Positions 1 through 22,730 of a stretch of 22,730 nt of DNA are shown here, piece by piece. The DNA is taken from the IMG/VR virus record IMGVR_UViG_2675903433_000018, positions 1 through 22,730 of that record, one strand, 5' to 3'. Source of the stretch: a virus. Its lineage: Duplodnaviria > Heunggongvirae > Uroviricota > Caudoviricetes. The notes under the pieces were generated by a model, which was not told where the DNA came from, did not search any database, and saw nothing but the letters and a program-made list of their open reading frames with translations. The position numbers and the translations under genes are program-made. Each line of letters opens with the position of its first letter. Positions within the stretch are counted from its first letter, which is position 1.

Positions 1-2
1 TG

Positions 3-119
3 TCAGCGAAAGAAGAGTTGGCTAATGAACCGTACCCGATTGATGGCCTGTCCGGTGAATATGCGGAGAAATCCCTTGAAGAATGGGCGGAACAGATTCG
101 CAAAGGAGCTGACAAGTGA
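3..119 (+). CDS. 3-prime end of an upstream gene (partial; continues left of the window)
   Basis: Frame open from the window edge to TGA at 117-119 (…EELANEPYPIDGLSGEYAEKSLEEWAEQIRKGADK*); its stop overlaps the GTG start of the next gene (GTGA). Confidence 0.35.
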   Translation, partial: SAKEELANEPYPIDGLSGEYAEKSLEEWAEQIRKGADK

Positions 120-526
120 AGAAGATGATTTTTGTCGCGGCATTGTTGGTGAATATCCAACAAGTGCATGCTTCAGCAGCTATTGTAGCCTCTACCGCCG
201 CGACTACGGCTGCTGTAGCTGCTGCGAACTCTGCGAATATCGCAAACCAACAGGCACAGCGTGCTGCTAATGCATCAGCCAGCGTTCACCCAATCACCAT
301 TAAGAGCAGTAAGCAAAATCTGGGATTCATAACGTGCGGCACGCGTTCTAATGAAGCTGTAGGCTCTCTGGGATGTACGGTATATGGCGATAGTGAGCGC
401 AGAGAAATTCCATGGAAAACGTGGCCCGGATACGTTCTCGGATCGAAGCTCCCTGCCAGCTACGAAGTAAATGCCGTATCGTTTGATCACTATAACGGCG
501 TGGCAACTGTCTATTTTACATACTGA
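116..526 (+). CDS. Secreted/periplasmic small protein with N-terminal signal peptide and Ala/Thr-rich linker
   Basis: ORF with AAGGAG RBS 7 nt upstream of GTG at 116; N-terminus MKKMIFVAALLVNIQQVHA-SAA looks like a Sec signal peptide; two Cys in the mature part. Confidence 0.55.
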   Translation: MKKMIFVAALLVNIQQVHASAAIVASTAATTAAVAAANSANIANQQAQRAANASASVHPITIKSSKQNLGFITCGTRSNEAVGSLGCTVYGDSERREIPWKTWPGYVLGSKLPASYEVNAVSFDHYNGVATVYFTY

Positions 527-534
527 GGCTCCGC

Positions 535-1218
535 ATGAAATTCTCCAAATTTTCTGAGTTGGTGAATCGTATTTTGTCCAACAACCACAGCCATCGTCGC
601 GATATGGATGTAACGATCGTTGTTCATTCGCCTGGCAGCATTGGTTCAACACCTTCAGTTGAGGTTCAGTCAATTCATGCTGGTTTTGATTGGGATTCCG
701 GGAAAGTGCTTATTTTCCCAGCACAGCCACTGACCACGCTAACACCAGAGCAGGTTGCTGATATCACTGATAGTGTGCGCAAAGGTCAGTCTTGGCACGC
801 ATATCAGGAATATAAAAAGCATAAAGAGCAGTTGGAAAAATTGTCGATTGAACTGGATGCTGCAAAACAGCGCGTAGCAGAACTGGAGGCCAGTCGCGTG
901 ACGCTGGCGGAGGAGAACTCGTGGCTGAAGATGCTCATAGAAGATCATGCTGGTTGTACTGCTGTCTGCCCAAATTGCTCTCATGAAGAACCCAGTGAAA
1001 CAGACGACATTGTTTGGTCTTACCGTTCACGGGAAACGCCAGCCACCGACGCTTTCCTGGCTGAAGTGCGGGCGCAGGCGTTTAATGACCTTTGCTCGGT
1101 GTTCGTTAAGGACGCGACGGTTGTCGGGCTGGACGATGGCGACATCGTTACGGTGAAAGAAGCGACGGACGCCCTGCTGCATTGTGCGGAACAGCTTCGC
1201 AAAGGAGGCAACCAGTGA
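535..1218 (+). CDS. Hypothetical protein with central coiled coil and a CxxC motif
   Basis: 227-aa ORF, GAGG RBS before ATG at 535; stop TGA overlaps the GTG start of the next gene. Confidence 0.55.
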   Translation: MKFSKFSELVNRILSNNHSHRRDMDVTIVVHSPGSIGSTPSVEVQSIHAGFDWDSGKVLIFPAQPLTTLTPEQVADITDSVRKGQSWHAYQEYKKHKEQLEKLSIELDAAKQRVAELEASRVTLAEENSWLKMLIEDHAGCTAVCPNCSHEEPSETDDIVWSYRSRETPATDAFLAEVRAQAFNDLCSVFVKDATVVGLDDGDIVTVKEATDALLHCAEQLRKGGNQ

Positions 1219-2027
1219 GCAAGATTGACTTTCAGGCACTGCGTGAAAAGGCAGAGAAAGCAACTAAAGGAAGCTACATCGTAGGGCATACATCTGTTAA
1301 CCAGCACGGCAATTTAACAGGAGTTTTTGTTTGTCAAAAATGGAAAGGAGAACCCGGTGGCGTAATTGCAGAATGTCACGTTAACTGCCTGGTTGAAACA
1401 GATGCTCAGGCTTATGCAAACGCTGAATTCATAGCAGAGGCCAATCCGGCTACCGTGCTGGCACTGCTGGATGAACGGGAAAGAAACCAGCAATACATCA
1501 AACGCCGCGACCAGGAGAACGAGGATATTGCTCTTACGGTTGGGAAGCTGAGAGTTGAGCTTGAGGAAGTAAAACAACACGCTGAAGAATTATCCGAAAC
1601 CAAGGCTGTTCGTAACCAATGGCGGCCAGATATTTGCCCAATAACCGGACGTGCATTTTTCATGTGGATTGAGCATCCAACATTGGGGAATGTGCCGACA
1701 TATGGTGGCCCATTAGATAGTTACACCATTCCAACAAAGGACGGTGACGGTGAGTTTTCATGTGAGCGTTACGATCATGATTTTGGCGGTTGGGTAGAAA
1801 GCGAATGTCTTGGGTTATATCTGATTGATGATAGAGAACAATGCAGGGTCTACGAACTGGAGGAACGCGTTAAGGAACTGGATGCTCGGGAAATATCGCT
1901 CCCGGAACGTAGCAGCATGCTTCATCGAACAGATTATCACGATGATTACCAAACGGTAATGGCATACAAAGTTTCTGAAGTCATCGCTGCAATCCGCGCC
2001 GCTGGCATTCGCATCAAAGGAGAGTGA
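1215..2027 (+). CDS. Ead/Ea22-like phage protein (family call from memory)
   Basis: AGGAGG RBS 7 nt upstream of GTG at 1215 (the ORF track starts at 1182, but 1215 is coupled to the upstream stop); coiled-coil middle and C-terminal region reminiscent of Ead/Ea22-like prophage proteins. Confidence 0.55.
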   Translation: MSKIDFQALREKAEKATKGSYIVGHTSVNQHGNLTGVFVCQKWKGEPGGVIAECHVNCLVETDAQAYANAEFIAEANPATVLALLDERERNQQYIKRRDQENEDIALTVGKLRVELEEVKQHAEELSETKAVRNQWRPDICPITGRAFFMWIEHPTLGNVPTYGGPLDSYTIPTKDGDGEFSCERYDHDFGGWVESECLGLYLIDDREQCRVYELEERVKELDAREISLPERSSMLHRTDYHDDYQTVMAYKVSEVIAAIRAAGIRIKGE

Positions 2028-2028
2028 T

Positions 2029-2646
2029 ATGAGCGCTATAACCAAAGAACGTATCAAATTATTCATTAAAAATCCGCTTGATAACGGACTTACTCGTGGC
2101 GAACAAATGGAACTGGCACGAATTGCACTGGCATCACTGGAACGCGAACAGATTCGCCACGAGCATGCCAAATGGTCTGACTCCACATTTGGCTGCGTTG
2201 GCCCCATTGGTCCGCTGAAACATCTCTCAAAAGAGGCACTGGAAGCCGCAGCCGAACCAGACGATCTTGGCGAGTGGGCTGATATGCAGTTTCTGTTGTG
2301 GGATGCACAGCGCCGTGCTGGCATCAGCGATGCTGAAATTACCGCTGCTATGGAAGATAAATTGAAGATCAACATGAAGCGCCAGTGGCCTGAACCAAAA
2401 GATGGTGAGCCTCGCTTGCACATTAAAGAACCCGGCAACTCTCCGGTAACTCCGGATGGTTGGATAAGCTGTAGTGAGCGAATGCCACCTCAAGATGATT
2501 GGATTTTAATTTATTCAAAGCACGGCGAGTATATGGCAGGACAGGTACAAGGGGAATACGTGGAGTTGAGCGACGGCACTTTATCGTGGTTAGGGAACGC
2601 CTTGTTCTGGATGCCGCTACCAGAACCGCCGCAGGAGGCGAAATGA
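2029..2646 (+). CDS. DUF551-like domain protein
   Basis: AAGGAG RBS before ATG at 2029; C-terminus WISCSERMPP…LFWMPLPEPP resembles the DUF551 signature common in enterobacterial phages. Confidence 0.6.
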   Translation: MSAITKERIKLFIKNPLDNGLTRGEQMELARIALASLEREQIRHEHAKWSDSTFGCVGPIGPLKHLSKEALEAAAEPDDLGEWADMQFLLWDAQRRAGISDAEITAAMEDKLKINMKRQWPEPKDGEPRLHIKEPGNSPVTPDGWISCSERMPPQDDWILIYSKHGEYMAGQVQGEYVELSDGTLSWLGNALFWMPLPEPPQEAK

Positions 2647-2903
2647 TGGATGTAAAAGAGAAGGTTTTGCAGGTGATGCGTTCCCGGGCTGCCCTGCAAG
2701 ATAAAGCTCTCGGCGGGGAATATCCATTCAGGATGGCAACCTGGAATCTGCGGTTGGCAATGGAGAAGGAATTTCCTGATGAAGAATGGCGTTCGGCAGA
2801 TTTGCGCAAAATTCTTATGGAGCTGGCTAAAGACGGAACAGTATCCAAAGATACCCATGCCAGCCGGATTGGTCAGGCGGTATGGAGACTGGAGGTGAGG
2901 TAA
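2643..2903 (+). CDS. Hypothetical small protein
   Basis: AGGAGG RBS, ATG at 2643 overlapping the upstream stop (ATGA); the long ORF-track entry from 2499 overlaps the preceding gene and is probably an over-extension. Confidence 0.5.
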   Translation: MMDVKEKVLQVMRSRAALQDKALGGEYPFRMATWNLRLAMEKEFPDEEWRSADLRKILMELAKDGTVSKDTHASRIGQAVWRLEVR

Positions 2904-3184
2904 TGGCTAACCTGCAACTTGCCGTTAAAGGTGAATACTTCGATGCCATGATTCGCGGGGAGAAAACGGAAGAGTATCGCCTGTGTAATGACTACTGGAA
3001 TAAGCGCCTCGTTAACTGTAAGTATGACCGCCTGATTATCACAAAGGGATATCCGAAGCGCGAAGACTTCAGTCGCAGAATTGACGTCCCGTATAACGGA
3101 TATGAAATAAAAACAATCACACATCCACACTTCGGTGATAAACCGGTAAAGGTGTTCGCGATAAAAGTGAAGATTAATAGCTAA
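2903..3184 (+). CDS. Hypothetical small protein
   Basis: GGAGGTGAGG RBS, ATG at 2903 overlapping the upstream stop (TAATG). Confidence 0.5.
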   Translation: MANLQLAVKGEYFDAMIRGEKTEEYRLCNDYWNKRLVNCKYDRLIITKGYPKREDFSRRIDVPYNGYEIKTITHPHFGDKPVKVFAIKVKINS

Positions 3185-3207
3185 ATTTCAATTAACACGG
3201 AGTAATT

Positions 3208-3501
3208 ATGTGGCGCGGTAATAATCATGGCGGAAGTCAGATGATACTTACCGAATATACGTTCGACCACAAAACCAATAAATCACGTTCAGTATATTTG
3301 CTTCGGCACAATAGCCGCGTAAGAAATACCGTTCTGGAGCAAAATCTGACCGTTGAAATGGATAATTTGGGAAACTTCAAGCCAACAATATCGCTTGATG
3401 ATTTTCCGTGTGGTTTAAGCGAAAGAGAAGCAATGCTGAAATTAGCAGAATGGCTACAAAGATTAAGCATTGCTATTGAAGATAACTGGCCTGAACCTTA
3501 A
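3208..3501 (+). CDS. Hypothetical small protein
   Basis: 97-aa ORF in the same plus-strand gene array; start could alternatively be the internal ATG at 3241. Confidence 0.45.
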   Translation: MWRGNNHGGSQMILTEYTFDHKTNKSRSVYLLRHNSRVRNTVLEQNLTVEMDNLGNFKPTISLDDFPCGLSEREAMLKLAEWLQRLSIAIEDNWPEP

Positions 3502-3507
3502 ATTAAT

Positions 3508-3882
3508 ATGATGACACTAAAACATTTTCTTGACCGCCCATTATGGGCGGCAGCCGCAGGCTATGACTTTAATTATATGGATTGCATGTCTTATACTGCC
3601 AATGCATACGACCATTCGTTCAGCCTGCTGTTTAATTCTTTAAGAATATTGCCGGAAACAGAAGTTGGAGAGCTTCATTTATGGATATTGGGCTTTATCG
3701 CGGCTGGAGTTGGTATTGCCGTATGGCCTTTTATTTTCTGGCTGGTGGCTGTTGTAGTGTGGTTTAAGTGCAAGACGTACCGGAAAAAGTATTTCTTAGG
3801 TGATGGAATGACTGATATTGCCAAAATGAACATTGAAAAATGGACTAAGGAATGTGAAAAGAAATGGCGCAAAAAGAAATGA
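3508..3882 (+). CDS. Small membrane protein (hydrophobic helices, Lys-rich C-terminus)
   Basis: 124-aa ORF; segment LWILGFIAAGVGIAVWPFIFWLVAVVVWF is transmembrane-like; weak RBS, so start is uncertain. Confidence 0.4.
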   Translation: MMTLKHFLDRPLWAAAAGYDFNYMDCMSYTANAYDHSFSLLFNSLRILPETEVGELHLWILGFIAAGVGIAVWPFIFWLVAVVVWFKCKTYRKKYFLGDGMTDIAKMNIEKWTKECEKKWRKKK

Positions 3883-4553
3883 CTACTCTAACGACAGCAT
3901 ACTTACAGCAATTGGTATTTTTTGCAGGCGAGGCTACTTGTCATCCTGACGCAAACTATTTATTGGAATTTGAGAGGTTAGCGTCACCCGGTATCGTTCT
4001 GGAACTGGCCCAACAGGTGCTGGCCTTGAGACAAAAAGAGCAACATGAAAGTAATACGTGTAGATTGAATTTTGAGCAGTGGCTGGAACAGCAACGCGGA
4101 AAAATCGATGTGGACTGTGGTTGTGTGTCCACTGAAACATTCATGCACTGGCTGCGGGTAGCTTACGAGGCTGGCAACTATCCGGATATTCCGGATATTC
4201 CGGATAGTTCGGTGCCAGCGCCAGGAAAGGGCGTCACAGGTGAACGTATCCGCATTAAGCCGCATGTTTATCGCGAACTGGTTAACCGTCTCCACGATAC
4301 AGCGATCAAGTGTGCAGGCACCCAGCAATTACGAGAAAGAATTAGCCGTGTTTTGGGCGACGTTATTACGCCAGACCATCATAAACAAGCCGAGAAAAGT
4401 GACCTAGAAAGGTGTCACCTTGAGGCGGCATTAAACATTAAGCCGGGGCATACGCTTGGCATTATCGATGCTCTGTTGGTTCATAAGATGGCCAGGGCTT
4501 TATTGCCGCTGGTGGCTGAAAAGCATGAGGCGGACCATGCCAACGAAAGCTGA
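3879..4553 (+). CDS. Hypothetical protein containing a PDIPDIPD repeat
   Basis: ORF 3864-4553; the ATG at 3879 overlaps the upstream stop (ATGA), suggesting coupled translation; contains a 9-bp tandem repeat at 4183-4208. Confidence 0.45.
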   Translation: MTTLTTAYLQQLVFFAGEATCHPDANYLLEFERLASPGIVLELAQQVLALRQKEQHESNTCRLNFEQWLEQQRGKIDVDCGCVSTETFMHWLRVAYEAGNYPDIPDIPDSSVPAPGKGVTGERIRIKPHVYRELVNRLHDTAIKCAGTQQLRERISRVLGDVITPDHHKQAEKSDLERCHLEAALNIKPGHTLGIIDALLVHKMARALLPLVAEKHEADHANES

Positions 4554-4821
4554 GTTACAGGCGCGCATAGATATTCTTGAAAAAGAGAATGCGAGTCTAA
4601 AAGGAATGCTGGCGCGGGCGGAAAGGGAATTATCAGGCAAATTATTGCCAGAAGAGCTGCCACCAGCAGATATACCTGATCGAGTGTCCTGGTGGATGAA
4701 GTATTTCCGTGCACCGTGGGAGGCGTTTTGGTGCTACGACCATCGCAGATGGTGTGATGAGCTTGATAGCAGTTTCCCCTATTTTGCGGAAGGGAACTCT
4801 TGCCCTGAATGTAGGAGTTAA
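4537..4821 (+). CDS. Small coiled-coil protein with C-terminal Cys/His motif (paralog A)
   Basis: ATG at 4537 (alternative at 4525); C-terminus WWMKYFRAPWEAFWCYDHRRWCDELDSSFPYFAEGNSCPECRS is paralogous to the next gene. Confidence 0.5.
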   Translation: MPTKAELQARIDILEKENASLKGMLARAERELSGKLLPEELPPADIPDRVSWWMKYFRAPWEAFWCYDHRRWCDELDSSFPYFAEGNSCPECRS

Positions 4822-5126
4822 TGATGACCGGCGAGCTTTATTTTAAAATGGCACGGGAGCGGCGTGTGCATCTGGATCGGATATTTCATCTCCAGAAGAG
4901 AGTAGAAGAACTGGAACGTCGTCTGAACTGTTATCCTGTTGATATGGTGTCTGCAATACCGCCGATTCCAATAGAAATGCAGATCCGCCTATGGATGGAA
5001 GAATATGGAATGCCGTGGGAGATATTTTTCTGCTTCGACCATAAACAGTGGGTAGATGAGCTGGATAATAGTTTCCCATATTTCACAGAGAACACATGCC
5101 CAGTATGCAGGAAGAACGGAATATGA
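4821..5126 (+). CDS. Small coiled-coil protein with C-terminal Cys/His motif (paralog B)
   Basis: AGGAG RBS, ATG at 4821 overlapping the upstream stop (TAATG); C-terminus RLWMEEYGMPWEIFFCFDHKQWVDELDNSFPYFTENTCPVCRK. Confidence 0.55.
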   Translation: MMTGELYFKMARERRVHLDRIFHLQKRVEELERRLNCYPVDMVSAIPPIPIEMQIRLWMEEYGMPWEIFFCFDHKQWVDELDNSFPYFTENTCPVCRKNGI

Positions 5127-5647
5127 CAAAATTTGGAAAGCTGGAAGCTCATTTGCTAACTCGTAACTACCGCCATGATATACACCCATATAGACAGTGG
5201 ATCGATGAAAGTGAAGGAGTAGTTACATTCCCTCTATACAGGTTTGATGGGATGTTGGCTGGGTATCAGACATATAGACCAGGTGCTCCTAAGCAGCATA
5301 GCAATCCGAAGATGGCCCGGTATTTCACGCGATCACATGGCAGACAGTTACTTTGGGGAACCTATCTTCCTTTAAAAGATGGCCCAATATGGATAACTGA
5401 GTCTATTTTTAAGAGCGCAGCTGTACACAACGCGGGCGGCAATTCGTGGGCGCTGTTAGGTTCGACTTTCTCCGCAGGATTACGCCGTCAACTTGCGATG
5501 CTGCCGTATGACTTTCGTGTAATAGGTGACAATGATGCGGCTGGTGAATTACTTGTGAAGTCTTTCGGAAAAGGTTTTGTGGCCCCGGATCTTGACGAGC
5601 TACAACCACATGAAGTGTCTCATTTGATTTTTAGCCATAGCCAATAA
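5123..5647 (+). CDS. Toprim-like domain protein
   Basis: ATG at 5123 overlaps the upstream stop (ATGA); contains a conserved Glu (…WITESIF…) and a DxD motif (…VIGDNDAAGE…) typical of Toprim folds. Confidence 0.5.
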   Translation: MTKFGKLEAHLLTRNYRHDIHPYRQWIDESEGVVTFPLYRFDGMLAGYQTYRPGAPKQHSNPKMARYFTRSHGRQLLWGTYLPLKDGPIWITESIFKSAAVHNAGGNSWALLGSTFSAGLRRQLAMLPYDFRVIGDNDAAGELLVKSFGKGFVAPDLDELQPHEVSHLIFSHSQ

Positions 5648-5660
5648 GCATCTCTCCCCT

Positions 5661-5685
5661 TTAAGGCCACAATTAGTGGCCTTAA
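5661..5685. terminator. Hairpin between convergent genes (possible bidirectional terminator)
   Basis: TTAAGGCCAC-aatta-GTGGCCTTAA, a 10-bp perfect stem, between the plus-strand operon end (5647) and the minus-strand gene ending at 5708. Confidence 0.4.
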
Positions 5686-5707
5686 ACAATGTGTTTTCTA
5701 CCTCGAT

Positions 5708-5923
5708 TTAGCCTCTATTATCGTTTTGCATTTCTCTAATCCGGTTCAGAACTACTTCATGCTGGGCTTGGATAGCGGCTTTTTCGTTTTCAAGTCGGGC
5801 AATAGACATCTCTAATTCTTTGCTGTACCAGGCGAGTTGGGCCAGGTTCATCCGGTTGTGGTCGAGAGTTGGAGACACTTCGACGCGATCCCTTTCTTCC
5901 TGCTTTAATGAGAAGAGATTCAT
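5708..5923 (-). CDS. Small coiled-coil protein; positional candidate for P1 hot (theta-subunit homolog), similarity weak
   Basis: 71-aa minus-strand ORF directly downstream of the lxr-like gene; weak resemblance to HolE (SLKQEERDRVEV vs the theta E-DKVNVDL region). Confidence 0.4.
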   Translation of the reverse strand: MNLFSLKQEERDRVEVSPTLDHNRMNLAQLAWYSKELEMSIARLENEKAAIQAQHEVVLNRIREMQNDNRG

Positions 5924-5953
5924 CTCATCCCTTGAGGAAAATTCAGCAACAAT

Positions 5954-6289
5954 TTATTGTTGATGATCCGGTCGCTGCGGCATCCTCGCCAGTATAAATG
6001 GCGGTTCTTTTGAAAACATGAATGTCGGTTCAGACCGTGTTTTTACCCAGCTTGCCTGCTGTCTTTCGGCAAGTTCACAGGCTTCATCATAGTTATTTGC
6101 CAAACCAAGCACGGATGGACGGTCCCACGCGCCACCATTCAGACAATAAACAACAATTTTCCCGTCATGTTCTGTAACCCCATAGGGATGGTCCCACCAG
6201 GCGTCCAGCTGAGCTTTAGAGCGTTTCTCGTTAGGAGTGCAGTCAAAATTTTTGGGCAATACAGGATCGAGAGGAATGCGATTAGGCAT
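5954..6289 (-). CDS. lxr: LexA-regulated protein (P1 lxr-like), divergent from humD
   Basis: 111-aa minus-strand ORF whose upstream region shares the LexA box at 6426-6445 with humD; position matches the P1 hot-lxr-humD arrangement as I recall it. Confidence 0.5.
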   Translation of the reverse strand: MPNRIPLDPVLPKNFDCTPNEKRSKAQLDAWWDHPYGVTEHDGKIVVYCLNGGAWDRPSVLGLANNYDEACELAERQQASWVKTRSEPTFMFSKEPPFILARMPQRPDHQQ

Positions 6290-6425
6290 AGCTAATTCCT
6301 TATTAACTGATTGGCAACGAGGTTACGCTGATCCCGCGGTGATGAATAGTAGCAAAGCGCACAAAAATCATCAGCGGTGGTTGATGTACATAACGCGTTT
6401 GCACCAAAGGTGCTTCTTTAATGTA

Positions 6426-6445
6426 TACTGTACAGATAAACAGTA
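6426..6445. promoter_or_regulatory. LexA box (SOS operator) between the divergent lxr-like gene and humD
   Basis: TACTGTACAGATAAACAGTA matches the CTGT-N8-ACAG core and the TACTGT…ACAGTA consensus; lies 19 bp upstream of the humD ATG. Confidence 0.7.
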
Positions 6446-6463
6446 TTTTTGAGGTAAAACGCT

Positions 6464-6853
6464 ATGGGTTTCCCTTCTCCTGCGGCGGATTATGTTGAAA
6501 GCCGAATTTCTCTTGATCAGCAGATAATTAGACATCCATCAGCAACCTACTTCATGCGGGCAGCTGATAGCCATCACCGTGAGGGAATATTGCAGGGTGC
6601 TTTGCTGGTGGTTGATTCCTCGCTTACTCCGGTTGATGGTTCTCTGCTTGTGTGCGCTATGGAGGGTGAATATCGCATAAAGAGATACAGGAAGTATCCG
6701 CGCCAGCACCTGGAGGATTTAAGCACCGGGAAGAAAGAGGCGTTACCAGTAGATGACGATGGTTACACGGGTAGTAATGCTGTTTTTGGTGTGATCACTC
6801 ATGTCATCAATGATGCCCGAAGTGGGGAATTTGATGATTGTCCGGTGATTTAA
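6464..6853 (+). CDS. humD: HumD, UmuD-prime homolog (translesion synthesis accessory)
   Basis: 129-aa protein matches P1 HumD / UmuD-prime-like sequence from memory; GAGG RBS; LexA box upstream. Confidence 0.85.
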   Translation: MGFPSPAADYVESRISLDQQIIRHPSATYFMRAADSHHREGILQGALLVVDSSLTPVDGSLLVCAMEGEYRIKRYRKYPRQHLEDLSTGKKEALPVDDDGYTGSNAVFGVITHVINDARSGEFDDCPVI

Positions 6854-6925
6854 GCTGCAAAGTGCTGGTGCTTTATGCCTGTGAAGTTTATAATTGTGTA
6901 CACATAACGAGTACACGAGGTGTTT

Positions 6926-7147
6926 ATGCAATCCATTAACTTCCGTACCGCGCGTGGCAACCTTTCTGAAGTGCTCAACAATGTTGAAGCCGGGGAAGAG
7001 GTTGAAATCACCCGCAGAGGCCGTGAGCCAGCAGTAATTGTTAGCAAGGCTACTTTTGAAGCCTACAAAAAAGCGGCGCTGGATGCCGAATTTGCATCCC
7101 TGTTTGACACCCTGGACTCCACCAACAAGGAACTGGTTAACCGATAA
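6926..7147 (+). CDS. phd: Phd antitoxin (prevents host death)
   Basis: 73-aa product [73 protein letters not shown] matches P1 Phd; the ORF track starts at GTG 6920, the true start is probably ATG 6926. Confidence 0.9.
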
Positions 7148-7527
7148 TGAGGCATATATCACCGGAAGAACTTATTGCGCTTCATGATGCGAATATAAGC
7201 CGCTACGGTGGCCTGCCGGGAATGTCAGATCCGGGTAGGGCAGAGGCCATTATCGGGAGAGTTCAGGCCAGAGTTGCCTACGAAGAGATCAGCGACCTTT
7301 TCGAAGTCTCCGCCACCTACCTGGTGGCTACAGCGAGAGGGCATATATTCAATGATGCCAATAAGCGTACCGCGCTAAACAGTGCGCTGTTATTTCTACG
7401 CCGTAACGGGGTGCAGGTATTTGATACACCTGAACTGGCAGACCTTACCGTAGGGGCTGCGACCGGAGAGATATCTGTATCTTCTGTCGCCGACACGTTA
7501 CGTAGATTGTATGGTTCCGCGGAGTAG
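7147..7527 (+). CDS. doc: Doc toxin (death on curing; Fic-family kinase)
   Basis: 126-aa product [25 protein letters not shown]… matches P1 Doc; ATG overlaps the phd stop (TAATG). Confidence 0.9.
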
Positions 7528-7531
7528 ATTA

Positions 7532-7711
7532 ATGGCACGTAAATACAACAAATTGTCCCGTGAAGCGTTAAAGATGCTTCTTGATGGCGTGAGTCGCCGC
7601 GAGGTAAAGCAATACCTGGTTGGTAAGCAAATTGGTGCCAGGACCGCTATTGCTGTGTTATGCCGTCAGGAAATGGTAGTGCTTAAACAGAGAATGCCGG
7701 GCAGCAGATAA
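7532..7711 (+). CDS. Small post-doc region protein (P1 pdc-like)
   Basis: GGAG RBS before ATG at 7532 (ORF track starts at 7511); position immediately downstream of doc. Confidence 0.55.
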   Translation: MARKYNKLSREALKMLLDGVSRREVKQYLVGKQIGARTAIAVLCRQEMVVLKQRMPGSR

Positions 7712-7738
7712 AGCCCAATCAGTGATGAAAGGTGTGAT

Positions 7739-8782
7739 GTGAAAGCCGTAATTACTCCCTTTGTACAAAAAGAGCTTGGCGTCGCCACATTCAAAGTGGA
7801 TCAGGAAGTCAGAAAGCTGGTGGAGGCTGGCCGTAAATTTATTATGGAGCCGGTGCCGCGTGAGTTAATCGAGCACATGGACGACGGCCTCGTTGTTTCC
7901 GAGCAAACTATGGCAACAAATGAGGCGTTGCAGCCGTTTTTTAACAGCGATGAACTGTTTCGCCGTATTGGTGGAATTGACGCGCTGGTGGCGTGGTTGC
8001 GCAGGAAAGAGGGGCAATGCCAGGCCGCAGATCGTAGCTGGTGTGACAACCATATTGTCCACGCAGAACGAGACAATAGCGCGGTGTTGTTGTGCTGGCA
8101 TCACGATAACCATTACCGGATGCGTGGTTTTAATGAGCTGAAAGAAACGCTGCATAATAATCGCGTTAACTGGATACTGGATGTCGCCCGTCAGGAAATG
8201 GGGCTTTCAGATGGCCATGATTTAAGTATTCAGGAACTGTGCTGGTGGGCTTTCATGCGCAACATGATGCACCTGATGCCGGAAGAAGTTTGCCGTATAT
8301 CAATAAATAAGATGAAAGCCGCAACGCAGGATAGCGGACCTCTGAAAGAGGCGGATATTCGCCCGTATGACGATCGCGCTACAGCATATGTTCAGATGAT
8401 GGAAGAACGCGCCGCGCCGATGCGTGCAAAAGTATGCCCTGTGGATGTTGACTCCGACCCTGGCATGGCGCATTTCAAAATACCAAAACTGCAATCGCTA
8501 AAATTACCTGAGTACATGGACTTTGTTGCTTCCCGTCCATGCTGTGGGTGTGGAGCTGCGGGAGCTGGCGCTCACATTACGCCTTATATCGTTCGTCATA
8601 GTCGATTATGCGCGCATGACATTTACGCAATTCCTCTGTGCCAGTCATGCCAGCGTGATATTGAGCGTGACCGCGATAATTGGGAGAAGACGCACGGTAG
8701 GCTGGCGATGCATCAACGATTGTTCTTTGATTACGCGCTTGGAGTCGGCGCTATCACAAGTCACTCGTCGAGCGTTAGATAA
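7739..8782 (+). CDS. Post-doc region protein (P1 pdc-like) with Cys-rich C-terminal segment
   Basis: 347-aa ORF starting GTG 7739; Cys cluster …[40 protein letters not shown]… suggests metal binding. Confidence 0.6.
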
Positions 8783-8783
8783 A

Positions 8784-8826
8784 ATTGCTCTAATGTATTG
8801 CTATTTATTTAATCGAGGGTATTATA
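8784..8826 (+). promoter_or_regulatory. C1-operator-like site overlapping a candidate promoter upstream of lpa
   Basis: ATTGCTCTAATGTATTG (8784-8800) matches the remembered C1 operator consensus ATTGCTCTAATAAATTT at 14/17; possible -35 TTGCTA and -10 TATTAT follow. Confidence 0.45.
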
Positions 8827-8870
8827 TTCCACGTTGATTAGTTGACATGGGCTAATCAGTAGGTGACAGG

Positions 8871-9323
8871 ATGTTACTTAACTGGCAGGGACGCCACTTC
8901 ATGGAAATAAATCACTCACGAATAACATCGTACGAGATTGCGGATTACATGATCCGCACTAAGTCTTTTCTATCAGCGAAAGAACTCGCAGCAATCCTTG
9001 AAAAGGAATACCCGCATCTGGATGTCGATAAGCGCGATGTTTATCTGCGCTTAAAGGCTATCGCTGTGTCTAAGTATTCGTCTGTTTTGATTGATGACAG
9101 TACACGCCCACGTAGATTTCAGATCCACTCTCTGAATCCTGAATTCTTTCGCCGTAGCCGCGCTCCGCGCCGGTTTGATGAAAAACTCCAGAACGAACTC
9201 TATATGACGCAGGACGAAAAGGAACGCCGGGAGCACCAGCCTTGGGTAATGGCGCGTCAACTTTTCAATAAGGTGGCCCGTCAGCACCGTCATTACGGTA
9301 ATGCCACATCCGCACGTATCTGA
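8871..9323 (+). CDS. lpa: Lpa, late promoter activator (P1 gene 10)
   Basis: 150-aa product matches P1 Lpa from memory; sits between the pdc genes and pacA as in P1; preceded by a C1-operator-like site. Confidence 0.75.
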   Translation: MLLNWQGRHFMEINHSRITSYEIADYMIRTKSFLSAKELAAILEKEYPHLDVDKRDVYLRLKAIAVSKYSSVLIDDSTRPRRFQIHSLNPEFFRRSRAPRRFDEKLQNELYMTQDEKERREHQPWVMARQLFNKVARQHRHYGNATSARI

Positions 9324-9408
9324 TTGATTGCTTGCCCGTTCCGGGCCTTTTGACATGTGACTTTCGTTACCCTCGCGTCAAAAAGAGTTTTTACGAAAGG
9401 AAGCATAA

Positions 9409-10602
9409 GTGACCTGGGACGATCACAAGAAGAATTTTGCTCGCCTGGCGCGAGATGGTGGTTACACCATCGCACAGTATGCCGCCGAGTTTAATCTTAA
9501 CCCTAATACCGCACGTCGTTATCTCCGTGCCTTCAAAGAAGACTCCAGGACTGCGGACAGCCGCAAGCCAAATAAGCCAGTCAGGAAGCCACTAAAAAGC
9601 ATGATCATTGATCACTCTAATGATCAACATGCAGGTGATCATATTGCGGCTGAAATAGCGGAAAAACAGAGAGTTAATGCCGTTATCAGTGCCGCAGTCG
9701 AGAATGCGAAGCGCCAAAATAAGCGCATAAATGATCGTTCAGATGATCATGACGTGATCACCCGCGCCCACCGGACCTTACGTGATCGCCTGGAACGCGA
9801 CACCCTGGATGATGATGGTGAACGCTTTGAATTCGAAGCTGGCGATTACCTGATAGATAACGTTGAAGCGCGGAAGGCCGCGCGCGCTATGTTGCGTCGG
9901 TCCGGGGCCGATGTTCTGGAAACCACTCTTCTTGAAAAGTCTCTTTCTCATCTCCTTATGCTGGAGAACGCCAGGGATACGTGTATTCGCCTGGTGCAGG
10001 AAATGCGCGATCAGCAAAAAGACGATGATGAAGGTACTCCGCCTGAATACCGTATCGCGAGCATGCTAAACAGCTGTTCCGCGCAGATAAGCAGTCTGAT
10101 CAACACCATTTACAGCATCCGGAATAACTATCGAAAAGAAAGCCGGGAGGCGGAAAAGCACGCTTTATCTATGGGGCAAGCTGGCATTGTTAAGCTGGCA
10201 TACGAACGAAAGCGTGAAAATAACTGGTCAGTGCTGGAAGCAGCTGAATTCATCGAGGCGCATGGTGGGAAAGTTCCGCCCCTGATGCTGGAGCAAATCA
10301 AAGCCGATCTGCGTGCTCCTAAGACCAATACCGATGATGAGGAAAGGCAAACAGCCGTCGGTGGCCCTTCTCTTGAAGATCTGGACAAAGTTGCGCGAGA
10401 ACGGGCCGCCAGCCGCCGCGCTGATGCCGCATTGTGGATTGAGCATCGTAGAGAAGAAATTGCCGATATCGTCGATACAGGTGGTTATGGTGATGTCGAT
10501 GCGGAAGGCATATCAAACGAAGCATGGCTTGAACAGGATCTGGACGAAAACGAGGAGGAAGACGAAGAAGTTACCCGCAAACTGTACGGGGATGATGATT
10601 AA
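9409..10602 (+). CDS. pacA: PacA, pac-cleavage terminase subunit
   Basis: 397-aa ORF starting GTG 9409 (MTWDDHKK…); contains the pac hexamer array internally; acidic C-terminus. Confidence 0.85.
9602..9760 (+). other. pac: pac packaging-initiation site: clusters of Dam-methylatable hexamers (4 x TGATCA, then TGATCG + 2 x TGATCA)
   Basis: TGATCA at 9602, 9609, 9621, 9636; TGATCG at 9732; TGATCA at 9744, 9755; this 4 + 3 layout inside pacA matches the P1 pac site. Confidence 0.8.
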
Positions 10603-12086
10603 TGGCCAGAAGTTGCGTAACGGACCCACGTTGGCGCGAGCTGGTGGCGCTATATCGTTATGACTGGATTGCGGCCGCTGATGTGTTGTTTGGGAAGACA
10701 CCAACCTGGCAGCAGGATGAGATCATTGAGTCCACGCAGCAGGACGGCAGTTGGACAAGTGTGACCTCCGGCCATGGTACTGGTAAGTCGGATATGACGA
10801 GTATCATTGCAATACTCTTCATCATGTTTTTCCCCGGCGCTCGCGTTATTCTGGTCGCTAACAAAAGACAGCAAGTCCTTGATGGTATTTTCAAATACAT
10901 AAAGAGCAATTGGGCTACTGCTGTTAGCAGATTCCCGTGGTTGTCGAAGTATTTCATTCTTACAGAAACGTCTTTTTTTGAGGTGACTGGCAAGGGTGTT
11001 TGGACAATATTGATAAAGTCCTGTCGCCCCGGAAATGAGGAGGCGTTGGCTGGTGAACACGCCGATCATCTCTTGTATATCATCGACGAAGCGTCGGGTG
11101 TGAGTGATAAAGCATTCAGTGTGATAACAGGTGCGCTGACCGGTAAGGATAACCGTATTCTGCTTCTTTCCCAGCCTACGCGACCTTCAGGCTATTTCTA
11201 CGATTCACACCACAGACTAGCTATTCGCCCGGGAAATCCTGATGGATTGTTTACTGCGATAATACTGAATAGTGAAGAATCTCCGCTTGTAGATGCAAAA
11301 TTTATACGAGCAAAACTTGCGGAGTATGGCGGTCGTGATAACCCCATGTACATGATCAAAGTACGTGGTGAATTTCCCAAATCTCAAGATGGCTTTCTTC
11401 TTGGTCGTGATGAGGTTGAGCGGGCGACGCGGCGAAAGGTCAAGATTGCCAAAGGATGGGGCTGGGTTGCATGTGTTGACGTTGCTGGTGGCACAGGACG
11501 AGATAAGTCCGTTATTAATATCATGATGGTGTCCGGCCAGCGAAATAAACGCCGTGTAATCAACTATCGTATGCTGGAATACACAGACGTTACAGAAACG
11601 CAGTTAGCCGCCAAGATTTTCGCAGAATGTAACCCAGAACGGTTCCCGAACATAACCATAGCTATTGATGGCGATGGCTTGGGGAAATCGACGGCTGATC
11701 TGATGTACGAACGCTATGGTATTACCGTCCAGCGTATCCGCTGGGGTAAAAAGATGCACAGCCGTGAAGATAAAAGCCTTTATTTCGATATGCGCGCTTT
11801 CGCGAATATTCAGGCGGCAGAAGCTGTAAAATCAGGGCGTATGCGGCTTGATAAGGGGGCTGCGACTATAGAGGAAGCATCAAAGATACCGGTAGGGATA
11901 AATTCCGCAGGTCAATGGAAGGTGATGTCAAAGGAAGATATGAAGAAAAAACTCAACCTGCACTCACCGGACCATTGGGATACATATTGTTTCGCTATGT
12001 TGGCGAACTATGTTCCCCAAGATGAAGTGCTTAGCGTCGAAGACGAAGCGCAGGTTGATGAAGCTCTGGCATGGCTTAATGAATGA
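10602..12086 (+). CDS. pacB: PacB, large terminase subunit
   Basis: 494-aa ORF, ATG overlapping the pacA stop (TAATG); size and position match P1 PacB. Confidence 0.85.
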
Positions 12087-12089
12087 ATA

Positions 12090-12106
12090 TTTGCTCTAAT
12101 AAATTG
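12090..12106 (+). promoter_or_regulatory. C1-operator-like 17-mer immediately after pacB, overlapping a candidate promoter
   Basis: TTTGCTCTAATAAATTG (15/17 to remembered consensus); followed by TTGTGT-17-TACATT (12104-12132). Confidence 0.45.
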
Positions 12107-12138
12107 TGTTTTTTAACTACCGATGTTACATTGAGCCT

Positions 12139-12259
12139 GACCTCTTGCGCCTTGAGGCATTTTCGGTTTATGCTTATCAGGCACCTCATTAAAACGGGTG
12201 CCGGGATTGGCCTCCCGCTTAAGTCTAAGGCGATACAGACGCCGCTCGCGTCTTTTTTT
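12139..12259 (+). ncRNA. Putative small structured RNA (c4-like antisense repressor candidate) ending at an intrinsic terminator
   Basis: Candidate promoter upstream; nested hairpins (GCCTGA…TCAGGC enclosing CCTC…GAGG); ends at GACGC-cgctc-GCGTC + T7 (12238-12259); contains ATTGGCCTCC, complementary to the downstream RBS region, and a copy of GTCTAAGG. Confidence 0.3.
12238..12259 (+). terminator. Rho-independent terminator
   Basis: GACGC-cgctc-GCGTC followed by TTTTTTT. Confidence 0.6.
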
Positions 12260-12424
12260 GTATCGGCGTACACGCACACCTCTACAATGGTGGGCTGTAT
12301 GGGGCTACCTTCGGGTAGGCTGGTTACCTTGGACGCCAGTAAGGCCAACTCCGTACAGTCCACCGCCAGCAAGATTGGTCTCTTCTGCGGTGGTTACATA
12401 CCAACGTCTAAGGAGGCTGCCAAT

Positions 12425-12646
12425 ATGGCTACTATCCCTACCCCAACTCATCCTGAATTTATCTGGCGCTTTTACTCCTGCCAAAAACGTCACTATCACT
12501 TCGTTATTGCACCAACAGAAGATGAGGCTCGCTCTCAGCTTCCTGACGCCCCATGTATTTTCTCTGCCCGTTTTTCCACTGATTCACGCAATTCTCTCAG
12601 TTACTGGTGCCTCCCTGTTAACGCTTCTGCTCAGGAGGGACTATGA
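12425..12646 (+). CDS. Small 73-aa protein translationally coupled to the antirepressor gene (icd-like by position and size)
   Basis: AAGGAGG RBS 8 nt upstream of ATG 12425; stop overlaps the ant start (ATGA); the longer ORF-track entries 12083-12646 and 12198-12668 run across the terminator and are unlikely to be real. Confidence 0.55.
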   Translation: MATIPTPTHPEFIWRFYSCQKRHYHFVIAPTEDEARSQLPDAPCIFSARFSTDSRNSLSYWCLPVNASAQEGL

Positions 12647-13761
12647 GAACGTCATTAGTCACCCGTGAAGAGATGATCGAGGCAATTGAACAGCACACAA
12701 TCTGTATCAGCACCAGGGATATACCTGGCGTTATTGCCAACTACTTCATGATCACCAAACAACTTTACCGGAGAAAGGACAAGAACGCGGTTCACCGTAT
12801 CCTGTTGTCTGATATCCGCGAATACCTGCTCGAACAGGGTCATCTGAATTACGCAACCGTCGCAGCCGAAGCACGCAAGGAGGCACACAGAATGAAAGCA
12901 AATAACGTTAAATTAGAAAAAATTCATGCACCTTCAGTTCAGGAATCGGAGCTGGTGGTTGTTCAGAATCAGTCTGATGAAATTCCCGTTCTGGAATGGC
13001 AGGGAGTGCGTGTAGTGACAACCGAGACTCTTGCGAGAGGGTATGGGACAGAAACAATCCGTATTCGCCAAAATCATCATGAGAACAAAGTACGCTTTGT
13101 TGAAGGGAAGCACTTTTTCAAAGTTGAAGGAGAATCATTGCGCGAGTTGAAGCACAGAGTAGCTTTAAACTACTCTGTAAAAATTGCTCGCAATGTTCGC
13201 TCACTCACCCTCTGGACAGAACGCGGCGCAGCCCGCCACGCTAAAATGCTCGAAACCGATCAGGCATGGGCATTCTTTGAAAAACTGGAAGACAGCTACT
13301 TCCGGCAAAAAGAACAGCAACCGGTTGCAATCCCCCAGACGCTTCCAGAAGCTCTGCGCCTGGCTGCCGAACTGGCTGAACAAAAGCAACTTCTGGAACA
13401 GAAAGCCCACCAGCTAAATCAGCAGCTGGTGGCCGCCGCTCCTAAGGTCGATTTTGCCGACCGGGTATCAGTGGCCAAGGGGATCCTGATTGGGAATTTT
13501 GCAAAGGTTGTTGGACTTAAGCAAAACGCGCTGTTTGTCTGGTTACGGGAGAACGGCATCCTGATAGCGTCCGGTGGACGTAAAAATGTGCCGTTCCAGC
13601 AGTACATCAACGCGGGGTATTTCACGGTGAAAGAAGTGGTGCTGGATGATGAAGATGGCTACCAGATACGGTTGACGCCTCAATTAACGGGTAAAGGCCA
13701 GCAGTGGTTGACGCGTAAACTGCTCGATGCTGGCTTGTTAAAACCGGTGGCGGCTGAATAA
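12643..13761 (+). CDS. ant: Phage antirepressor (ORF6N/BRO-N-like central domain plus KilAC/Ant C-terminal domain), Ant1-like
   Basis: 372-aa ORF; central region (VLEWQGVRVVTTETLARGYG…KHFFKVEGESL…) resembles the AntA/ORF6N domain and the C-terminus (…NVPFQQYINAGYFTVKEV…TPQLTGKGQQWL…) resembles KilAC/Ant; AGGAGG RBS. Confidence 0.7.
   Translation: MRTSLVTREEMIEAIEQHTICISTRDIPGVIANYFMITKQLYRRKDKNAVHRILLSDIREYLLEQGHLNYATVAAEARKEAHRMKANNVKLEKIHAPSVQESELVVVQNQSDEIPVLEWQGVRVVTTETLARGYGTETIRIRQNHHENKVRFVEGKHFFKVEGESLRELKHRVALNYSVKIARNVRSLTLWTERGAARHAKMLETDQAWAFFEKLEDSYFRQKEQQPVAIPQTLPEALRLAAELAEQKQLLEQKAHQLNQQLVAAAPKVDFADRVSVAKGILIGNFAKVVGLKQNALFVWLRENGILIASGGRKNVPFQQYINAGYFTVKEVVLDDEDGYQIRLTPQLTGKGQQWLTRKLLDAGLLKPVAAE
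12892..13761 (+). CDS. In-frame internal start giving a shorter antirepressor isoform (Ant2-like)
   Basis: AAGGAGG RBS 8 nt upstream of in-frame ATG 12892 (MKANNVKL…), giving a 289-aa product; P1 ant is described as producing two in-frame products. Confidence 0.4.
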   Translation: MKANNVKLEKIHAPSVQESELVVVQNQSDEIPVLEWQGVRVVTTETLARGYGTETIRIRQNHHENKVRFVEGKHFFKVEGESLRELKHRVALNYSVKIARNVRSLTLWTERGAARHAKMLETDQAWAFFEKLEDSYFRQKEQQPVAIPQTLPEALRLAAELAEQKQLLEQKAHQLNQQLVAAAPKVDFADRVSVAKGILIGNFAKVVGLKQNALFVWLRENGILIASGGRKNVPFQQYINAGYFTVKEVVLDDEDGYQIRLTPQLTGKGQQWLTRKLLDAGLLKPVAAE

Positions 13762-13769
13762 TGGAAGAA

Positions 13770-13791
13770 TGCCCGGTTGATGCCGGGCATA
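13770..13791. terminator. Hairpin between convergent ant and c1 (bidirectional terminator candidate)
   Basis: ATGCCCGG-ttgat-GCCGGGCAT in the 32-bp gap between the two stop codons. Confidence 0.45.
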
Positions 13792-13793
13792 AT

Positions 13794-14645
13794 TTATTGC
13801 GCGCTTTCGGGGTTGTCGTTTACTGGCTGCCCCTTCTTGGTTTTACGGCTGCGCGCAACTGATGCGGCTGACTTAACCTTTTTCTCTTCGCGAGTGATGG
13901 CAATTTGTTTTTTTACATTTTCAATATCTGCCAGGCGATATATTTTTGCCTGCGGCCAGCGGTCGCAGATGATCGGTTCTATAGAGTCATAAAGGCTAAA
14001 TTTTGCTTTCTCGAATTCACCGTTGATGATGATTCCATCACGGAGAGTTTCATCGCAGATAAACACACCACACAGCGGCACATGGTAACTAACTGATTTA
14101 CCATCATTGTAGTTAGGGCTACTGGAAATGTAATGGACGCGCAGCATTGTTTCGCTAAAGCCGTGTACACGCATACGGAATTTTTCATCCTCCGGGTACT
14201 GCTTCATTAGCTCTTTTGTTGCTTCCAGGTTCTCTATGTATTTCGCACTGTGCTCATTGATCCCCGCGCTTTTCTGGATGCGAATGTCCTTATCAATCAG
14301 ATGAATAATGCGGCCAGCGGTCATGTTGACGCTGTTCACAGCTTCTGTCTGATAAGTTGTAACCTTACGCACACCGCGAAGGATGTTAGGCACTGGATAT
14401 AAAATAGTCTTTGGGATATTGAGGTCTGGGTACTGTTCCAGTTCCCGCGCCATTAAAGTCCATTTATCAATTTCAGCCTGAATGCTGTCCGTTTCTTTGA
14501 ACGGCAGAACGACAACCGGGCGTACAGGACGACCGTCGCTGGCGGCATCAACGTGTTGGGCGCGTGCAACAGCTTTTTTTAGAAAGAGATCCCTGAAGCT
14601 GACGAACTCCTGGTACAGTTGTTCGCCGTAGACATAATTTATCAT
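13794..14645 (-). CDS. c1: C1 repressor of lysogeny
   Basis: 283-aa product (MINYVYGEQLYQEFVSFRDLFLKK…) matches P1 C1 from memory; GGAGGAGG RBS. Confidence 0.9.
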   Translation of the reverse strand: MINYVYGEQLYQEFVSFRDLFLKKAVARAQHVDAASDGRPVRPVVVLPFKETDSIQAEIDKWTLMARELEQYPDLNIPKTILYPVPNILRGVRKVTTYQTEAVNSVNMTAGRIIHLIDKDIRIQKSAGINEHSAKYIENLEATKELMKQYPEDEKFRMRVHGFSETMLRVHYISSSPNYNDGKSVSYHVPLCGVFICDETLRDGIIINGEFEKAKFSLYDSIEPIICDRWPQAKIYRLADIENVKKQIAITREEKKVKSAASVARSRKTKKGQPVNDNPESAQ

Positions 14646-14667
14646 TGATCCTCCTCCAGAATTGACA

Positions 14668-14710
14668 TGGCCAACAACTCACAGCGGATTACACTGGGAG
14701 TTGTTGGCCA
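14668..14710 (-). other. Perfect 13-bp inverted repeat (stem-loop) in the coi-c1 intercistronic region
   Basis: TGGCCAACAACTC-(17 nt)-GAGTTGTTGGCCA. Confidence 0.5.
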
Positions 14711-14738
14711 CCATTATAGAAGGATCCAACGAAAATAA

Positions 14739-14755
14739 TAGATTTATTAGTGCAT
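14739..14755 (-). promoter_or_regulatory. Weak C1-operator-like site upstream of c1
   Basis: Minus-strand reading approximates ATTGCTCTAATAAATTT at about 14/17. Confidence 0.3.
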
Positions 14756-14965
14756 TTATTGTGAGTCTGGCTGGTTAGTGGCCATGAGATATTCGATTGT
14801 GTCAGTGAGATCATCCAGGTCGTCTTGGGTGATGCGGTACTCCTGATTGGATATCTTTGAGTAGTGTTCAGCAATGGCGCGGGCAGCGTCGGTTTCGGCA
14901 GGGTCTACAGATAAAGCGTTAGAGCAATGTCTAACGTCGTCGATGGTTGGTTGAATGAAAGCCAT
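14756..14965 (-). CDS. coi: Coi, C1 inactivator
   Basis: 69-aa product MAFIQPTIDDVRHCSNALSVDPAETDAARAIAEHYSKISNQEYRITQDDLDDLTDTIEYLMATNQPDSQ matches P1 Coi; directly upstream of c1 on the same strand. Confidence 0.85.
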   Translation of the reverse strand: MAFIQPTIDDVRHCSNALSVDPAETDAARAIAEHYSKISNQEYRITQDDLDDLTDTIEYLMATNQPDSQ

Positions 14966-15202
14966 AATTATGCCTCACTGTATTGACAACACAGAGCCTG
15001 AAGCTCTGACCTACTGTTTCACCCATGATCCATGCTGGGGTAATCTAACAACATTGCGCTGTGTGTAAGATGAGCAATGCATAGCTGTAATGCCGTTGTA
15101 TAAGGTTTCCCTGTTTGCTCATTTCCTTCTGAGCCGCTCTACAACGCTGAAGACACATTAAATAGTGAATCCAAAGTCGTATTACGAAACGGCGGCAAAC
15201 TA

Positions 15203-15219
15203 TAATTTATTAGAGCAAT
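15203..15219 (-). promoter_or_regulatory. C1 operator (minus orientation)
   Basis: Reverse complement reads ATTGCTCTAATAAATTA (16/17 to consensus). Confidence 0.55.
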
Positions 15220-15284
15220 TGTCAAACAACTATGAAAAACAATCCAGTTTTTGGCTGGTGGAGTGGGATTTTTCTCTCAAAATT

Positions 15285-15301
15285 TATTGCTCTAATAATT
15301 C
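15285..15301 (+). promoter_or_regulatory. C1-operator-like site (plus orientation)
   Basis: ATTGCTCTAATAATTCT, about 14/17 to consensus; about 45 bp upstream of loxP. Confidence 0.45.
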
Positions 15302-15345
15302 TTGATTTTTATGCGCAGCTGGACGTAAACTCCTCTTCGGACCTA

Positions 15346-15379
15346 ATAACTTCGTATAGCATACATTATACGAAGTTAT
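15346..15379 (+). other. loxP: loxP site-specific recombination site
   Basis: Exact ATAACTTCGTATA-GCATACAT-TATACGAAGTTAT (13-bp inverted arms, 8-bp asymmetric spacer). Confidence 0.97.
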
Positions 15380-15451
15380 CTTAAGGGTTATTGAACATGA
15401 TTAATTTACCTGTAAATCCATACAGTTCAATACCTTATCAGGTCAAATAGT

Positions 15452-15545
15452 GATCACTTGATCATTTGATCAAGGTTGCGCTACGTAAAATCTGCGAAAT
15501 GTTGGCAGTGTTAGTGCTCCAGATTTCGCGTAGCGCACTTAGCAC
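15452..15545 (+). promoter_or_regulatory. GATC (Dam) triplet cluster plus long imperfect inverted repeat in the region upstream of cra/cre
   Basis: GATC at 15452, 15460, 15468 (TGATCACTTGATCATTTGATCA); GCGCTACG…CGAAAT / ATTTCGCGTAGCGC inverted repeat at about 15478-15540. Confidence 0.4.
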
Positions 15546-15568
15546 CACCAATCAATCAGAGGTGAAAA

Positions 15569-15790
15569 ATGGGATATTCAGCTGCTAAAGTGTCCACTCA
15601 TCTTGAGCTTGAGAAAAACCGTGGTTACTGGCGGGCAAAATGGTTTGAGCGTGATAGTTACCAACTGTCATTATCTCGCGGTGAAGAGAAAATAGAACGC
15701 ACGCGCGGTCGCTGGCGTTTCTATGACGAGAACCATAACCAGGTAAAGGCAGAGCCAATCCTGTACACTCTGCTGAAAACAATAATTTAA
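15569..15790 (+). CDS. Hypothetical small basic protein between loxP and cra
   Basis: 73-aa ORF with GAGGTG RBS; Arg/Trp-rich. Confidence 0.45.
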   Translation: MGYSAAKVSTHLELEKNRGYWRAKWFERDSYQLSLSRGEEKIERTRGRWRFYDENHNQVKAEPILYTLLKTII

Positions 15791-15809
15791 CTTGATCATG
15801 AGGTGATGA

Positions 15810-16205
15810 ATGTTTAATGGCCTGACAGATGCCAAGGTAAACGCCTTACTGAACGACGCAAAACAAAAAGCTGCTAACCCTGGAACGAATGAAAATGAAC
15901 GTGCTATGGCTGTTGCAATTTGGGAGTTAGCAGAAGAAGTAAAGCGAAACCGCTTACTATACACTCGGGTTTACCAGCAATTTGATGGTGCGAGCTGGAT
16001 AGATATCGAAGAGGCTGAATATGCAACATGCAAAAAAGAAAAAAAGATTGTTCGGATTTTGCATAAAGCAGCAACCCCAATCACTGTAGAAATCCCCGAT
16101 CACAGATATTTCGAGAACGATGATCTACCAGGGGATGTGATTCGAATTATTGATGAGATACTTCATGAACAAGGCTTAACTGTTAAAATCACGCATAATA
16201 AATGA
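15810..16205 (+). CDS. cra: Cre-associated protein (cra-like), translationally coupled to cre
   Basis: 131-aa ORF, GAGGTGA RBS; stop overlaps the cre ATG (ATGA). Confidence 0.55.
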   Translation: MFNGLTDAKVNALLNDAKQKAANPGTNENERAMAVAIWELAEEVKRNRLLYTRVYQQFDGASWIDIEEAEYATCKKEKKIVRILHKAATPITVEIPDHRYFENDDLPGDVIRIIDEILHEQGLTVKITHNK

Positions 16206-17233
16206 CTAATTCGTTAACCGTTCACCAAAATTTGCCTGCATTGCCGGTCGATGCAACGAGTGATGAGGTTCGCAAGAACCTGATGGACATGTTCAGGGAT
16301 CGCCAGGCGTTTTCTGATCATACCTGGAAAATGCTTCTGTCCGTTTGCCGGTCGTGGGCGGCATGGTGCAAGTTGAATAACCGGAAATGGTTTCCCGCAG
16401 AACCTGAAGATGTTCGCGATTACCTTCTATATCTTCAGGCGCGTGGTCTGGCAGTAAAAACTATCCAGCAACATTTGGGCCAGCTAAACATGCTTCATCG
16501 TCGGTCCGGGCTGCCACGACCAAGTGACAGCAATGCTGTTTCACTGGTCATGCGACGGATCCGAAAAGAAAACGTTGATGCCGGTGAGCGTGCAAAACAG
16601 GCGCTGGCGTTCGAACGCACTGATTTCGACCAGGTTCGTTCACTCATGGAAAATAGCGATCGCTGCCAGGATATACGTAATCTGGCATTTCTGGGGATTG
16701 CTTATAACACCCTGTTACGTATAGCCGAAATTTCTAGGATCAGGGTTAAAGATATCTCACGTACTGACGGTGGGAGAATGTTAATCCATATTGGCAGAAC
16801 GAAAACGCTGGTTAGCACCGCTGGTGTAGAGAAGGCACTTAGCCTGGGGGTAACTAAACTGGTTGAGCGATGGATTTCTGTCTCTGGTGTAGCTGATGAT
16901 CCGAATAACTACCTGTTTTGCCGCGTCAGAAAAAATGGTGTTGCCGCGCCATCATCCACCAGCCAGCTATCAACTCGCGCCCTGGAAGGGATTTTTGAAG
17001 CAACTCACCGATTGATTTACGGGGCAAAAGATGACTCTGGTCAGCGATACCTGGCCTGGTCTGGACATAGTGCCCGTGTCGGTGCCGCGCGAGATATGGC
17101 CCGCGCCGGAGTTTCAATACCGGAGATCATGCAAGCTGGTGGCTGGACCAACGTAAATATTGTCATGAACTACATTCGTAACCTGGATAGTGAAACGGGG
17201 GCAATGGTGCGCCTGCTGGAAGATGGCGATTAG
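16202..17233 (+). CDS. cre: Cre tyrosine recombinase
   Basis: 343-aa product nearly identical to canonical Cre (MTNSLTVHQNLPALPVDATSDEVRKNLMDMFRDRQAF…LLEDGD); a few substitutions relative to my remembered reference (S2T, L4S, E to D in …AFS[E/D]HTWK…, A to S in …IAEI[A/S]RIR…, A to S in …APS[A/S]TSQL…). Confidence 0.97.
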   Translation: MTNSLTVHQNLPALPVDATSDEVRKNLMDMFRDRQAFSDHTWKMLLSVCRSWAAWCKLNNRKWFPAEPEDVRDYLLYLQARGLAVKTIQQHLGQLNMLHRRSGLPRPSDSNAVSLVMRRIRKENVDAGERAKQALAFERTDFDQVRSLMENSDRCQDIRNLAFLGIAYNTLLRIAEISRIRVKDISRTDGGRMLIHIGRTKTLVSTAGVEKALSLGVTKLVERWISVSGVADDPNNYLFCRVRKNGVAAPSSTSQLSTRALEGIFEATHRLIYGAKDDSGQRYLAWSGHSARVGAARDMARAGVSIPEIMQAGGWTNVNIVMNYIRNLDSETGAMVRLLEDGD

Positions 17234-17249
17234 CCGTTCATTTTTACTT

Positions 17250-17266
17250 GATTGCTCTAATTATTT
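17250..17266 (+). promoter_or_regulatory. C1-operator-like site downstream of cre / upstream of the next gene
   Basis: ATTGCTCTAATTATTTG, about 14/17 to consensus. Confidence 0.4.
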
Positions 17267-17283
17267 GATATTTATGGTGACAC

Positions 17284-17595
17284 ATGCGGAAGGATTTCAA
17301 AATAGACGGAAAATATGTGGTGCTGTCTGTAAGCTCTCAAATTCAGTCACCATCTGTCATTGTCACCGTAAAATTGAGCGATAGGATGCCTGATATCGAC
17401 TCGATATCTGTTGCGTTCCCCGTTAAAAGCATGCGGAGTGCTGAACATTTTGTGATGAATGCAACGGAGGAGGAAGCGCGGCGAGGGCTTACTAGAGTGA
17501 TGGCGGAATTTGGCGAACTCCTGGGTAAGGTAAACAATGCCCTTTCAATCAGTTCAGCAAGATCCAAAGCGTTAACAGCTTCCATGATGAAATAA
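17284..17595 (+). CDS. Hypothetical protein; positional candidate for P1 c8
   Basis: 103-aa ORF between cre and ref; weak RBS; assignment by position only. Confidence 0.45.
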   Translation: MRKDFKIDGKYVVLSVSSQIQSPSVIVTVKLSDRMPDIDSISVAFPVKSMRSAEHFVMNATEEEARRGLTRVMAEFGELLGKVNNALSISSARSKALTASMMK

Positions 17596-17599
17596 AAAA

Positions 17600-17618
17600 G
17601 CCTGGCAAGGAGCCAGGC
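17600..17618. terminator. Hairpin with adjacent A/T run (terminator-like; orientation ambiguous)
   Basis: GCCTGGC-aagga-GCCAGGC; the T-run is on the minus-strand side (AATAAAAAA on plus). Confidence 0.35.
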
Positions 17619-17735
17619 TGCACAAAAGAGCGGGTTTGTATTCCGCATCCAATCAATCAAGAAAGAGTATAGCACACAGGTACTGAAGTGAAAAAATGTG
17701 ATTCTCGATTAACAAAATATCTACCATTGCTCTAA

Positions 17736-17759
17736 TTGATTGCTATAATTGAGCCGCAG
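17736..17759 (+). promoter_or_regulatory. C1-operator-like site overlapping a TATAAT -10 upstream of ref
   Basis: ATTGCTCTAATTGATTG followed by TATAAT at 17754-17759; ref is known to be C1-controlled in P1. Confidence 0.45.
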
Positions 17760-17809
17760 TTTTTGTCAACTACGAAGACGTTGCCATTACTTAACTCCTT
17801 GACATCATT

Positions 17810-17835
17810 GGCGGCCATTAGGCCGCCTTTTTTTT
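17810..17835 (+). terminator. Intrinsic-terminator-like hairpin in the ref leader, immediately 5-prime of the ref start codon
   Basis: GGCGGCC-atta-GGCCGCC followed by TTTTTTTT, ending 6 nt before ATG 17841. Confidence 0.5.
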
Positions 17836-17840
17836 GCCAT

Positions 17841-18401
17841 ATGAAAACAATCGAACAAAAACTTGAACAGCGCCGCGAGTGGCAGAAGGCAGCCAGAGAA
17901 CGAGCGATCGCTCGGCAACGGGAAAAGTTGGCTGACCCCGCCTGGAGAGAATCGCAATATCAGAAAATGCGGGATTCTATCGACCGCCGTATCGCTAAAC
18001 AGAAAGAGCGCCCACCAGCCAGCAAAACGCGGAAAAGCGCGGTAAAAATAAAATCTCGTGGCTTGAAGGGGAGAACACCAACGGCGGAGGAACGGCGCAT
18101 CGCCAATGCTCTTGGCGCTCTCCCCTGCATTGCCTGCTATATGCATGGAGTAATATCTAATGAGGTGTCTCTGCACCATATCGCCGGTCGTACCGCGCCG
18201 GGTTGTCATAAAAAGCAATTGCCACTTTGTAGATGGCACCACCAGCATGCAGCTCCGGCTGAAGTAAGAGAAAAATACCCATGGCTGGTCCCTGTTCATG
18301 CCGATGGTGTGGTTGGAGGCAAGAAAGAATTCACCTTGCTGAACAAGTCAGAGATGGAGTTACTGGCTGATGCCTATGAGATGGCAAACATCATGCACTA
18401 A
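17841..18401 (+). CDS. ref: Ref, recombination enhancement function (HNH-type nuclease)
   Basis: 186-aa product MKTIEQKLEQRREWQKAARERAIARQREKL… matches P1 Ref from memory; the ORF track extends upstream to 17736 but ATG 17841 gives the expected length. Confidence 0.85.
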   Translation: MKTIEQKLEQRREWQKAARERAIARQREKLADPAWRESQYQKMRDSIDRRIAKQKERPPASKTRKSAVKIKSRGLKGRTPTAEERRIANALGALPCIACYMHGVISNEVSLHHIAGRTAPGCHKKQLPLCRWHHQHAAPAEVREKYPWLVPVHADGVVGGKKEFTLLNKSEMELLADAYEMANIMH

Positions 18402-18437
18402 TAAATATATTATTTTTAATGATAAATGATTGACAAC

Positions 18438-18460
18438 TGACAAGTGACTTCAGTCAGAAT
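18438..18460 (+). promoter_or_regulatory. Putative Lpa-dependent late promoter element (shared AAGTGACT motif)
   Basis: ACAAGTGACTTCAGTCAGAAT upstream of the 18590 gene; the same core GTGACT recurs upstream of pacA (9357) and of the putative portal gene (19773). Confidence 0.35.
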
Positions 18461-18552
18461 CATCACACGCCCGGTACGGATGGATCCCTTTTCAAATATT
18501 CCATGGACGGCACAGTCTGAGTACCGGGCGCTACCTTCAGTTGTATTGCTAA

Positions 18553-18578
18553 GCCGCCGCTGGTGGCTTTTCTTTTTT
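18553..18578 (+). terminator. Terminator-like hairpin in the leader of the downstream gene
   Basis: GCCGCC-gct-GGTGGC (one G-U pair) followed by TTTTCTTTTTT, ending 12 nt before ATG 18590. Confidence 0.4.
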
Positions 18579-18589
18579 GTAGGGGCGCT

Positions 18590-19231
18590 ATGGATAAGAA
18601 AATATGCGTTGTTTCAATGAGCGTCGGCAAACCGGCGTCAATGACTGCTGCATGGATCAACAATGAGCTGATCATGGCTGAGCGGACCAGCTACCCTGAA
18701 CGCCGCCGCGATATGGAACTCCAGCTGCTGCGCGAATTGCGAGAAAAAGAGGAAAAGGGTTTTATCGTGCTGGTGGAAGAGGAAAACAGCTTTATTACCG
18801 GTCGAGTTGGCCAGCGTGTAAGGTTGCGCGATCCCTTCATGAACGGCAGGCCGGTACTAATTGAAGCAATGCAGATTTACAAGGAGCTGGAACGCCAGAA
18901 AGCGATCAAGTTACCGCGCAAGGAATCCGGCAAATACATCCTCCACCAAAGCATCTTCGATTCCGAACACGATAAAAAAGGCGATGAATTTTTCAACATC
19001 AACTGGAGCGAAATAACAACAGAGCATGTTCTGACATTGTTATGCTGTTTCGCAACGGAATACAACAATGTTGCCAGCGCCGACTACATCAGGGCAATGG
19101 CTGGAGAAGTTGAGGCCCGCCAGGAACCATCGTTACTAAGACCTCTGATTAACATAATTCACGGAACCCAAACACTGGCGCAAAAACAAGTACCACAAGG
19201 GGAATTGACGGGTAAAGGTAATTATCTCTGA
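18590..19231 (+). CDS. Hypothetical protein; positional candidate for P1 mat (particle maturation)
   Basis: ATG at 18590 with AGGGG RBS (ORF track begins at GTG 18563); follows ref as mat does in P1; no recognisable catalytic motif. Confidence 0.5.
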   Translation: MDKKICVVSMSVGKPASMTAAWINNELIMAERTSYPERRRDMELQLLRELREKEEKGFIVLVEEENSFITGRVGQRVRLRDPFMNGRPVLIEAMQIYKELERQKAIKLPRKESGKYILHQSIFDSEHDKKGDEFFNINWSEITTEHVLTLLCCFATEYNNVASADYIRAMAGEVEARQEPSLLRPLINIIHGTQTLAQKQVPQGELTGKGNYL

Positions 19232-19270
19232 AAGATGCCCGGCGATAGACCGGGCAAAAGGGCGGAAAGT

Positions 19271-19519
19271 TTAATCTGCATTCAGGAGCAATGCGTTATC
19301 TATGATGATCTGCTCCCATTCTTCGAATGCCCGATCGCGGACCCCCTGGGGAACACTGTTTGTTTTGAAATCAACGACTGTCCGCCATTTCCCGTCCGGA
19401 CGGTACATGCGCAGAGCTTTACTGCCCCCTTCCCTTCGCACCTCAACGTTATGCTTGTCAGCAAACTCTTGTAATGCTCGTAGCGTCCCATGCTTTACTG
19501 TGTAGTATCGCTTTTTCAA
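19271..19519 (-). CDS. Small 82-aa basic protein of unknown function on the opposite strand (start TTG)
   Basis: Minus-strand ORF MKKRYYTVKHGTLRALQEFADKHNVEVRREGG…, GGAGAG RBS; lies in the short interval between the mat-like and portal-like genes. Confidence 0.4.
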   Translation of the reverse strand: MKKRYYTVKHGTLRALQEFADKHNVEVRREGGSKALRMYRPDGKWRTVVDFKTNSVPQGVRDRAFEEWEQIIIDNALLLNAD

Positions 19520-19764
19520 GTTTTCTCTCCAGCCTGTGCCAAGGCTTTGACGTCGAAATTATGTCCTATTCGGTTTTATTGTATCAGATAGTGTGGACAT
19601 ATTATTTCACGTCCGGCGTAGTCGGTCATAGCTTTTGCCTTCCACCTTTTCCACGCCGTATCTAATCGGCGCCCGATGAAATGTTATTGCACTAATATAT
19701 TTCAATATTTCGCTGACACTTGAACAGCGAAACACCCCCATAGATAGCTTGTTCATTGGTAATC

Positions 19765-19790
19765 CTTAACAAGTGACTAGTGTTAAATTC
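19765..19790 (+). promoter_or_regulatory. Putative Lpa-dependent late promoter element upstream of the portal-like gene
   Basis: AACAAGTGACTAGTGTTAAAT, same AAGTGACT core as at 18443, followed by a TAAAT -10-like element. Confidence 0.35.
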
Positions 19791-19822
19791 CGTTCAAACA
19801 CGATGCGAATTATTCTAATTAA

Positions 19823-22553
<2,731 letters not shown>

Positions 22554-22598
22554 CCACCAAAAATAACCCCGGCGGCTGCCGGGGTATCTGAAATCACT

Positions 22599-22621
22599 GG
22601 CGGCCGAAAGGCCGCCTTTTT
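22599..22621 (+). terminator. Rho-independent terminator after the protease/scaffold-like gene
   Basis: GGCGGCC-gaaa-GGCCGCC followed by TTTTT; preceded by a second hairpin CCCCGGC-ggct-GCCGGGG (22567-22584). Confidence 0.7.
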
Positions 22622-22730
22622 AATTTAATCACTCAGCCGCTACTGGTTTTAACAAACCAGCATCAAGTAGCTTGCGAGTTAACCACTGCTGGCCTTTACC
22701 CGTTAATTGGGGCGTCAGCCGTATCTGGTA

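Follow-up and report, generated by a model that had tools for sequence, protein, structure and literature searches.

Background

P1-like phage-plasmids have eight hypervariable regions, one of which is the stretch from pmgT to humD; replacement of pmgT in it left lysogeny unaffected (PMC9603915). The genes pmgT, pmgU, pmgV, upfN and upfO are nonessential for plaque formation, pmgT, pmgU and pmgV by both CRISPRi and deletion (PMC10695390). A second described set of small early genes is the exo-xis (ea) region in the pL early-left operon of lambda, 933W, Phi24B and other Stx or lambdoid phages. Its genes are the earliest pL transcripts; a conserved block gives way to a variable set beyond ea22, whose product is pro-lysogenic (PMC8614690, PMC7093339). 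The variants of Ea22 are mosaics, and DUF551 has been described as a portable domain (PMC10834534).

In this study we analyze the gene array at positions 1–5650 of a 22,730-nucleotide stretch of viral DNA (the window, meaning the whole stretch at its full length), which the original prediction had taken for a phage accessory region. We find that the window is a P1-like phage-plasmid and that the array is probably an exchangeable early cargo operon built of cassettes common to lambda-like prophages, its regulation being read from that of its relatives.

Position of the array in a P1-like phage-plasmid

Downstream of the array the genes follow in P1 order (lxr, humD, phd, doc, pdcB, lpa, pacA/B, c1, cre), and the array itself occupies the slot, between pap and lxr/humD/phd/doc and on the same strand, that holds pmgT-pmgU-pmgV-upfMNO in P1 and the 'hea operon' in P7, a region documented as hypervariable and nonessential. 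All ten of the P1-like relatives examined have a C1 operator at the pap stop, one mismatch away from the consensus, that heads the operon; in P1 this operator is annotated as OpmgT/Op88, in P7 as Op(hea). The window has nine C1 operator-like sites, all of them outside 1–5650, the operator of the relatives sitting beyond the window edge. That edge truncates the array at its left, where the nearest relatives have four additional genes and the C1 operator, and alignment pairs the cut gene end (g0) with the fourth gene downstream of pap in the operons of three relatives (L001, L004 and L005). It is thus likely that the array represents the variable early operon between pap and lxr/humD without its proximal quarter; the predicted 12 to 13 genes are there, but they do not make up the complete array.

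Among relatives the operator lies between 2.25 kb (P1) and 10.3 kb (L004) from the array end. The array here has no fewer than 12 genes over 5.65 kb or more, against the 2.25 kb and six annotated genes of P1. Eleven of these 12 genes have no P1 counterpart, and the only part of the array common to P1 is a PmgU domain at residues 117–217 of g9. Since the genes are clearly not a conserved, syntenic P1 core, and the content of the slot differs among relatives, the interpretation as an accessory region stands. In searches of 50,697 phage records, 72,556 plasmid records and 5,426 complete E. coli genomes, coverage of 1–5650 by a single record never reached 80%, the highest value being 67%. We regard the array as an ordinary case, a new combination in a type of variable region that is already known.

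The right border is marked by lxr (5708–6289, minus strand), which is convergent with the array and outside the operon. The two minus-strand reading frames here, 5708–5923 and 5954–6289, had been read as hot and lxr, wrongly: both match phrog_6164 and they form a single lxr split by an in-frame TAA, which alignment to P1 lxr and P7 upf94.2 places at codon 112 (GAA to TAA), and no hot homologue was found anywhere in the window. The missing hot and the interrupted lxr are further differences from P1 and P7.

Organization of the operon

Positions 1–5650 hold one cut gene end (g0) and 12 intact genes (g1–g12), all on the plus strand, and the gene calls agree with PGAP calls for identical proteins in relatives. 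Counted in nucleotides from stop to next start, with negative values for overlaps, the junctions from g0/g1 to g5/g6 are −4 (GTGA), +8, −4 (GTGA), +1, −4 (ATGA) and −1 (TAATG), and those from g6/g7 to g11/g12 are +23, +6, −19, −17, −1 (TAATG) and −4 (ATGA). Eight of the 12 junctions therefore overlap, three more are no longer than 8 nt and the largest gap is 23 nt, which bears out the prediction of a packed plus-strand operon; at the g8/g9 junction (−19) an alternative g9 start at 3879 would give an ATGA overlap. Shine-Dalgarno-like motifs (at least four of six matches) lie upstream of all starts but that of g8 (11/12). The hairpin predicted at the operon end is present at 5660–5686 on the plus strand, ahead of lxr, with an 11-bp stem, a 5-nt loop and a stable RNA fold (−17.2 kcal/mol, z = −5.2); the U-run behind it is weak, and no other terminator-like site on that strand is convincing. 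Each reading frame of the array has a strong PHROG match (E 1e-36 to 1e-87), and among the array proteins only g3 and g4 exceed the Pfam threshold.

Cassettes common to lambdoid and Stx prophages

Stx and other lambdoid prophages have the same cassettes in the same order (Ead/Ea22, DUF551, ASCH) in their exo-xis early regions, and in 933W the arrangement exo-orf60a-orf63-orf61-Ead/Ea22-...-DUF551-ASCH-xis is collinear with g3, g4 and g6. Stretches of the array are 90–99% identical in nucleotide sequence to 933W and Stx2 phages, and 3,566 of the 5,426 E. coli genomes contain pieces of the region, which lie at 7,359 places on the chromosome. Homology breakpoints gather at gene junctions and domain boundaries; of the 28 breakpoint clusters obtained with 13 hand-picked, non-independent loci, 11 are no more than 25 nt from a junction, where 13.7% would be expected (P = 7e-4). 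Like the exo-xis region, the array is compact and made of small, mosaic and presumably nonessential and early genes, and it contains modular Ea22-type proteins with swapped C-terminal domains (PMC10834534). Unlike that region, it has neither exo and xis at its flanks nor pL/N control and resides in a plasmid prophage, presumably under C1. The conserved orf60a/orf63/orf61/orf73 block is absent from the Pfam and PHROG matches of the 13 products, and the modules of g1 and g7–g12 were not seen in the 933W and Stx2a loci compared.

The last 38 codons of g0 (3–119) encode a C-terminal tail common to Ead/Ea22-associated proteins, matching phrog_28257 (5e-21) and also phrog_614/368 and aligning with the 3' ends of 'ead/Ea22-like family protein' genes at four loci (L001, L004, L005, L011). 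The same tail ends g2 (535–1218), a 227-residue mosaic in which it follows an N-terminal domain and a coiled coil, with matches to phrog_368 and phrog_6026 (~1e-55) and a homology breakpoint at 915–917. The Ead/Ea22-like protein g3 (1215–2027; 270 residues) matches PF13935 over residues 2–129 (6e-33), in line with the resemblance noted earlier; its N-terminal third is 94.6% identical in nucleotide sequence to the 933W Ead/Ea22-like gene, and breakpoints fall inside it at 1452–1459, 1550–1576 and 1875. A 43-nt repeat (family D3), with copies 81% identical that contain the ribosome-binding site and GTGA overlap, lies at the g0/g1 junction (84–126, with AAAGGAG and GTGA) and at the g2/g3 junction (1183–1225). 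The two plus-strand copies, 1099 nt apart from start to start, bracket g1 and g2; in a Stx2a phage (L013) one such junction links a g0-like gene straight to a g3-like gene, and in L005 the slot between junctions is occupied by a SAM methyltransferase. The bracketed g1 (116–526; 136 residues; phrog_8805, 3e-87) is predicted to be exported, having a hydrophobic segment at residues 5–24 and a VHA/SA motif, as the resemblance to a secreted protein had suggested, and 64 of the 5,426 E. coli genomes carry it, in 47 chromosomal and 19 plasmid locations.

Predicted products of g4 to g12

The 205-residue product of g4 (2029–2646) is predicted from its sequence to be a MazG-like dATP/dGTP pyrophosphohydrolase fused to DUF551, with PF04447 at residues 42–137 (7e-42) and PF04448, the DUF551 recognized earlier, at residues 144–202 (3e-10); a homology breakpoint at 2434 coincides with the domain boundary. 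Its match to MazZ of cyanophage S-2L (PDB 7ODY) is weak, and E69-x2-E72 and E82-x2-D85 align with the acidic motifs, so that the ExxE...ExxD motif of the PF04447 family is kept, whereas the DUF551 fusion sets g4 apart. No PurZ or DatZ partner was flagged by Pfam or PHROG among the 13 products, and a role for g4 in 2-aminoadenine DNA synthesis is therefore not expected. The 86-residue g5 (2643–2903; phrog_2814, 9e-53) also occurs in a Stx2a phage, and its L009 homologue is named 'eaa protein' by PGAP. The 93-residue g6 (2903–3184; phrog_625, 2e-48) is an ASCH-domain protein, its Pfam match sub-threshold (E 0.04), the identical protein WP_000002123.1 annotated as ASCH and the 933W ASCH gene 90.8% identical in nucleotide sequence. 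The 97-residue g7 (3208–3501; phrog_1258, 2e-48) lies in a low-GC (40%) stretch. The small membrane protein resemblance falls to g8 (3508–3882; 124 residues; phrog_2638, 7e-63), which has a hydrophobic stretch at residues 53–89 with a Kyte-Doolittle maximum of 2.4.

The PmgU domain of g9 (3864–4553; 229 residues; phrog_21459, 2e-83) is 96% identical to P1 PmgU by blastp (7e-70). The 94-residue g10 (4537–4821) and the 101-residue g11 (4821–5126; phrog_3797, 2e-36) are tandem paralogues, 45% identical and sharing a 71-nt direct repeat (4714–4784 and 5013–5083); by sequence both appear to be coiled-coil proteins with a C-H-C-C motif, in g10 an N-terminal coiled coil followed by a putative zinc site, C66-x2-H69-x19-C89-x2-C92.

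The last gene, g12 (5123–5647), is predicted to encode a stand-alone primase catalytic core of the DnaG/T7 gp4 type, 174 residues long. No Pfam model recognizes it, and the Toprim assignment, which agrees with the earlier resemblance, rests on the fold: the AF2 model (pLDDT 90) consists of an N-subdomain and Toprim, and its top 38 PDB matches in Foldseek are all DnaG, T7 gp4 or T4 gp61 primases (best E 1e-5, TM ~0.6). It also matches positions 145–333 of the 435 of phrog_849 'DNA primase' (4e-53). Like those primases it has the RNA-polymerase-domain fold and the Glu and DxD metal ligands, with E93, D136 and D138 invariant, but it has no zinc-binding, helicase or helicase-binding domain. The family comprises 1,638 cluster representatives, mostly 160–200 residues long and stand-alone, and the g10–g12 module is intact in 23 genomes compared with 549 that have a P1-type pacA.

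What the array may do

An unlikely alternative, which overlaps with an accessory early operon and does not exclude it, is an anti-defence island expressed first after DNA entry to neutralize host immunity, in which g4 would destroy nucleotide signals or altered dNTP pools, g6 would mask or read modified nucleic acids and g12 would act as a decoy. The early, repressor-controlled position suggested by relatives, the high turnover of small genes, a SAM methyltransferase or PAPS-reductase-family gene in relatives' arrays and a weak Lar restriction-alleviation match in the array of a distant g12 homologue are all consistent with it, and MazZ, of the same Pfam family as g4, is said to inhibit host restriction enzymes (PMC10834534). 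Against this, searches with PADLOC, a library of defence rather than anti-defence systems, and with NCBIfam matched no array protein to a known defence family or to a characterized anti-defence protein. The P1 anti-restriction genes darA and darB, moreover, sit elsewhere in the P1 genome. The homologous exo-xis genes have so far been tied to the timing of lysis and lysogeny and not to immunity (PMC7093339, PMC8614690).

Improbable, to a greater degree, is cargo for lysogenic conversion or superinfection exclusion that the plasmid prophage would express to its host's advantage, for which g1, with its export-signal-like N-terminus and its occurrence mostly in chromosomal prophages, and g8, with its predicted transmembrane segments, are the candidates. 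Such cargo would need expression in the lysogen, yet the C1 operator at the head of the operon in relatives predicts silence there, promoter-like sites in 1–5650 (8) do not exceed those in shuffles (10.2 ± 3.1), and PADLOC returned no defence family.

That the region is decaying, non-functional hitch-hiking DNA is very unlikely, even though relatives have frameshifted or partial genes and IS insertions (ISVsa5, IS1203, IS903) in it and the adjoining lxr carries a nonsense codon. All 12 reading frames are intact here, the Shine-Dalgarno-like motifs and coupling signals are kept and the predicted catalytic residues of g4 and g12 are conserved. In every reading frame with a diverged homologue among the 13 loci dN/dS is below 1 (0.03–0.58, from few substitutions per gene; g4 over its DUF551 end only, g11 being without a diverged homologue), with 0.13 for g1, 0.21–0.37 for g2, ~0.3 for g7 and 0.03–0.21 for the PmgU domain, values that point to purifying selection on the array genes.

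A function in virion morphogenesis, which the historical 'pmg' (putative morphogenetic) names of P1 and the annotation of the RCS47 g9 homologue as a 'putative morphogenetic protein' would imply, is already largely refuted and hardly credible, given that pmgT, pmgU and pmgV proved nonessential by CRISPRi and deletion (PMC10695390), that array content is unrelated between relatives with near-identical virion genes and that the domains are enzymatic or nucleic-acid related.

Conclusions

For the exchangeable early cargo operon that we favor, the anatomy and the relatives together suggest a single transcript from a C1-repressed promoter adjoining pap; the array would then stay unexpressed in the plasmid prophage and be turned on early, upon infection or induction. 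Coupling and re-initiation at overlapping stops and starts would allow promoter-less cassettes to be expressed wherever they are inserted, and when a P1-like plasmid and a lambdoid prophage share an E. coli cell, recombination at the short conserved sequences of the junctions may swap cassettes between them. The products would serve not virion assembly but early accessory roles that the phage can do without, in host nucleotide and DNA metabolism and in the balance between lysis and lysogeny, for which the MazG-like dNTP pyrophosphohydrolase, the ASCH nucleic-acid-binding protein, the primase catalytic core and the Ea22-type proteins are the candidates.

Results

Organization of the gene array

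[quoted passage not shown] It was originally predicted as a packed plus-strand array of small, apparently coupled genes ending at a hairpin. Gene calling places on the plus strand g0 (3-119), which the window edge truncates to its final 38 codons, followed by twelve intact genes: g1 (116-526), g2 (535-1218), g3 (1215-2027), g4 (2029-2646), g5 (2643-2903), g6 (2903-3184), g7 (3208-3501), g8 (3508-3882), g9 (3864-4553), g10 (4537-4821), g11 (4821-5126) and g12 (5123-5647), with start codons that agree with those assigned by the NCBI pipeline to identical proteins in related plasmids. Eight of the twelve junctions overlap (GTGA, ATGA and TAATG twice each, the other two by 17 and 19 nt), the remaining gaps measure 1, 6, 8 and 23 nt, and a Shine-Dalgarno-like motif lies within the preceding gene for 11 of the 12 starts. 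The array has the marks of a coupled operon: a single strand, stops and starts that overlap or abut, and ribosome-binding sites embedded upstream.

Promoter-like sites within the array are no commoner than chance (8 against 10.2 +/- 3.1 in shuffled sequences) and the same is true of internal terminators, counts that point indirectly to a single transcript. The sole convincing terminator-like hairpin on the operon strand, at 5660-5686, folds as RNA at -17.2 kcal/mol (z = -5.2), although its U-tract is poor. An Rfam scan of 1-6600 gave zero matches. Every product has a strong PHROG family match. Because packing, promoter and terminator counts and PHROG matches agree, the predicted array and its hairpin end are confirmed, with the addition that the array extends past the left window edge. 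G+C content falls to about 40% across g7 and g8 (window 3001-4000) from about 49% on either side, which suggests that these two cassettes differ in origin from their neighbours.

The convergent genes and the P1 backbone

Beyond the hairpin, two convergent genes had been read as hot and lxr. The ORFs at 5708-5923 and 5954-6289 (minus strand) both match one 194-aa family, and nucleotide alignment with P1 lxr and P7 upf94.2 resolves them as one interrupted lxr gene (5708-6289, minus strand), in which codon 112, GAA in both P1 and P7, has become TAA (5954-5956), leaving ORFs of 111 and 71 aa. P1 Hot, used as a tblastn query against the whole 22.7-kb window, found nothing; this result and the lxr alignment rule out the earlier reading, and there is a single lxr split by TAA, with hot absent from the window. 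Plasmids of the pO111_2 type are annotated with an identical split. The hot gene of P1 and RCS47, whose product is an analogue of DNA polymerase III theta, is located between humD and the variable operon.

After the array the P1 order is kept (lxr, humD, phd, doc, pdcB, lpa, pacA, pacB, c1, cre, ref), and on its sequence we assign the window to a P1-like phage-plasmid. The P1-type right flank (lxr-humD-phd-doc) is thus present and the left flank, pap, falls outside the window; sequence matching window 1-119 is found in relatives in the fourth gene after pap, and in the closest relatives four genes lie between the C1 operator and that sequence. Between pacB and c1 (window 12083-13761) there is an Ash-family protein (PF10554) together with an ORF6N/KilAC antirepressor (PF10543, PF03374), with a C1 operator-like site at 12090 inside this stretch; P1 has no genes at the position that the pair occupies here.

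Variability among P1-like elements

Among 50,697 phage records, 72,556 plasmid records and 5,426 complete E. coli genomes, none covers at least 80% of 1-5650, and the best coverage in these collections is 67%. Plasmid p00_3230-1 matches window 2434-6500 at 100% identity and pO111_2 matches window 2607-6500 at 99.7%, while the left 2.4 kb is a patchwork distinct from the right part. In a presence/absence matrix of 13 loci the only part of the array shared with P1 is residues 117-217 of g9, which correspond to PmgU at 96% identity; the g10-g12 genes occur in 5 of the 13 and g1 in only one, a non-P1, D6-like plasmid. Within the E. coli collection (5,426 genomes), P1-type pacA is found over at least 80% of its length in 549 genomes, the intact g10-g12 module in 23, and g1 in 64, with 47 chromosomal places. 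Measured from the C1 operator, the array ends after 2.25 kb in P1 and after as much as 10.3 kb in p88_0502-1, the two extremes, and IS insertions and pseudogenes are seen in this region of relatives. Since coverage, presence/absence and length data all show variability, with gene content differing among otherwise similar P1-like elements, the genes are not a conserved P1 core, and the proposed variable accessory region is borne out. In agreement with this, the interval from pmgT to humD has been described as hypervariable in P1-like phage-plasmids, which have eight such regions (PMC9603915).

When the P1 locus (L002, 12489-13558) is compared with window 3864-4553, P1 PmgU corresponds to only a part of the longer g9, and the annotated C-terminus of P1 pmgT overlaps pmgU in another reading frame, so pmgT and pmgU as annotated in P1 may represent a gene that was rearranged or mis-called. 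Parts of the array also turn up in two settings other than typical P1-like plasmids. Plasmid p95_MLI121 carries g1, part of g3 and the g10-g12 module beside humD and phd/doc; the P1-type C1 operator is absent from the fetched stretch of this plasmid and the neighbouring genes also differ, and we read the element as a D6-like phage-plasmid. The chromosome record of E. coli strain 131 is annotated with an entire P1-like element that includes this variable operon.

Proposed cassette exchange at gene junctions

The points at which nucleotide homology to the 13 hand-picked loci begins or ends fall into 28 clusters, and 11 of the 28 are no more than 25 nt away from a gene junction, where 13.7% would be expected (binomial P = 7e-4). 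The other clusters lie inside the multi-domain genes g2, g3, g4 and g9, and the breakpoint at 2434 coincides with the boundary between the pyrophosphohydrolase and DUF551 domains of g4. A 43-nt direct repeat, TG.GCGGAACAG.TTCGCAAAGGAG...GTGA, whose copies at 84-126 and 1183-1225 are 81% identical, brackets g1 and g2 and encodes a shared C-terminal tail, a ribosome-binding site (AAAGGAG) and the GTGA overlap. The slot between the junctions is occupied by a SAM methyltransferase in p00_3230-1 and by a DUF4752 gene with a g2-like gene in pO111_2, and in a Stx2a phage one junction of the 43-nt type connects a g0-like gene to an adjoining g3-like gene. The repeat looks like a linker for cassette exchange, and recombination at such junction sequences would move cassettes. 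Each cassette would bring or reuse a coupled start and could therefore be expressed without a promoter of its own.

Relation to the lambdoid exo-xis region

Pieces of the array region are found in 3,566 of the 5,426 E. coli genomes, mostly in chromosomes (7,359 places), and also in hundreds of Stx-converting phages. The order in phage 933W is exo, orf60a, orf63, orf61, an Ead/Ea22-like gene, three small genes, a DUF551 protein, an ASCH protein, one gene and xis, and the Ead/Ea22-like, DUF551 and ASCH genes of this region, part of the pL operon, are collinear with g3, g4 and g6. The hallmark of exo-xis regions, an Ead/Ea22 gene followed by variable small genes such as DUF551 and ASCH, is thus present in the array (PF13935, PF04448). 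The Ea22 protein favours lysogeny and is strongly mosaic, and the DUF551 domain is portable (PMC8614690, PMC7093339, PMC10834534). In contrast, exo-xis regions lie between exo and xis and are transcribed from pL, whereas the array belongs to a P1-like plasmid prophage and has neither exo nor xis nor N in its vicinity. The conserved block orf60a-orf63-orf61-orf73 is also missing, and Pfam searches of the 13 products, lax thresholds included, gave no DUF1317, DUF1382 or ZapA-like match, the families of that block in 933W. By these comparisons the array appears to function like an exo-xis region, and it shares genes with one, yet is not itself an exo-xis region.

Predicted functions of the array proteins

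The g3 product belongs to the Ead/Ea22 family (PF13935, 6e-33). In g4, a match to the MazG-like dATP/dGTP pyrophosphohydrolases (PF04447, 7e-42; 142 bits against a gathering cut-off of 23) is fused to DUF551, and its E69-x2-E72 and E82-x2-D85 align with the acidic motifs of MazZ (7ODY; ExxE...ExxD); we predict it to be a member of the MazG-like dATP/dGTP pyrophosphohydrolase family. A protein identical to g6 is annotated as ASCH in relatives, Pfam at lax thresholds added a sub-threshold ASCH match for g6 and otherwise only coiled-coil noise, and g6 is predicted to be an ASCH-type protein. The N-terminus of g1 resembles an export signal, and residues 53-89 of g8 form a hydrophobic stretch. NCBIfam returned no matches for the ten products scanned (g1 to g9 and g12), and PADLOC defence models run against all array products gave no defence match, only two LmuB coiled-coil matches with E about 0.01.

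The 174-aa g12 product, the most informative of the set, is recognised by none of the Pfam models and matches PHROG 'DNA primase' families at positions 145-333 of 435. Its AlphaFold model (pLDDT 90) matches the primase catalytic domains of DnaG, T7 gp4 and T4 gp61 (E 1e-5, TM about 0.6, 160-170 residues aligned), and E93, D136 and D138 are invariant across homologues. The model indicates an RNA-polymerase domain of the DnaG/gp4 type with a Toprim fold and acidic metal ligands. DnaG and gp4 primases also carry a zinc-binding domain at the N-terminus and a second domain that is, or binds, a helicase; g12 lacks both, since the catalytic core fills all 174 aa. A profile search for the g12 family (proteins P0066-P0213) found 1,638 cluster representatives; among the best 150, lengths of 160-200 aa predominate, so the stand-alone form is widespread. 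Single-sequence PDB searches with g12 and g6 gave nothing significant. Distant homologues occupy small-gene arrays in other phage-like contigs (L014-L016).

Preceding g12 are tandem paralogues, g10 and g11, each with an N-terminal coiled coil and both with a conserved C-x2-H-x19/20-C-x2-C motif; the label 'antitoxin PHD' in some NCBI and UniRef records is probably a misnomer, unsupported by the present analysis. One database homologue (P0052) is a g10/g11 recombinant. The idea that g10 and g11 supply in trans a DnaG-like CHC2 zinc domain for g12 was not supported: comparisons by sequence and by fold revealed no resemblance to primase zinc domains, their family profile finds only leucine zippers among PDB sequences, and three distant g12 homologues have no C-H-C-C neighbour. 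The three genes travel as a unit in P1-like and D6-like plasmids. That they form a self-contained priming or replication-interference device, in which g12 would work with or be regulated by g10/g11 and would either prime phage DNA without host DnaG or act as a decoy or in anti-defence, making the stand-alone cores of about 175 aa a family with an unrecognised role in phage early arrays, strikes us as a long shot. The stand-alone primase-core family with its linked C-H-C-C pair is the only element of the array that is even mildly unusual.

Proposed regulation and alternative interpretations

The window contains nine sites that resemble the C1 operator, where 0.06 would be expected, and none of the nine lies in 1-5650. 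The array head, with any promoter and C1 operator, lies outside the window, and its regulation is read from relatives, with P1 regulatory features taken from the P1 GenBank annotation. In all ten P1-like relatives fetched, the pap stop codon carries a C1 operator one mismatch from consensus, and the operator at the operon head is named OpmgT/Op88 in P1 and Op(hea) in P7. On the best reading, the array would be a C1-repressed early transcript, silent in the plasmid prophage and switched on upon infection or induction, a promoter-less string of exchangeable cassettes translated by coupling. The proteins it encodes would be dispensable and would modulate nucleotide and DNA metabolism in the host as well as the balance between lysis and lysogeny.

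An anti-defence island, which would be compatible with this reading, is rather unlikely. Cargo for lysogenic conversion is more doubtful still, given the lack of promoters in the array and the C1 operator at the operon head in relatives. Decaying DNA is very improbable, as the ORFs are intact and, in pairwise comparison with homologues from the fetched loci, dN/dS is 0.03-0.58 where divergence suffices (g11 has no diverged homologue among the loci), values that argue for maintenance of the array genes by selection. A role in morphogenesis, as in the old 'pmg' label, is scarcely credible with such variable gene content and with pmgT, pmgU, pmgV, upfN and upfO scoring as nonessential in P1 (PMC10695390).

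Conclusions

The practical value of the finding is modest, and it neither opens a long-standing question nor reveals a new kind of system. It gives firmer annotation to three families mostly called hypothetical, the MazG-like/DUF551 fusion, the stand-alone primase core and the C-H-C-C paralogue pair, and shows that the genes next to the array are one interrupted lxr, with hot absent. For the biology of these elements, it means that the P1-like phage-plasmids and the lambdoid/Stx prophages of E. coli share one pool of promoter-less early cassettes, with exchange points marked by short junction sequences that carry a ribosome-binding site and an overlapping stop and start.

Follow-up and report, generated by a model that had tools for sequence, protein, structure and literature searches.

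A coiled coil combined with a zinc finger is a common layout of regulators. The DksA/TraR proteins, which are small and acidic and join a long helical element to a four-ligand zinc site, have phage and plasmid versions and are also encoded in phage early regions, while lambda Ea8.5, one of the small zinc-binding proteins of the lambdoid exo-xis/ea region, has 93 aa and is a homeodomain/zinc-finger hybrid. The zinc-binding domain of DnaG primase (CHC2) follows the pattern C-x2-H-x17-C-x2-C. PHROG 3797, on the other hand, is a protein family without functional annotation. Here we analyzed two of its members, designated genes A and B, in a stretch of viral DNA of 22,730 nucleotides (the window; IMG/VR record IMGVR_UViG_2675903433_000018, positions 1 to 22,730). 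Gene A matched the PHROG 3797 profile end to end (residues 1 to 94 on profile positions 1 to 94, E = 6e-58) and gene B matched it over residues 18 to 98 (E = 1.6e-36), and the two genes thus belong to the same family. Neither the division into A-type and B-type proteins nor the metal site of PHROG 3797 is described in the libraries searched, and our literature search found no paper that mentions the accessions of A and B or PHROG 3797.

Genes A and B in a P1-like phage-plasmid

The window was nearly identical (99.9% identity) to non-mobilizable Escherichia coli plasmids of ~92 to 100 kb. Its genes humD, phd, doc, pdcB, lpa, and pacAB are arranged as in P1, and 9 sites resembling the P1 C1 operator were observed, versus 0.06 expected by chance. 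The gene order and the operator-like sites identify the window, as judged from its sequence, as a P1-like phage-plasmid, and it also contains ORFs that, by their size and position, we take to be c1 and cre. Genes A and B sit in variable region 8 of this element; in a survey of P1-like elements, the pmgT-to-humD interval was defined as hypervariable region 8, one of eight such regions (PMC9603915). At the equivalent place P1 carries pmgV, upfM, upfN, upfO, and hot, with neither A nor B. Ea22-like and other ea-type genes are carried upstream in the window. The features of the locus are the following.

3864..4553, + strand: PmgT/PmgU-like gene, 229 aa (97.7% nucleotide identity to the P1 pmgT/pmgU region; phrog_21459, E = 1.6e-83)
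4537..4821, + strand: gene A, A-type PHROG 3797 member, 94 aa (ORF; RefSeq WP_001142389 at the same position; phrog_3797)
4546..4635, + strand: predicted N-terminal amphipathic helix of A, residues 4 to 33 (AlphaFold pLDDT 89 to 95; heptad register)
4660..4818, + strand: C-terminal module of A, ~53 aa (invariant residues; His-to-Cys swaps; pLDDT 91 for the module alone)
4732-4734, 4741-4743, 4801-4803, and 4810-4812, + strand: predicted zinc ligands of A, Cys66, His69, Cys89, and Cys92, respectively
4821..5126, + strand: gene B, B-type PHROG 3797 member, 101 aa (ORF; RefSeq WP_000988220; phrog_3797; B-type homologues)
4956..5123, + strand: C-terminal module of B, residues 46 to 101 (alignment with A)
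5031-5033, 5040-5042, 5097-5099, and 5106-5108, + strand: predicted ligands of B, Cys71, His74, Cys93, and Cys96, respectively
5123..5647, + strand: stand-alone DnaG-type Toprim core, 174 aa, without a zinc-binding domain (phrog_849 'DNA primase', E = 3.5e-53)
5660..5686, + strand: terminator-like hairpin with an 11-bp stem, directly after the Toprim gene, at the end of the operon

The + strand genes are tightly packed from before the start of the window to position 5647, and A and B are the last genes but one of this long operon, the Toprim gene ending the series. The last 17 nt of the PmgT/PmgU-like gene overlap gene A, the stop codon of A (TAA, 4819-4821) overlaps the ATG of B (4821-4823) as TAATG, and the stop codon of B likewise runs into the start codon of the gene that follows (ATG at 5123), giving ATGA. 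An earlier reading of the locus, made from the sequence only, had described two adjacent, translationally coupled genes at 4525 to 5126; the coupling and the end at 5126 were borne out by the + strand ORFs and the TAATG overlap, whereas the start has probably to be moved. Although an in-frame ATG is present at 4525, the ATG at 4537 is the most likely start of gene A, since it lies 6 nt downstream of a GAGG, since homologues begin with MPTK or MATK, and since RefSeq annotates the start at the equivalent position. In gene B, a second ATG at 4824 is better spaced from the AGGAG at 4813-4817 than the first ATG is.

In NZ_CP027590, a near-identical plasmid, a C1 operator with 1 mismatch immediately follows the pap homologue, ~2 kb ahead of the point where the window starts, and its position is that of P1 OpmgT (Op88), which overlaps the pmgT promoters. 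From this operator at the head of the operon we infer repression by C1, under which A and B would stay off in the plasmid prophage and be switched on early once the element is induced or infects a cell. A scan with a promoter consensus returned no more sites than were present in shuffled sequence, so that internal promoters may exist as well.

In every P1-like locus, A is preceded by the PmgT/PmgU-like gene and overlaps its end. Such an arrangement could mean that A and B are helpers of virion morphogenesis, as 'pmg', the label of the neighbouring P1 genes, stands for putative morphogenetic function. However, P1 itself does without A and B, and the P1 genes of this region, including pmgT, pmgU, and pmgV, were non-essential in a CRISPRi screen (PMC10695390). 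Outside P1-like elements, moreover, members of the family occupy early accessory slots of unrelated siphovirus- and podovirus-type prophages, next to different neighbours. A morphogenetic function is thus very improbable.

The two subfamilies and their predicted metal site

BLASTP aligned A and B over their C-terminal halves only, with 28 identities in 54 positions (52%), one gap, and an E value of 4e-22, which is far above chance. The shared motif previously read from the sequence proved right except for a one-residue offset at W-x-x-Y and a one-residue indel before C-P-x-C. Each of the two proteins has full-length homologues of the same size encoded by single genes, and they are therefore not fragments of a single disrupted gene. 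Between different elements, B-type modules share 65 to 90% identity, versus 40 to 56% with the adjoining A copy and 35 to 61% with A-type copies overall, and dS has reached saturation in the comparison of A with B as well as among distant orthologues. The identity levels together with the saturated synonymous sites indicate an old duplication rather than a recent one; by these measures, A-type and B-type proteins are old subfamilies of anciently diverged paralogues. The proposal of tandem paralogues thus stood, with the amendment that the duplication is ancient and that the N termini are conserved within each type rather than diverging rapidly. The conserved N terminus of the A type reads TKAELQ...MLARAEREL..LLPEELPP, and that of the B type reads ELYFKMARERR...VEELE.RL.CY..STIPPI. 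Gene A yielded dN/dS values of 0.22 to 0.36 against close orthologues, indicative of purifying selection.

The proteins consist of a zipper-like N-terminal helix of ~30 residues, a proline-rich linker, and an acidic C-terminal module of ~50 residues. The N-terminal coiled coil noticed earlier was recovered in A both by AlphaFold, as a predicted helix at residues 4 to 33, and by its heptad pattern, with L7, I11, L14, N18, L21, L25, A28, and L32 at a/d positions. Asn18 falls at an 'a' position, where Asn is typical of parallel dimeric zippers. The N-terminal heptad run of B is comparable to that of A, yet different. An AlphaFold2 model of A built from a 26-sequence alignment had a pLDDT of 90.2 for the whole protein, and the module of A modeled alone reached 91.0. 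In the whole-protein model, the N-terminal helix and the proline-rich linker are followed by a helix at residues 48 to 57 and by a compact portion that contains short bridges, and the chain ends with a helical turn at C-P-x-C.

Twelve positions were invariant in 26 intact close relatives, i.e., M54, P60, W61, E62, F64, C66, H69, W72, F80, P81, C89, and C92 (A numbering), and these include all four Cys/His/Cys/Cys ligands. Nearly all of the 46 representatives of the family, distant ones included, retain the ligand pattern C-x2-H-x18/19-C-x2-C, and Cys takes the place of the ligand His in three of the distant members: P0114 (CDKC), P0116 (CHKC), and the homologue of the P22-like phage SE1 (CPEC). 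An interchange of His and Cys at one ligand position is typical of zinc sites, and such swaps are what would be expected if the module held one. We thus predict that the module binds a metal, probably a zinc ion with a structural role.

At the level of sequence, the four ligands and the His-to-Cys swaps support the small zinc-binding module suggested by the sequence-only reading, while the zinc ribbon that it had raised as a question for this module did not hold up, since the module is not recognizable as one and neither structure prediction nor profile comparisons gave a known fold. Despite models with pLDDT values of 90 to 91, the predicted fold of the module matched no solved structure, and Foldseek against BFVD retrieved solely uncharacterised members of the family itself (a protein of phage LASTA and a 63-aa protein). 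The sole marginal match in the PDB sequence-profile search, 3jyg (E = 0.64), was judged to be due to chance.

Protein A has a pI of 5.0 and its module a net charge of -3; the corresponding values for B are 5.6 and -5. Throughout the family the module is net negative in almost all members, with a median of -4.4. This charge bears on whether A and B are nucleic-acid-binding regulators, that is, zipper-dimerised zinc-finger proteins that regulate phage genes at the level of transcription or translation, as Ogr/Delta, Mu Com, or DksA/TraR-type factors do. Their coiled coil and zinc finger would suit such a function, as would their position in an early operon; the N-terminal half of B is basic (pI 9.1), which leaves room for some nucleic-acid contact, and base stacking is conceivable for several of the invariant aromatic residues. 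The acidic module, however, makes nucleic-acid binding unlikely, and Pfam returned no match to Ogr_Delta, zf-dskA_traR, or Com at E <= 1. Furthermore, the genes are often lost or frameshifted while the element is kept, a pattern that would be strange in a core regulator but not in an accessory regulator. On balance, regulation of this kind appears unlikely.

Genomic contexts, gene loss, and the Toprim neighbour

When 1.84 billion representative sequences were searched exhaustively with an HMM, 46 representatives of the family at 50% identity were retrieved, nearly all of them 54 to 135 aa in length. The sequences retrieved showed that the family is small and confined to phages, prophages, and phage-plasmids. 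Each exact protein, A as well as B, was found on ~1000 or more contigs; a scan of genome contigs with strict patterns returned one locus. In most members the module is C-terminal to the helix; it is N-terminal to a helix in P0105 and P0115, and in some members it stands alone. The longer members contained no fused domain of known function. One protein, P0078, is an in-frame fusion of a PmgT-like protein with A.

The family occurs in diverse surroundings. In lambdoid prophages of Erwinia and Pantoea, its members adjoin xis-int beside an Ea22-like gene (the ea/exo-xis slot); in a P22-like phage, a member lies between ninF and ninG in the nin region; and in phage LASTA and other phages, members are found among small genes without an assigned role. 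No neighbour was conserved across these contexts, apart from the paralogue and, in P1-like elements, the PmgT/PmgU-like gene, and the neighbourhood therefore gives no clue to a target. Dispensable functions are to be expected from genes that occupy accessory genomic slots.

The order A then B recurs in four backgrounds, i.e., E. coli P1-like elements, Citrobacter plasmids (L018, L096, and L020), locus L092, and loci L015/L016, the last of which have an lxr-like gene on the opposite strand between A and B. In L015, where B is set apart from A, no LexA box was found ahead of B. A was found alone in 61 of the 97 family-bearing sources, and B alone in L008/L009 and in phage LASTA. While the recurrent tandem order argues for cooperation of A and B, their frequent solitary occurrence indicates that neither needs the other. 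Among plasmids in PLSDB, 156 carried an A-like gene and 14 carried B at >=99% identity, and Citrobacter plasmids carried a diverged pair. Frameshifted copies of A were frequent (P0008, on 80 contigs, as well as P0011, P0014, P0029, P0031, P0038, P0040, and the copy in phage D6), P0004 and P0032 are A/B recombinants, and many P1-like elements, including P1, are devoid of B or of both genes. Together, the frameshifted copies, the recombinants, and the solitary or absent copies indicate that the genes are dispensable.

The NCBI product name of gene A, 'antitoxin PHD', appears on many GenBank and RefSeq records, and it would make A the antitoxin of a toxin-antitoxin pair, for which the small size and the two-gene arrangement could be cited. 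This label is wrong and has effectively been refuted, leaving next to no probability for an antitoxin. A has no similarity to P1 Phd (BLASTP E = 0.62) and no match to Phd/YefM or any other antitoxin family in Pfam or NCBIfam; indeed, neither A nor B matched any entry in Pfam (E <= 1), NCBIfam, or PADLOC, and the PADLOC defence profiles likewise matched neither the Toprim protein nor the PmgT-like protein. The partner of A is its paralogue, and what follows A is B, a variable gene, or nothing, with no cognate toxin. Both genes are solitary in many elements, and the element has its genuine phd-doc pair ~2 kb beyond them.

The Toprim protein aligned with the phrog_849 profile at positions 145 to 333 of 435 only, corresponding to the catalytic core, and all of its homologues are 160 to 185 aa long, including T5 AAX12008 (172 aa, annotated 'DNA primase') and a Kagunavirus protein. 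Since this protein has no zinc domain, A and/or B might supply the missing zinc-binding domain in trans, which would make the products of the cassette a split primase. The ligand pattern C-x2-H-x18/19-C-x2-C of A and B resembles that of CHC2, although such a pattern by itself lacks specificity; translation of the Toprim gene is coupled to that of B (ATGA); and the Toprim gene accompanies B in 12 of the 13 A+B loci of E. coli P1-like elements. Across the family, however, most members have no Toprim neighbour. The Toprim gene adjoins a family member in 12 of the 97 family-bearing sources, the window counted, and these are all of one cassette type. Conversely, no family member was found within the 2- to 2.5-kb flanks of the Toprim loci of T5 (L005) and of the Kagunavirus (L006), the DNA match to PhiR41_1 covered only the Toprim part of the query, and in L063 other genes separate A from the Toprim gene. 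By its distribution, the Toprim gene is thus part of a cassette variant and not a conserved partner of the family, which makes a split primase unlikely.

The proteins themselves gave no better support to this idea. There was no zf-CHC2 match in Pfam at E <= 1, hhalign against a hand-entered sequence of the N terminus of E. coli DnaG gave a probability of 0.09%, structure prediction yielded no zinc ribbon and no match to a solved structure, and the acidic module is unlike a template-binding domain. We therefore rejected the split primase as the main reading on account of the non-conserved adjacency, the lack of profile similarity, and the acidic module, and consider that it has only a slight chance of being correct.

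Proposed role and comparison with known systems

The best explanation of the pair, to which we assign about an even chance, is that A and B are acidic binding proteins that are made early, dimerise, are stabilised by zinc, and can be dispensed with. Being small, acidic, without catalytic motifs, probably dimeric, early, and dispensable, they fit stoichiometric binders better than enzymes, DNA-binding regulators, or virion parts. On this explanation, C1 would repress the operon in the plasmid prophage, and A and B would appear early after induction or infection. Zinc would stabilise the module, and the N-terminal helix would dimerise the proteins, giving homodimers where either is encoded alone and possibly A-B heterodimers where they are paired. 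Neither enzymes nor DNA binders, they would act stoichiometrically by binding a protein of the host or of a competing element, to which they would present two acidic, aromatic-rich modules, and they would rank among dispensable accessory ('moron'-type) functions. That they would be binders or inhibitors is concluded from composition, size, and genomic slot only.

A more specific proposal holds that the module is a new zinc-finger fold, that the zippers pair A with B in a heterodimer, and that this heterodimer stoichiometrically inhibits, early in infection, a protein of the host or of a rival element, e.g., one in DNA handling or defence, the subfamilies being directed at different targets. 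We regard it as rather unlikely. A variant of it, in which A and B act in trans as the zinc domain that the neighbouring Toprim mini-primase lacks, is less likely still. The role in 'specificity swapping' suggested for the pair in the sequence-only reading is speculation.

Many of the host-takeover and anti-defence functions discovered of late come from small early accessory proteins of temperate phages, a main source of such functions, and the family described here is widespread in clinical Enterobacteriaceae, on P1-like phage-plasmids that also spread resistance genes, while it is mislabelled as an antitoxin in databases. The value of the analysis lies in a clean definition of the family, comprising two subfamilies, a predicted CHCC metal site, a leucine-zipper-like helix, probable early expression under the control of C1, and a module of no known fold. 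With this definition, A and B, at ~100 aa each, become a tractable pair for work on structure and interactions. Apart from the definition there is nothing surprising about A and B, which are a modest curiosity, since small zinc-binding proteins without a known role are common in phage variable regions.

Compared with the described systems, A and B share with lambda Ea8.5 a similar size and a C-P-x-C close to the C terminus, and some family members occupy the same kind of slot as the lambda exo-xis/ea region, next to xis-int and an Ea22-like gene. Homology to Ea8.5 was nevertheless rejected, as hhalign gave a probability of 3% over 10 aligned columns, with the CPxC alone aligned, and A and B are predicted to consist of a single long helix and a knuckle-type module, unlike the hybrid architecture of Ea8.5. 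With the zf-CHC2 domains of DnaG and T7-type primases, they have in common the order of the ligands and their approximate spacing (C-x2-H-x17-19-C-x2-C), but neither sequence nor profile similarity; they are acidic, are not predicted to form a zinc ribbon, and show no conserved adjacency to a Toprim gene. They resemble DksA/TraR in that they are small and acidic and have a long helix and a four-ligand site, whereas the zf-dskA_traR profile, as noted above, did not match them. DksA/TraR proteins form a helical hairpin with C4 ligands. A and B, in contrast, are predicted to carry a single N-terminal helix and CHCC ligands of a different spacing, and their zinc module lies at the extreme C terminus, with no helix after it.

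Naming and clustering of genes A and B

Many GenBank/RefSeq records name the gene A protein (window 4537-4821) and its homologues "antitoxin PHD". When the protein was compared with P1 Phd, the antitoxin of phd-doc, no similarity was found (E=0.62), so the label seems to be an annotation error that has spread between records. For gene B, the 90% cluster table placed the 101-aa protein and the 174-aa Toprim protein in one cluster, joined via a 185-aa representative (P0058). This joint cluster is probably an artefact of a gene mis-called across the overlap between the two, and the counts of gene B homologues taken from that table are therefore unreliable.

A-type genes in other elements

An intact A-type gene, 90% identical, was found in phage RCS47 (locus L003, FO818745.1) at 3238-3522, where it is missing from the annotation of the deposited record. 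Phage D6 (locus L004) carries the RCS47 gene at about 3238-3512, split by a 10-bp deletion and annotated as orf105 (50 aa). Lambdoid prophages of Erwinia/Pantoea encode a conserved 112-aa protein downstream of the A-type gene and immediately ahead of xis-int (L007, 6296-6634; also L010-L013 and other prophage loci of these genera). This protein has a Cys-rich C-terminus of its own (CGRCGD...C...C) and is putatively a further small metal-binding protein.

Genes flanking the pair

The following features were identified around genes A and B:

1-3900, + strand: lambdoid "ea/exo-xis/nin" accessory-type genes, upstream in the same operon as genes A and B
5123-5647, + strand: stand-alone DnaG-type Toprim core, 174 aa
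5708-5923 and 5954-6289, - strand: lxr homologue as two ORFs, matching PHROG 6164
6428-6443: perfect LexA-box pattern, CTGTACAGATAAACAG, between the lxr remnants and humD

The Toprim protein has neither a zinc-binding nor a helicase-binding domain, and its relatives constitute a family of 160-185 aa present in T5, Kagunavirus and jumbo Erwinia phages. The T5 relative (AAX12008) is encoded in the tRNA region of that phage and annotated as "DNA primase", and the match in two marine phages also covers a tRNA nucleotidyltransferase annotation.

The two lxr ORFs (111 and 71 aa) cover positions 1-111 and 123-193 of PHROG 6164, whereas lxr is a single ORF of ~194 aa in the related elements L034, L064 and L066. 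The gene is probably disrupted in the window, even though RefSeq lists the ORFs as two hypothetical proteins.

Comparison with P1

In P1, a LexA-box pattern is likewise placed between lxr and humD. The upstream region differs: the window encodes Ea22-like, DUF4752, DUF551 and ASCH proteins and several unknowns at the position occupied in P1 by most of pmgT. The arrangement appears to be the P1 promoter at Op88, the C1 operator overlapping the pmgT promoters, with a lambdoid-style accessory module grafted behind it.

What the first reader, a model, noticed from the sequence alone, without database searches (positions are those of the whole stretch)
9351..19790. Recurrent GTGACT-containing motif upstream of three late-type genes
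Seen in sequence: ATGTGACTTTCG (9355-9366, upstream of pacA), AAGTGACTTCAG (18443-18454, upstream of the mat-like gene) and AAGTGACTAGTG (19771-19782, upstream of the portal-like gene). P1 late promoters are activated by Lpa through a conserved element replacing the -35; I cannot recall its exact consensus, so this is a candidate only.
Basis: partly seen in the sequence, partly recalled or inferred. Interest (0 to 1): 0.4.

Follow-up and report, generated by a model that had tools for sequence, protein, structure and literature searches.

The report
Three known P1 late promoters

Summary
The window is a P1-like plasmid prophage of E. coli. The three quoted sites exist; site 2 is off by one base. 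The bare hexamer GTGACT is not enriched (8 matches, 7.6 expected). The real element is longer: (A/G)AC, a 9-bp near-palindrome AAGTGACTT, 4 nt, then a -10 hexamer.

The three sites are base-for-base identical to the late promoters LPpac, LPmat and LPpro annotated in the P1 GenBank record. A weight matrix built only from six other P1 late promoters ranks them 1st to 3rd of about 45,000 window positions. No canonical -35 is present at 16-18 nt. The activator gene lpa is intact (149/150 identical) directly upstream of LPpac.

In Cronobacter phage JK004 (proteins 67-86% identical) the same element sits upstream of the pacA, mat and prt homologues. In phage D6 (Lpa 31% identical) a different box, AAATCACAAACT, occupies the equivalent positions.

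Mechanism, from the literature: Lpa binds the box centred near -22 and, with host SspA, recruits sigma70 RNA polymerase.

Verdict: interpretation supported, already known, low interest. The only unexplained item is a conserved leader ending in a terminator-like hairpin between LPmat and mat.

The parts
9351..9373 (+). LPpac late promoter: tgAC, box ATGTGACTT (9355-9363), spacer tcgt, -10 TACCCT (9368-9373). Inferred transcription start near 9380. Drives pacA-pacB.
   Evidence: Identical to the P1 LPpac annotation. Matrix score 20.6, rank 3. Conserved in JK004 as taacGTGTGACTTgcgtTACCCT, 56 nt upstream of its pacA, amid diverged flanks.
18438..18460 (+). LPmat late promoter: tgAC, box AAGTGACTT (18442-18450), spacer cagt, -10 CAGAAT (18455-18460). 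Inferred transcription start near 18467.
   Evidence: Identical to the P1 LPmat annotation ('former LP2'). Matrix score 22.8, rank 1. In relatives with unrelated upstream flanks, similarity resumes at the TTGACA just upstream. JK004 has cgacAAGTGACTTtctgCACAAT.
19767..19789 (+). LPpro late promoter: taAC, box AAGTGACTA (19771-19779), spacer gtgt, -10 TAAATT (19784-19789). Inferred transcription start near 19796. Drives prt-pro.
   Evidence: Identical to the P1 LPpro annotation. Matrix score 22.1, rank 2. In portal relatives about 82% identical, 1-2 of the 15 box and -10 positions change, against 35-37 of the 101 other upstream positions.
8871..9323 (+). lpa, the late promoter activator gene
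   Evidence: 149/150 identical to P1 Lpa. Matches PHROG 1704 'Lpa-like transcriptional activator', E = 8e-85.
8784..8825 (+). C1 operator Olpa (8784-8800, ATTGCTCTAATGTATTG) overlapping the sigma70 promoter Plpa (8798-8825). This places lpa under prophage repressor control.
   Evidence: Two substitutions in the 100 nt upstream of lpa relative to P1, none in the operator or promoter hexamers. P1 annotation. Promoter-like match TTGCTA-16-TATTAT.
9334..9351 (+). Hairpin GCCCG-ttc-CGGGC followed by CTTTT, just after the lpa stop and abutting LPpac. Probable lpa terminator (inferred).
   Evidence: Read from the sequence. Free energy -7.8 kcal/mol, z = -1.8. JK004 has a different, stronger hairpin plus T-run at the same place (-17.6 kcal/mol, z = -2.9).
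9409..12086 (+). pacA (9409-10602) and pacB (10602-12086), the packaging operon served by LPpac
   Evidence: 98.7% identical DNA to P1 pacAB. PHROG terminase families.
18392..18435 (.). C1 operator Omat (18392-18409, on the - strand in P1) and a TTGACA -35 (18430-18435) that shares the CAGAAT -10 with LPmat at a 19-nt spacing (P1's predicted sigma70 promoter Pmat). Together these give dual early/late control of mat.
   Evidence: 100% identical to P1 over this stretch. P1 annotation.
18467..18589 (+). mat leader: stem CGCCCGGTAC (18468-18477) / GTACCGGGCG (18521-18530), and a terminator-like hairpin AAGCCGCC-gct-GGTGGCTT followed by TTCTTTTTT (18551-18578).
   Evidence: Terminator scan. Hairpin -11.6 kcal/mol, z = -2.4. 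Equivalent hairpins in JK004 and D6. Whole-leader fold is not significant, z = -1.6.
18590..19231 (+). mat (213-aa form starting at ATGGATAAG)
   Evidence: PHROG 1837 matched end to end, 1-213 to 1-212 of 212. P1's annotated upstream ATG (window 18480) is out of frame here because of a GGGGG to GGGG change. The run length is polymorphic: 4 G in 39 loci, 5 G in 28.
19832..22553 (+). prt (portal, 19832-21541) and pro (head processing, about 21534-22553), the operon served by LPpro
   Evidence: 97.9% identical DNA to P1 17093-20065. PHROG portal family, E = 6e-261. P1 annotation.

Best explanation
The three sites are the orthologues, in a P1-like plasmid prophage of E. coli, of phage P1's late promoters LPpac, LPmat and LPpro.

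Each consists of a 9-bp near-palindromic box (consensus AAGTGACTT, usually preceded by AC) centred about 22 nt upstream of the inferred transcription start. A fixed 4-nt spacer and a sigma70-type -10 hexamer follow. There is no usable -35 at the canonical spacing.

Mechanism, taken from the literature and not tested here: after the C1 repressor is lost, lpa is transcribed from the C1-controlled promoter Plpa. Lpa binds the box sequence-specifically. Together with the RNA-polymerase-associated host protein SspA it lets sigma70 holoenzyme initiate. This switches on packaging (pacA-pacB), the portal and head-processing genes (prt-pro) and mat late in lytic growth. mat can additionally be read early from an overlapping C1-controlled sigma70 promoter.
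For: Shown here:
- The three sites are identical to the annotated P1 promoters over box, spacer, -10 and flanks.
- A matrix built from six non-homologous P1 late promoters ranks them 1-3 in the window.
- In P1 itself the nine canonical annotated late promoters are the nine best of about 190,000 positions.
- The sigma70 scan reports no + strand -35/-10 promoter at any of the three sites. By direct reading, the hexamers 16-18 nt upstream of each -10 match TTGACA at 0-1 of 6 positions.
- Lpa is intact, and its operator and promoter are conserved.
- The downstream genes are terminase, portal/head-processing and mat.
- In JK004, 8 of the 9 top matrix hits lie 47-113 nt upstream of homologues of the first genes of P1's late operons, including pacA, mat and prt.
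- In D6 (Lpa 31% identical) the P1 box is absent from late operons. A different box, AAATCACAAACT, occupies the equivalent positions: all 9 matches with at most 1 mismatch are intergenic and co-oriented upstream of late genes. The box therefore co-varies with the activator.

From the literature:
- P1 has 11 late promoters with a 9-bp inverted repeat as the Lpa site (PMC10695390).
- Lpa is a sequence-specific DNA-binding activator acting through SspA, and SspA itself does not bind late-promoter DNA (PMC1891329).
- Late genes depend on Lpa and on host SspA (PMC8198154 and PMC8201110).
Against: - No transcription or binding data exist for this particular element; function is inferred from identity to P1.
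- I could not read the primary P1 papers (Lehnherr 1991/1992, Lobocka 2004, Hansen 2003). The experimental status of each individual promoter rests on the GenBank annotation, where only LP23 is labelled 'predicted', and on my own recollection.
- Most relatives retrieved are 96-100% identical, so conservation of LPpac among them says little.
- The LPpro footprint is modest: Fisher p = 0.016-0.07 per sequence, and the sequences are not independent.
- The LPmat -10 (CAGAAT) and the LPpac -10 (TACCCT) are weak matches to TATAAT.
Confidence: 0.95

Rival explanations
1. Chance recurrence: a short hexamer that happens to lie upstream of three genes.
For: GTGACT alone occurs 8 times against 7.6 expected, and five copies lie in coding sequence.
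Against: The shared element is 19-23 nt long with fixed spacing. It is found exactly only at these three sites. An independent matrix picks it as ranks 1-3. It is conserved at the same gene positions in JK004.
Confidence: 0.01
2. Ordinary activator-independent sigma70 promoters; the shared box is incidental.
For: Each site has a -10-like hexamer. LPmat overlaps a perfect TTGACA at a 19-nt spacing, annotated in P1 as the predicted sigma70 promoter Pmat. For mat, part of the transcription may therefore be Lpa-independent.
Against: No -35 lies at 16-18 nt at any of the sites (direct reading). The -10 hexamers are weak. The box is shared with all the other P1 late promoters and co-varies with Lpa in D6. 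The literature assigns Lpa dependence to P1 late promoters.
Confidence: 0.03
3. Binding sites for a different protein, for example the C1 repressor or the packaging machinery.
For: The box is a near-palindrome, as many operators are. A C1 operator lies about 35 nt upstream of LPmat.
Against: C1 operators have a different sequence (ATTGCTCTAATAAATTT type, as seen at 8784-8800 and 18392-18409) and are annotated separately. The pac cleavage site lies inside pacA, about 330 nt downstream of LPpac. The fixed 4-nt distance to a -10 and the orientation towards late genes fit a promoter element.
Confidence: 0.01

Closest known systems
Phage P1 late promoters LPpac, LPmat (former LP2) and LPpro, as annotated in GenBank AF234172 (Lobocka et al. 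2004 genome record)
   Same: Identical sequence over box, spacer and -10. Same flanking genes, same orientation, same activator gene next door.
   Different: Nothing in the promoters themselves. The genomic context differs. res-mod and most of darB are missing between mat and LPpro, so LPmat and LPpro are 1.3 kb apart here instead of 14.6 kb. An immI-like module is inserted between pacB and c1.
The other P1 late promoters (LPs, LPsit, LPdar, LPlyz, LP23, LP26/LPpmgL, LPhot)
   Same: Same architecture: (A/G)AC + AAGTGACTT-like box + 4 nt + TAnnnT.
   Different: They lie in parts of the P1 genome outside this window. LPhot (9-nt spacer) would be expected here, but its region is replaced by a primase-like ORF.
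Phage T4 middle promoters (MotA box replacing the -35, with AsiA)
   Same: Works alike in outline: a phage activator binds an element that takes the place of the -35, and host sigma70 polymerase uses the -10 (own knowledge).
   Different: Unrelated proteins. The MotA box is centred near -30. The mechanism is sigma appropriation through AsiA rather than an SspA co-activator.
Francisella MglA-SspA-PigR virulence activation
   Same: An SspA-family protein bound to RNA polymerase serves as the contact for a DNA-bound activator. P1 Lpa/SspA is cited as the precedent (PMC1891329).
   Different: A cellular regulon with different DNA elements; not a phage late switch.
Phage D6 late-operon upstream box AAATCACAAACT (seen here; I could not check whether it is published)
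   Same: Same positions relative to prt, mat, R, lydA and gp23 homologues. Also followed at a short fixed distance by a -10-like hexamer.
   Different: Different box sequence, not palindromic, about 3-nt spacer. The cognate Lpa is only 31% identical.

Membership tests
P1-type Lpa-dependent late promoter | 9-bp inverted-repeat box (consensus AAGTGACTT) centred near -22 | tested here: met
   ATGTGACTT, AAGTGACTT and AAGTGACTA match 8/9, 9/9 and 8/9. The box centre is 22 nt upstream of the inferred start (7 nt after the -10).
P1-type Lpa-dependent late promoter | Fixed 4-nt spacer to a sigma70-type -10 hexamer | tested here: met
   The spacers tcgt, cagt and gtgt are followed by TACCCT, CAGAAT and TAAATT, the same as the P1 annotation.
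P1-type Lpa-dependent late promoter | No functional -35 at canonical spacing | tested here: met
   No + strand sigma70 match at the sites. Hexamers at 16-18 nt match TTGACA at 0-1 of 6 positions by direct reading. LPmat has a TTGACA at 19 nt, which is the separately annotated Pmat.
P1-type Lpa-dependent late promoter | Located upstream of, and oriented towards, a late (morphogenesis, packaging or lysis) operon | tested here: met
   The sites lie upstream of pacA-pacB, mat and prt-pro, all on the + strand.
P1-type Lpa-dependent late promoter | Cognate activator Lpa encoded in the same genome | tested here: met
   lpa at 8871-9323 is 149/150 identical to P1 Lpa, with its C1 operator and promoter conserved.
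P1-type Lpa-dependent late promoter | Positional orthology with annotated P1 promoters | tested here: met
   100% identity to LPpac, LPmat and LPpro within colinear alignments.
P1-type Lpa-dependent late promoter | Transcription dependent on Lpa and host SspA, with late timing | not testable with these tools
   Known for P1 from the literature only.
Canonical sigma70 promoter | TTGACA-like -35 at 16-18 nt from a TATAAT-like -10 | tested here: not met
   Not reported at any of the three sites on the + strand.
C1 repressor operator | 17-bp ATTGCTCTAATAAATTT-type sequence | tested here: not met
   The boxes bear no resemblance to it. Real operators are present separately at 8784-8800 and 18392-18409.

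The most novel reading that the evidence does not exclude
LPmat differs from the other late promoters. It feeds a conserved leader of about 125 nt that ends in an intrinsic-terminator-like hairpin immediately before the mat ribosome-binding site.

The distance from box to mat ATG is 148, 158 and 157 nt in the window, JK004 and D6, against 47-113 nt for the other late operons. All three lineages keep a hairpin plus T-run there with different stem sequences. The reading frame that joins P1's annotated mat ATG to the gene body is not conserved.

The reading is that mat has a second, post-initiation control layer, either attenuation or antitermination. Antitermination has been suspected but never demonstrated in P1. 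It would also mean the first 37 codons of P1's annotated Mat are not coding.
Probability: 0.25. Interest if true: 0.45.

Novelty: already known. Interest (0 to 1): 0.1.

Why it matters
It matters little as a discovery. P1's late promoters and their Lpa box have been described since the early 1990s and are annotated in the reference genome.

The practical value is for annotation. The window's phage keeps the complete late switch: lpa under C1 control plus three intact late promoters, despite heavy mosaicism around them. This suggests that its late-gene switch is still functional.

The comparative results give an independent check that the box is the activator's recognition element. The same box marks late operons in JK004, and a different box sits at the same positions in D6.

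Tried and rejected
- Bare-hexamer enrichment: none.
- LPhot equivalent in the window: none. The hot region has no DNA similarity to P1, and the only weak match (CAGTTACTT at 5345) lies inside a primase-like ORF.
- Variable-spacer scan (3-10 nt): it added only weak hits. These are 3873-3900; 16196-16220, overlapping the cre start; 8748-8770 (-), inside pdcB; and 15340-15362, which is loxP. None was considered a promoter.
- Reverse-strand use of the palindromic box, as in P1's LP26/LPpmgL pair: no reverse-strand hit at the three sites.
- IMG/VR relatives of PacA: too close (96-100% identical) to give a footprint for LPpac.
- Scan of species genomes with Lpa: only 3 loci, uninformative.
- Rfam: nothing at the promoters or in the mat leader. 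The only leader match was a chance lncRNA hit, E = 0.62.
- Whole mat-leader fold: not significant, z = -1.6.
- P1-derived matrix on D6: negative for late operons. This led to the D6-specific box.
- Primary papers (Lobocka 2004, Lehnherr 1991, Gilcrease & Casjens 2018): not held.
Full report
WHAT THE WINDOW IS. The window is a mosaic P1-like plasmid prophage. Positions 5722-12084 are 97.8% identical to P1 86842-93204 (lxr to pacB). Positions 13795-19200 match c1-coi-lox-cre-c8-ref-mat, and 19613-22585 match the 5' end of darB plus prt-pro. The closest whole matches are E. coli plasmids of about 100 kb, for example NZ_AP027192 (99.3% identity over 89% of the window).

THE OBSERVATION. The three strings are present; the second is one base off (18442-18453). 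GTGACT by itself is at chance level: 8 matches against 7.6 expected. The shared 9-mer AWGTGACTW occurs exactly three times against 0.46 expected. The 21-nt pattern that includes the preceding AC, a 4-nt spacer and a YANNNT hexamer matches exactly only at these three sites.

IDENTITY. The P1 record AF234172 annotates eleven late promoters, each with a '-22 region' and a -10. Extracted and aligned, they give (A/G)AC + AAGTGACTT + 4 nt + TAnAAT; LPhot has a 9-nt spacer. LPpac, LPmat and LPpro are base-for-base the window's three sites, inside colinear alignments that are 100% identical around the promoters.

To avoid circularity I built a weight matrix from six P1 late promoters that lie outside the region homologous to the window: LPlyz, LPdar, LPs, LPsit, LP23 and LP26. 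It ranks the three sites first to third of about 45,000 positions (22.8, 22.1 and 20.6 bits; the next is 12.9; the random maximum averages 12.0). In P1 itself the nine canonical annotated promoters are the nine best positions of about 190,000. Leave-one-out ranks are 3-10.

PROMOTER ANATOMY. None of the sites has a -35 at 16-18 nt (and direct reading). LPmat is overlapped by a TTGACA at a 19-nt spacing and preceded by a C1 operator, both annotated in P1. This gives mat dual early/late control. I recall that being shown experimentally by Lehnherr et al. 1992, but I could not re-read the paper.

The activator gene lpa is intact (149/150 identical; PHROG 'Lpa-like transcriptional activator') and keeps its C1 operator and promoter. 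A small hairpin plus T-run lies between the lpa stop and LPpac. JK004 has a different, stronger hairpin in the same place. This fits an lpa terminator that leaves pacA dependent on its own late promoter (inferred).

COMPARATIVE EVIDENCE. Relatives in IMG/VR are mostly 96-100% identical and add little for LPpac.
- LPpro: portal relatives about 82% identical keep the box (AAGTGACCA) and the -10, with 1-2 changes in 15 positions against 35-37 in the other 101.
- LPmat: loci with unrelated upstream flanks resume similarity at the TTGACA just upstream of the box, so the promoter travels with the gene.
- Cronobacter phage JK004 (Lpa 67%, PacA 70%, Mat 68%, Prt 82% identical) is the best test. Eight of the nine top matrix hits in its 94-kb genome lie 47-113 nt upstream of the homologues of mat, R, gp26, gp23, pacA, prt, lyz and pmgC.
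- Phage D6 (Lpa 31% identical) lacks the P1 box at its late operons. A different element, AAATCACAAACT followed after about 3 nt by a -10-like hexamer, is found there. All nine matches with at most one mismatch are intergenic and co-oriented. They lie 50-70 nt upstream of the lysis, portal, tail and capsid genes and 157 nt upstream of mat.

The box thus follows the activator, as expected for its recognition site.

MECHANISM. From the literature, not tested here: P1 has 11 late promoters whose 9-bp inverted repeat is the Lpa-binding site (PMC10695390). Lpa is a sequence-specific DNA-binding activator that works with the RNA-polymerase-associated host protein SspA, which does not itself bind late-promoter DNA (PMC1891329, citing Hansen et al. 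2003). Late genes for lysis, structure and packaging depend on Lpa and on SspA (PMC8198154 and PMC8201110). The inferred order of events in this element is:
1. The C1 repressor is lost.
2. lpa is transcribed from Plpa.
3. Lpa binds the boxes centred near -22.
4. SspA-assisted initiation by sigma70 holoenzyme switches on pacAB, mat and prt-pro.

RIVALS. Chance is excluded. An ordinary sigma70 promoter is unlikely given the missing -35 and the co-variation in D6, although Pmat may contribute at mat. A different binding protein is unlikely, because C1 operators and the pac site are distinct and annotated elsewhere.

WHAT REMAINS UNEXPLAINED. The stretch between LPmat and mat is unusual. The window has GGGG where P1 has GGGGG, which puts P1's annotated mat ATG (18480) out of frame. 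The run is polymorphic among relatives: 4 G in 39 loci, 5 G in 28. JK004 carries further frame-breaking indels. The PHROG Mat profile and the JK004 and D6 annotations all correspond to the short protein starting at 18590.

The leader contains a 10-bp stem with one compensatory change in JK004. It also has a terminator-like hairpin plus T-run at 18551-18578. JK004 and D6 have equivalent hairpins with different stems: -11.6, -11.2 and -14.4 kcal/mol; z = -2.4, -4.7 and -3.2. In D6 the gene upstream of mat is divergent, so the hairpin is not the terminator of an upstream gene. Three lineages are too few for a covariation statistic, and the whole-leader fold is not significant, so this is only a lead. 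Antitermination in P1 is suspected but unproven, and mat was one of five essential genes missed by a CRISPRi screen.

VERDICT. It is already known and annotated in P1, so interest is low.

Noticed in passing
window 18467-18590: The mat leader contains a conserved stem and a terminator-like hairpin plus T-run (18551-18578) directly before the mat start. P1's annotated upstream ATG (18480) is out of frame here (GGGG against GGGGG near 18582), and the run length is polymorphic among relatives (39 loci against 28). Equivalent hairpins exist in JK004 and D6. The box-to-ATG distance is about 150 nt in all three lineages.
   Followed up: partly
window 9334-9351: A hairpin GCCCG-ttc-CGGGC followed by CTTTT lies between the lpa stop and LPpac. 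JK004 keeps a different, stronger hairpin plus T-run at the same place. It is probably the lpa terminator.
   Followed up: partly
window 12085-13794: An insert between pacB and c1, absent there in P1. It holds isrK (12181-12258) and a C4 antisense RNA (12283-12370) by Rfam, an ORF with similarity to P1 icd, and a 372-aa Ant antirepressor. This is an immI-type immunity module, 69-81% identical to P1's own immI.
   Followed up: partly
window 19200-19620: The type III restriction-modification genes res and mod are absent. lxc is kept (19271-19519, - strand), ulx has an internal deletion, and darB is reduced to its first ~144 nt. As a result LPmat and LPpro are only 1.3 kb apart.
   Followed up: partly
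window 1-5721: Most of this stretch has no DNA similarity to P1. The hot gene and its late promoter LPhot are replaced by a primase-like ORF (5096-5647), preceded by two paralogous small ORFs (4456-4821 and 4821-5126, both PHROG 3797).
   Followed up: partly
window 22639-22730: The last 92 bases are 100% identical to the 3' end of P1 ant1 in inverted orientation, directly after pro. This indicates a rearrangement relative to P1, where the lysis genes follow pro.
   Followed up: no
window 8748-8770 (- strand): This is the best non-promoter match to the late-promoter matrix (cgacGAGTGACTTgtgaTAGCGC, 12.9 bits). It lies antisense inside pdcB, has a poor -10, and scores at the level expected by chance.
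   Followed up: no
L004 about 21776-21798 (P1 76798, - strand): An unannotated tenth-best P1 site, caacAAGTGACTGgtgaTAACCT (19.8 bits), lies inside the 5' part of gene 7. It may be an internal late promoter ahead of gene 24.
   Followed up: no
L250/L251 (phage D6), e.g. record positions 38135, 72120, 25241, 54144: A D6-specific box, AAATCACAAACT, followed after ~3 nt by a -10-like hexamer, lies upstream of D6's late operons. All 9 matches with at most 1 mismatch are intergenic and co-oriented. I could not check whether this is published.
   Followed up: partly
L251 about 25092-25114 (D6 71096, + strand): A single perfect P1-type late promoter (tgacAAGTGACTTtcatTAATCT) sits in D6 between gp26 and mat, facing two tiny ORFs. 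It could be a relic or a recombination import.
   Followed up: no
one of L005-L084: One IMG/VR relative has an unrelated sequence in place of LPpac, up to about 25 nt before the pacA start.
   Followed up: no
L248 about 23650-23671 (JK004, - strand): A strong late-promoter match, tgacAAATGACCTggcgGAAAAT (18.6 bits), lies next to the 3' end of gene_26 and upstream of gene_25. It corresponds to no annotated P1 late promoter.
   Followed up: no

What the first reader, a model, noticed from the sequence alone, without database searches (positions are those of the whole stretch)
12090..13791. An immI-like cassette (small RNA, icd-like ORF, ant1/ant2) sits between pacB and c1
Seen in sequence: between the pacB stop (12086) and the convergent c1 gene there is about 1.7 kb holding a C1-operator-like site with a candidate promoter, an intrinsic terminator, a structured leader, a 73-aa ORF with a strong RBS, and a 372-aa antirepressor-type protein with an in-frame internal start that also has a strong RBS. 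That architecture resembles the P1 immI operon (c4 RNA, icd, ant1/ant2) as I remember it. From memory, P1 immI lies tens of kb from immC, next to kilA-repL, and pacB and c1 are close neighbours. If so, this element has relocated or acquired an extra antirepressor module into the immC neighbourhood, juxtaposing repressor and antirepressor in convergent orientation.
Basis: partly seen in the sequence, partly recalled or inferred. Interest (0 to 1): 0.8.

Follow-up and report, generated by a model that had tools for sequence, protein, structure and literature searches.

The report
Second RNA-gated antirepressor operon beside c1
This P1-like phage-plasmid carries, between its packaging gene pacB and its master repressor gene c1, a complete extra copy of the "immI" antirepressor switch with its own antisense-RNA key; the cassette is real and looks functional, but about half of natural P1 relatives have it and it has been noted before.

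Summary
P1 and P7 have 24 bp between the pacB and c1 stop codons; this window has 1,707 bp (12087-13793).

The insert is collinear with the P1 immI operon:
- a C1-operator-like site overlapping a promoter
- an a1/b1 leader RNA with an intrinsic terminator (Rfam isrK, 60.8 bits)
- a C4 antisense RNA (Rfam, 75.9 bits)
- a2/b2 target sites on the icd ribosome-binding site
- a 73-aa Icd homologue (80% identical to P1 Icd, dN/dS 0.02-0.09)
- a 372-aa Ant (ORF6N + KilAC) with the conserved internal ant2 start

It is an extra module, not a relocated one: phages carrying it (673R5, RCS47, JL22) keep the canonical immI. Its recognition loops differ from those of P1 and P7. Across 52 pacB-adjacent copies there are five a/b combinations, each matched among leader, C4 and target.

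It is not rare. 290 PLSDB plasmids carry it, against 593 with pacB, and 257 of 5,426 complete E. coli genomes do. RefSeq annotates its proteins, and Venturini 2019 noted the insertion. What I found nowhere are its RNA components, its allelic keys and its isrK-type leader.

Verdict: an ordinary but under-described immI paralogue, of moderate interest.

The parts
10602..12086 (+). pacB (terminase large subunit), left flank of the insert
   Evidence: ORF of 494 aa; 98.6% identical to the P1 pacA-pacB region. The P1 pacB stop aligns with 12084-12086.
12090..12106 (+). C1-operator-like site TTTGCTCTAATAAATTG (counterpart of P1 Op51/Oc4)
   Evidence: 2 mismatches to ATTGCTCTAATAAATTT; 9 such sites in the window against 0.06 expected. 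It aligns with the annotated P1 and P7 c4 operators. The core is present in the pacB-adjacent cassettes inspected. Absent from the P1 pacB-c1 junction.
12104..12132 (+). Candidate promoter overlapping the operator (-35 TTGTGT 12104-12109, 17-nt spacer, -10 TACATT 12127-12132); positional counterpart of P1 P2c4/P51a
   Evidence: Aligned with the annotated P1 P2c4 hexamers. Weak match to consensus and not picked up by the generic scan. Inferred by homology only.
12145..12174 (+). Second candidate promoter (-35 TTGCGC, 18-nt spacer, -10 TATGCT); counterpart of P1 P1c4/P51b. The predicted start near 12181 is position 1 of the isrK model.
   Evidence: Aligned with the P1 TTGACC/TATAGT hexamers. The isrK model starts at 12181. 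Inferred.
12181..12258 (+). isrK-family leader RNA carrying a1 (TTGGCCT, 12207-12213) and b1 (GTCTAAGG, 12223-12230), ending in an intrinsic terminator (hairpin 12237-12253 + T7)
   Evidence: Rfam RF01394, 60.8 bits (gathering score 50), E 5e-11; terminator. The equivalent P1 stretch matches Rfam c4-a1b1 (51 bits) and isrK weakly (35 bits). a1/b1 co-vary with a'/b' across alleles.
12283..12370 (+). C4-type antisense RNA. Recognition elements: b' CCTTGGAC (12327-12334, hairpin loop) and a' AGGCCAA (12342-12348, junction).
   Evidence: Rfam RF01695, 75.9 bits (gathering score 45), E 1.7e-13. 17-bp closing stem; 12 of 23 predicted pairs show compensatory changes among 13 distinct C4 sequences.
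12375..12416 (+). C4 target region on the mRNA: a2 TTGGTCT (12375-12381), b2 GTCTAAGG (12406-12413), overlapping the icd Shine-Dalgarno AAGGAGG (12410-12416)
   Evidence: In-register complementarity of 7/7 + 8/8 (one G-U each) to a'/b'; non-cognate alleles give 8-14 of 15. Same layout as the annotated P1 a2/b2.
12425..12646 (+). icd-like gene, 73 aa; its stop overlaps the ant start (ATGA)
   Evidence: 80% identical to P1 Icd. NCBIfam phage_ICD_like, 49.8 bits. 13 synonymous against 1 non-synonymous difference to the RCS47 allele, dN/dS 0.02. Intact in 76 of 80 loci.
12643..13761 (+). ant1-like antirepressor, 372 aa: Ant1-type N-terminus, ORF6N central domain (aa 116-202), KilAC C-terminal domain (aa 260-361)
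   Evidence: Pfam ORF6N 69.8 bits and ANT/KilAC 107.8 bits. 56% identical to P1 Ant1 overall; by segment 63% (aa 1-83), 18% (aa 111-205), 77% (aa 206-372). Most of the 79 IMG/VR loci match over the full length.
12892..13761 (+). ant2-like nested in-frame product (start at M84, SD AAGGAGG 12877-12883)
   Evidence: Aligns with the annotated P1/P7 ant2 start. The SD...ATG block is invariant in the window, RCS47, JL22, P1 and P7.
13769..13790 (.). 9-bp G+C-rich hairpin between the ant stop and the c1 stop; candidate (possibly bidirectional) terminator
   Evidence: Terminator-like hit. It replaces the 24-bp P1 spacer.
13794..14645 (-). c1 repressor gene, right flank, convergent with ant
   Evidence: 283 aa, 281/283 identical to P1 C1.100.

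Best explanation
The insert is a complete, functional paralogue of the P1 immI operon. It gives this phage-plasmid a second antirepressor switch with its own RNA key.

Shown by sequence and comparison:
- A C1-operator-like site overlaps the first of two candidate promoters.
- The transcript first makes an isrK-type leader carrying decoy sites a1/b1 and ending in an intrinsic terminator.
- Read-through RNA contains a C4-type structured RNA. Its two exposed elements, a' and b', are complementary to a1/b1 in the leader and to a2/b2 in front of icd. b2 overlaps the icd Shine-Dalgarno sequence.
- icd overlaps ant (ATGA), and ant carries the conserved nested ant2 start.

Inferred from P1 immI biology (as summarised in the P1 GenBank annotation) and from my own knowledge of Citron & Schuster 1990/1992 and Heinrich et al. 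1994/1995:
- C4 is processed out of the transcript and pairs with a2/b2. This blocks icd translation and, through coupling, ant expression, so the lysogen stays repressed.
- When C4 is absent or does not match, Icd and Ant1/Ant2 are made and Ant inactivates C1.
- The recognition loops here (AGGCCAA / CCUUGGAC) differ from those of P1, P7 and the other alleles at this site. The module should therefore be blind to C4 RNAs of other specificity.
- The consequence would be that a phage carrying it escapes the immunity of P1-like lysogens that lack the same key, while a lysogen carrying it is protected against phages with the same key.

By analogy with Gifsy-1 IsrK, the terminated leader RNA probably tunes the switch by pairing with the C4 loops, in cis in the read-through RNA and possibly in trans.
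For: - Collinearity with P1/P7 immI from operator to ant stop (alignment A2; annotation).
- Rfam C4 at 75.9 bits and isrK at 60.8 bits, both above their gathering scores. The P1 leader matches c4-a1b1 at the same position.
- Three-way co-variation. Five a/b combinations among 52 pacB-adjacent cassettes, plus at least eight combinations with P1-type leaders. In all of them a1/a'/a2 and b2/b' match. b1 also matches in the five isrK-type alleles, P1 and P7; it was misaligned in A3 for the other P1-type leaders.
- Cognate pairing is 15/15 in register; non-cognate is 8-14/15.
- The window C4 favours its own target by 5-9 kcal/mol, comparable to the 6-7 kcal/mol separating P1 from P7.
- C4 stem: 12 of 23 pairs with compensatory changes.
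- The minimum-energy fold of 12181-12440 pairs a1/b1 with a'/b' in cis, z = -3.7.
- icd is under strong purifying selection, dN/dS 0.02-0.09.
- Ant is full length in most of 79 IMG/VR loci. The ant2 SD/ATG is invariant.
- The C1 operator has 2 mismatches against 0.06 chance sites per window. C1 itself is 99% identical to P1 C1.
- Phages with the cassette keep their canonical immI.
Against: - No expression, processing or binding data exist for this cassette.
- Both promoters are weak matches, found only by alignment to P1; the generic scan did not find them.
- The central third of Ant is an ORF6N domain unrelated to that of P1 Ant1 (18% identity), so binding to C1 is an extrapolation.
- The crude duplex-energy matrix does not separate RCS47-type C4 from the window target (-26.2 against -26.3 kcal/mol). 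Heteroimmunity between neighbouring alleles is therefore not assured.
- The window does not include the rest of the genome. That this particular element also has a canonical immI is inferred from relatives.
Confidence: 0.78

Rival explanations
1. The module is an IsrK-type positive switch, as in Salmonella Gifsy-1. The decisive regulator would be the short terminated leader RNA. Acting in trans on the read-through mRNA, it opens the structure and turns on icd/ant translation. C4 would then be mainly a cis-structural element rather than a trans repressor.
For: - The leader scores above the isrK gathering score, unlike the P1 leader (60.8 against 35 bits).
- It has a strong intrinsic terminator.
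- The predicted fold pairs the leader with the C4 loops in cis, resembling 'structure A' of the isrK-orf45-anrP RNA (PMC4825925).
- The same paper notes a processed C4/CI-like RNA (STnc1160) complementary to IsrK.
Against: - a2/b2 on the icd ribosome-binding site co-vary with a'/b' just as tightly as a1/b1 do. That is what a trans-repressor model predicts, and a pure leader-activator model does not require it.
- The P1 and P7 systems, with the same layout, are experimentally repressor systems (P1 annotation).
- The two models are not exclusive.
Confidence: 0.3
2. The antirepressor made by this cassette does not act on the element's own C1. It would act on another repressor, for example that of a co-resident prophage, or have another activity altogether. 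The module would then be a cross-talk or competition weapon or a moron, rather than part of P1 immunity.
For: - The central domain is a different fold family (ORF6N) and is hypervariable between alleles: 54-63% identity against 95-99% in the flanks.
- The same leader-icd unit is coupled to a Rha-type Ant in phage D6.
- Similar leader-icd stretches occur in chromosomal elements.
- Gifsy-1 AnrP acts on another regulator.
Against: - The N-terminal 83 aa (63%) and the C-terminal 167 aa (77%) match P1 Ant1, and the ant2 nested start is conserved.
- The module is controlled by a C1-type operator and sits next to c1.
- The central domain of the canonical Ant1 is also the variable part between P1 and P7 (67%), although both are annotated as acting on C1.
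Confidence: 0.15
3. The cassette is a redundant, decaying duplicate with no function.
For: - P1 and P7 do without it.
- A few copies are disrupted: IS1203 in NC_013370 and a truncated leader in L027.
Against: - Intact in the great majority of copies.
- icd dN/dS is 0.02-0.09.
- Matched compensatory changes in three separate RNA elements across five alleles.
- dS to P1 icd is about 1.8, so it is old yet preserved.
Confidence: 0.04

Closest known systems
Phage P1/P7 immI operon (Op51-P51a/b, a1/b1, c4 RNA, a2/b2, icd, ant1/ant2)
   Same: Same order and spacing of every part. The operator-to-C4 distance is about 198 nt here and 203 nt in P1. The C4 fold, the two-site recognition logic, the b2 site over the icd SD, the 73-aa Icd (80% identity), the icd/ant ATGA overlap, the nested ant2 start and the KilAC C-terminus all match.
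   Different: - Location: between pacB and c1 instead of between sim and kilA-repL.
- The leader belongs to the Rfam isrK family rather than c4-a1b1.
- The C4 stem sequences and both recognition loops differ.
- The central Ant domain is ORF6N, unrelated to that of Ant1.
- The icd genes are anciently diverged (dS about 1.8), whereas the ant 3' end is 86% identical, so the cassette is mosaic.
Salmonella Gifsy-1 isrK-orf45-anrP locus (Hershko-Shalev et al. 2016, PMC4825925)
   Same: An isrK-family RNA with its own terminator is followed on the read-through transcript by a C4/CI-like processed RNA and an antirepressor gene whose translation depends on an upstream small ORF. The leader is complementary to the downstream RNA.
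   Different: Here a separate 73-aa icd gene follows C4. In Gifsy-1, orf45 starts only about 30 nt after the isrK terminator, which is where C4 lies here. This module is under a C1 operator on a P1-type plasmid prophage. No experimental data exist for it.
Satellite phage P4 immunity (seqA - CI RNA - seqC)
   Same: A processed structured RNA pairs with two complementary sites, one upstream and one downstream of itself, on the same transcript. The isrK paper calls IsrK a structural homologue of SeqA. Leader-like stretches in E. coli chromosomes are annotated 'ash family | Icd-like'.
   Different: P4 CI acts by transcription termination on replication genes, not on an antirepressor. No protein homology to Ant was examined.
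Second c4/icd regions already noted in plasmid prophages: RCS47 'ant', pTZ20_1P, pSvP1 RD-1, D6-like pYU39_89
   Same: The same insertion between pacB and c1 is annotated in RCS47 and remarked on for pTZ20_1P. Icd-ant homologues at another site are reported in pSvP1. A second antisense-RNA/icd region is noted in D6-like plasmids (PMC6906374; PMC6799933).
   Different: Those reports are annotation-level remarks ('two short hypothetical orfs and ant'). The papers I could search do not describe the C4 and isrK-type RNAs, the operator, the matched target sites or the allelic specificities.

Membership tests
P1-type immI operon | C1 operator overlapping the upstream promoter | tested here: met
   12090-12106 matches 15/17 of the consensus and aligns with P1/P7 Op51. 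Chance expectation is 0.06 sites per window.
P1-type immI operon | C4 antisense RNA with the family's fold | tested here: met
   Rfam RF01695, 75.9 bits against a gathering score of 45. 12 of 23 pairs show compensatory changes.
P1-type immI operon | Two C4 elements (a', b') complementary to a2/b2 in front of icd, with b2 over the ribosome-binding site | tested here: met
   7/7 + 8/8 in-register pairs. b2 (12406-13) overlaps the SD (12410-16). The sites co-vary across five alleles at this site and across P1/P7 types.
P1-type immI operon | Upstream duplicate target sites a1/b1 in the leader | tested here: met
   a1 at 12207-13 and b1 at 12223-30, matched to a'/b' in every allele at this site.
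P1-type immI operon | icd (73 aa) overlapping the start of ant | tested here: met
   80% identical to P1 Icd; NCBIfam phage_ICD_like; ATGA overlap at 12643-46.
P1-type immI operon | ant1 with nested in-frame ant2 | tested here: met
   M84 with AAGGAGG; the block is invariant with P1/P7 ant2.
P1-type immI operon | Map position between sim and kilA-repL | tested here: not met
   It lies between pacB and c1. The canonical locus is elsewhere in relatives. It is therefore a paralogue, not the immI locus itself.
P1-type immI operon | C4 released by RNase P processing; Ant1/Ant2 bind and inactivate C1 | not testable with these tools
   Needs RNA mapping and protein-binding experiments.
Rfam isrK (RF01394) | Covariance-model score at or above the gathering threshold, with a 3' intrinsic terminator | tested here: met
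   60.8 bits against 50; hairpin + T7.
Rfam isrK (RF01394) | Short form activates translation of its own read-through mRNA in trans | not testable with these tools
   Only the cis pairing of the leader with the C4 loops is predicted.
Phage antirepressor, KilAC (PF03374) with ORF6N (PF10543) | Both Pfam domains above their gathering scores | tested here: met
   107.8 and 69.8 bits.
'Ash family protein' (Pfam PF10554; PGAP name for this stretch) | A conserved protein-coding frame | tested here: not met
   The HMM hits the translation of 12185-12460 (44.5 bits), and PGAP calls a pseudogene there. The frame is open only in the window-type allele; every other allele has a stop 6-11 codons before the icd ATG. 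The stretch is covered by the two RNA families.

The most novel reading that the evidence does not exclude
P1-like phage-plasmids may run several mutually blind RNA-keyed antirepressor locks at once: the canonical immI, this pacB-c1 module, and in some elements a third module near cre. The keys are built combinatorially from interchangeable a and b loops: at least 3 x 3 variants at this site with 5 combinations seen, and at least 2 x 5 variants among P1-type leaders. If so, this diversity is the product of an immunity arms race among co-circulating phage-plasmids. The extra module would let its carrier break the immunity of any lysogen lacking the same key. The isrK-type leader would act as a built-in sponge for C4, which would also explain mechanistically how Gifsy-1 IsrK activates its target.
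Probability: 0.45. Interest if true: 0.6.

Novelty: new member of a known kind. Interest (0 to 1): 0.38.

Why it matters
P1 is the textbook model for plasmid prophage immunity, and P1-like phage-plasmids are common carriers of resistance genes in E. coli. The laboratory references P1 and P7 lack a module that roughly half of natural relatives carry. Models of lysis-lysogeny control, superinfection immunity and prophage induction built on P1 may therefore miss a second antirepressor input.

The matched, combinatorially varying RNA keys give a directly testable map of which elements should be immune to which. The analysis also shows that current genome annotation mislabels the two RNA genes as an 'ash family' pseudogene.

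Tried and rejected
- Generic promoter scan. It found neither candidate promoter. They rest only on alignment to the annotated P1 promoters and are marked as inferred.
- Duplex-energy matrix with loop-plus-flank segments. The diagonal is lowest or tied lowest in every row, but RCS47-type C4 against the window target scores as well as the cognate pair. I replaced it with in-register pair counts and do not claim heteroimmunity between all alleles.
- The 187-aa ORF 12083-12646 with its Pfam Phage_ASH hit. Rejected as a gene because the frame is closed in all other alleles.
- PADLOC. Only weak domain-level hits of the ORF6N region to candidate PDC-S05 (E 1e-5). Not taken as evidence of a defence function.
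- Classical P1 immI papers and the RCS47 paper (PMC312442, PMC196329, PMC4249366). Not held. The mechanism is cited from the P1 GenBank annotation and my own knowledge.
- Full-text searches for a described 'second immI' or c4 in P1-like elements. Only annotation-level remarks were found.
- Many fetched loci were not copied to the Python sandbox. I worked around this through alignments.
- Protein database searches, structure prediction and fold search were not used, because they would not change the verdict.
Full report
**What is there**

The window is a P1-type (Punavirus) plasmid-prophage segment. It carries pacA (9409-10602), pacB (10602-12086) and, on the minus strand, c1 (13794-14645). The flanks are 98.6-98.8% identical to P1 and P7. 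Those references align in two pieces that skip 12087-13793.

In P1 the pacB stop and the c1 stop are 24 bp apart. An alignment of the junctions places both ends of the 1,707-bp insert exactly at the two stop codons. C1 itself is 281/283 identical to P1 C1.100.

**Anatomy of the insert**

From left to right:
- A C1-operator-like 17-mer lies at 12090-12106, with 2 mismatches to the consensus. The window holds 9 sites with <=3 mismatches against 0.06 expected by chance.
- Two weak promoter candidates align with the annotated P1 promoters P2c4 and P1c4. A generic scan did not find them.
- An RNA at 12181-12258 matches the Rfam isrK family (60.8 bits, gathering score 50). It ends in a hairpin plus T7 terminator.
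- A C4 antisense RNA lies at 12283-12370 (75.9 bits, gathering score 45).
- A 73-aa ORF at 12425-12646 has AAGGAGG upstream. It is 80% identical to P1 Icd and matches NCBIfam phage_ICD_like.
- A 372-aa ORF at 12643-13761 overlaps it by ATGA. It has Pfam ORF6N and KilAC domains.
- The internal ATG at 12892, with its AAGGAGG, aligns with the annotated ant2 start of P1 and P7. That block is invariant across the five sequences compared.
- A 9-bp G+C-rich hairpin at 13769-13790 separates ant from c1.

Aligned with P1 and P7 immI from operator to ant start, the cassette is collinear throughout.

**The RNA logic**

In P1 the annotated C4 targets are a1/b1 upstream of c4 and a2/b2 in front of icd. The window has the same four sites, with different sequences:

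| Element | Sequence | Coordinates |
|---|---|---|
| a1 | TTGGCCT | 12207-13 |
| b1 | GTCTAAGG | 12223-30 |
| b' (C4 hairpin loop) | CCTTGGAC | 12327-34 |
| a' (C4 junction) | AGGCCAA | 12342-48 |
| a2 | TTGGTCT | 12375-81 |
| b2 (overlaps the icd SD) | GTCTAAGG | 12406-13 |

I gathered 79 related loci from IMG/VR with the Ant protein and aligned their leaders. Of these, 52 are pacB-adjacent, and all 52 have the isrK-type leader. They fall into five a/b combinations:

| a variant | b variant | Copies | Example |
|---|---|---|---|
| GGCCT | GTCTAAGG | 21 | this window |
| GAGAC | GCAAAAGG | 14 | JL22 |
| GAGAC | GTCAAAGG | 8 | RCS47 |
| GGAAC | GCAAAAGG | 8 | L032 |
| GGAAC | GTCAAAGG | 3 | L060 |

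In every combination a1, a' and a2 match each other, and so do b1, b' and b2. Cognate pairing is 15/15 in register; non-cognate pairing is 8-14/15.

None of these keys coincides with those on P1-type leaders: P1, P7 and further b variants GTACATG, ACTTACG and ACGAATG.

The three C4 backbones (window type, RCS47/JL22 type, P1/P7 type) keep a 17-bp stem through compensatory changes, seen in 12 of 23 predicted pairs.

The minimum-energy fold of 12181-12440 pairs a1/b1 with a'/b' in cis (z = -3.7). This resembles the inactive 'structure A' described for the Gifsy-1 isrK-orf45-anrP transcript (PMC4825925).

The P1 leader matches Rfam c4-a1b1 (51 bits) and, at the same place, isrK weakly (35 bits). 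The isrK-type element here is therefore the a1/b1 leader.

**Proteins**

icd is under strong purifying selection. Against the RCS47 allele there are 13 synonymous and 1 non-synonymous differences (dN/dS 0.02). dN/dS to P1 icd is 0.09, with dS about 1.8.

Ant identity, by segment:

| Segment (aa) | Window vs P1 Ant1 | Among cassette alleles | P1 vs P7 |
|---|---|---|---|
| 1-83 | 63% | 95-98% | 98% |
| 111-205 (ORF6N here) | 18% | 54-63% | 67% |
| 206-372 | 77% | 98-99% | 98% |

The central domain is thus hypervariable in both paralogues. At the DNA level only the last ~335 nt of ant resemble P1 (86%). The module is therefore an old, mosaic paralogue, not a recent duplication.

**Extra, not relocated**

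vB_EcoM-673R5 (cassette 98.4% identical to the window's), JL22 and RCS47 each also carry a full canonical immI at the usual place. Some IMG/VR contigs hold three modules: canonical, pacB-c1, and one with a P1-type leader next to cre.

**How common, and what was known**

- In PLSDB, 290 plasmids hold >=80% of the cassette and 593 hold pacB. The first figure may include a few copies at other sites.
- 257 of 5,426 complete E. coli genomes hold the leader-icd-ant 5' part.
- RefSeq annotates 'Icd-like' and 'KilAC antirepressor' there, and labels the RNA stretch as an incomplete 'ash family protein'.
- RCS47 is annotated with 'ant' at this site.
- Venturini et al. 2019 wrote that 'two short hypothetical orfs and ... 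ant are found inserted ... between pacB and c1, as in ... RCS47'.
- A D6-like plasmid paper noted a second antisense-RNA/icd region.
- I found no description of the C4 and isrK-type RNAs, the operator, the matched targets or the allelic keys of this module.

**Mechanism**

The shown and inferred steps are set out under the best explanation. In short, C1 and a cognate C4 keep icd and ant silent. Without the matching C4, Icd and Ant1/Ant2 are made and Ant is expected to inactivate C1. A distinct key makes the module independent of the canonical immI and of other alleles. The leader probably modulates C4 availability.

The main uncertainties are:
- whether this ORF6N-containing Ant binds C1
- how discriminating neighbouring keys are
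- the activity of the promoters

**Verdict**

The feature is a widespread, already noticed but functionally undescribed paralogue of a well-known system. Interest is moderate.

Noticed in passing
window 12170-12460 (+): Pfam Phage_ASH (44.5 bits) matches the translation of the isrK + C4 RNA stretch, and RefSeq PGAP annotates an incomplete 'ash family protein' there. The reading frame is open only in this allele; all other alleles have a stop 6-11 codons before the icd ATG. The 'Ash family' signal here therefore looks like translated RNA genes.
   Followed up: yes
L022, L025, L029, L038-L040, L043, L044, L047, L050, L062-L064, L071, L074 (IMG/VR loci), about 550 nt upstream of ant: Cassettes with the same ORF6N-type Ant also sit at other sites in P1-like contigs, for example convergent with cre in L038. 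These carry a P1-type leader and a palindromic bivalent operator (ATTGCTCTAATAAATTTGATTTATTAGAGCAAAT), with further b keys GTACATG, ACTTACG and ACGAATG. Some contigs hold two or three modules.
   Followed up: partly
window 12973-13257 (Ant aa 111-205): The central (ORF6N) domain of Ant is hypervariable between cassette alleles: 54-63% identity against 95-99% in the flanks. The corresponding part of canonical Ant1 is also the variable part between P1 and P7 (67% against 96-98%). The cause is unexplained; it may reflect partner specificity or recombination.
   Followed up: partly
L010 (phage D6, NC_050154) 1523-3400, minus strand: D6 has a second module with an isrK-type leader and a C4 carrying the JL22-type key (GAGAC / GCAAAAGG). 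It is followed by an Icd-like gene and a Rha-type rather than ORF6N/KilAC antirepressor. The leader-C4-icd unit is therefore combined with different antirepressors.
   Followed up: partly
window 15810-16205 (+): A 131-aa ORF lies between cra (15569-15790) and cre (16202-17233) and overlaps the cre start by ATGA. In vB_EcoM-673R5, cra and cre are only 8 bp apart. The ORF has no Pfam or PADLOC match.
   Followed up: partly
window 19686-22553 (+): After cre, c8, ref and mat, where my recollection of the P1 map places res and mod, there are two ORFs of 569 and 349 aa with no Pfam or PADLOC hit. They are preceded by a C1-operator-like site (19686-19702, 2 mismatches). They may be an uncharacterised accessory or defence cargo under C1 control.
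   Followed up: partly
E. coli chromosomes, e.g. NZ_CP009859.1 4285984-4286284 (hit H147): Stretches 83-89% identical to the leader/C4 part (window about 12164-12466) occur on chromosomes and are annotated 'ash family protein | Icd-like'. The same RNA switch unit therefore circulates outside P1-like plasmids.
   Followed up: no
NC_013370.1 93308-96327 (hit H87; locus L012): In the E. coli O111:H- 11128 P1-like plasmid the cassette is interrupted by an IS1203-family element. The same plasmid carries a second ORF6N-type module (L074).
   Followed up: no

Follow-up and report, generated by a model that had tools for sequence, protein, structure and literature searches.

A minority of P1-like phage-plasmids carry an orphan gene between cra and cre

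In the reference genome of phage P1 (NC_005856), in which coordinate 1 is the lox centre, the recombination locus is organized as lox-cra-cre, with cra (207-428, specifying a 73-residue protein) separated by a gap of 7 nt from cre, whose start lies at 436; the older P1 record X03453 exhibits the same layout and carries the promoter designations pR1 to pR3. For P1, the activity of the cre promoter P3cre/pR1 is reported by Sternberg et al. (1986; cited in PMC10695390) to vary with the dam genotype of the host. Table 2 of PMC10695390 lists both cra and cre as dispensable for plaque formation. A survey of 77 P1-like elements recognized eight variable regions, and the lox-cre interval is not among them (PMC9603915). 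Cre/loxP is among the most used genetic tools; cra, an unannotated inverted repeat upstream of it, and the natural variation of the lox-cre interval are poorly understood.

The window analyzed here, i.e., the whole stretch of 22,730 nucleotides represented by IMG/VR virus record IMGVR_UViG_2675903433_000018, very probably originates from a P1-like phage-plasmid of E. coli, in which a P1 control region is combined with a mosaic patch of ~470 bp that includes an open reading frame of 131 codons (ORF131). Between the lox centre and the cre ATG (16202) there are 840 bp, compared to 436 bp in P1, and the approximate doubling pointed out in the original prediction (~820 versus ~430 bp) is thus borne out. 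The longer spacing had, however, been tied to the interval 15380-15810, and this link did not stand. An alignment to the P1 loxP-cre region, which the original prediction proposed as a check, reveals gap-free colinearity at the base level from lox through the end of cra (P1 coordinates shift by +15362 to give window positions), holding up to 15786; the extra DNA is located downstream of cra, from ~15787 to ~16216, i.e., nearly all of it outside 15380-15810. The features of the region are as follows.

15286-15302, plus strand: C1 operator Oc1e, ATTGCTCTAATAATTCT, mapped from P1 annotation 94724-94769 via the alignment offset
15302-15307 and 15326-15331, plus strand: promoter P4cre (-35 TTGATT and -10 TAAACT, respectively), mapped from P1 annotation
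15346-15379, no strand: loxP, exact 13-8-13 site
15399-15402, no strand: position of P1 Dam site 1 (P1 37-40), which reads GATT
15403-15430, minus strand: P2coi promoter with LexA box CTGT-N8-ACAG (box 15410-15425), P1 annotation 41-68
15452, 15460 and 15468 (span 15452-15471), no strand: three GATC sites, those at 15460 and 15468 being P1 Dam sites 2 and 3
15466-15491, plus strand: promoter P3cre (pR1), -35 TTGATC at 15466-15471 and -10 TAAAAT at 15486-15491, P1 annotation 104-129, identical here
15477-15537, no strand: inverted repeat with arms 15477-15494 and 15520-15537 and a 25-nt loop, the left arm holding the P3cre -10
15569-15790, plus strand: cra, a P1 gene of 73 codons, SD GAGGTG at 15559-15564
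15645-15674, plus strand: equivalent of promoter P2cre (pR2), -35 TTGAGC (15645-15650) versus TTGATC in P1
15762-15786, plus strand: equivalent of promoter P1cre (pR3), -10 AATAAT versus CATTAT in P1, upstream of ORF131
15770-16243, no strand: mosaic patch relative to P1-type genomes, with synonymous changes in the last cra codons, ~404 extra bp and a diverged cre start
15810-16205, plus strand: ORF131, an orphan protein-coding gene of 131 codons, SD GAGGTG at 15800-15805, stop TGA (16203-16205) overlapping the cre ATG
16202-17233, plus strand: cre, 343 codons, product 99% identical to P1 Cre, without an SD of its own here

Relative to P1-type sequences, mismatches are sparse up to 15739 and then clustered at 15770-15784, where all of them are synonymous and fall within the last seven cra codons; alignment is lost from ~15787 to ~16216 and picks up again past two further mismatches at 16222 and 16243. 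These breakpoints indicate that the extra ~404 bp consist of ORF131 and its junctions. The first ~14 cre codons are also diverged in the patch (MTNSLTV versus MSNLLTV). A single cause, replacement of the cra/cre junction by the ~470-bp mosaic patch that brought in ORF131, accounts for the doubled loxP-to-cre distance. When a 1.2-kb query was used, two-piece matches with ~65% coverage were obtained for all 24 matching phage records, from each of which the extra DNA is absent, and for ~690 of 705 plasmid records. The author of the original prediction apparently took the 131-codon ORF directly upstream of cre for cra, and the present comparison sets right this easy confusion over which of the two ORFs is additional. 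The features within 15380-15810 are already-known P1 biology; what truly sets the window apart is an orphan gene with predicted coupling to cre, found in a minority of P1-like elements.

The 73-codon ORF at 15569-15790, whose existence had been noted correctly, is cra: its product is 93% identical to P1 Cra at the amino acid level, it occupies an identical offset from the lox centre, and the homology search that had been suggested for it returned a full-length match to phrog_804, i.e., P1 Cra (E = 1e-32, residues 3-73). P1-like elements from Escherichia, Salmonella and Klebsiella and SSU5-type phage-plasmids that infect the same three genera encode Cra homologues, as does Cronobacter phage JK004; the SSU5 homologue is not located beside any cre, and adjacency to cre therefore does not define the Cra family. 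No Pfam domain was found in Cra, nor a relative in a PDB sequence search, and AlphaFold modelled it with low confidence (pLDDT 54), as a beta-rich protein ending in a helix at the C-terminus. Of note, NCBI annotation widely names Cra ‘creatininase’ (e.g., in CP124376, our locus L005, at 3370-3591, and in P0010); a corresponding domain is absent and this is evidently a misnaming.

Upstream of cra, loxP matches exactly (34 bp, with 13-bp inverted arms and the 8-bp spacer GCATACAT), and transcripts from P4cre, a promoter under C1 control, would go rightward through it. The LexA box is invariant in eight aligned P1-type and Salmonella-type sequences and unchanged in the IMG/VR locus L116, while JK004 shows one change. 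The three GATC sites within 20 bp reported in the original prediction are present at 15452, 15460 and 15468, and the accompanying suggestion that they are regulatory agrees with P1 annotation, where two of the three are Dam methylation sites 2 and 3 of the cre regulatory region; these two, at 15460 and 15468, overlap two alternative -35 hexamers annotated for P3cre/pR1. The site at 15452 reads GACC in reference P1 and GATC in MH422554 and many other P1-like sequences. Such a triplet is encountered somewhere in window-sized DNA in ~15% of random placements, and is therefore not unusual on its own.

Two GATCs of reference P1 have been lost here, namely Dam site 1, adjoining the P2coi -10, because of a C-to-T change at 15402 that sets the window apart from all four comparators, and that in the pR2 -35, because the hexamer reads TTGAGC instead of TTGATC. 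Given these losses (15399-15402 and 15645-15650) and the GATC at 15452, Dam input to the region may differ from that in P1. A consensus promoter scan of 15200-16400 returned no sigma-70-like site; the same scan also misses the experimentally mapped, weak P1 promoters. Elsewhere in the window, eight GATCs in a pacA-like ORF (9409-10602) form two tight groups (9603-9640 and 9733-9787) that are denser than the 15452-15471 cluster, and these groups, spanning 9603-9787, presumably represent the Dam-methylated P1 pac site. A separate observation concerns the IMG/VR loci L031, L047 and L058, from which the 34-bp loxP is cleanly absent near locus position 3080 in an otherwise normal P1-type lox-cra-cre arrangement; this looks like automatic vector trimming during assembly or submission, and not biology.

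The imperfect inverted repeat of ~60 bp described in the original prediction is confirmed (18-nt arms, 89% complementary, ~61 bp overall) and also occurs in P1, where it is unannotated. As RNA it has a predicted folding energy of -28.4 kcal/mol (z = -3.4). In all four lineages compared (P1 type, Salmonella type, JK004 and L116), the arms persist around loops of unrelated sequence; spacing is constant in the P1 and Salmonella types except for 1 nt in L010, and the loop is extended by ~6 nt in JK004 and by 1 nt in L116. The lox-cra interval was compared in 35 distinct P1-type versions, in which variable positions account for 11 of 25 in the loop versus 3 of 36 in the arms (p = 0.0017), the latter being not more conserved than the remaining interval (19 of 128; p = 0.41). 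A formal pair count gives 90% of cells paired versus 17-45% in slid controls, and arm variants tend toward repairing the two mismatches, while L116 changes one side only of a pair and so breaks it; the covariation score of 0.067, obtained from only seven distinct arm versions, was reached in 147 of 500 shuffles. An intrinsic (Rho-independent) terminator is ruled out by the lack of a T-run after 15537, and the terminator scan does not report the repeat. Rfam returned chance matches only for 14600-16400. The proposition that no transcript spans both arms was dropped, since P4cre lies left of loxP in the P1 annotation: pR1 transcripts begin within the loop, while those from P4cre would include both arms.

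This conserved repeat over the pR1 -10 could be an unrecognized operator or RNA element. That a dimeric DNA-binding protein uses the repeat as an operator to control P3cre/pR1, with the left arm covering the -10, is a distinct if tentative possibility; it is consistent with the persistence of the arms across four diverged lineages with unrelated loops, with the loop being the variable part within the P1 type and with the start of P3cre transcripts inside the loop, which prevents the hairpin from forming in them, although no binding protein is known and arm conservation does not exceed that of the rest of the lox-cra interval. It is rather unlikely that the repeat instead acts as an RNA hairpin in P4cre transcripts, affecting stability or processing of the cra-cre message. 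Its stable fold, the presence of P4cre upstream, the high pairing relative to slid controls and the tendency of arm variants to mend the two mismatches fit such a role, yet covariation is not above that of shuffled controls, the one-sided change in L116 breaks a pair, the missing T-run excludes intrinsic termination and no Rfam family matches.

ORF131 is a real gene under purifying selection. Its six alleles from E. coli and Salmonella each comprise exactly 131 codons without indels, and comparison with the Salmonella-type alleles yields dN/dS values of 0.11-0.18 at dS 0.39-0.49. In the C-terminal 45 codons, pS amounts to 0.41-0.45 and pN to 0.038 (pN/pS ~0.09); synonymous change is thus free in this third of the gene while pN is low, indicating constraint on the protein. 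The SD is strong (predicted duplex energy -6.9 kcal/mol), and the product, a slightly acidic protein (pI 5.6), aligns end to end with phrog_20152 (E = 3.8e-92, residues 1-131 versus profile 1-131). Codons 61-86 (15990-16067) are fast-evolving, holding most of the amino acid differences, with eight nonsynonymous versus one synonymous change among E. coli alleles; relaxed or diversifying selection could be acting there, the numbers being small. A mini-ORF, ATG-AGG-TGA (15797-15805), overlaps the ORF131 SD in an AACTT..ATGA context that resembles the JK004 cra-cre junction (AACTTATGACC), and may derive from the ancestral cre start, left over at the point of insertion.

In sequence databases, ORF131 is an orphan. 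No significant match was obtained in Pfam or NCBIfam, PADLOC defence models produced only a non-significant JetC fragment (E = 0.01, 11.7 bits), and a PDB sequence search returned no relative. The AlphaFold model is weak (pLDDT 53) with a helical N-terminal half, and the best Foldseek E-value of this model against PDB and BFVD, 0.66, was taken as meaningless. A search of 5.8 billion proteins yielded six clusters at 90% identity, all from E. coli or Salmonella and on contigs of ~90-100 kb, while an exhaustive profile search of 1.84 billion representatives recovered, besides the cluster of ORF131 itself, only a frameshifted fragment and a spurious leucine-rich-repeat protein. A gene between cra and cre is not described in the literature searched.

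All occurrences of ORF131 trace to P1-like elements from E. coli and Salmonella. The gene is present in 32 of 5,426 complete E. coli genomes, i.e., in 4.6% (32 of 699) of those with lox-cra, in 14 of 705 plasmid records, in ten IMG/VR loci and in seven of the 70 IMG/VR loci with both lox and cre. Neither the DNA segment (distant mode) nor the protein (tblastn) matched anything in a collection of 50,697 phage records, and a scan of species-representative genomes returned no ORF131, with Cre in two loci only. Many carriers are O111 strains, and plasmid pO111_2 (NC_013370) annotates the gene product as a hypothetical protein (WP_000481733.1). In E. coli 06-00048, the segment occurs both in the 136-kb plasmid CP012497 and in chromosome record CP015229 (1878341-1878751), the sole chromosome record among all ORF131 matches, reflecting either an integrated element or differing assemblies. 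The 22.7-kb window as a whole is matched by no single plasmid record, the best reaching 89% coverage at 99.3% identity. Between pacB (10602-12086) and c1 (13794-14645, minus strand), the window also contains a 1.7-kb block (12083-13761) that codes for one protein of the Ash family (PF10554) and one antirepressor of the ORF6N/KilAC type (PF10543, PF03374); c1 directly follows pacB in MH422554 and CP124376, which marks this block as a second mosaic insertion in the window.

The lox-cre interval is modular across P1-like elements, with four gene layouts and a fifth that holds a further small ORF. To the lox-cra-cre order of P1 and the lox-cra-ORF131-cre order of the window are added lox-ORF356-cra-ORF131-cre in the so-called Salmonella type (Logan contigs L006-L008 and L010) and lox-ORF356-cra-cre in Cronobacter phage JK004 (MZ188976, L101) and IMG/VR locus L105, where cra and cre are 7 nt apart; L116 resembles JK004 with an additional 68-codon ORF. 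IMG/VR scans with diverged Cre queries found L105 and L116 as the only new loci. ORF356, located at 1699-2981 in the four Salmonella-type contigs and at 3038-4320 in JK004, belongs to phrog_7674 and has no Pfam match. In L116, a diverged P1-like contig, the 68-codon ORF (2481-2687, phrog_19934) lies between the inverted repeat and ORF356, and the lox variant at 2260-2293 (ATAACTTCGTATA-ACACACAT-TATGCGAAGTTAT) has another spacer and one arm change, so that Cre and lox of this locus may form a heterospecific pair.

Between the window and the Salmonella type, pS is 0.81 for cre and ~0.3 for ORF131, the lower value for the latter suggesting that it moved between backbones relatively recently. The 3' end of cra and the first cre codons of the window are of the Salmonella/JK004 type, and such patch ends are as expected for a homologous-recombination patch; recombination between homologous sequences at the conserved cra and cre ends would thus have carried the patch from lineage to lineage. 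Of the four diverged lineages, three are without ORF131 and have cra and cre close together (7-8 nt apart in JK004 and L116, as in P1). This favours gain of ORF131 over repeated precise loss, an argument from parsimony over four diverged lineages only, and one that is not strong.

In every allele, the ORF131 stop and the cre ATG overlap as ATGA. Pairing of the cre start region with the anti-SD is predicted at +1.5 kcal/mol here versus -2.5 kcal/mol in P1. The catalytic residues R173, K201, H289, R292, W315 and Y324 of Cre, a tyrosine recombinase, are invariant in the alignment. All known cre promoters (P4cre, pR1, pR2 and pR3) are upstream of ORF131; pR3, whose P1 version stops 12 nt short of the cre ATG, has its equivalent before the ORF131 SD. 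From their position, ORF131 would be transcribed from the cre promoters. The missing cre SD together with the ATGA overlap suggests that Cre is made by termination-reinitiation following ORF131 translation, which would then set Cre output. The ORF131 protein itself would be a dispensable, ‘moron’-type accessory factor, made together with Cre soon after DNA entry and in the lysogenic state; its absence from ~95% of relatives and the dispensability of cra and cre argue for an accessory factor rather than a recombination component.

Several other readings of the extra DNA have to be weighed against acquisition of a small accessory gene. That the Arg/Trp-rich 73-codon ORF is itself the insertion between loxP and cra/cre, as the original prediction considered, is virtually impossible: the ORF is real and the total distance exceeds that of P1, yet reference P1 carries the same ORF at the same lox offset (207-428) in a gap-free alignment, and an identical ORF in P1 was part of what the original prediction had named as refuting it. 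It is likewise very unlikely that ORF131 is a chance ORF in a non-coding spacer, which would agree with the lack of a wider family, a confident fold and a known function but not with its dN/dS of 0.11-0.18, constant length, strong SD, conserved ATGA overlap and full-length phrog_20152 match.

If ORF131 were ancestral to the cra-cre operon and deleted in P1, the window would represent the older state; the Salmonella-type operon is indeed longer (ORF356-cra-ORF131-cre), with P1 the most reduced, and the start of ORF131, RBS and six leading codons, bears a loose likeness to that of P1 cre (M-x-N-x-L-T), the kind of trace that a deletion between short repeats could produce. This is nevertheless quite improbable, as JK004/L105 and L116 lack ORF131 with P1-like spacing of 7-8 nt, so that three precise losses would be needed, and as ORF131 shows no co-divergence with its backbone in the pS comparison with cre. 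Hardly more probable is a direct action of ORF131 on Cre/lox, as a recombination directionality or dosage factor and not as an unrelated accessory gene. Its strict position beside cre, its predicted coupling and its occurrence in both backbone types speak for such a role; set against it are the ~95% of P1-like elements that manage without ORF131, the acidic nature of a protein with no recognizable DNA-binding motif and the lack of co-variation evidence. A broader proposal, namely that ORF131 regulates or partners Cre through coupling and perhaps by binding Cre or lox, or else is an early anti-defence factor, with the repeat being an unrecognized element, is speculative and on balance doubtful. 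Were ORF131 a Cre regulator, it would alter the timing or direction of P1 plasmid recombination, while as an anti-defence factor it would ride the first operon transcribed after DNA entry.

For gain of an accessory gene, which remains the preferred reading, the stakes are modest: ORF131 is dispensable in most relatives and already catalogued as a ‘hypothetical protein’. In ~5% of E. coli P1-like plasmids, Cre would be expressed behind, and probably through, an orphan gene, and the ORF131-cre arrangement is a testable handle on natural Cre dosage control.

Compared to the loxP-cra-cre region of P1, the window shares the exact loxP, the LexA box with P2coi, Dam sites 2 and 3, the inverted repeat, cra at an identical offset, a 99% identical Cre, and P4cre and Oc1e left of lox. 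It differs by an additional ~404 bp, ORF131 included, between cra and cre, by the other allelic type of the last ~7 cra and first ~14 cre codons, by a cre without SD, by the loss of Dam site 1 and of the pR2 -35 GATC and by the gain of a GATC at 15452. The closest plasmid counterparts, pO111_2 of E. coli O111:H- 11128 and similar elements (AP018798, CP027575), exhibit the same cra-ORF131-cre arrangement at 99.7-100% identity without any regional difference. The Salmonella type and JK004 share with the window loxP, the LexA box, the GATC pair, the repeat arms, the ACCAATCAATCA block and a Cra homologue before cre, while they differ from it by the 356-codon ORF between repeat and cra, which overlaps cra as ATGA; given this arrangement in non-P1 lineages, P1 cra may be a remnant of a longer operon. 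The Salmonella type possesses ORF131 (89% amino acid identity to that of the window), while JK004 does not. In contrast to phage morons, ORF131 shows no promoter or terminator of its own and is embedded by predicted coupling, not as an autonomous cassette; like them, it is a small, lineage-restricted gene with its own RBS between two conserved genes, found in a minority of otherwise near-identical genomes and moved by recombination.

Follow-up and report, generated by a model that had tools for sequence, protein, structure and literature searches.

Why should terminator-like hairpins lie between a promoter and the start codon of the gene that the promoter serves? The question is raised by the 22,730-nt stretch of phage DNA which was analysed here in full (IMG/VR record IMGVR_UViG_2675903433_000018; hereafter the window), where the original prediction had noticed two hairpins with T-runs, one before the start codon of ref and one before that of a mat-like gene. 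The window is part of a P1-like phage-plasmid, with 100% identity to the E. coli plasmid NZ_CP058684.1 and ~95% to P1. Both hairpins were recovered in the leaders at essentially the predicted places, the second one extending over 18551-18578 where 18553-18578 had been given, and each has a P1-annotated promoter upstream and a start codon downstream (Table 1).

Such elements are rare by chance. Under a strict definition of a terminator (stem of 7 bp or longer with 5 or more G-C pairs, loop of 3-8, and T at 7 or more of the 9 bases after the stem), 5 sites were found on both strands of the 22.7-kb window, hairpins 1 and 2 being two of them, whereas 100 dinucleotide shuffles of the window averaged 0.03 sites and never gave more than 1; the whole 89.6-kb plasmid contains 10. 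The stem and short loop of an intrinsic terminator are present in both hairpins, and the T-run follows on the + strand, with none on the - strand for either. A search of 17200-19300 against Rfam 15 gave no family, the best E value being 0.09 or worse and far below gathering, and the sub-threshold hits were driven by terminators. The P1 RNA-seq literature that we searched says nothing on ref or mat.

Table 1. Features of the ref and mat leaders, in window positions
Feature	Position	Strand	Basis or remark
Promoter P2ref	17721..17749	+	Homologous to annotated feature in P1 AF234172
C1 repressor operator Oref (ATTGCTCTAATTGATTG)	17726..17742	+	Overlaps P2ref; P1 annotation
Upstream hairpin of ref leader (GUUUUUGU / ACGAAGAC)	17759..17779	+	Predicted folds
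Predicted promoter P1ref	17781..17808	+	Promoter scan; P1 annotation 'predicted sigma 70 promoter P1ref'
Hairpin 1 with T8, intrinsic-terminator-like putative attenuator of ref leader	17810..17835	+	Scan, folding, shuffles
ref, RecA-dependent HNH nuclease, 186 aa	17841..18401	+	Pfam PF16786, E = 2e-51; P1 and RCS47 annotations
C1 operator Omat	18392..18409	-	P1 annotation
Pmat/LPmat	18430..18460	+	P1 annotation
mat leader RNA 5' domain	18467..18550	+	RNAalifold and pair counts, 16 diverse leaders
Hairpin 2 with U-tract, intrinsic-terminator-like, end of mat leader	18551..18578	+	Scan, folding, shuffles, diversity
SD of mat, AGGGG	18581..18585	+	Anti-SD pairing -5.6 kcal/mol
mat, 213 aa (probable start)	18590..19231	+	Invariant N-terminus, homolog length, broken upstream frame

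In the ref leader, P2ref has a -10 TATAAT (17744-17749) extended by a TG at 17741-17742 and a poor -35 (17721-17726), and the overlapping C1 operator is conserved over 82 P1-like loci. From 17752 to the ATG the leader differs from that of P1 by one base (17793), and hairpin 1, T8 and spacer are identical in both; the upstream hairpin is predicted from single-sequence folds and from RNAalifold on 32 distinct leaders. Hairpin 1 pairs GGCGGCC (17810-17816) with GGCCGCC (17821-17827) around the loop ATTA, giving 7 G-C pairs with -15 to -16 kcal/mol (z = -2.7 versus shuffles). The T8 before the ref ATG is present as predicted (17828-17835) and is followed by GCCAT and the ATG at 17841-17843, a gap of 5 nt and not 6. 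That no room is left for a Shine-Dalgarno sequence was borne out: within the 22 nt 5' of the ATG, anti-SD pairing is at best -2.4 kcal/mol, and ref is without a usable SD because the best-pairing AGG sits inside hairpin 1, 17 nt off.

The second ref promoter, P1ref, complicates this arrangement. It is a predicted promoter with -35 TTGCCA, a 16-nt spacer and a -10 CATCAT (17803-17808) preceded by TG, and its -10 abuts hairpin 1 while the predicted start site (~17814-17817) falls within the 5' arm. That P1ref would start inside the stem of hairpin 1 is new for ref; such a promoter would bypass the hairpin, which speaks against an attenuator in the ref leader, and it comes close to the case of promoters mapping downstream of the hairpins that had been named as contradicting the original prediction. 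By constrained folding we found a candidate antiterminator of 7 bp (17780-17786 with 17809-17815), which is weak (-13.8 versus -23.4 kcal/mol) and shows no covariation. No ORF of the leader-peptide attenuator type (trp/his) is present in the ref leader.

Over the 82 P1-like loci, the stem of hairpin 1 is unchanged in 76, the loop is variable (ATTA, ATCA, TAAA), and the T-run length (7-10) and the spacer to ref also vary. The stem substitutions are C-to-U only, with G.U pairs kept on the + strand RNA, and a covariation test of hairpin 1 is impossible because the stem is nearly invariant. In a distant lineage, where Ref is 57% identical, the order of elements is the same as in P1 with a different hairpin: a C1-type operator is followed by GCCGCC-tccg-GGCGGC with T7 and then by the ref ATG. 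Terminators in ref leaders were found together with co-directional upstream genes (P1 type, L189 and L093), in L093 at ~95 nt from the ATG, and Ref homologs with a divergent upstream gene (L003-L005) lack a hairpin but possess an SD-like sequence.

Part of this was known. Windle, Laufer and Hays (J Bacteriol 1988;170:4881) name attenuator-antiterminator control for ref in their title, and hairpin 1, judged by sequence, would be the same element as the attenuator of that title. The ref attenuator was already published in 1988 and our finding rediscovers it; new for ref are the survey of natural variation and the persistence of the leader design across lineages, with another hairpin in the distant one. 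On inactivation of C1, ref is reported to be induced. Layered, tight control of ref is plausible because Ref is toxic and repressed by C1 and H-NS.

Upstream of mat, Pmat/LPmat consists of a -35 TTGACA (18430-18435), an Lpa -22 box AAGTGACTT (18442-18450) and a -10 CAGAAT (18455-18460), and these elements are also found 5' of distant mat homologs. The 'late promoter motif at 18443' of the original prediction corresponds to this -22 box of the P1 record, and hairpin 2 indeed lies between the late promoter and the ATG at 18590. Its stem pairs AAGCCGCC (18551-18558) with GGTGGCTT (18562-18569) around the loop GCT, with 8 pairs (5 G-C and one G.U) and -11 kcal/mol; TTCTTTTTT (18570-18578), the SD and the ATG follow, the U-run ending 11 nt before the ATG. 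In a short context the hairpin alone is no more stable than shuffles (z = 0.15), and its significance therefore comes from the U-tract and from conservation, not from stability alone. All mat lineages, the most distant at 41% Mat identity, retain terminator and U-run together with the SD and ATGGAYAARAA, and the loops vary. Because stem changes are one-sided only, pairing of the terminator stems is unproven by covariation. Loci with a divergent upstream gene (L087-L089) retain hairpin 2 as well, and the transposon insertions in P7 and SJ46, beside which Omat is retained, have left the unit of operator, promoter, leader and mat intact; a role of hairpin 2 as the ref terminator only was rejected, since it persists in both situations.

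What the earlier reading overlooked is a larger, conserved and structured leader RNA with hairpin 2 at its end; it measures ~110-112 nt from Pmat/LPmat to the U-run. In all mat lineages a long stem begins 7-8 nt past the -10; it joins 18469-18477 to 18521-18529, and inside it lie two small helices (18481-18484 with 18500-18503; 18509-18511 with 18515-18517), and a variable spacer lies 3' of the helices of this 5' domain. Covariation was examined in 16 sequences of about 6 lineages: compensatory changes occur at three of the long-stem pairs (GC/AU, UA/CG, GC/AU), 97.9% of the cells are paired compared with 33-48% for slid partners, and the observed covariation score was reached by 0 of 500 shuffles. 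Base pairs of the mat leader thus appear to be maintained by compensatory substitutions, which is what defines a structured cis-regulatory RNA. The mat coding sequence has a nucleotide diversity of 0.084, and of 0.153 at its third positions; the leader, with 0.009, lies ~10-fold below the coding sequence, and the value for hairpin 2 is 0.005. A covariance model, which misses the most distant leader (L091), finds one copy per genome, always directly 5' of mat, and pattern scans of IMG/VR and metagenomes for further copies returned only known or decayed P1-like ones. This strongly conserved and structured RNA with a built-in terminator is found in neither Rfam nor the P1 record. Neither constrained folding nor alignment folding of the mat leader gave a conserved antiterminator alternative.

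Our observations cover the structures, where they lie with respect to annotated promoters and starts, how far they are conserved, the covariation of the mat leader and the lack of coding constraint 5' of 18590. From these data we infer, with a probability of slightly below 0.6, that both elements are intrinsic (Rho-independent) terminators on the + strand RNA and act as 5'-leader attenuators; termination, its efficiency and its regulation are all part of what is inferred. In the case of ref, transcripts from the C1-repressed P2ref, as well as read-through from the co-directional upstream cre-c8 genes, would carry the complete GC hairpin and U8 just 5' of the start codon, and most of them would stop at hairpin 1. 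Ref would then be made solely from the read-through fraction or by way of P1ref, a weak predicted promoter that would give transcripts without the 5' arm of hairpin 1; production from such limited transcripts only is suggested because Ref is toxic. Translation of ref should moreover be poor because only a U-rich tract, and no SD, precedes the ATG. In the case of mat, where no annotated or predicted promoter lies between terminator and start, RNA would begin at the dual promoter Pmat/LPmat, its first ~60 nt would fold into the conserved three-helix domain, and spacer, terminator and SD with AUG would follow. Most transcripts would end as an RNA of ~112 nt, Mat would be made from read-through, and the conserved 5' domain most likely sets the amount of read-through. 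Mat is reported to be essential, which weighs against this reading in that a strong terminator before mat must be leaky or overridden.

The original proposal of attenuation, antitermination or read-through agrees with all that was computed and is supported in part. In its favour are the 1988 title on ref, the element order that recurs with a 57% identical Ref, and the mat terminator kept to 41% identity. The predicted P1ref start inside the 5' arm counts against the proposal, and regulated read-through is as yet without a structural basis because the ref antiterminator candidate is weak and unsupported by covariation and mat has no alternative pairing.

Other readings of the same elements have to be weighed against leader attenuation. 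Hairpin 1 could simply be the terminator and insulator of the lysogen-expressed cre-c8 unit, with ref transcribed from P1ref and no regulated attenuation. It is the first + strand terminator past c8 (the hairpin at 17599-17619 has its T-run on the - strand only), the -10 of P1ref adjoins it, and terminators in ref leaders track co-directional upstream genes and are absent where these are divergent, although that comparison covers three lineages only and P1ref is predicted only. However, hairpin 1 is preceded in P1 by the strong C1-controlled P2ref, and the hairpin of the distant lineage is likewise preceded by the operator; because of this order, operator-controlled ref transcripts must meet the terminator. 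The reported induction of ref on C1 inactivation also disagrees with a plain insulator, which we regard as unlikely. Alternatively, the hairpin and U-run modules may be translation or stability elements and not terminators, with the leader of E. coli rnd as the model. The U-tract would recruit ribosomes via protein S1 and offset the missing SD of ref, and the hairpin would keep the U-tract exposed or protect the mRNA. The U8 close to the AUG of ref and the U-tract directly 5' of the mat SD agree with this view, and the rnd leader, with ACGCCGG-ttaa-TCCGGCGT and T8 5' of a UUG start, is very similar, an observation that speaks against termination. The literature cites the rnd element as an A/U-rich element of translation, with reference to Zhang and Deutscher 1989, and translation is stimulated by A/U-rich enhancers even where an SD is missing (PMC3592434). 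However, GC stems of 7-8 bp followed immediately by 8-9 U have the anatomy of strong terminators, the title of 1988 points to attenuator evidence for ref, and in L093 the terminator is too far from the ref ATG for a ribosome-binding role. The two roles are also compatible with each other, and a purely translational function seems rather improbable to us.

For mat, the leader might instead be the gene of a trans-acting small RNA of ~112 nt, and mat would be expressed only as a side effect of incomplete termination. Such a gene would be suited by the leader's own promoter, from whose -10 the stem is 7-8 nt away in all lineages, by a strong terminator that carries a long U-tail, by a single-stranded stretch rich in A/U and by a conservation that is very high in unpaired parts too. 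Against it, the leader stands directly 5' of mat in its single copy per genome, its complementarity to the rest of the plasmid is nowhere above chance, and it matches no Rfam family; we consider this explanation doubtful. Hairpin 2 could also lie inside the Mat coding sequence in its 250-aa form, or inside a leader peptide that controls termination. The G-run at 18582-18585 is polymorphic, G4 in the window and G5 in P1 (35 and 27 of the sampled loci, respectively), and in P1 an ATG equivalent to 18480, conserved in most lineages, is in frame with Mat; the long Mat, whose frame reads through hairpin 2, is annotated in P1 (GenBank AAQ13981; AF234172) and P7. However, this frame is open in 35 of 79 loci and broken in 44, including the window, by indels of 1-2 nt in the T-run and G-run, the 10 substitutions in the upstream frame show no third-position bias, and the reading frame of the conserved GGACGGCAC block differs between lineages. 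Moreover, the ATG at 18480 has a weak SD (-3.0 kcal/mol) and its AUG is paired in a helix, while at the short start MDKKIC is invariant in homologs down to 41% identity, most of which have 213 aa. A coding role of hairpin 2 is thus very improbable, and both the long Mat ORF (frame breaks, no codon bias, frame-inconsistent conservation) and a leader-peptide attenuator from 18480 (no codon-position bias, weak SD, paired AUG, frame-inconsistent blocks) were rejected. Because the long frame is broken in 44 of 79 relatives, Mat most probably starts at 18590 and has 213 aa, as originally proposed against the P1 GenBank entry, and its start in the P1 and P7 records should be corrected from the 250-aa to the 213-aa form. 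For the Mat protein itself Pfam finds no family, and the AlphaFold model (mean pLDDT 52) is unusable.

Within leader attenuation, a more specific and tentative possibility is that the mat leader represents a not yet described class of RNA element in phages, confined to P1-like phage-plasmids. Its 5' domain would make read-through of the terminator conditional, and the terminated RNA of ~112 nt would accumulate as a small RNA. Possible conditions for read-through would be the Lpa/SspA-dependent late transcription mode, or Mat itself. If so, the early-versus-late dose of the maturation-control protein would be set by the leader. The mat leader offers a definite point from which the 'dual regulatory control' of mat can be tested. 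The dosing of Ref, a toxic RecA-dependent nuclease, and of Mat, reported to control particle maturation, bears on the stability of lysogens, and P1-like phage-plasmids are common carriers of resistance genes in Enterobacteriaceae.

Among known systems, the leader of rnd (RNase D) resembles that of ref, both having a GC hairpin and exactly eight U near the start codon; in rnd, however, U8 and the UUG start are 24 nt apart with an SD-like AAGAG in between, compared with 5 nt and no SD in ref. According to what is reported of the work of Zhang and Deutscher, the rnd hairpin and U8 act in translation rather than termination. For mat, the E. coli S10 leader with L4, bgl with BglG/RAT and B. subtilis trp with TRAP likewise place a structured leader and an intrinsic terminator before the first gene. 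In these leaders a bound factor decides between termination and read-through, whereas none is known for mat, and the RAT- and TRAP-type systems rely on an antiterminator overlapping the terminator, which was not found in the mat leader. HK022 put is a cis-acting RNA of two stem-loops that causes processive antitermination. Like the mat leader, put is a folded RNA just downstream of a phage promoter, and a folded RNA of this kind could act on the transcribing polymerase without a switch between alternative structures. The mat leader differs from the two stem-loops of put, shares no sequence similarity with it and has no Rfam match, and there is no sign at mat of put-style terminator resistance of the polymerase. 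The late promoter PR' of lambda gives the short 6S RNA that ends at tR', which is read through after Q modifies RNA polymerase. PR'/tR' and mat both combine a late-type promoter with a short terminated RNA just upstream of the served genes, and expression in both would need read-through because the short RNA terminates upstream of the genes. Unlike lambda, P1 has late promoters that depend on Lpa for activation, and for mat neither a Q-like antiterminator nor a qut site is known or was detected. A further difference is that the mat leader carries a folded and conserved domain at its 5' end and stands before a single gene, not a late operon. If the mat leader does belong to an undescribed class, it would be the P1 counterpart of lambda 6S RNA/tR', working without a Q-like protein.

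Over 17200-19300 the window shares 97.4% identity with phage RCS47 and 94.8% with phage P1, and the E. coli plasmid NZ_CP058684.1, an 89.6-kb P1-like phage-plasmid, matches 17600-18700 at 100%. Genes were assigned from their homologs in the P1 record AF234172, which is richly annotated. The res-mod-lxc-ulx-darB block, located between mat and prt in P1, is missing from the window; in 19232-19831 two small ORFs (19235-19474 and 19474-19665) follow mat, and then prt/pro.

Features of the ref and mat region
Feature	Position	Sequence detail	Basis
cre	16202-17233		P1 AF234172 homology
c8	17284-17595		P1 AF234172 homology
P2ref	17721-17749	TATAAT -10 with TG before (read here)	P1 record
Oref, C1 operator	17726-17742	overlaps P2ref	
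P1ref, predicted second promoter	17781-17808		P1 record; also found by consensus scan
Hairpin 1	17810-17827	GGCGGCC-ATTA-GGCCGCC; T8 17828-17835; GCCAT; ref ATG 17841	sequence
ref	17841-18401		P1 AF234172 homology; Pfam PF16786, E = 2e-51
Hairpin 2	18551-18569	AAGCCGCC-GCT-GGTGGCTT; then TTCTTTTTT, AGGGG, ATG 18590	sequence
mat	18590-19231		P1 AF234172 homology

The original prediction placed terminator-like hairpins directly before the ref and mat start codons, and the sequence confirms both placements. It had also stated that no room is left for a Shine–Dalgarno (SD) sequence at ref, and this holds, with no usable SD and a best anti-SD pairing of only -2.4 kcal/mol, at an AGG within hairpin 1; the mat SD pairs at -5.6 kcal/mol. 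By a strict definition, 5 terminator-like sites were found on both strands of the window versus 0.03 in dinucleotide shuffles, and 10 in the whole plasmid. A convergent strong terminator pair follows pro (22567-22616), and its + strand member (22599-22616) has the stem of the ref hairpin, GGCGGCC/GGCCGCC, with the loop GAAA. The runs between hairpin and start codon vary in length (17828-17840 and 18570-18585), with T7-T10 and then GCCAT or GACCAT at ref, and T5-T7 and G4 or G5 at mat. Both the strength of the SD and its spacing change with these differences, which may tune translation.

The reading we commit to is attenuation by both hairpins, with termination predicted from sequence: most + strand transcripts would end at the hairpin, immediately ahead of the start codon. 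At ref, attenuation would limit a toxic nuclease, and bypass by read-through or from P1ref may occur. The ref element is already known, being named as an attenuator in the title of Windle et al. (1988). According to Ronayne et al. (2016), Ref is highly toxic, lytic growth induces it, and the ref 5′ region is acted on by C1 and H-NS; layered control would make sense on these grounds. The H-NS site CGATAAA of the P1 ref regulatory region (PMC4713147) reads CGATTAA here (17701-17715).

Hairpin 1 starts 2 nt past the P1ref -10, so P1ref transcripts would begin inside its 5′ arm and could not form it; judged from this layout, the whole hairpin is present in P2ref transcripts and in any read-through from cre-c8. 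When the P2ref leader is folded, the terminator stem forms with a pairing probability of at least 0.995, and the sole competing pairing (17780-17786 with 17809-17815, 7 bp including two G.U) is much weaker (-13.8 versus -23.4 kcal/mol), with no covariation support found for it. The stem hardly varies among 82 P1-like IMG/VR loci, and variation lies in the loop (ATTA/ATCA/TAAA), the T-run (7-10) and the spacer (GCCAT/GACCAT/ACCTT); the rare stem substitutions are C-to-U opposite G, which preserve pairing in the + strand RNA and would lose it in the complementary strand. In a lineage with Ref 57% identical, where upstream genes are co-directional, a C1-type operator ATTTGCTCTAATAAATTA is followed after ∼30 nt by GCCGCC-tccg-GGCGGC and T7, which lies 19 nt before the ref ATG in one locus (L189) and ∼95 nt before it in another (L093), and therefore the order of operator/promoter, terminator and ref is kept with a different hairpin. 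In another lineage (∼70% nucleotide identity) the upstream gene is divergent, an SD-like sequence is present and the hairpin before ref is absent. Comparison of the three lineages fits a ref terminator that would act both as insulator from upstream transcription and as attenuator of its own operator-controlled promoter.

On the minus strand of the c8-ref spacer (17592-17694), a strong terminator with T-run (17619-17599, -15.6 kcal/mol) stands ∼40 nt downstream of a promoter-like site with an extended -10, TGCTATACT (-10 at 17671-17666). Together they would give a putative leftward RNA of ∼65-70 nt, in divergent orientation to P2ref. P1 and P7 conserve this region, which has neither an AF234172 annotation nor an Rfam family match.

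P1 and P7 records give a 250-aa Mat from the ATG equivalent to 18480, reading through hairpin 2, while RCS47 and PGAP annotate a 213-aa Mat from 18590. We reject the long protein. Its frame is broken in the window because 18582-18585 is G4 instead of the G5 of P1 and RCS47; of 79 loci, 35 have the two ATGs 111 nt apart and in frame, and 44 have them 110, 109 or 112 nt apart. In the sampled loci the run is G4 in 35 cases and G5 in 27, and finished genomes show both. Moreover, the ten substitutions between 18480 and 18589 have no third-position excess, the N-terminus MDKKIC is found in all homologs at 91-41% identity, most of them 213 aa long, and the SD of the upstream ATG is weak (-3.0 kcal/mol), with the UG of this codon paired in a helix. 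Frame, substitutions, N-terminus and SD thus set the Mat start at 18590, which makes 18467-18589 an untranslated leader. The P1 (AF234172, 2716-2829) and P7 (AF503408, 7672 onward) records place the start 110-111 nt too far upstream (window 18480-18592).

Hairpin 2 as a mere ref terminator was likewise rejected, as it is kept in three related loci (L087-L089) in which mat has a divergent upstream neighbour, and as insertions in P7 (Tn3) and SJ46 (Tn1721-like) at ∼18380, just upstream of the C1 operator Omat, do not separate operator, promoter, leader and mat from one another. The two insertions are independent and almost coincide in position, ∼20 nt upstream of the ref stop; that of SJ46 is a blaCTX-M-27 unit.

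Within P1-like phages the mat leader is far more conserved (diversity 0.009; hairpin 2, 0.005) than its neighbours, the mat CDS (0.084; third positions, 0.153) and ref (0.041). Relatives with Mat 73%, 57% and 41% identical were compared, from Salmonella/Citrobacter-type elements, Pantoea, Erwinia and metagenomes, and the full architecture is retained where Mat identity is at least 57%: a promoter with -35, AAGTGACTT-like -22 box and -10; a long stem GCCCGGYRC...GYRCCGGGC 7-8 nt further on; a conserved internal block GGACGGCAC; a variable spacer; and finally a GCCGCC-loop-GGYGGC hairpin with U-run, SD and ATGGAYAARAA. In the 41% relative (L091) terminator, U-run, SD and start are retained, and the 5′ domain has diverged. 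RNAalifold predicted four helices from 16 diverse leaders, and the observed covariation score was reached by 0 of 500 shuffles. Three pairs of the long stem carry two-sided changes (GC/AU, UA/CG, GC/AU), and 97.9% of cells are paired versus 33-48% with slid partners; the terminator stem has one-sided changes only (G.U/G-C, A-U/G.U) and a freely variable loop. A covariance model found one copy per genome, always before mat, and missed the L091 leader. IMG/VR and metagenomes were also scanned with sequence patterns, which added known or decayed copies only. Decayed copies fused to internal mat sequence occur in two metagenome contigs (L314, 4637-4738; L321, 3769-3950), one of them 1.14 Mb long, and seem to be what is left of P1-like elements within larger replicons.

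The main rival is a role of these hairpin-plus-U-run modules in translation, like that suggested by the E. coli rnd leader, which has a hairpin plus U8; A/U-rich tracts enhance translation even without SD (PMC3592434). It is also possible that the mat leader is a trans-acting small RNA, but no target stood out within the plasmid. Under attenuation, the conserved mat 5′ domain probably tunes read-through. Since no alternative pairing to the mat terminator was found, we infer that a simple switch between two structures is less likely than a factor acting on RNA or polymerase.

The mat leader RNA has no Rfam family, and in reference records a mis-called CDS masks it. It would work like known leader attenuators, and its layout is similar to that of lambda PR′/6S RNA/tR′, without a Q-like partner.
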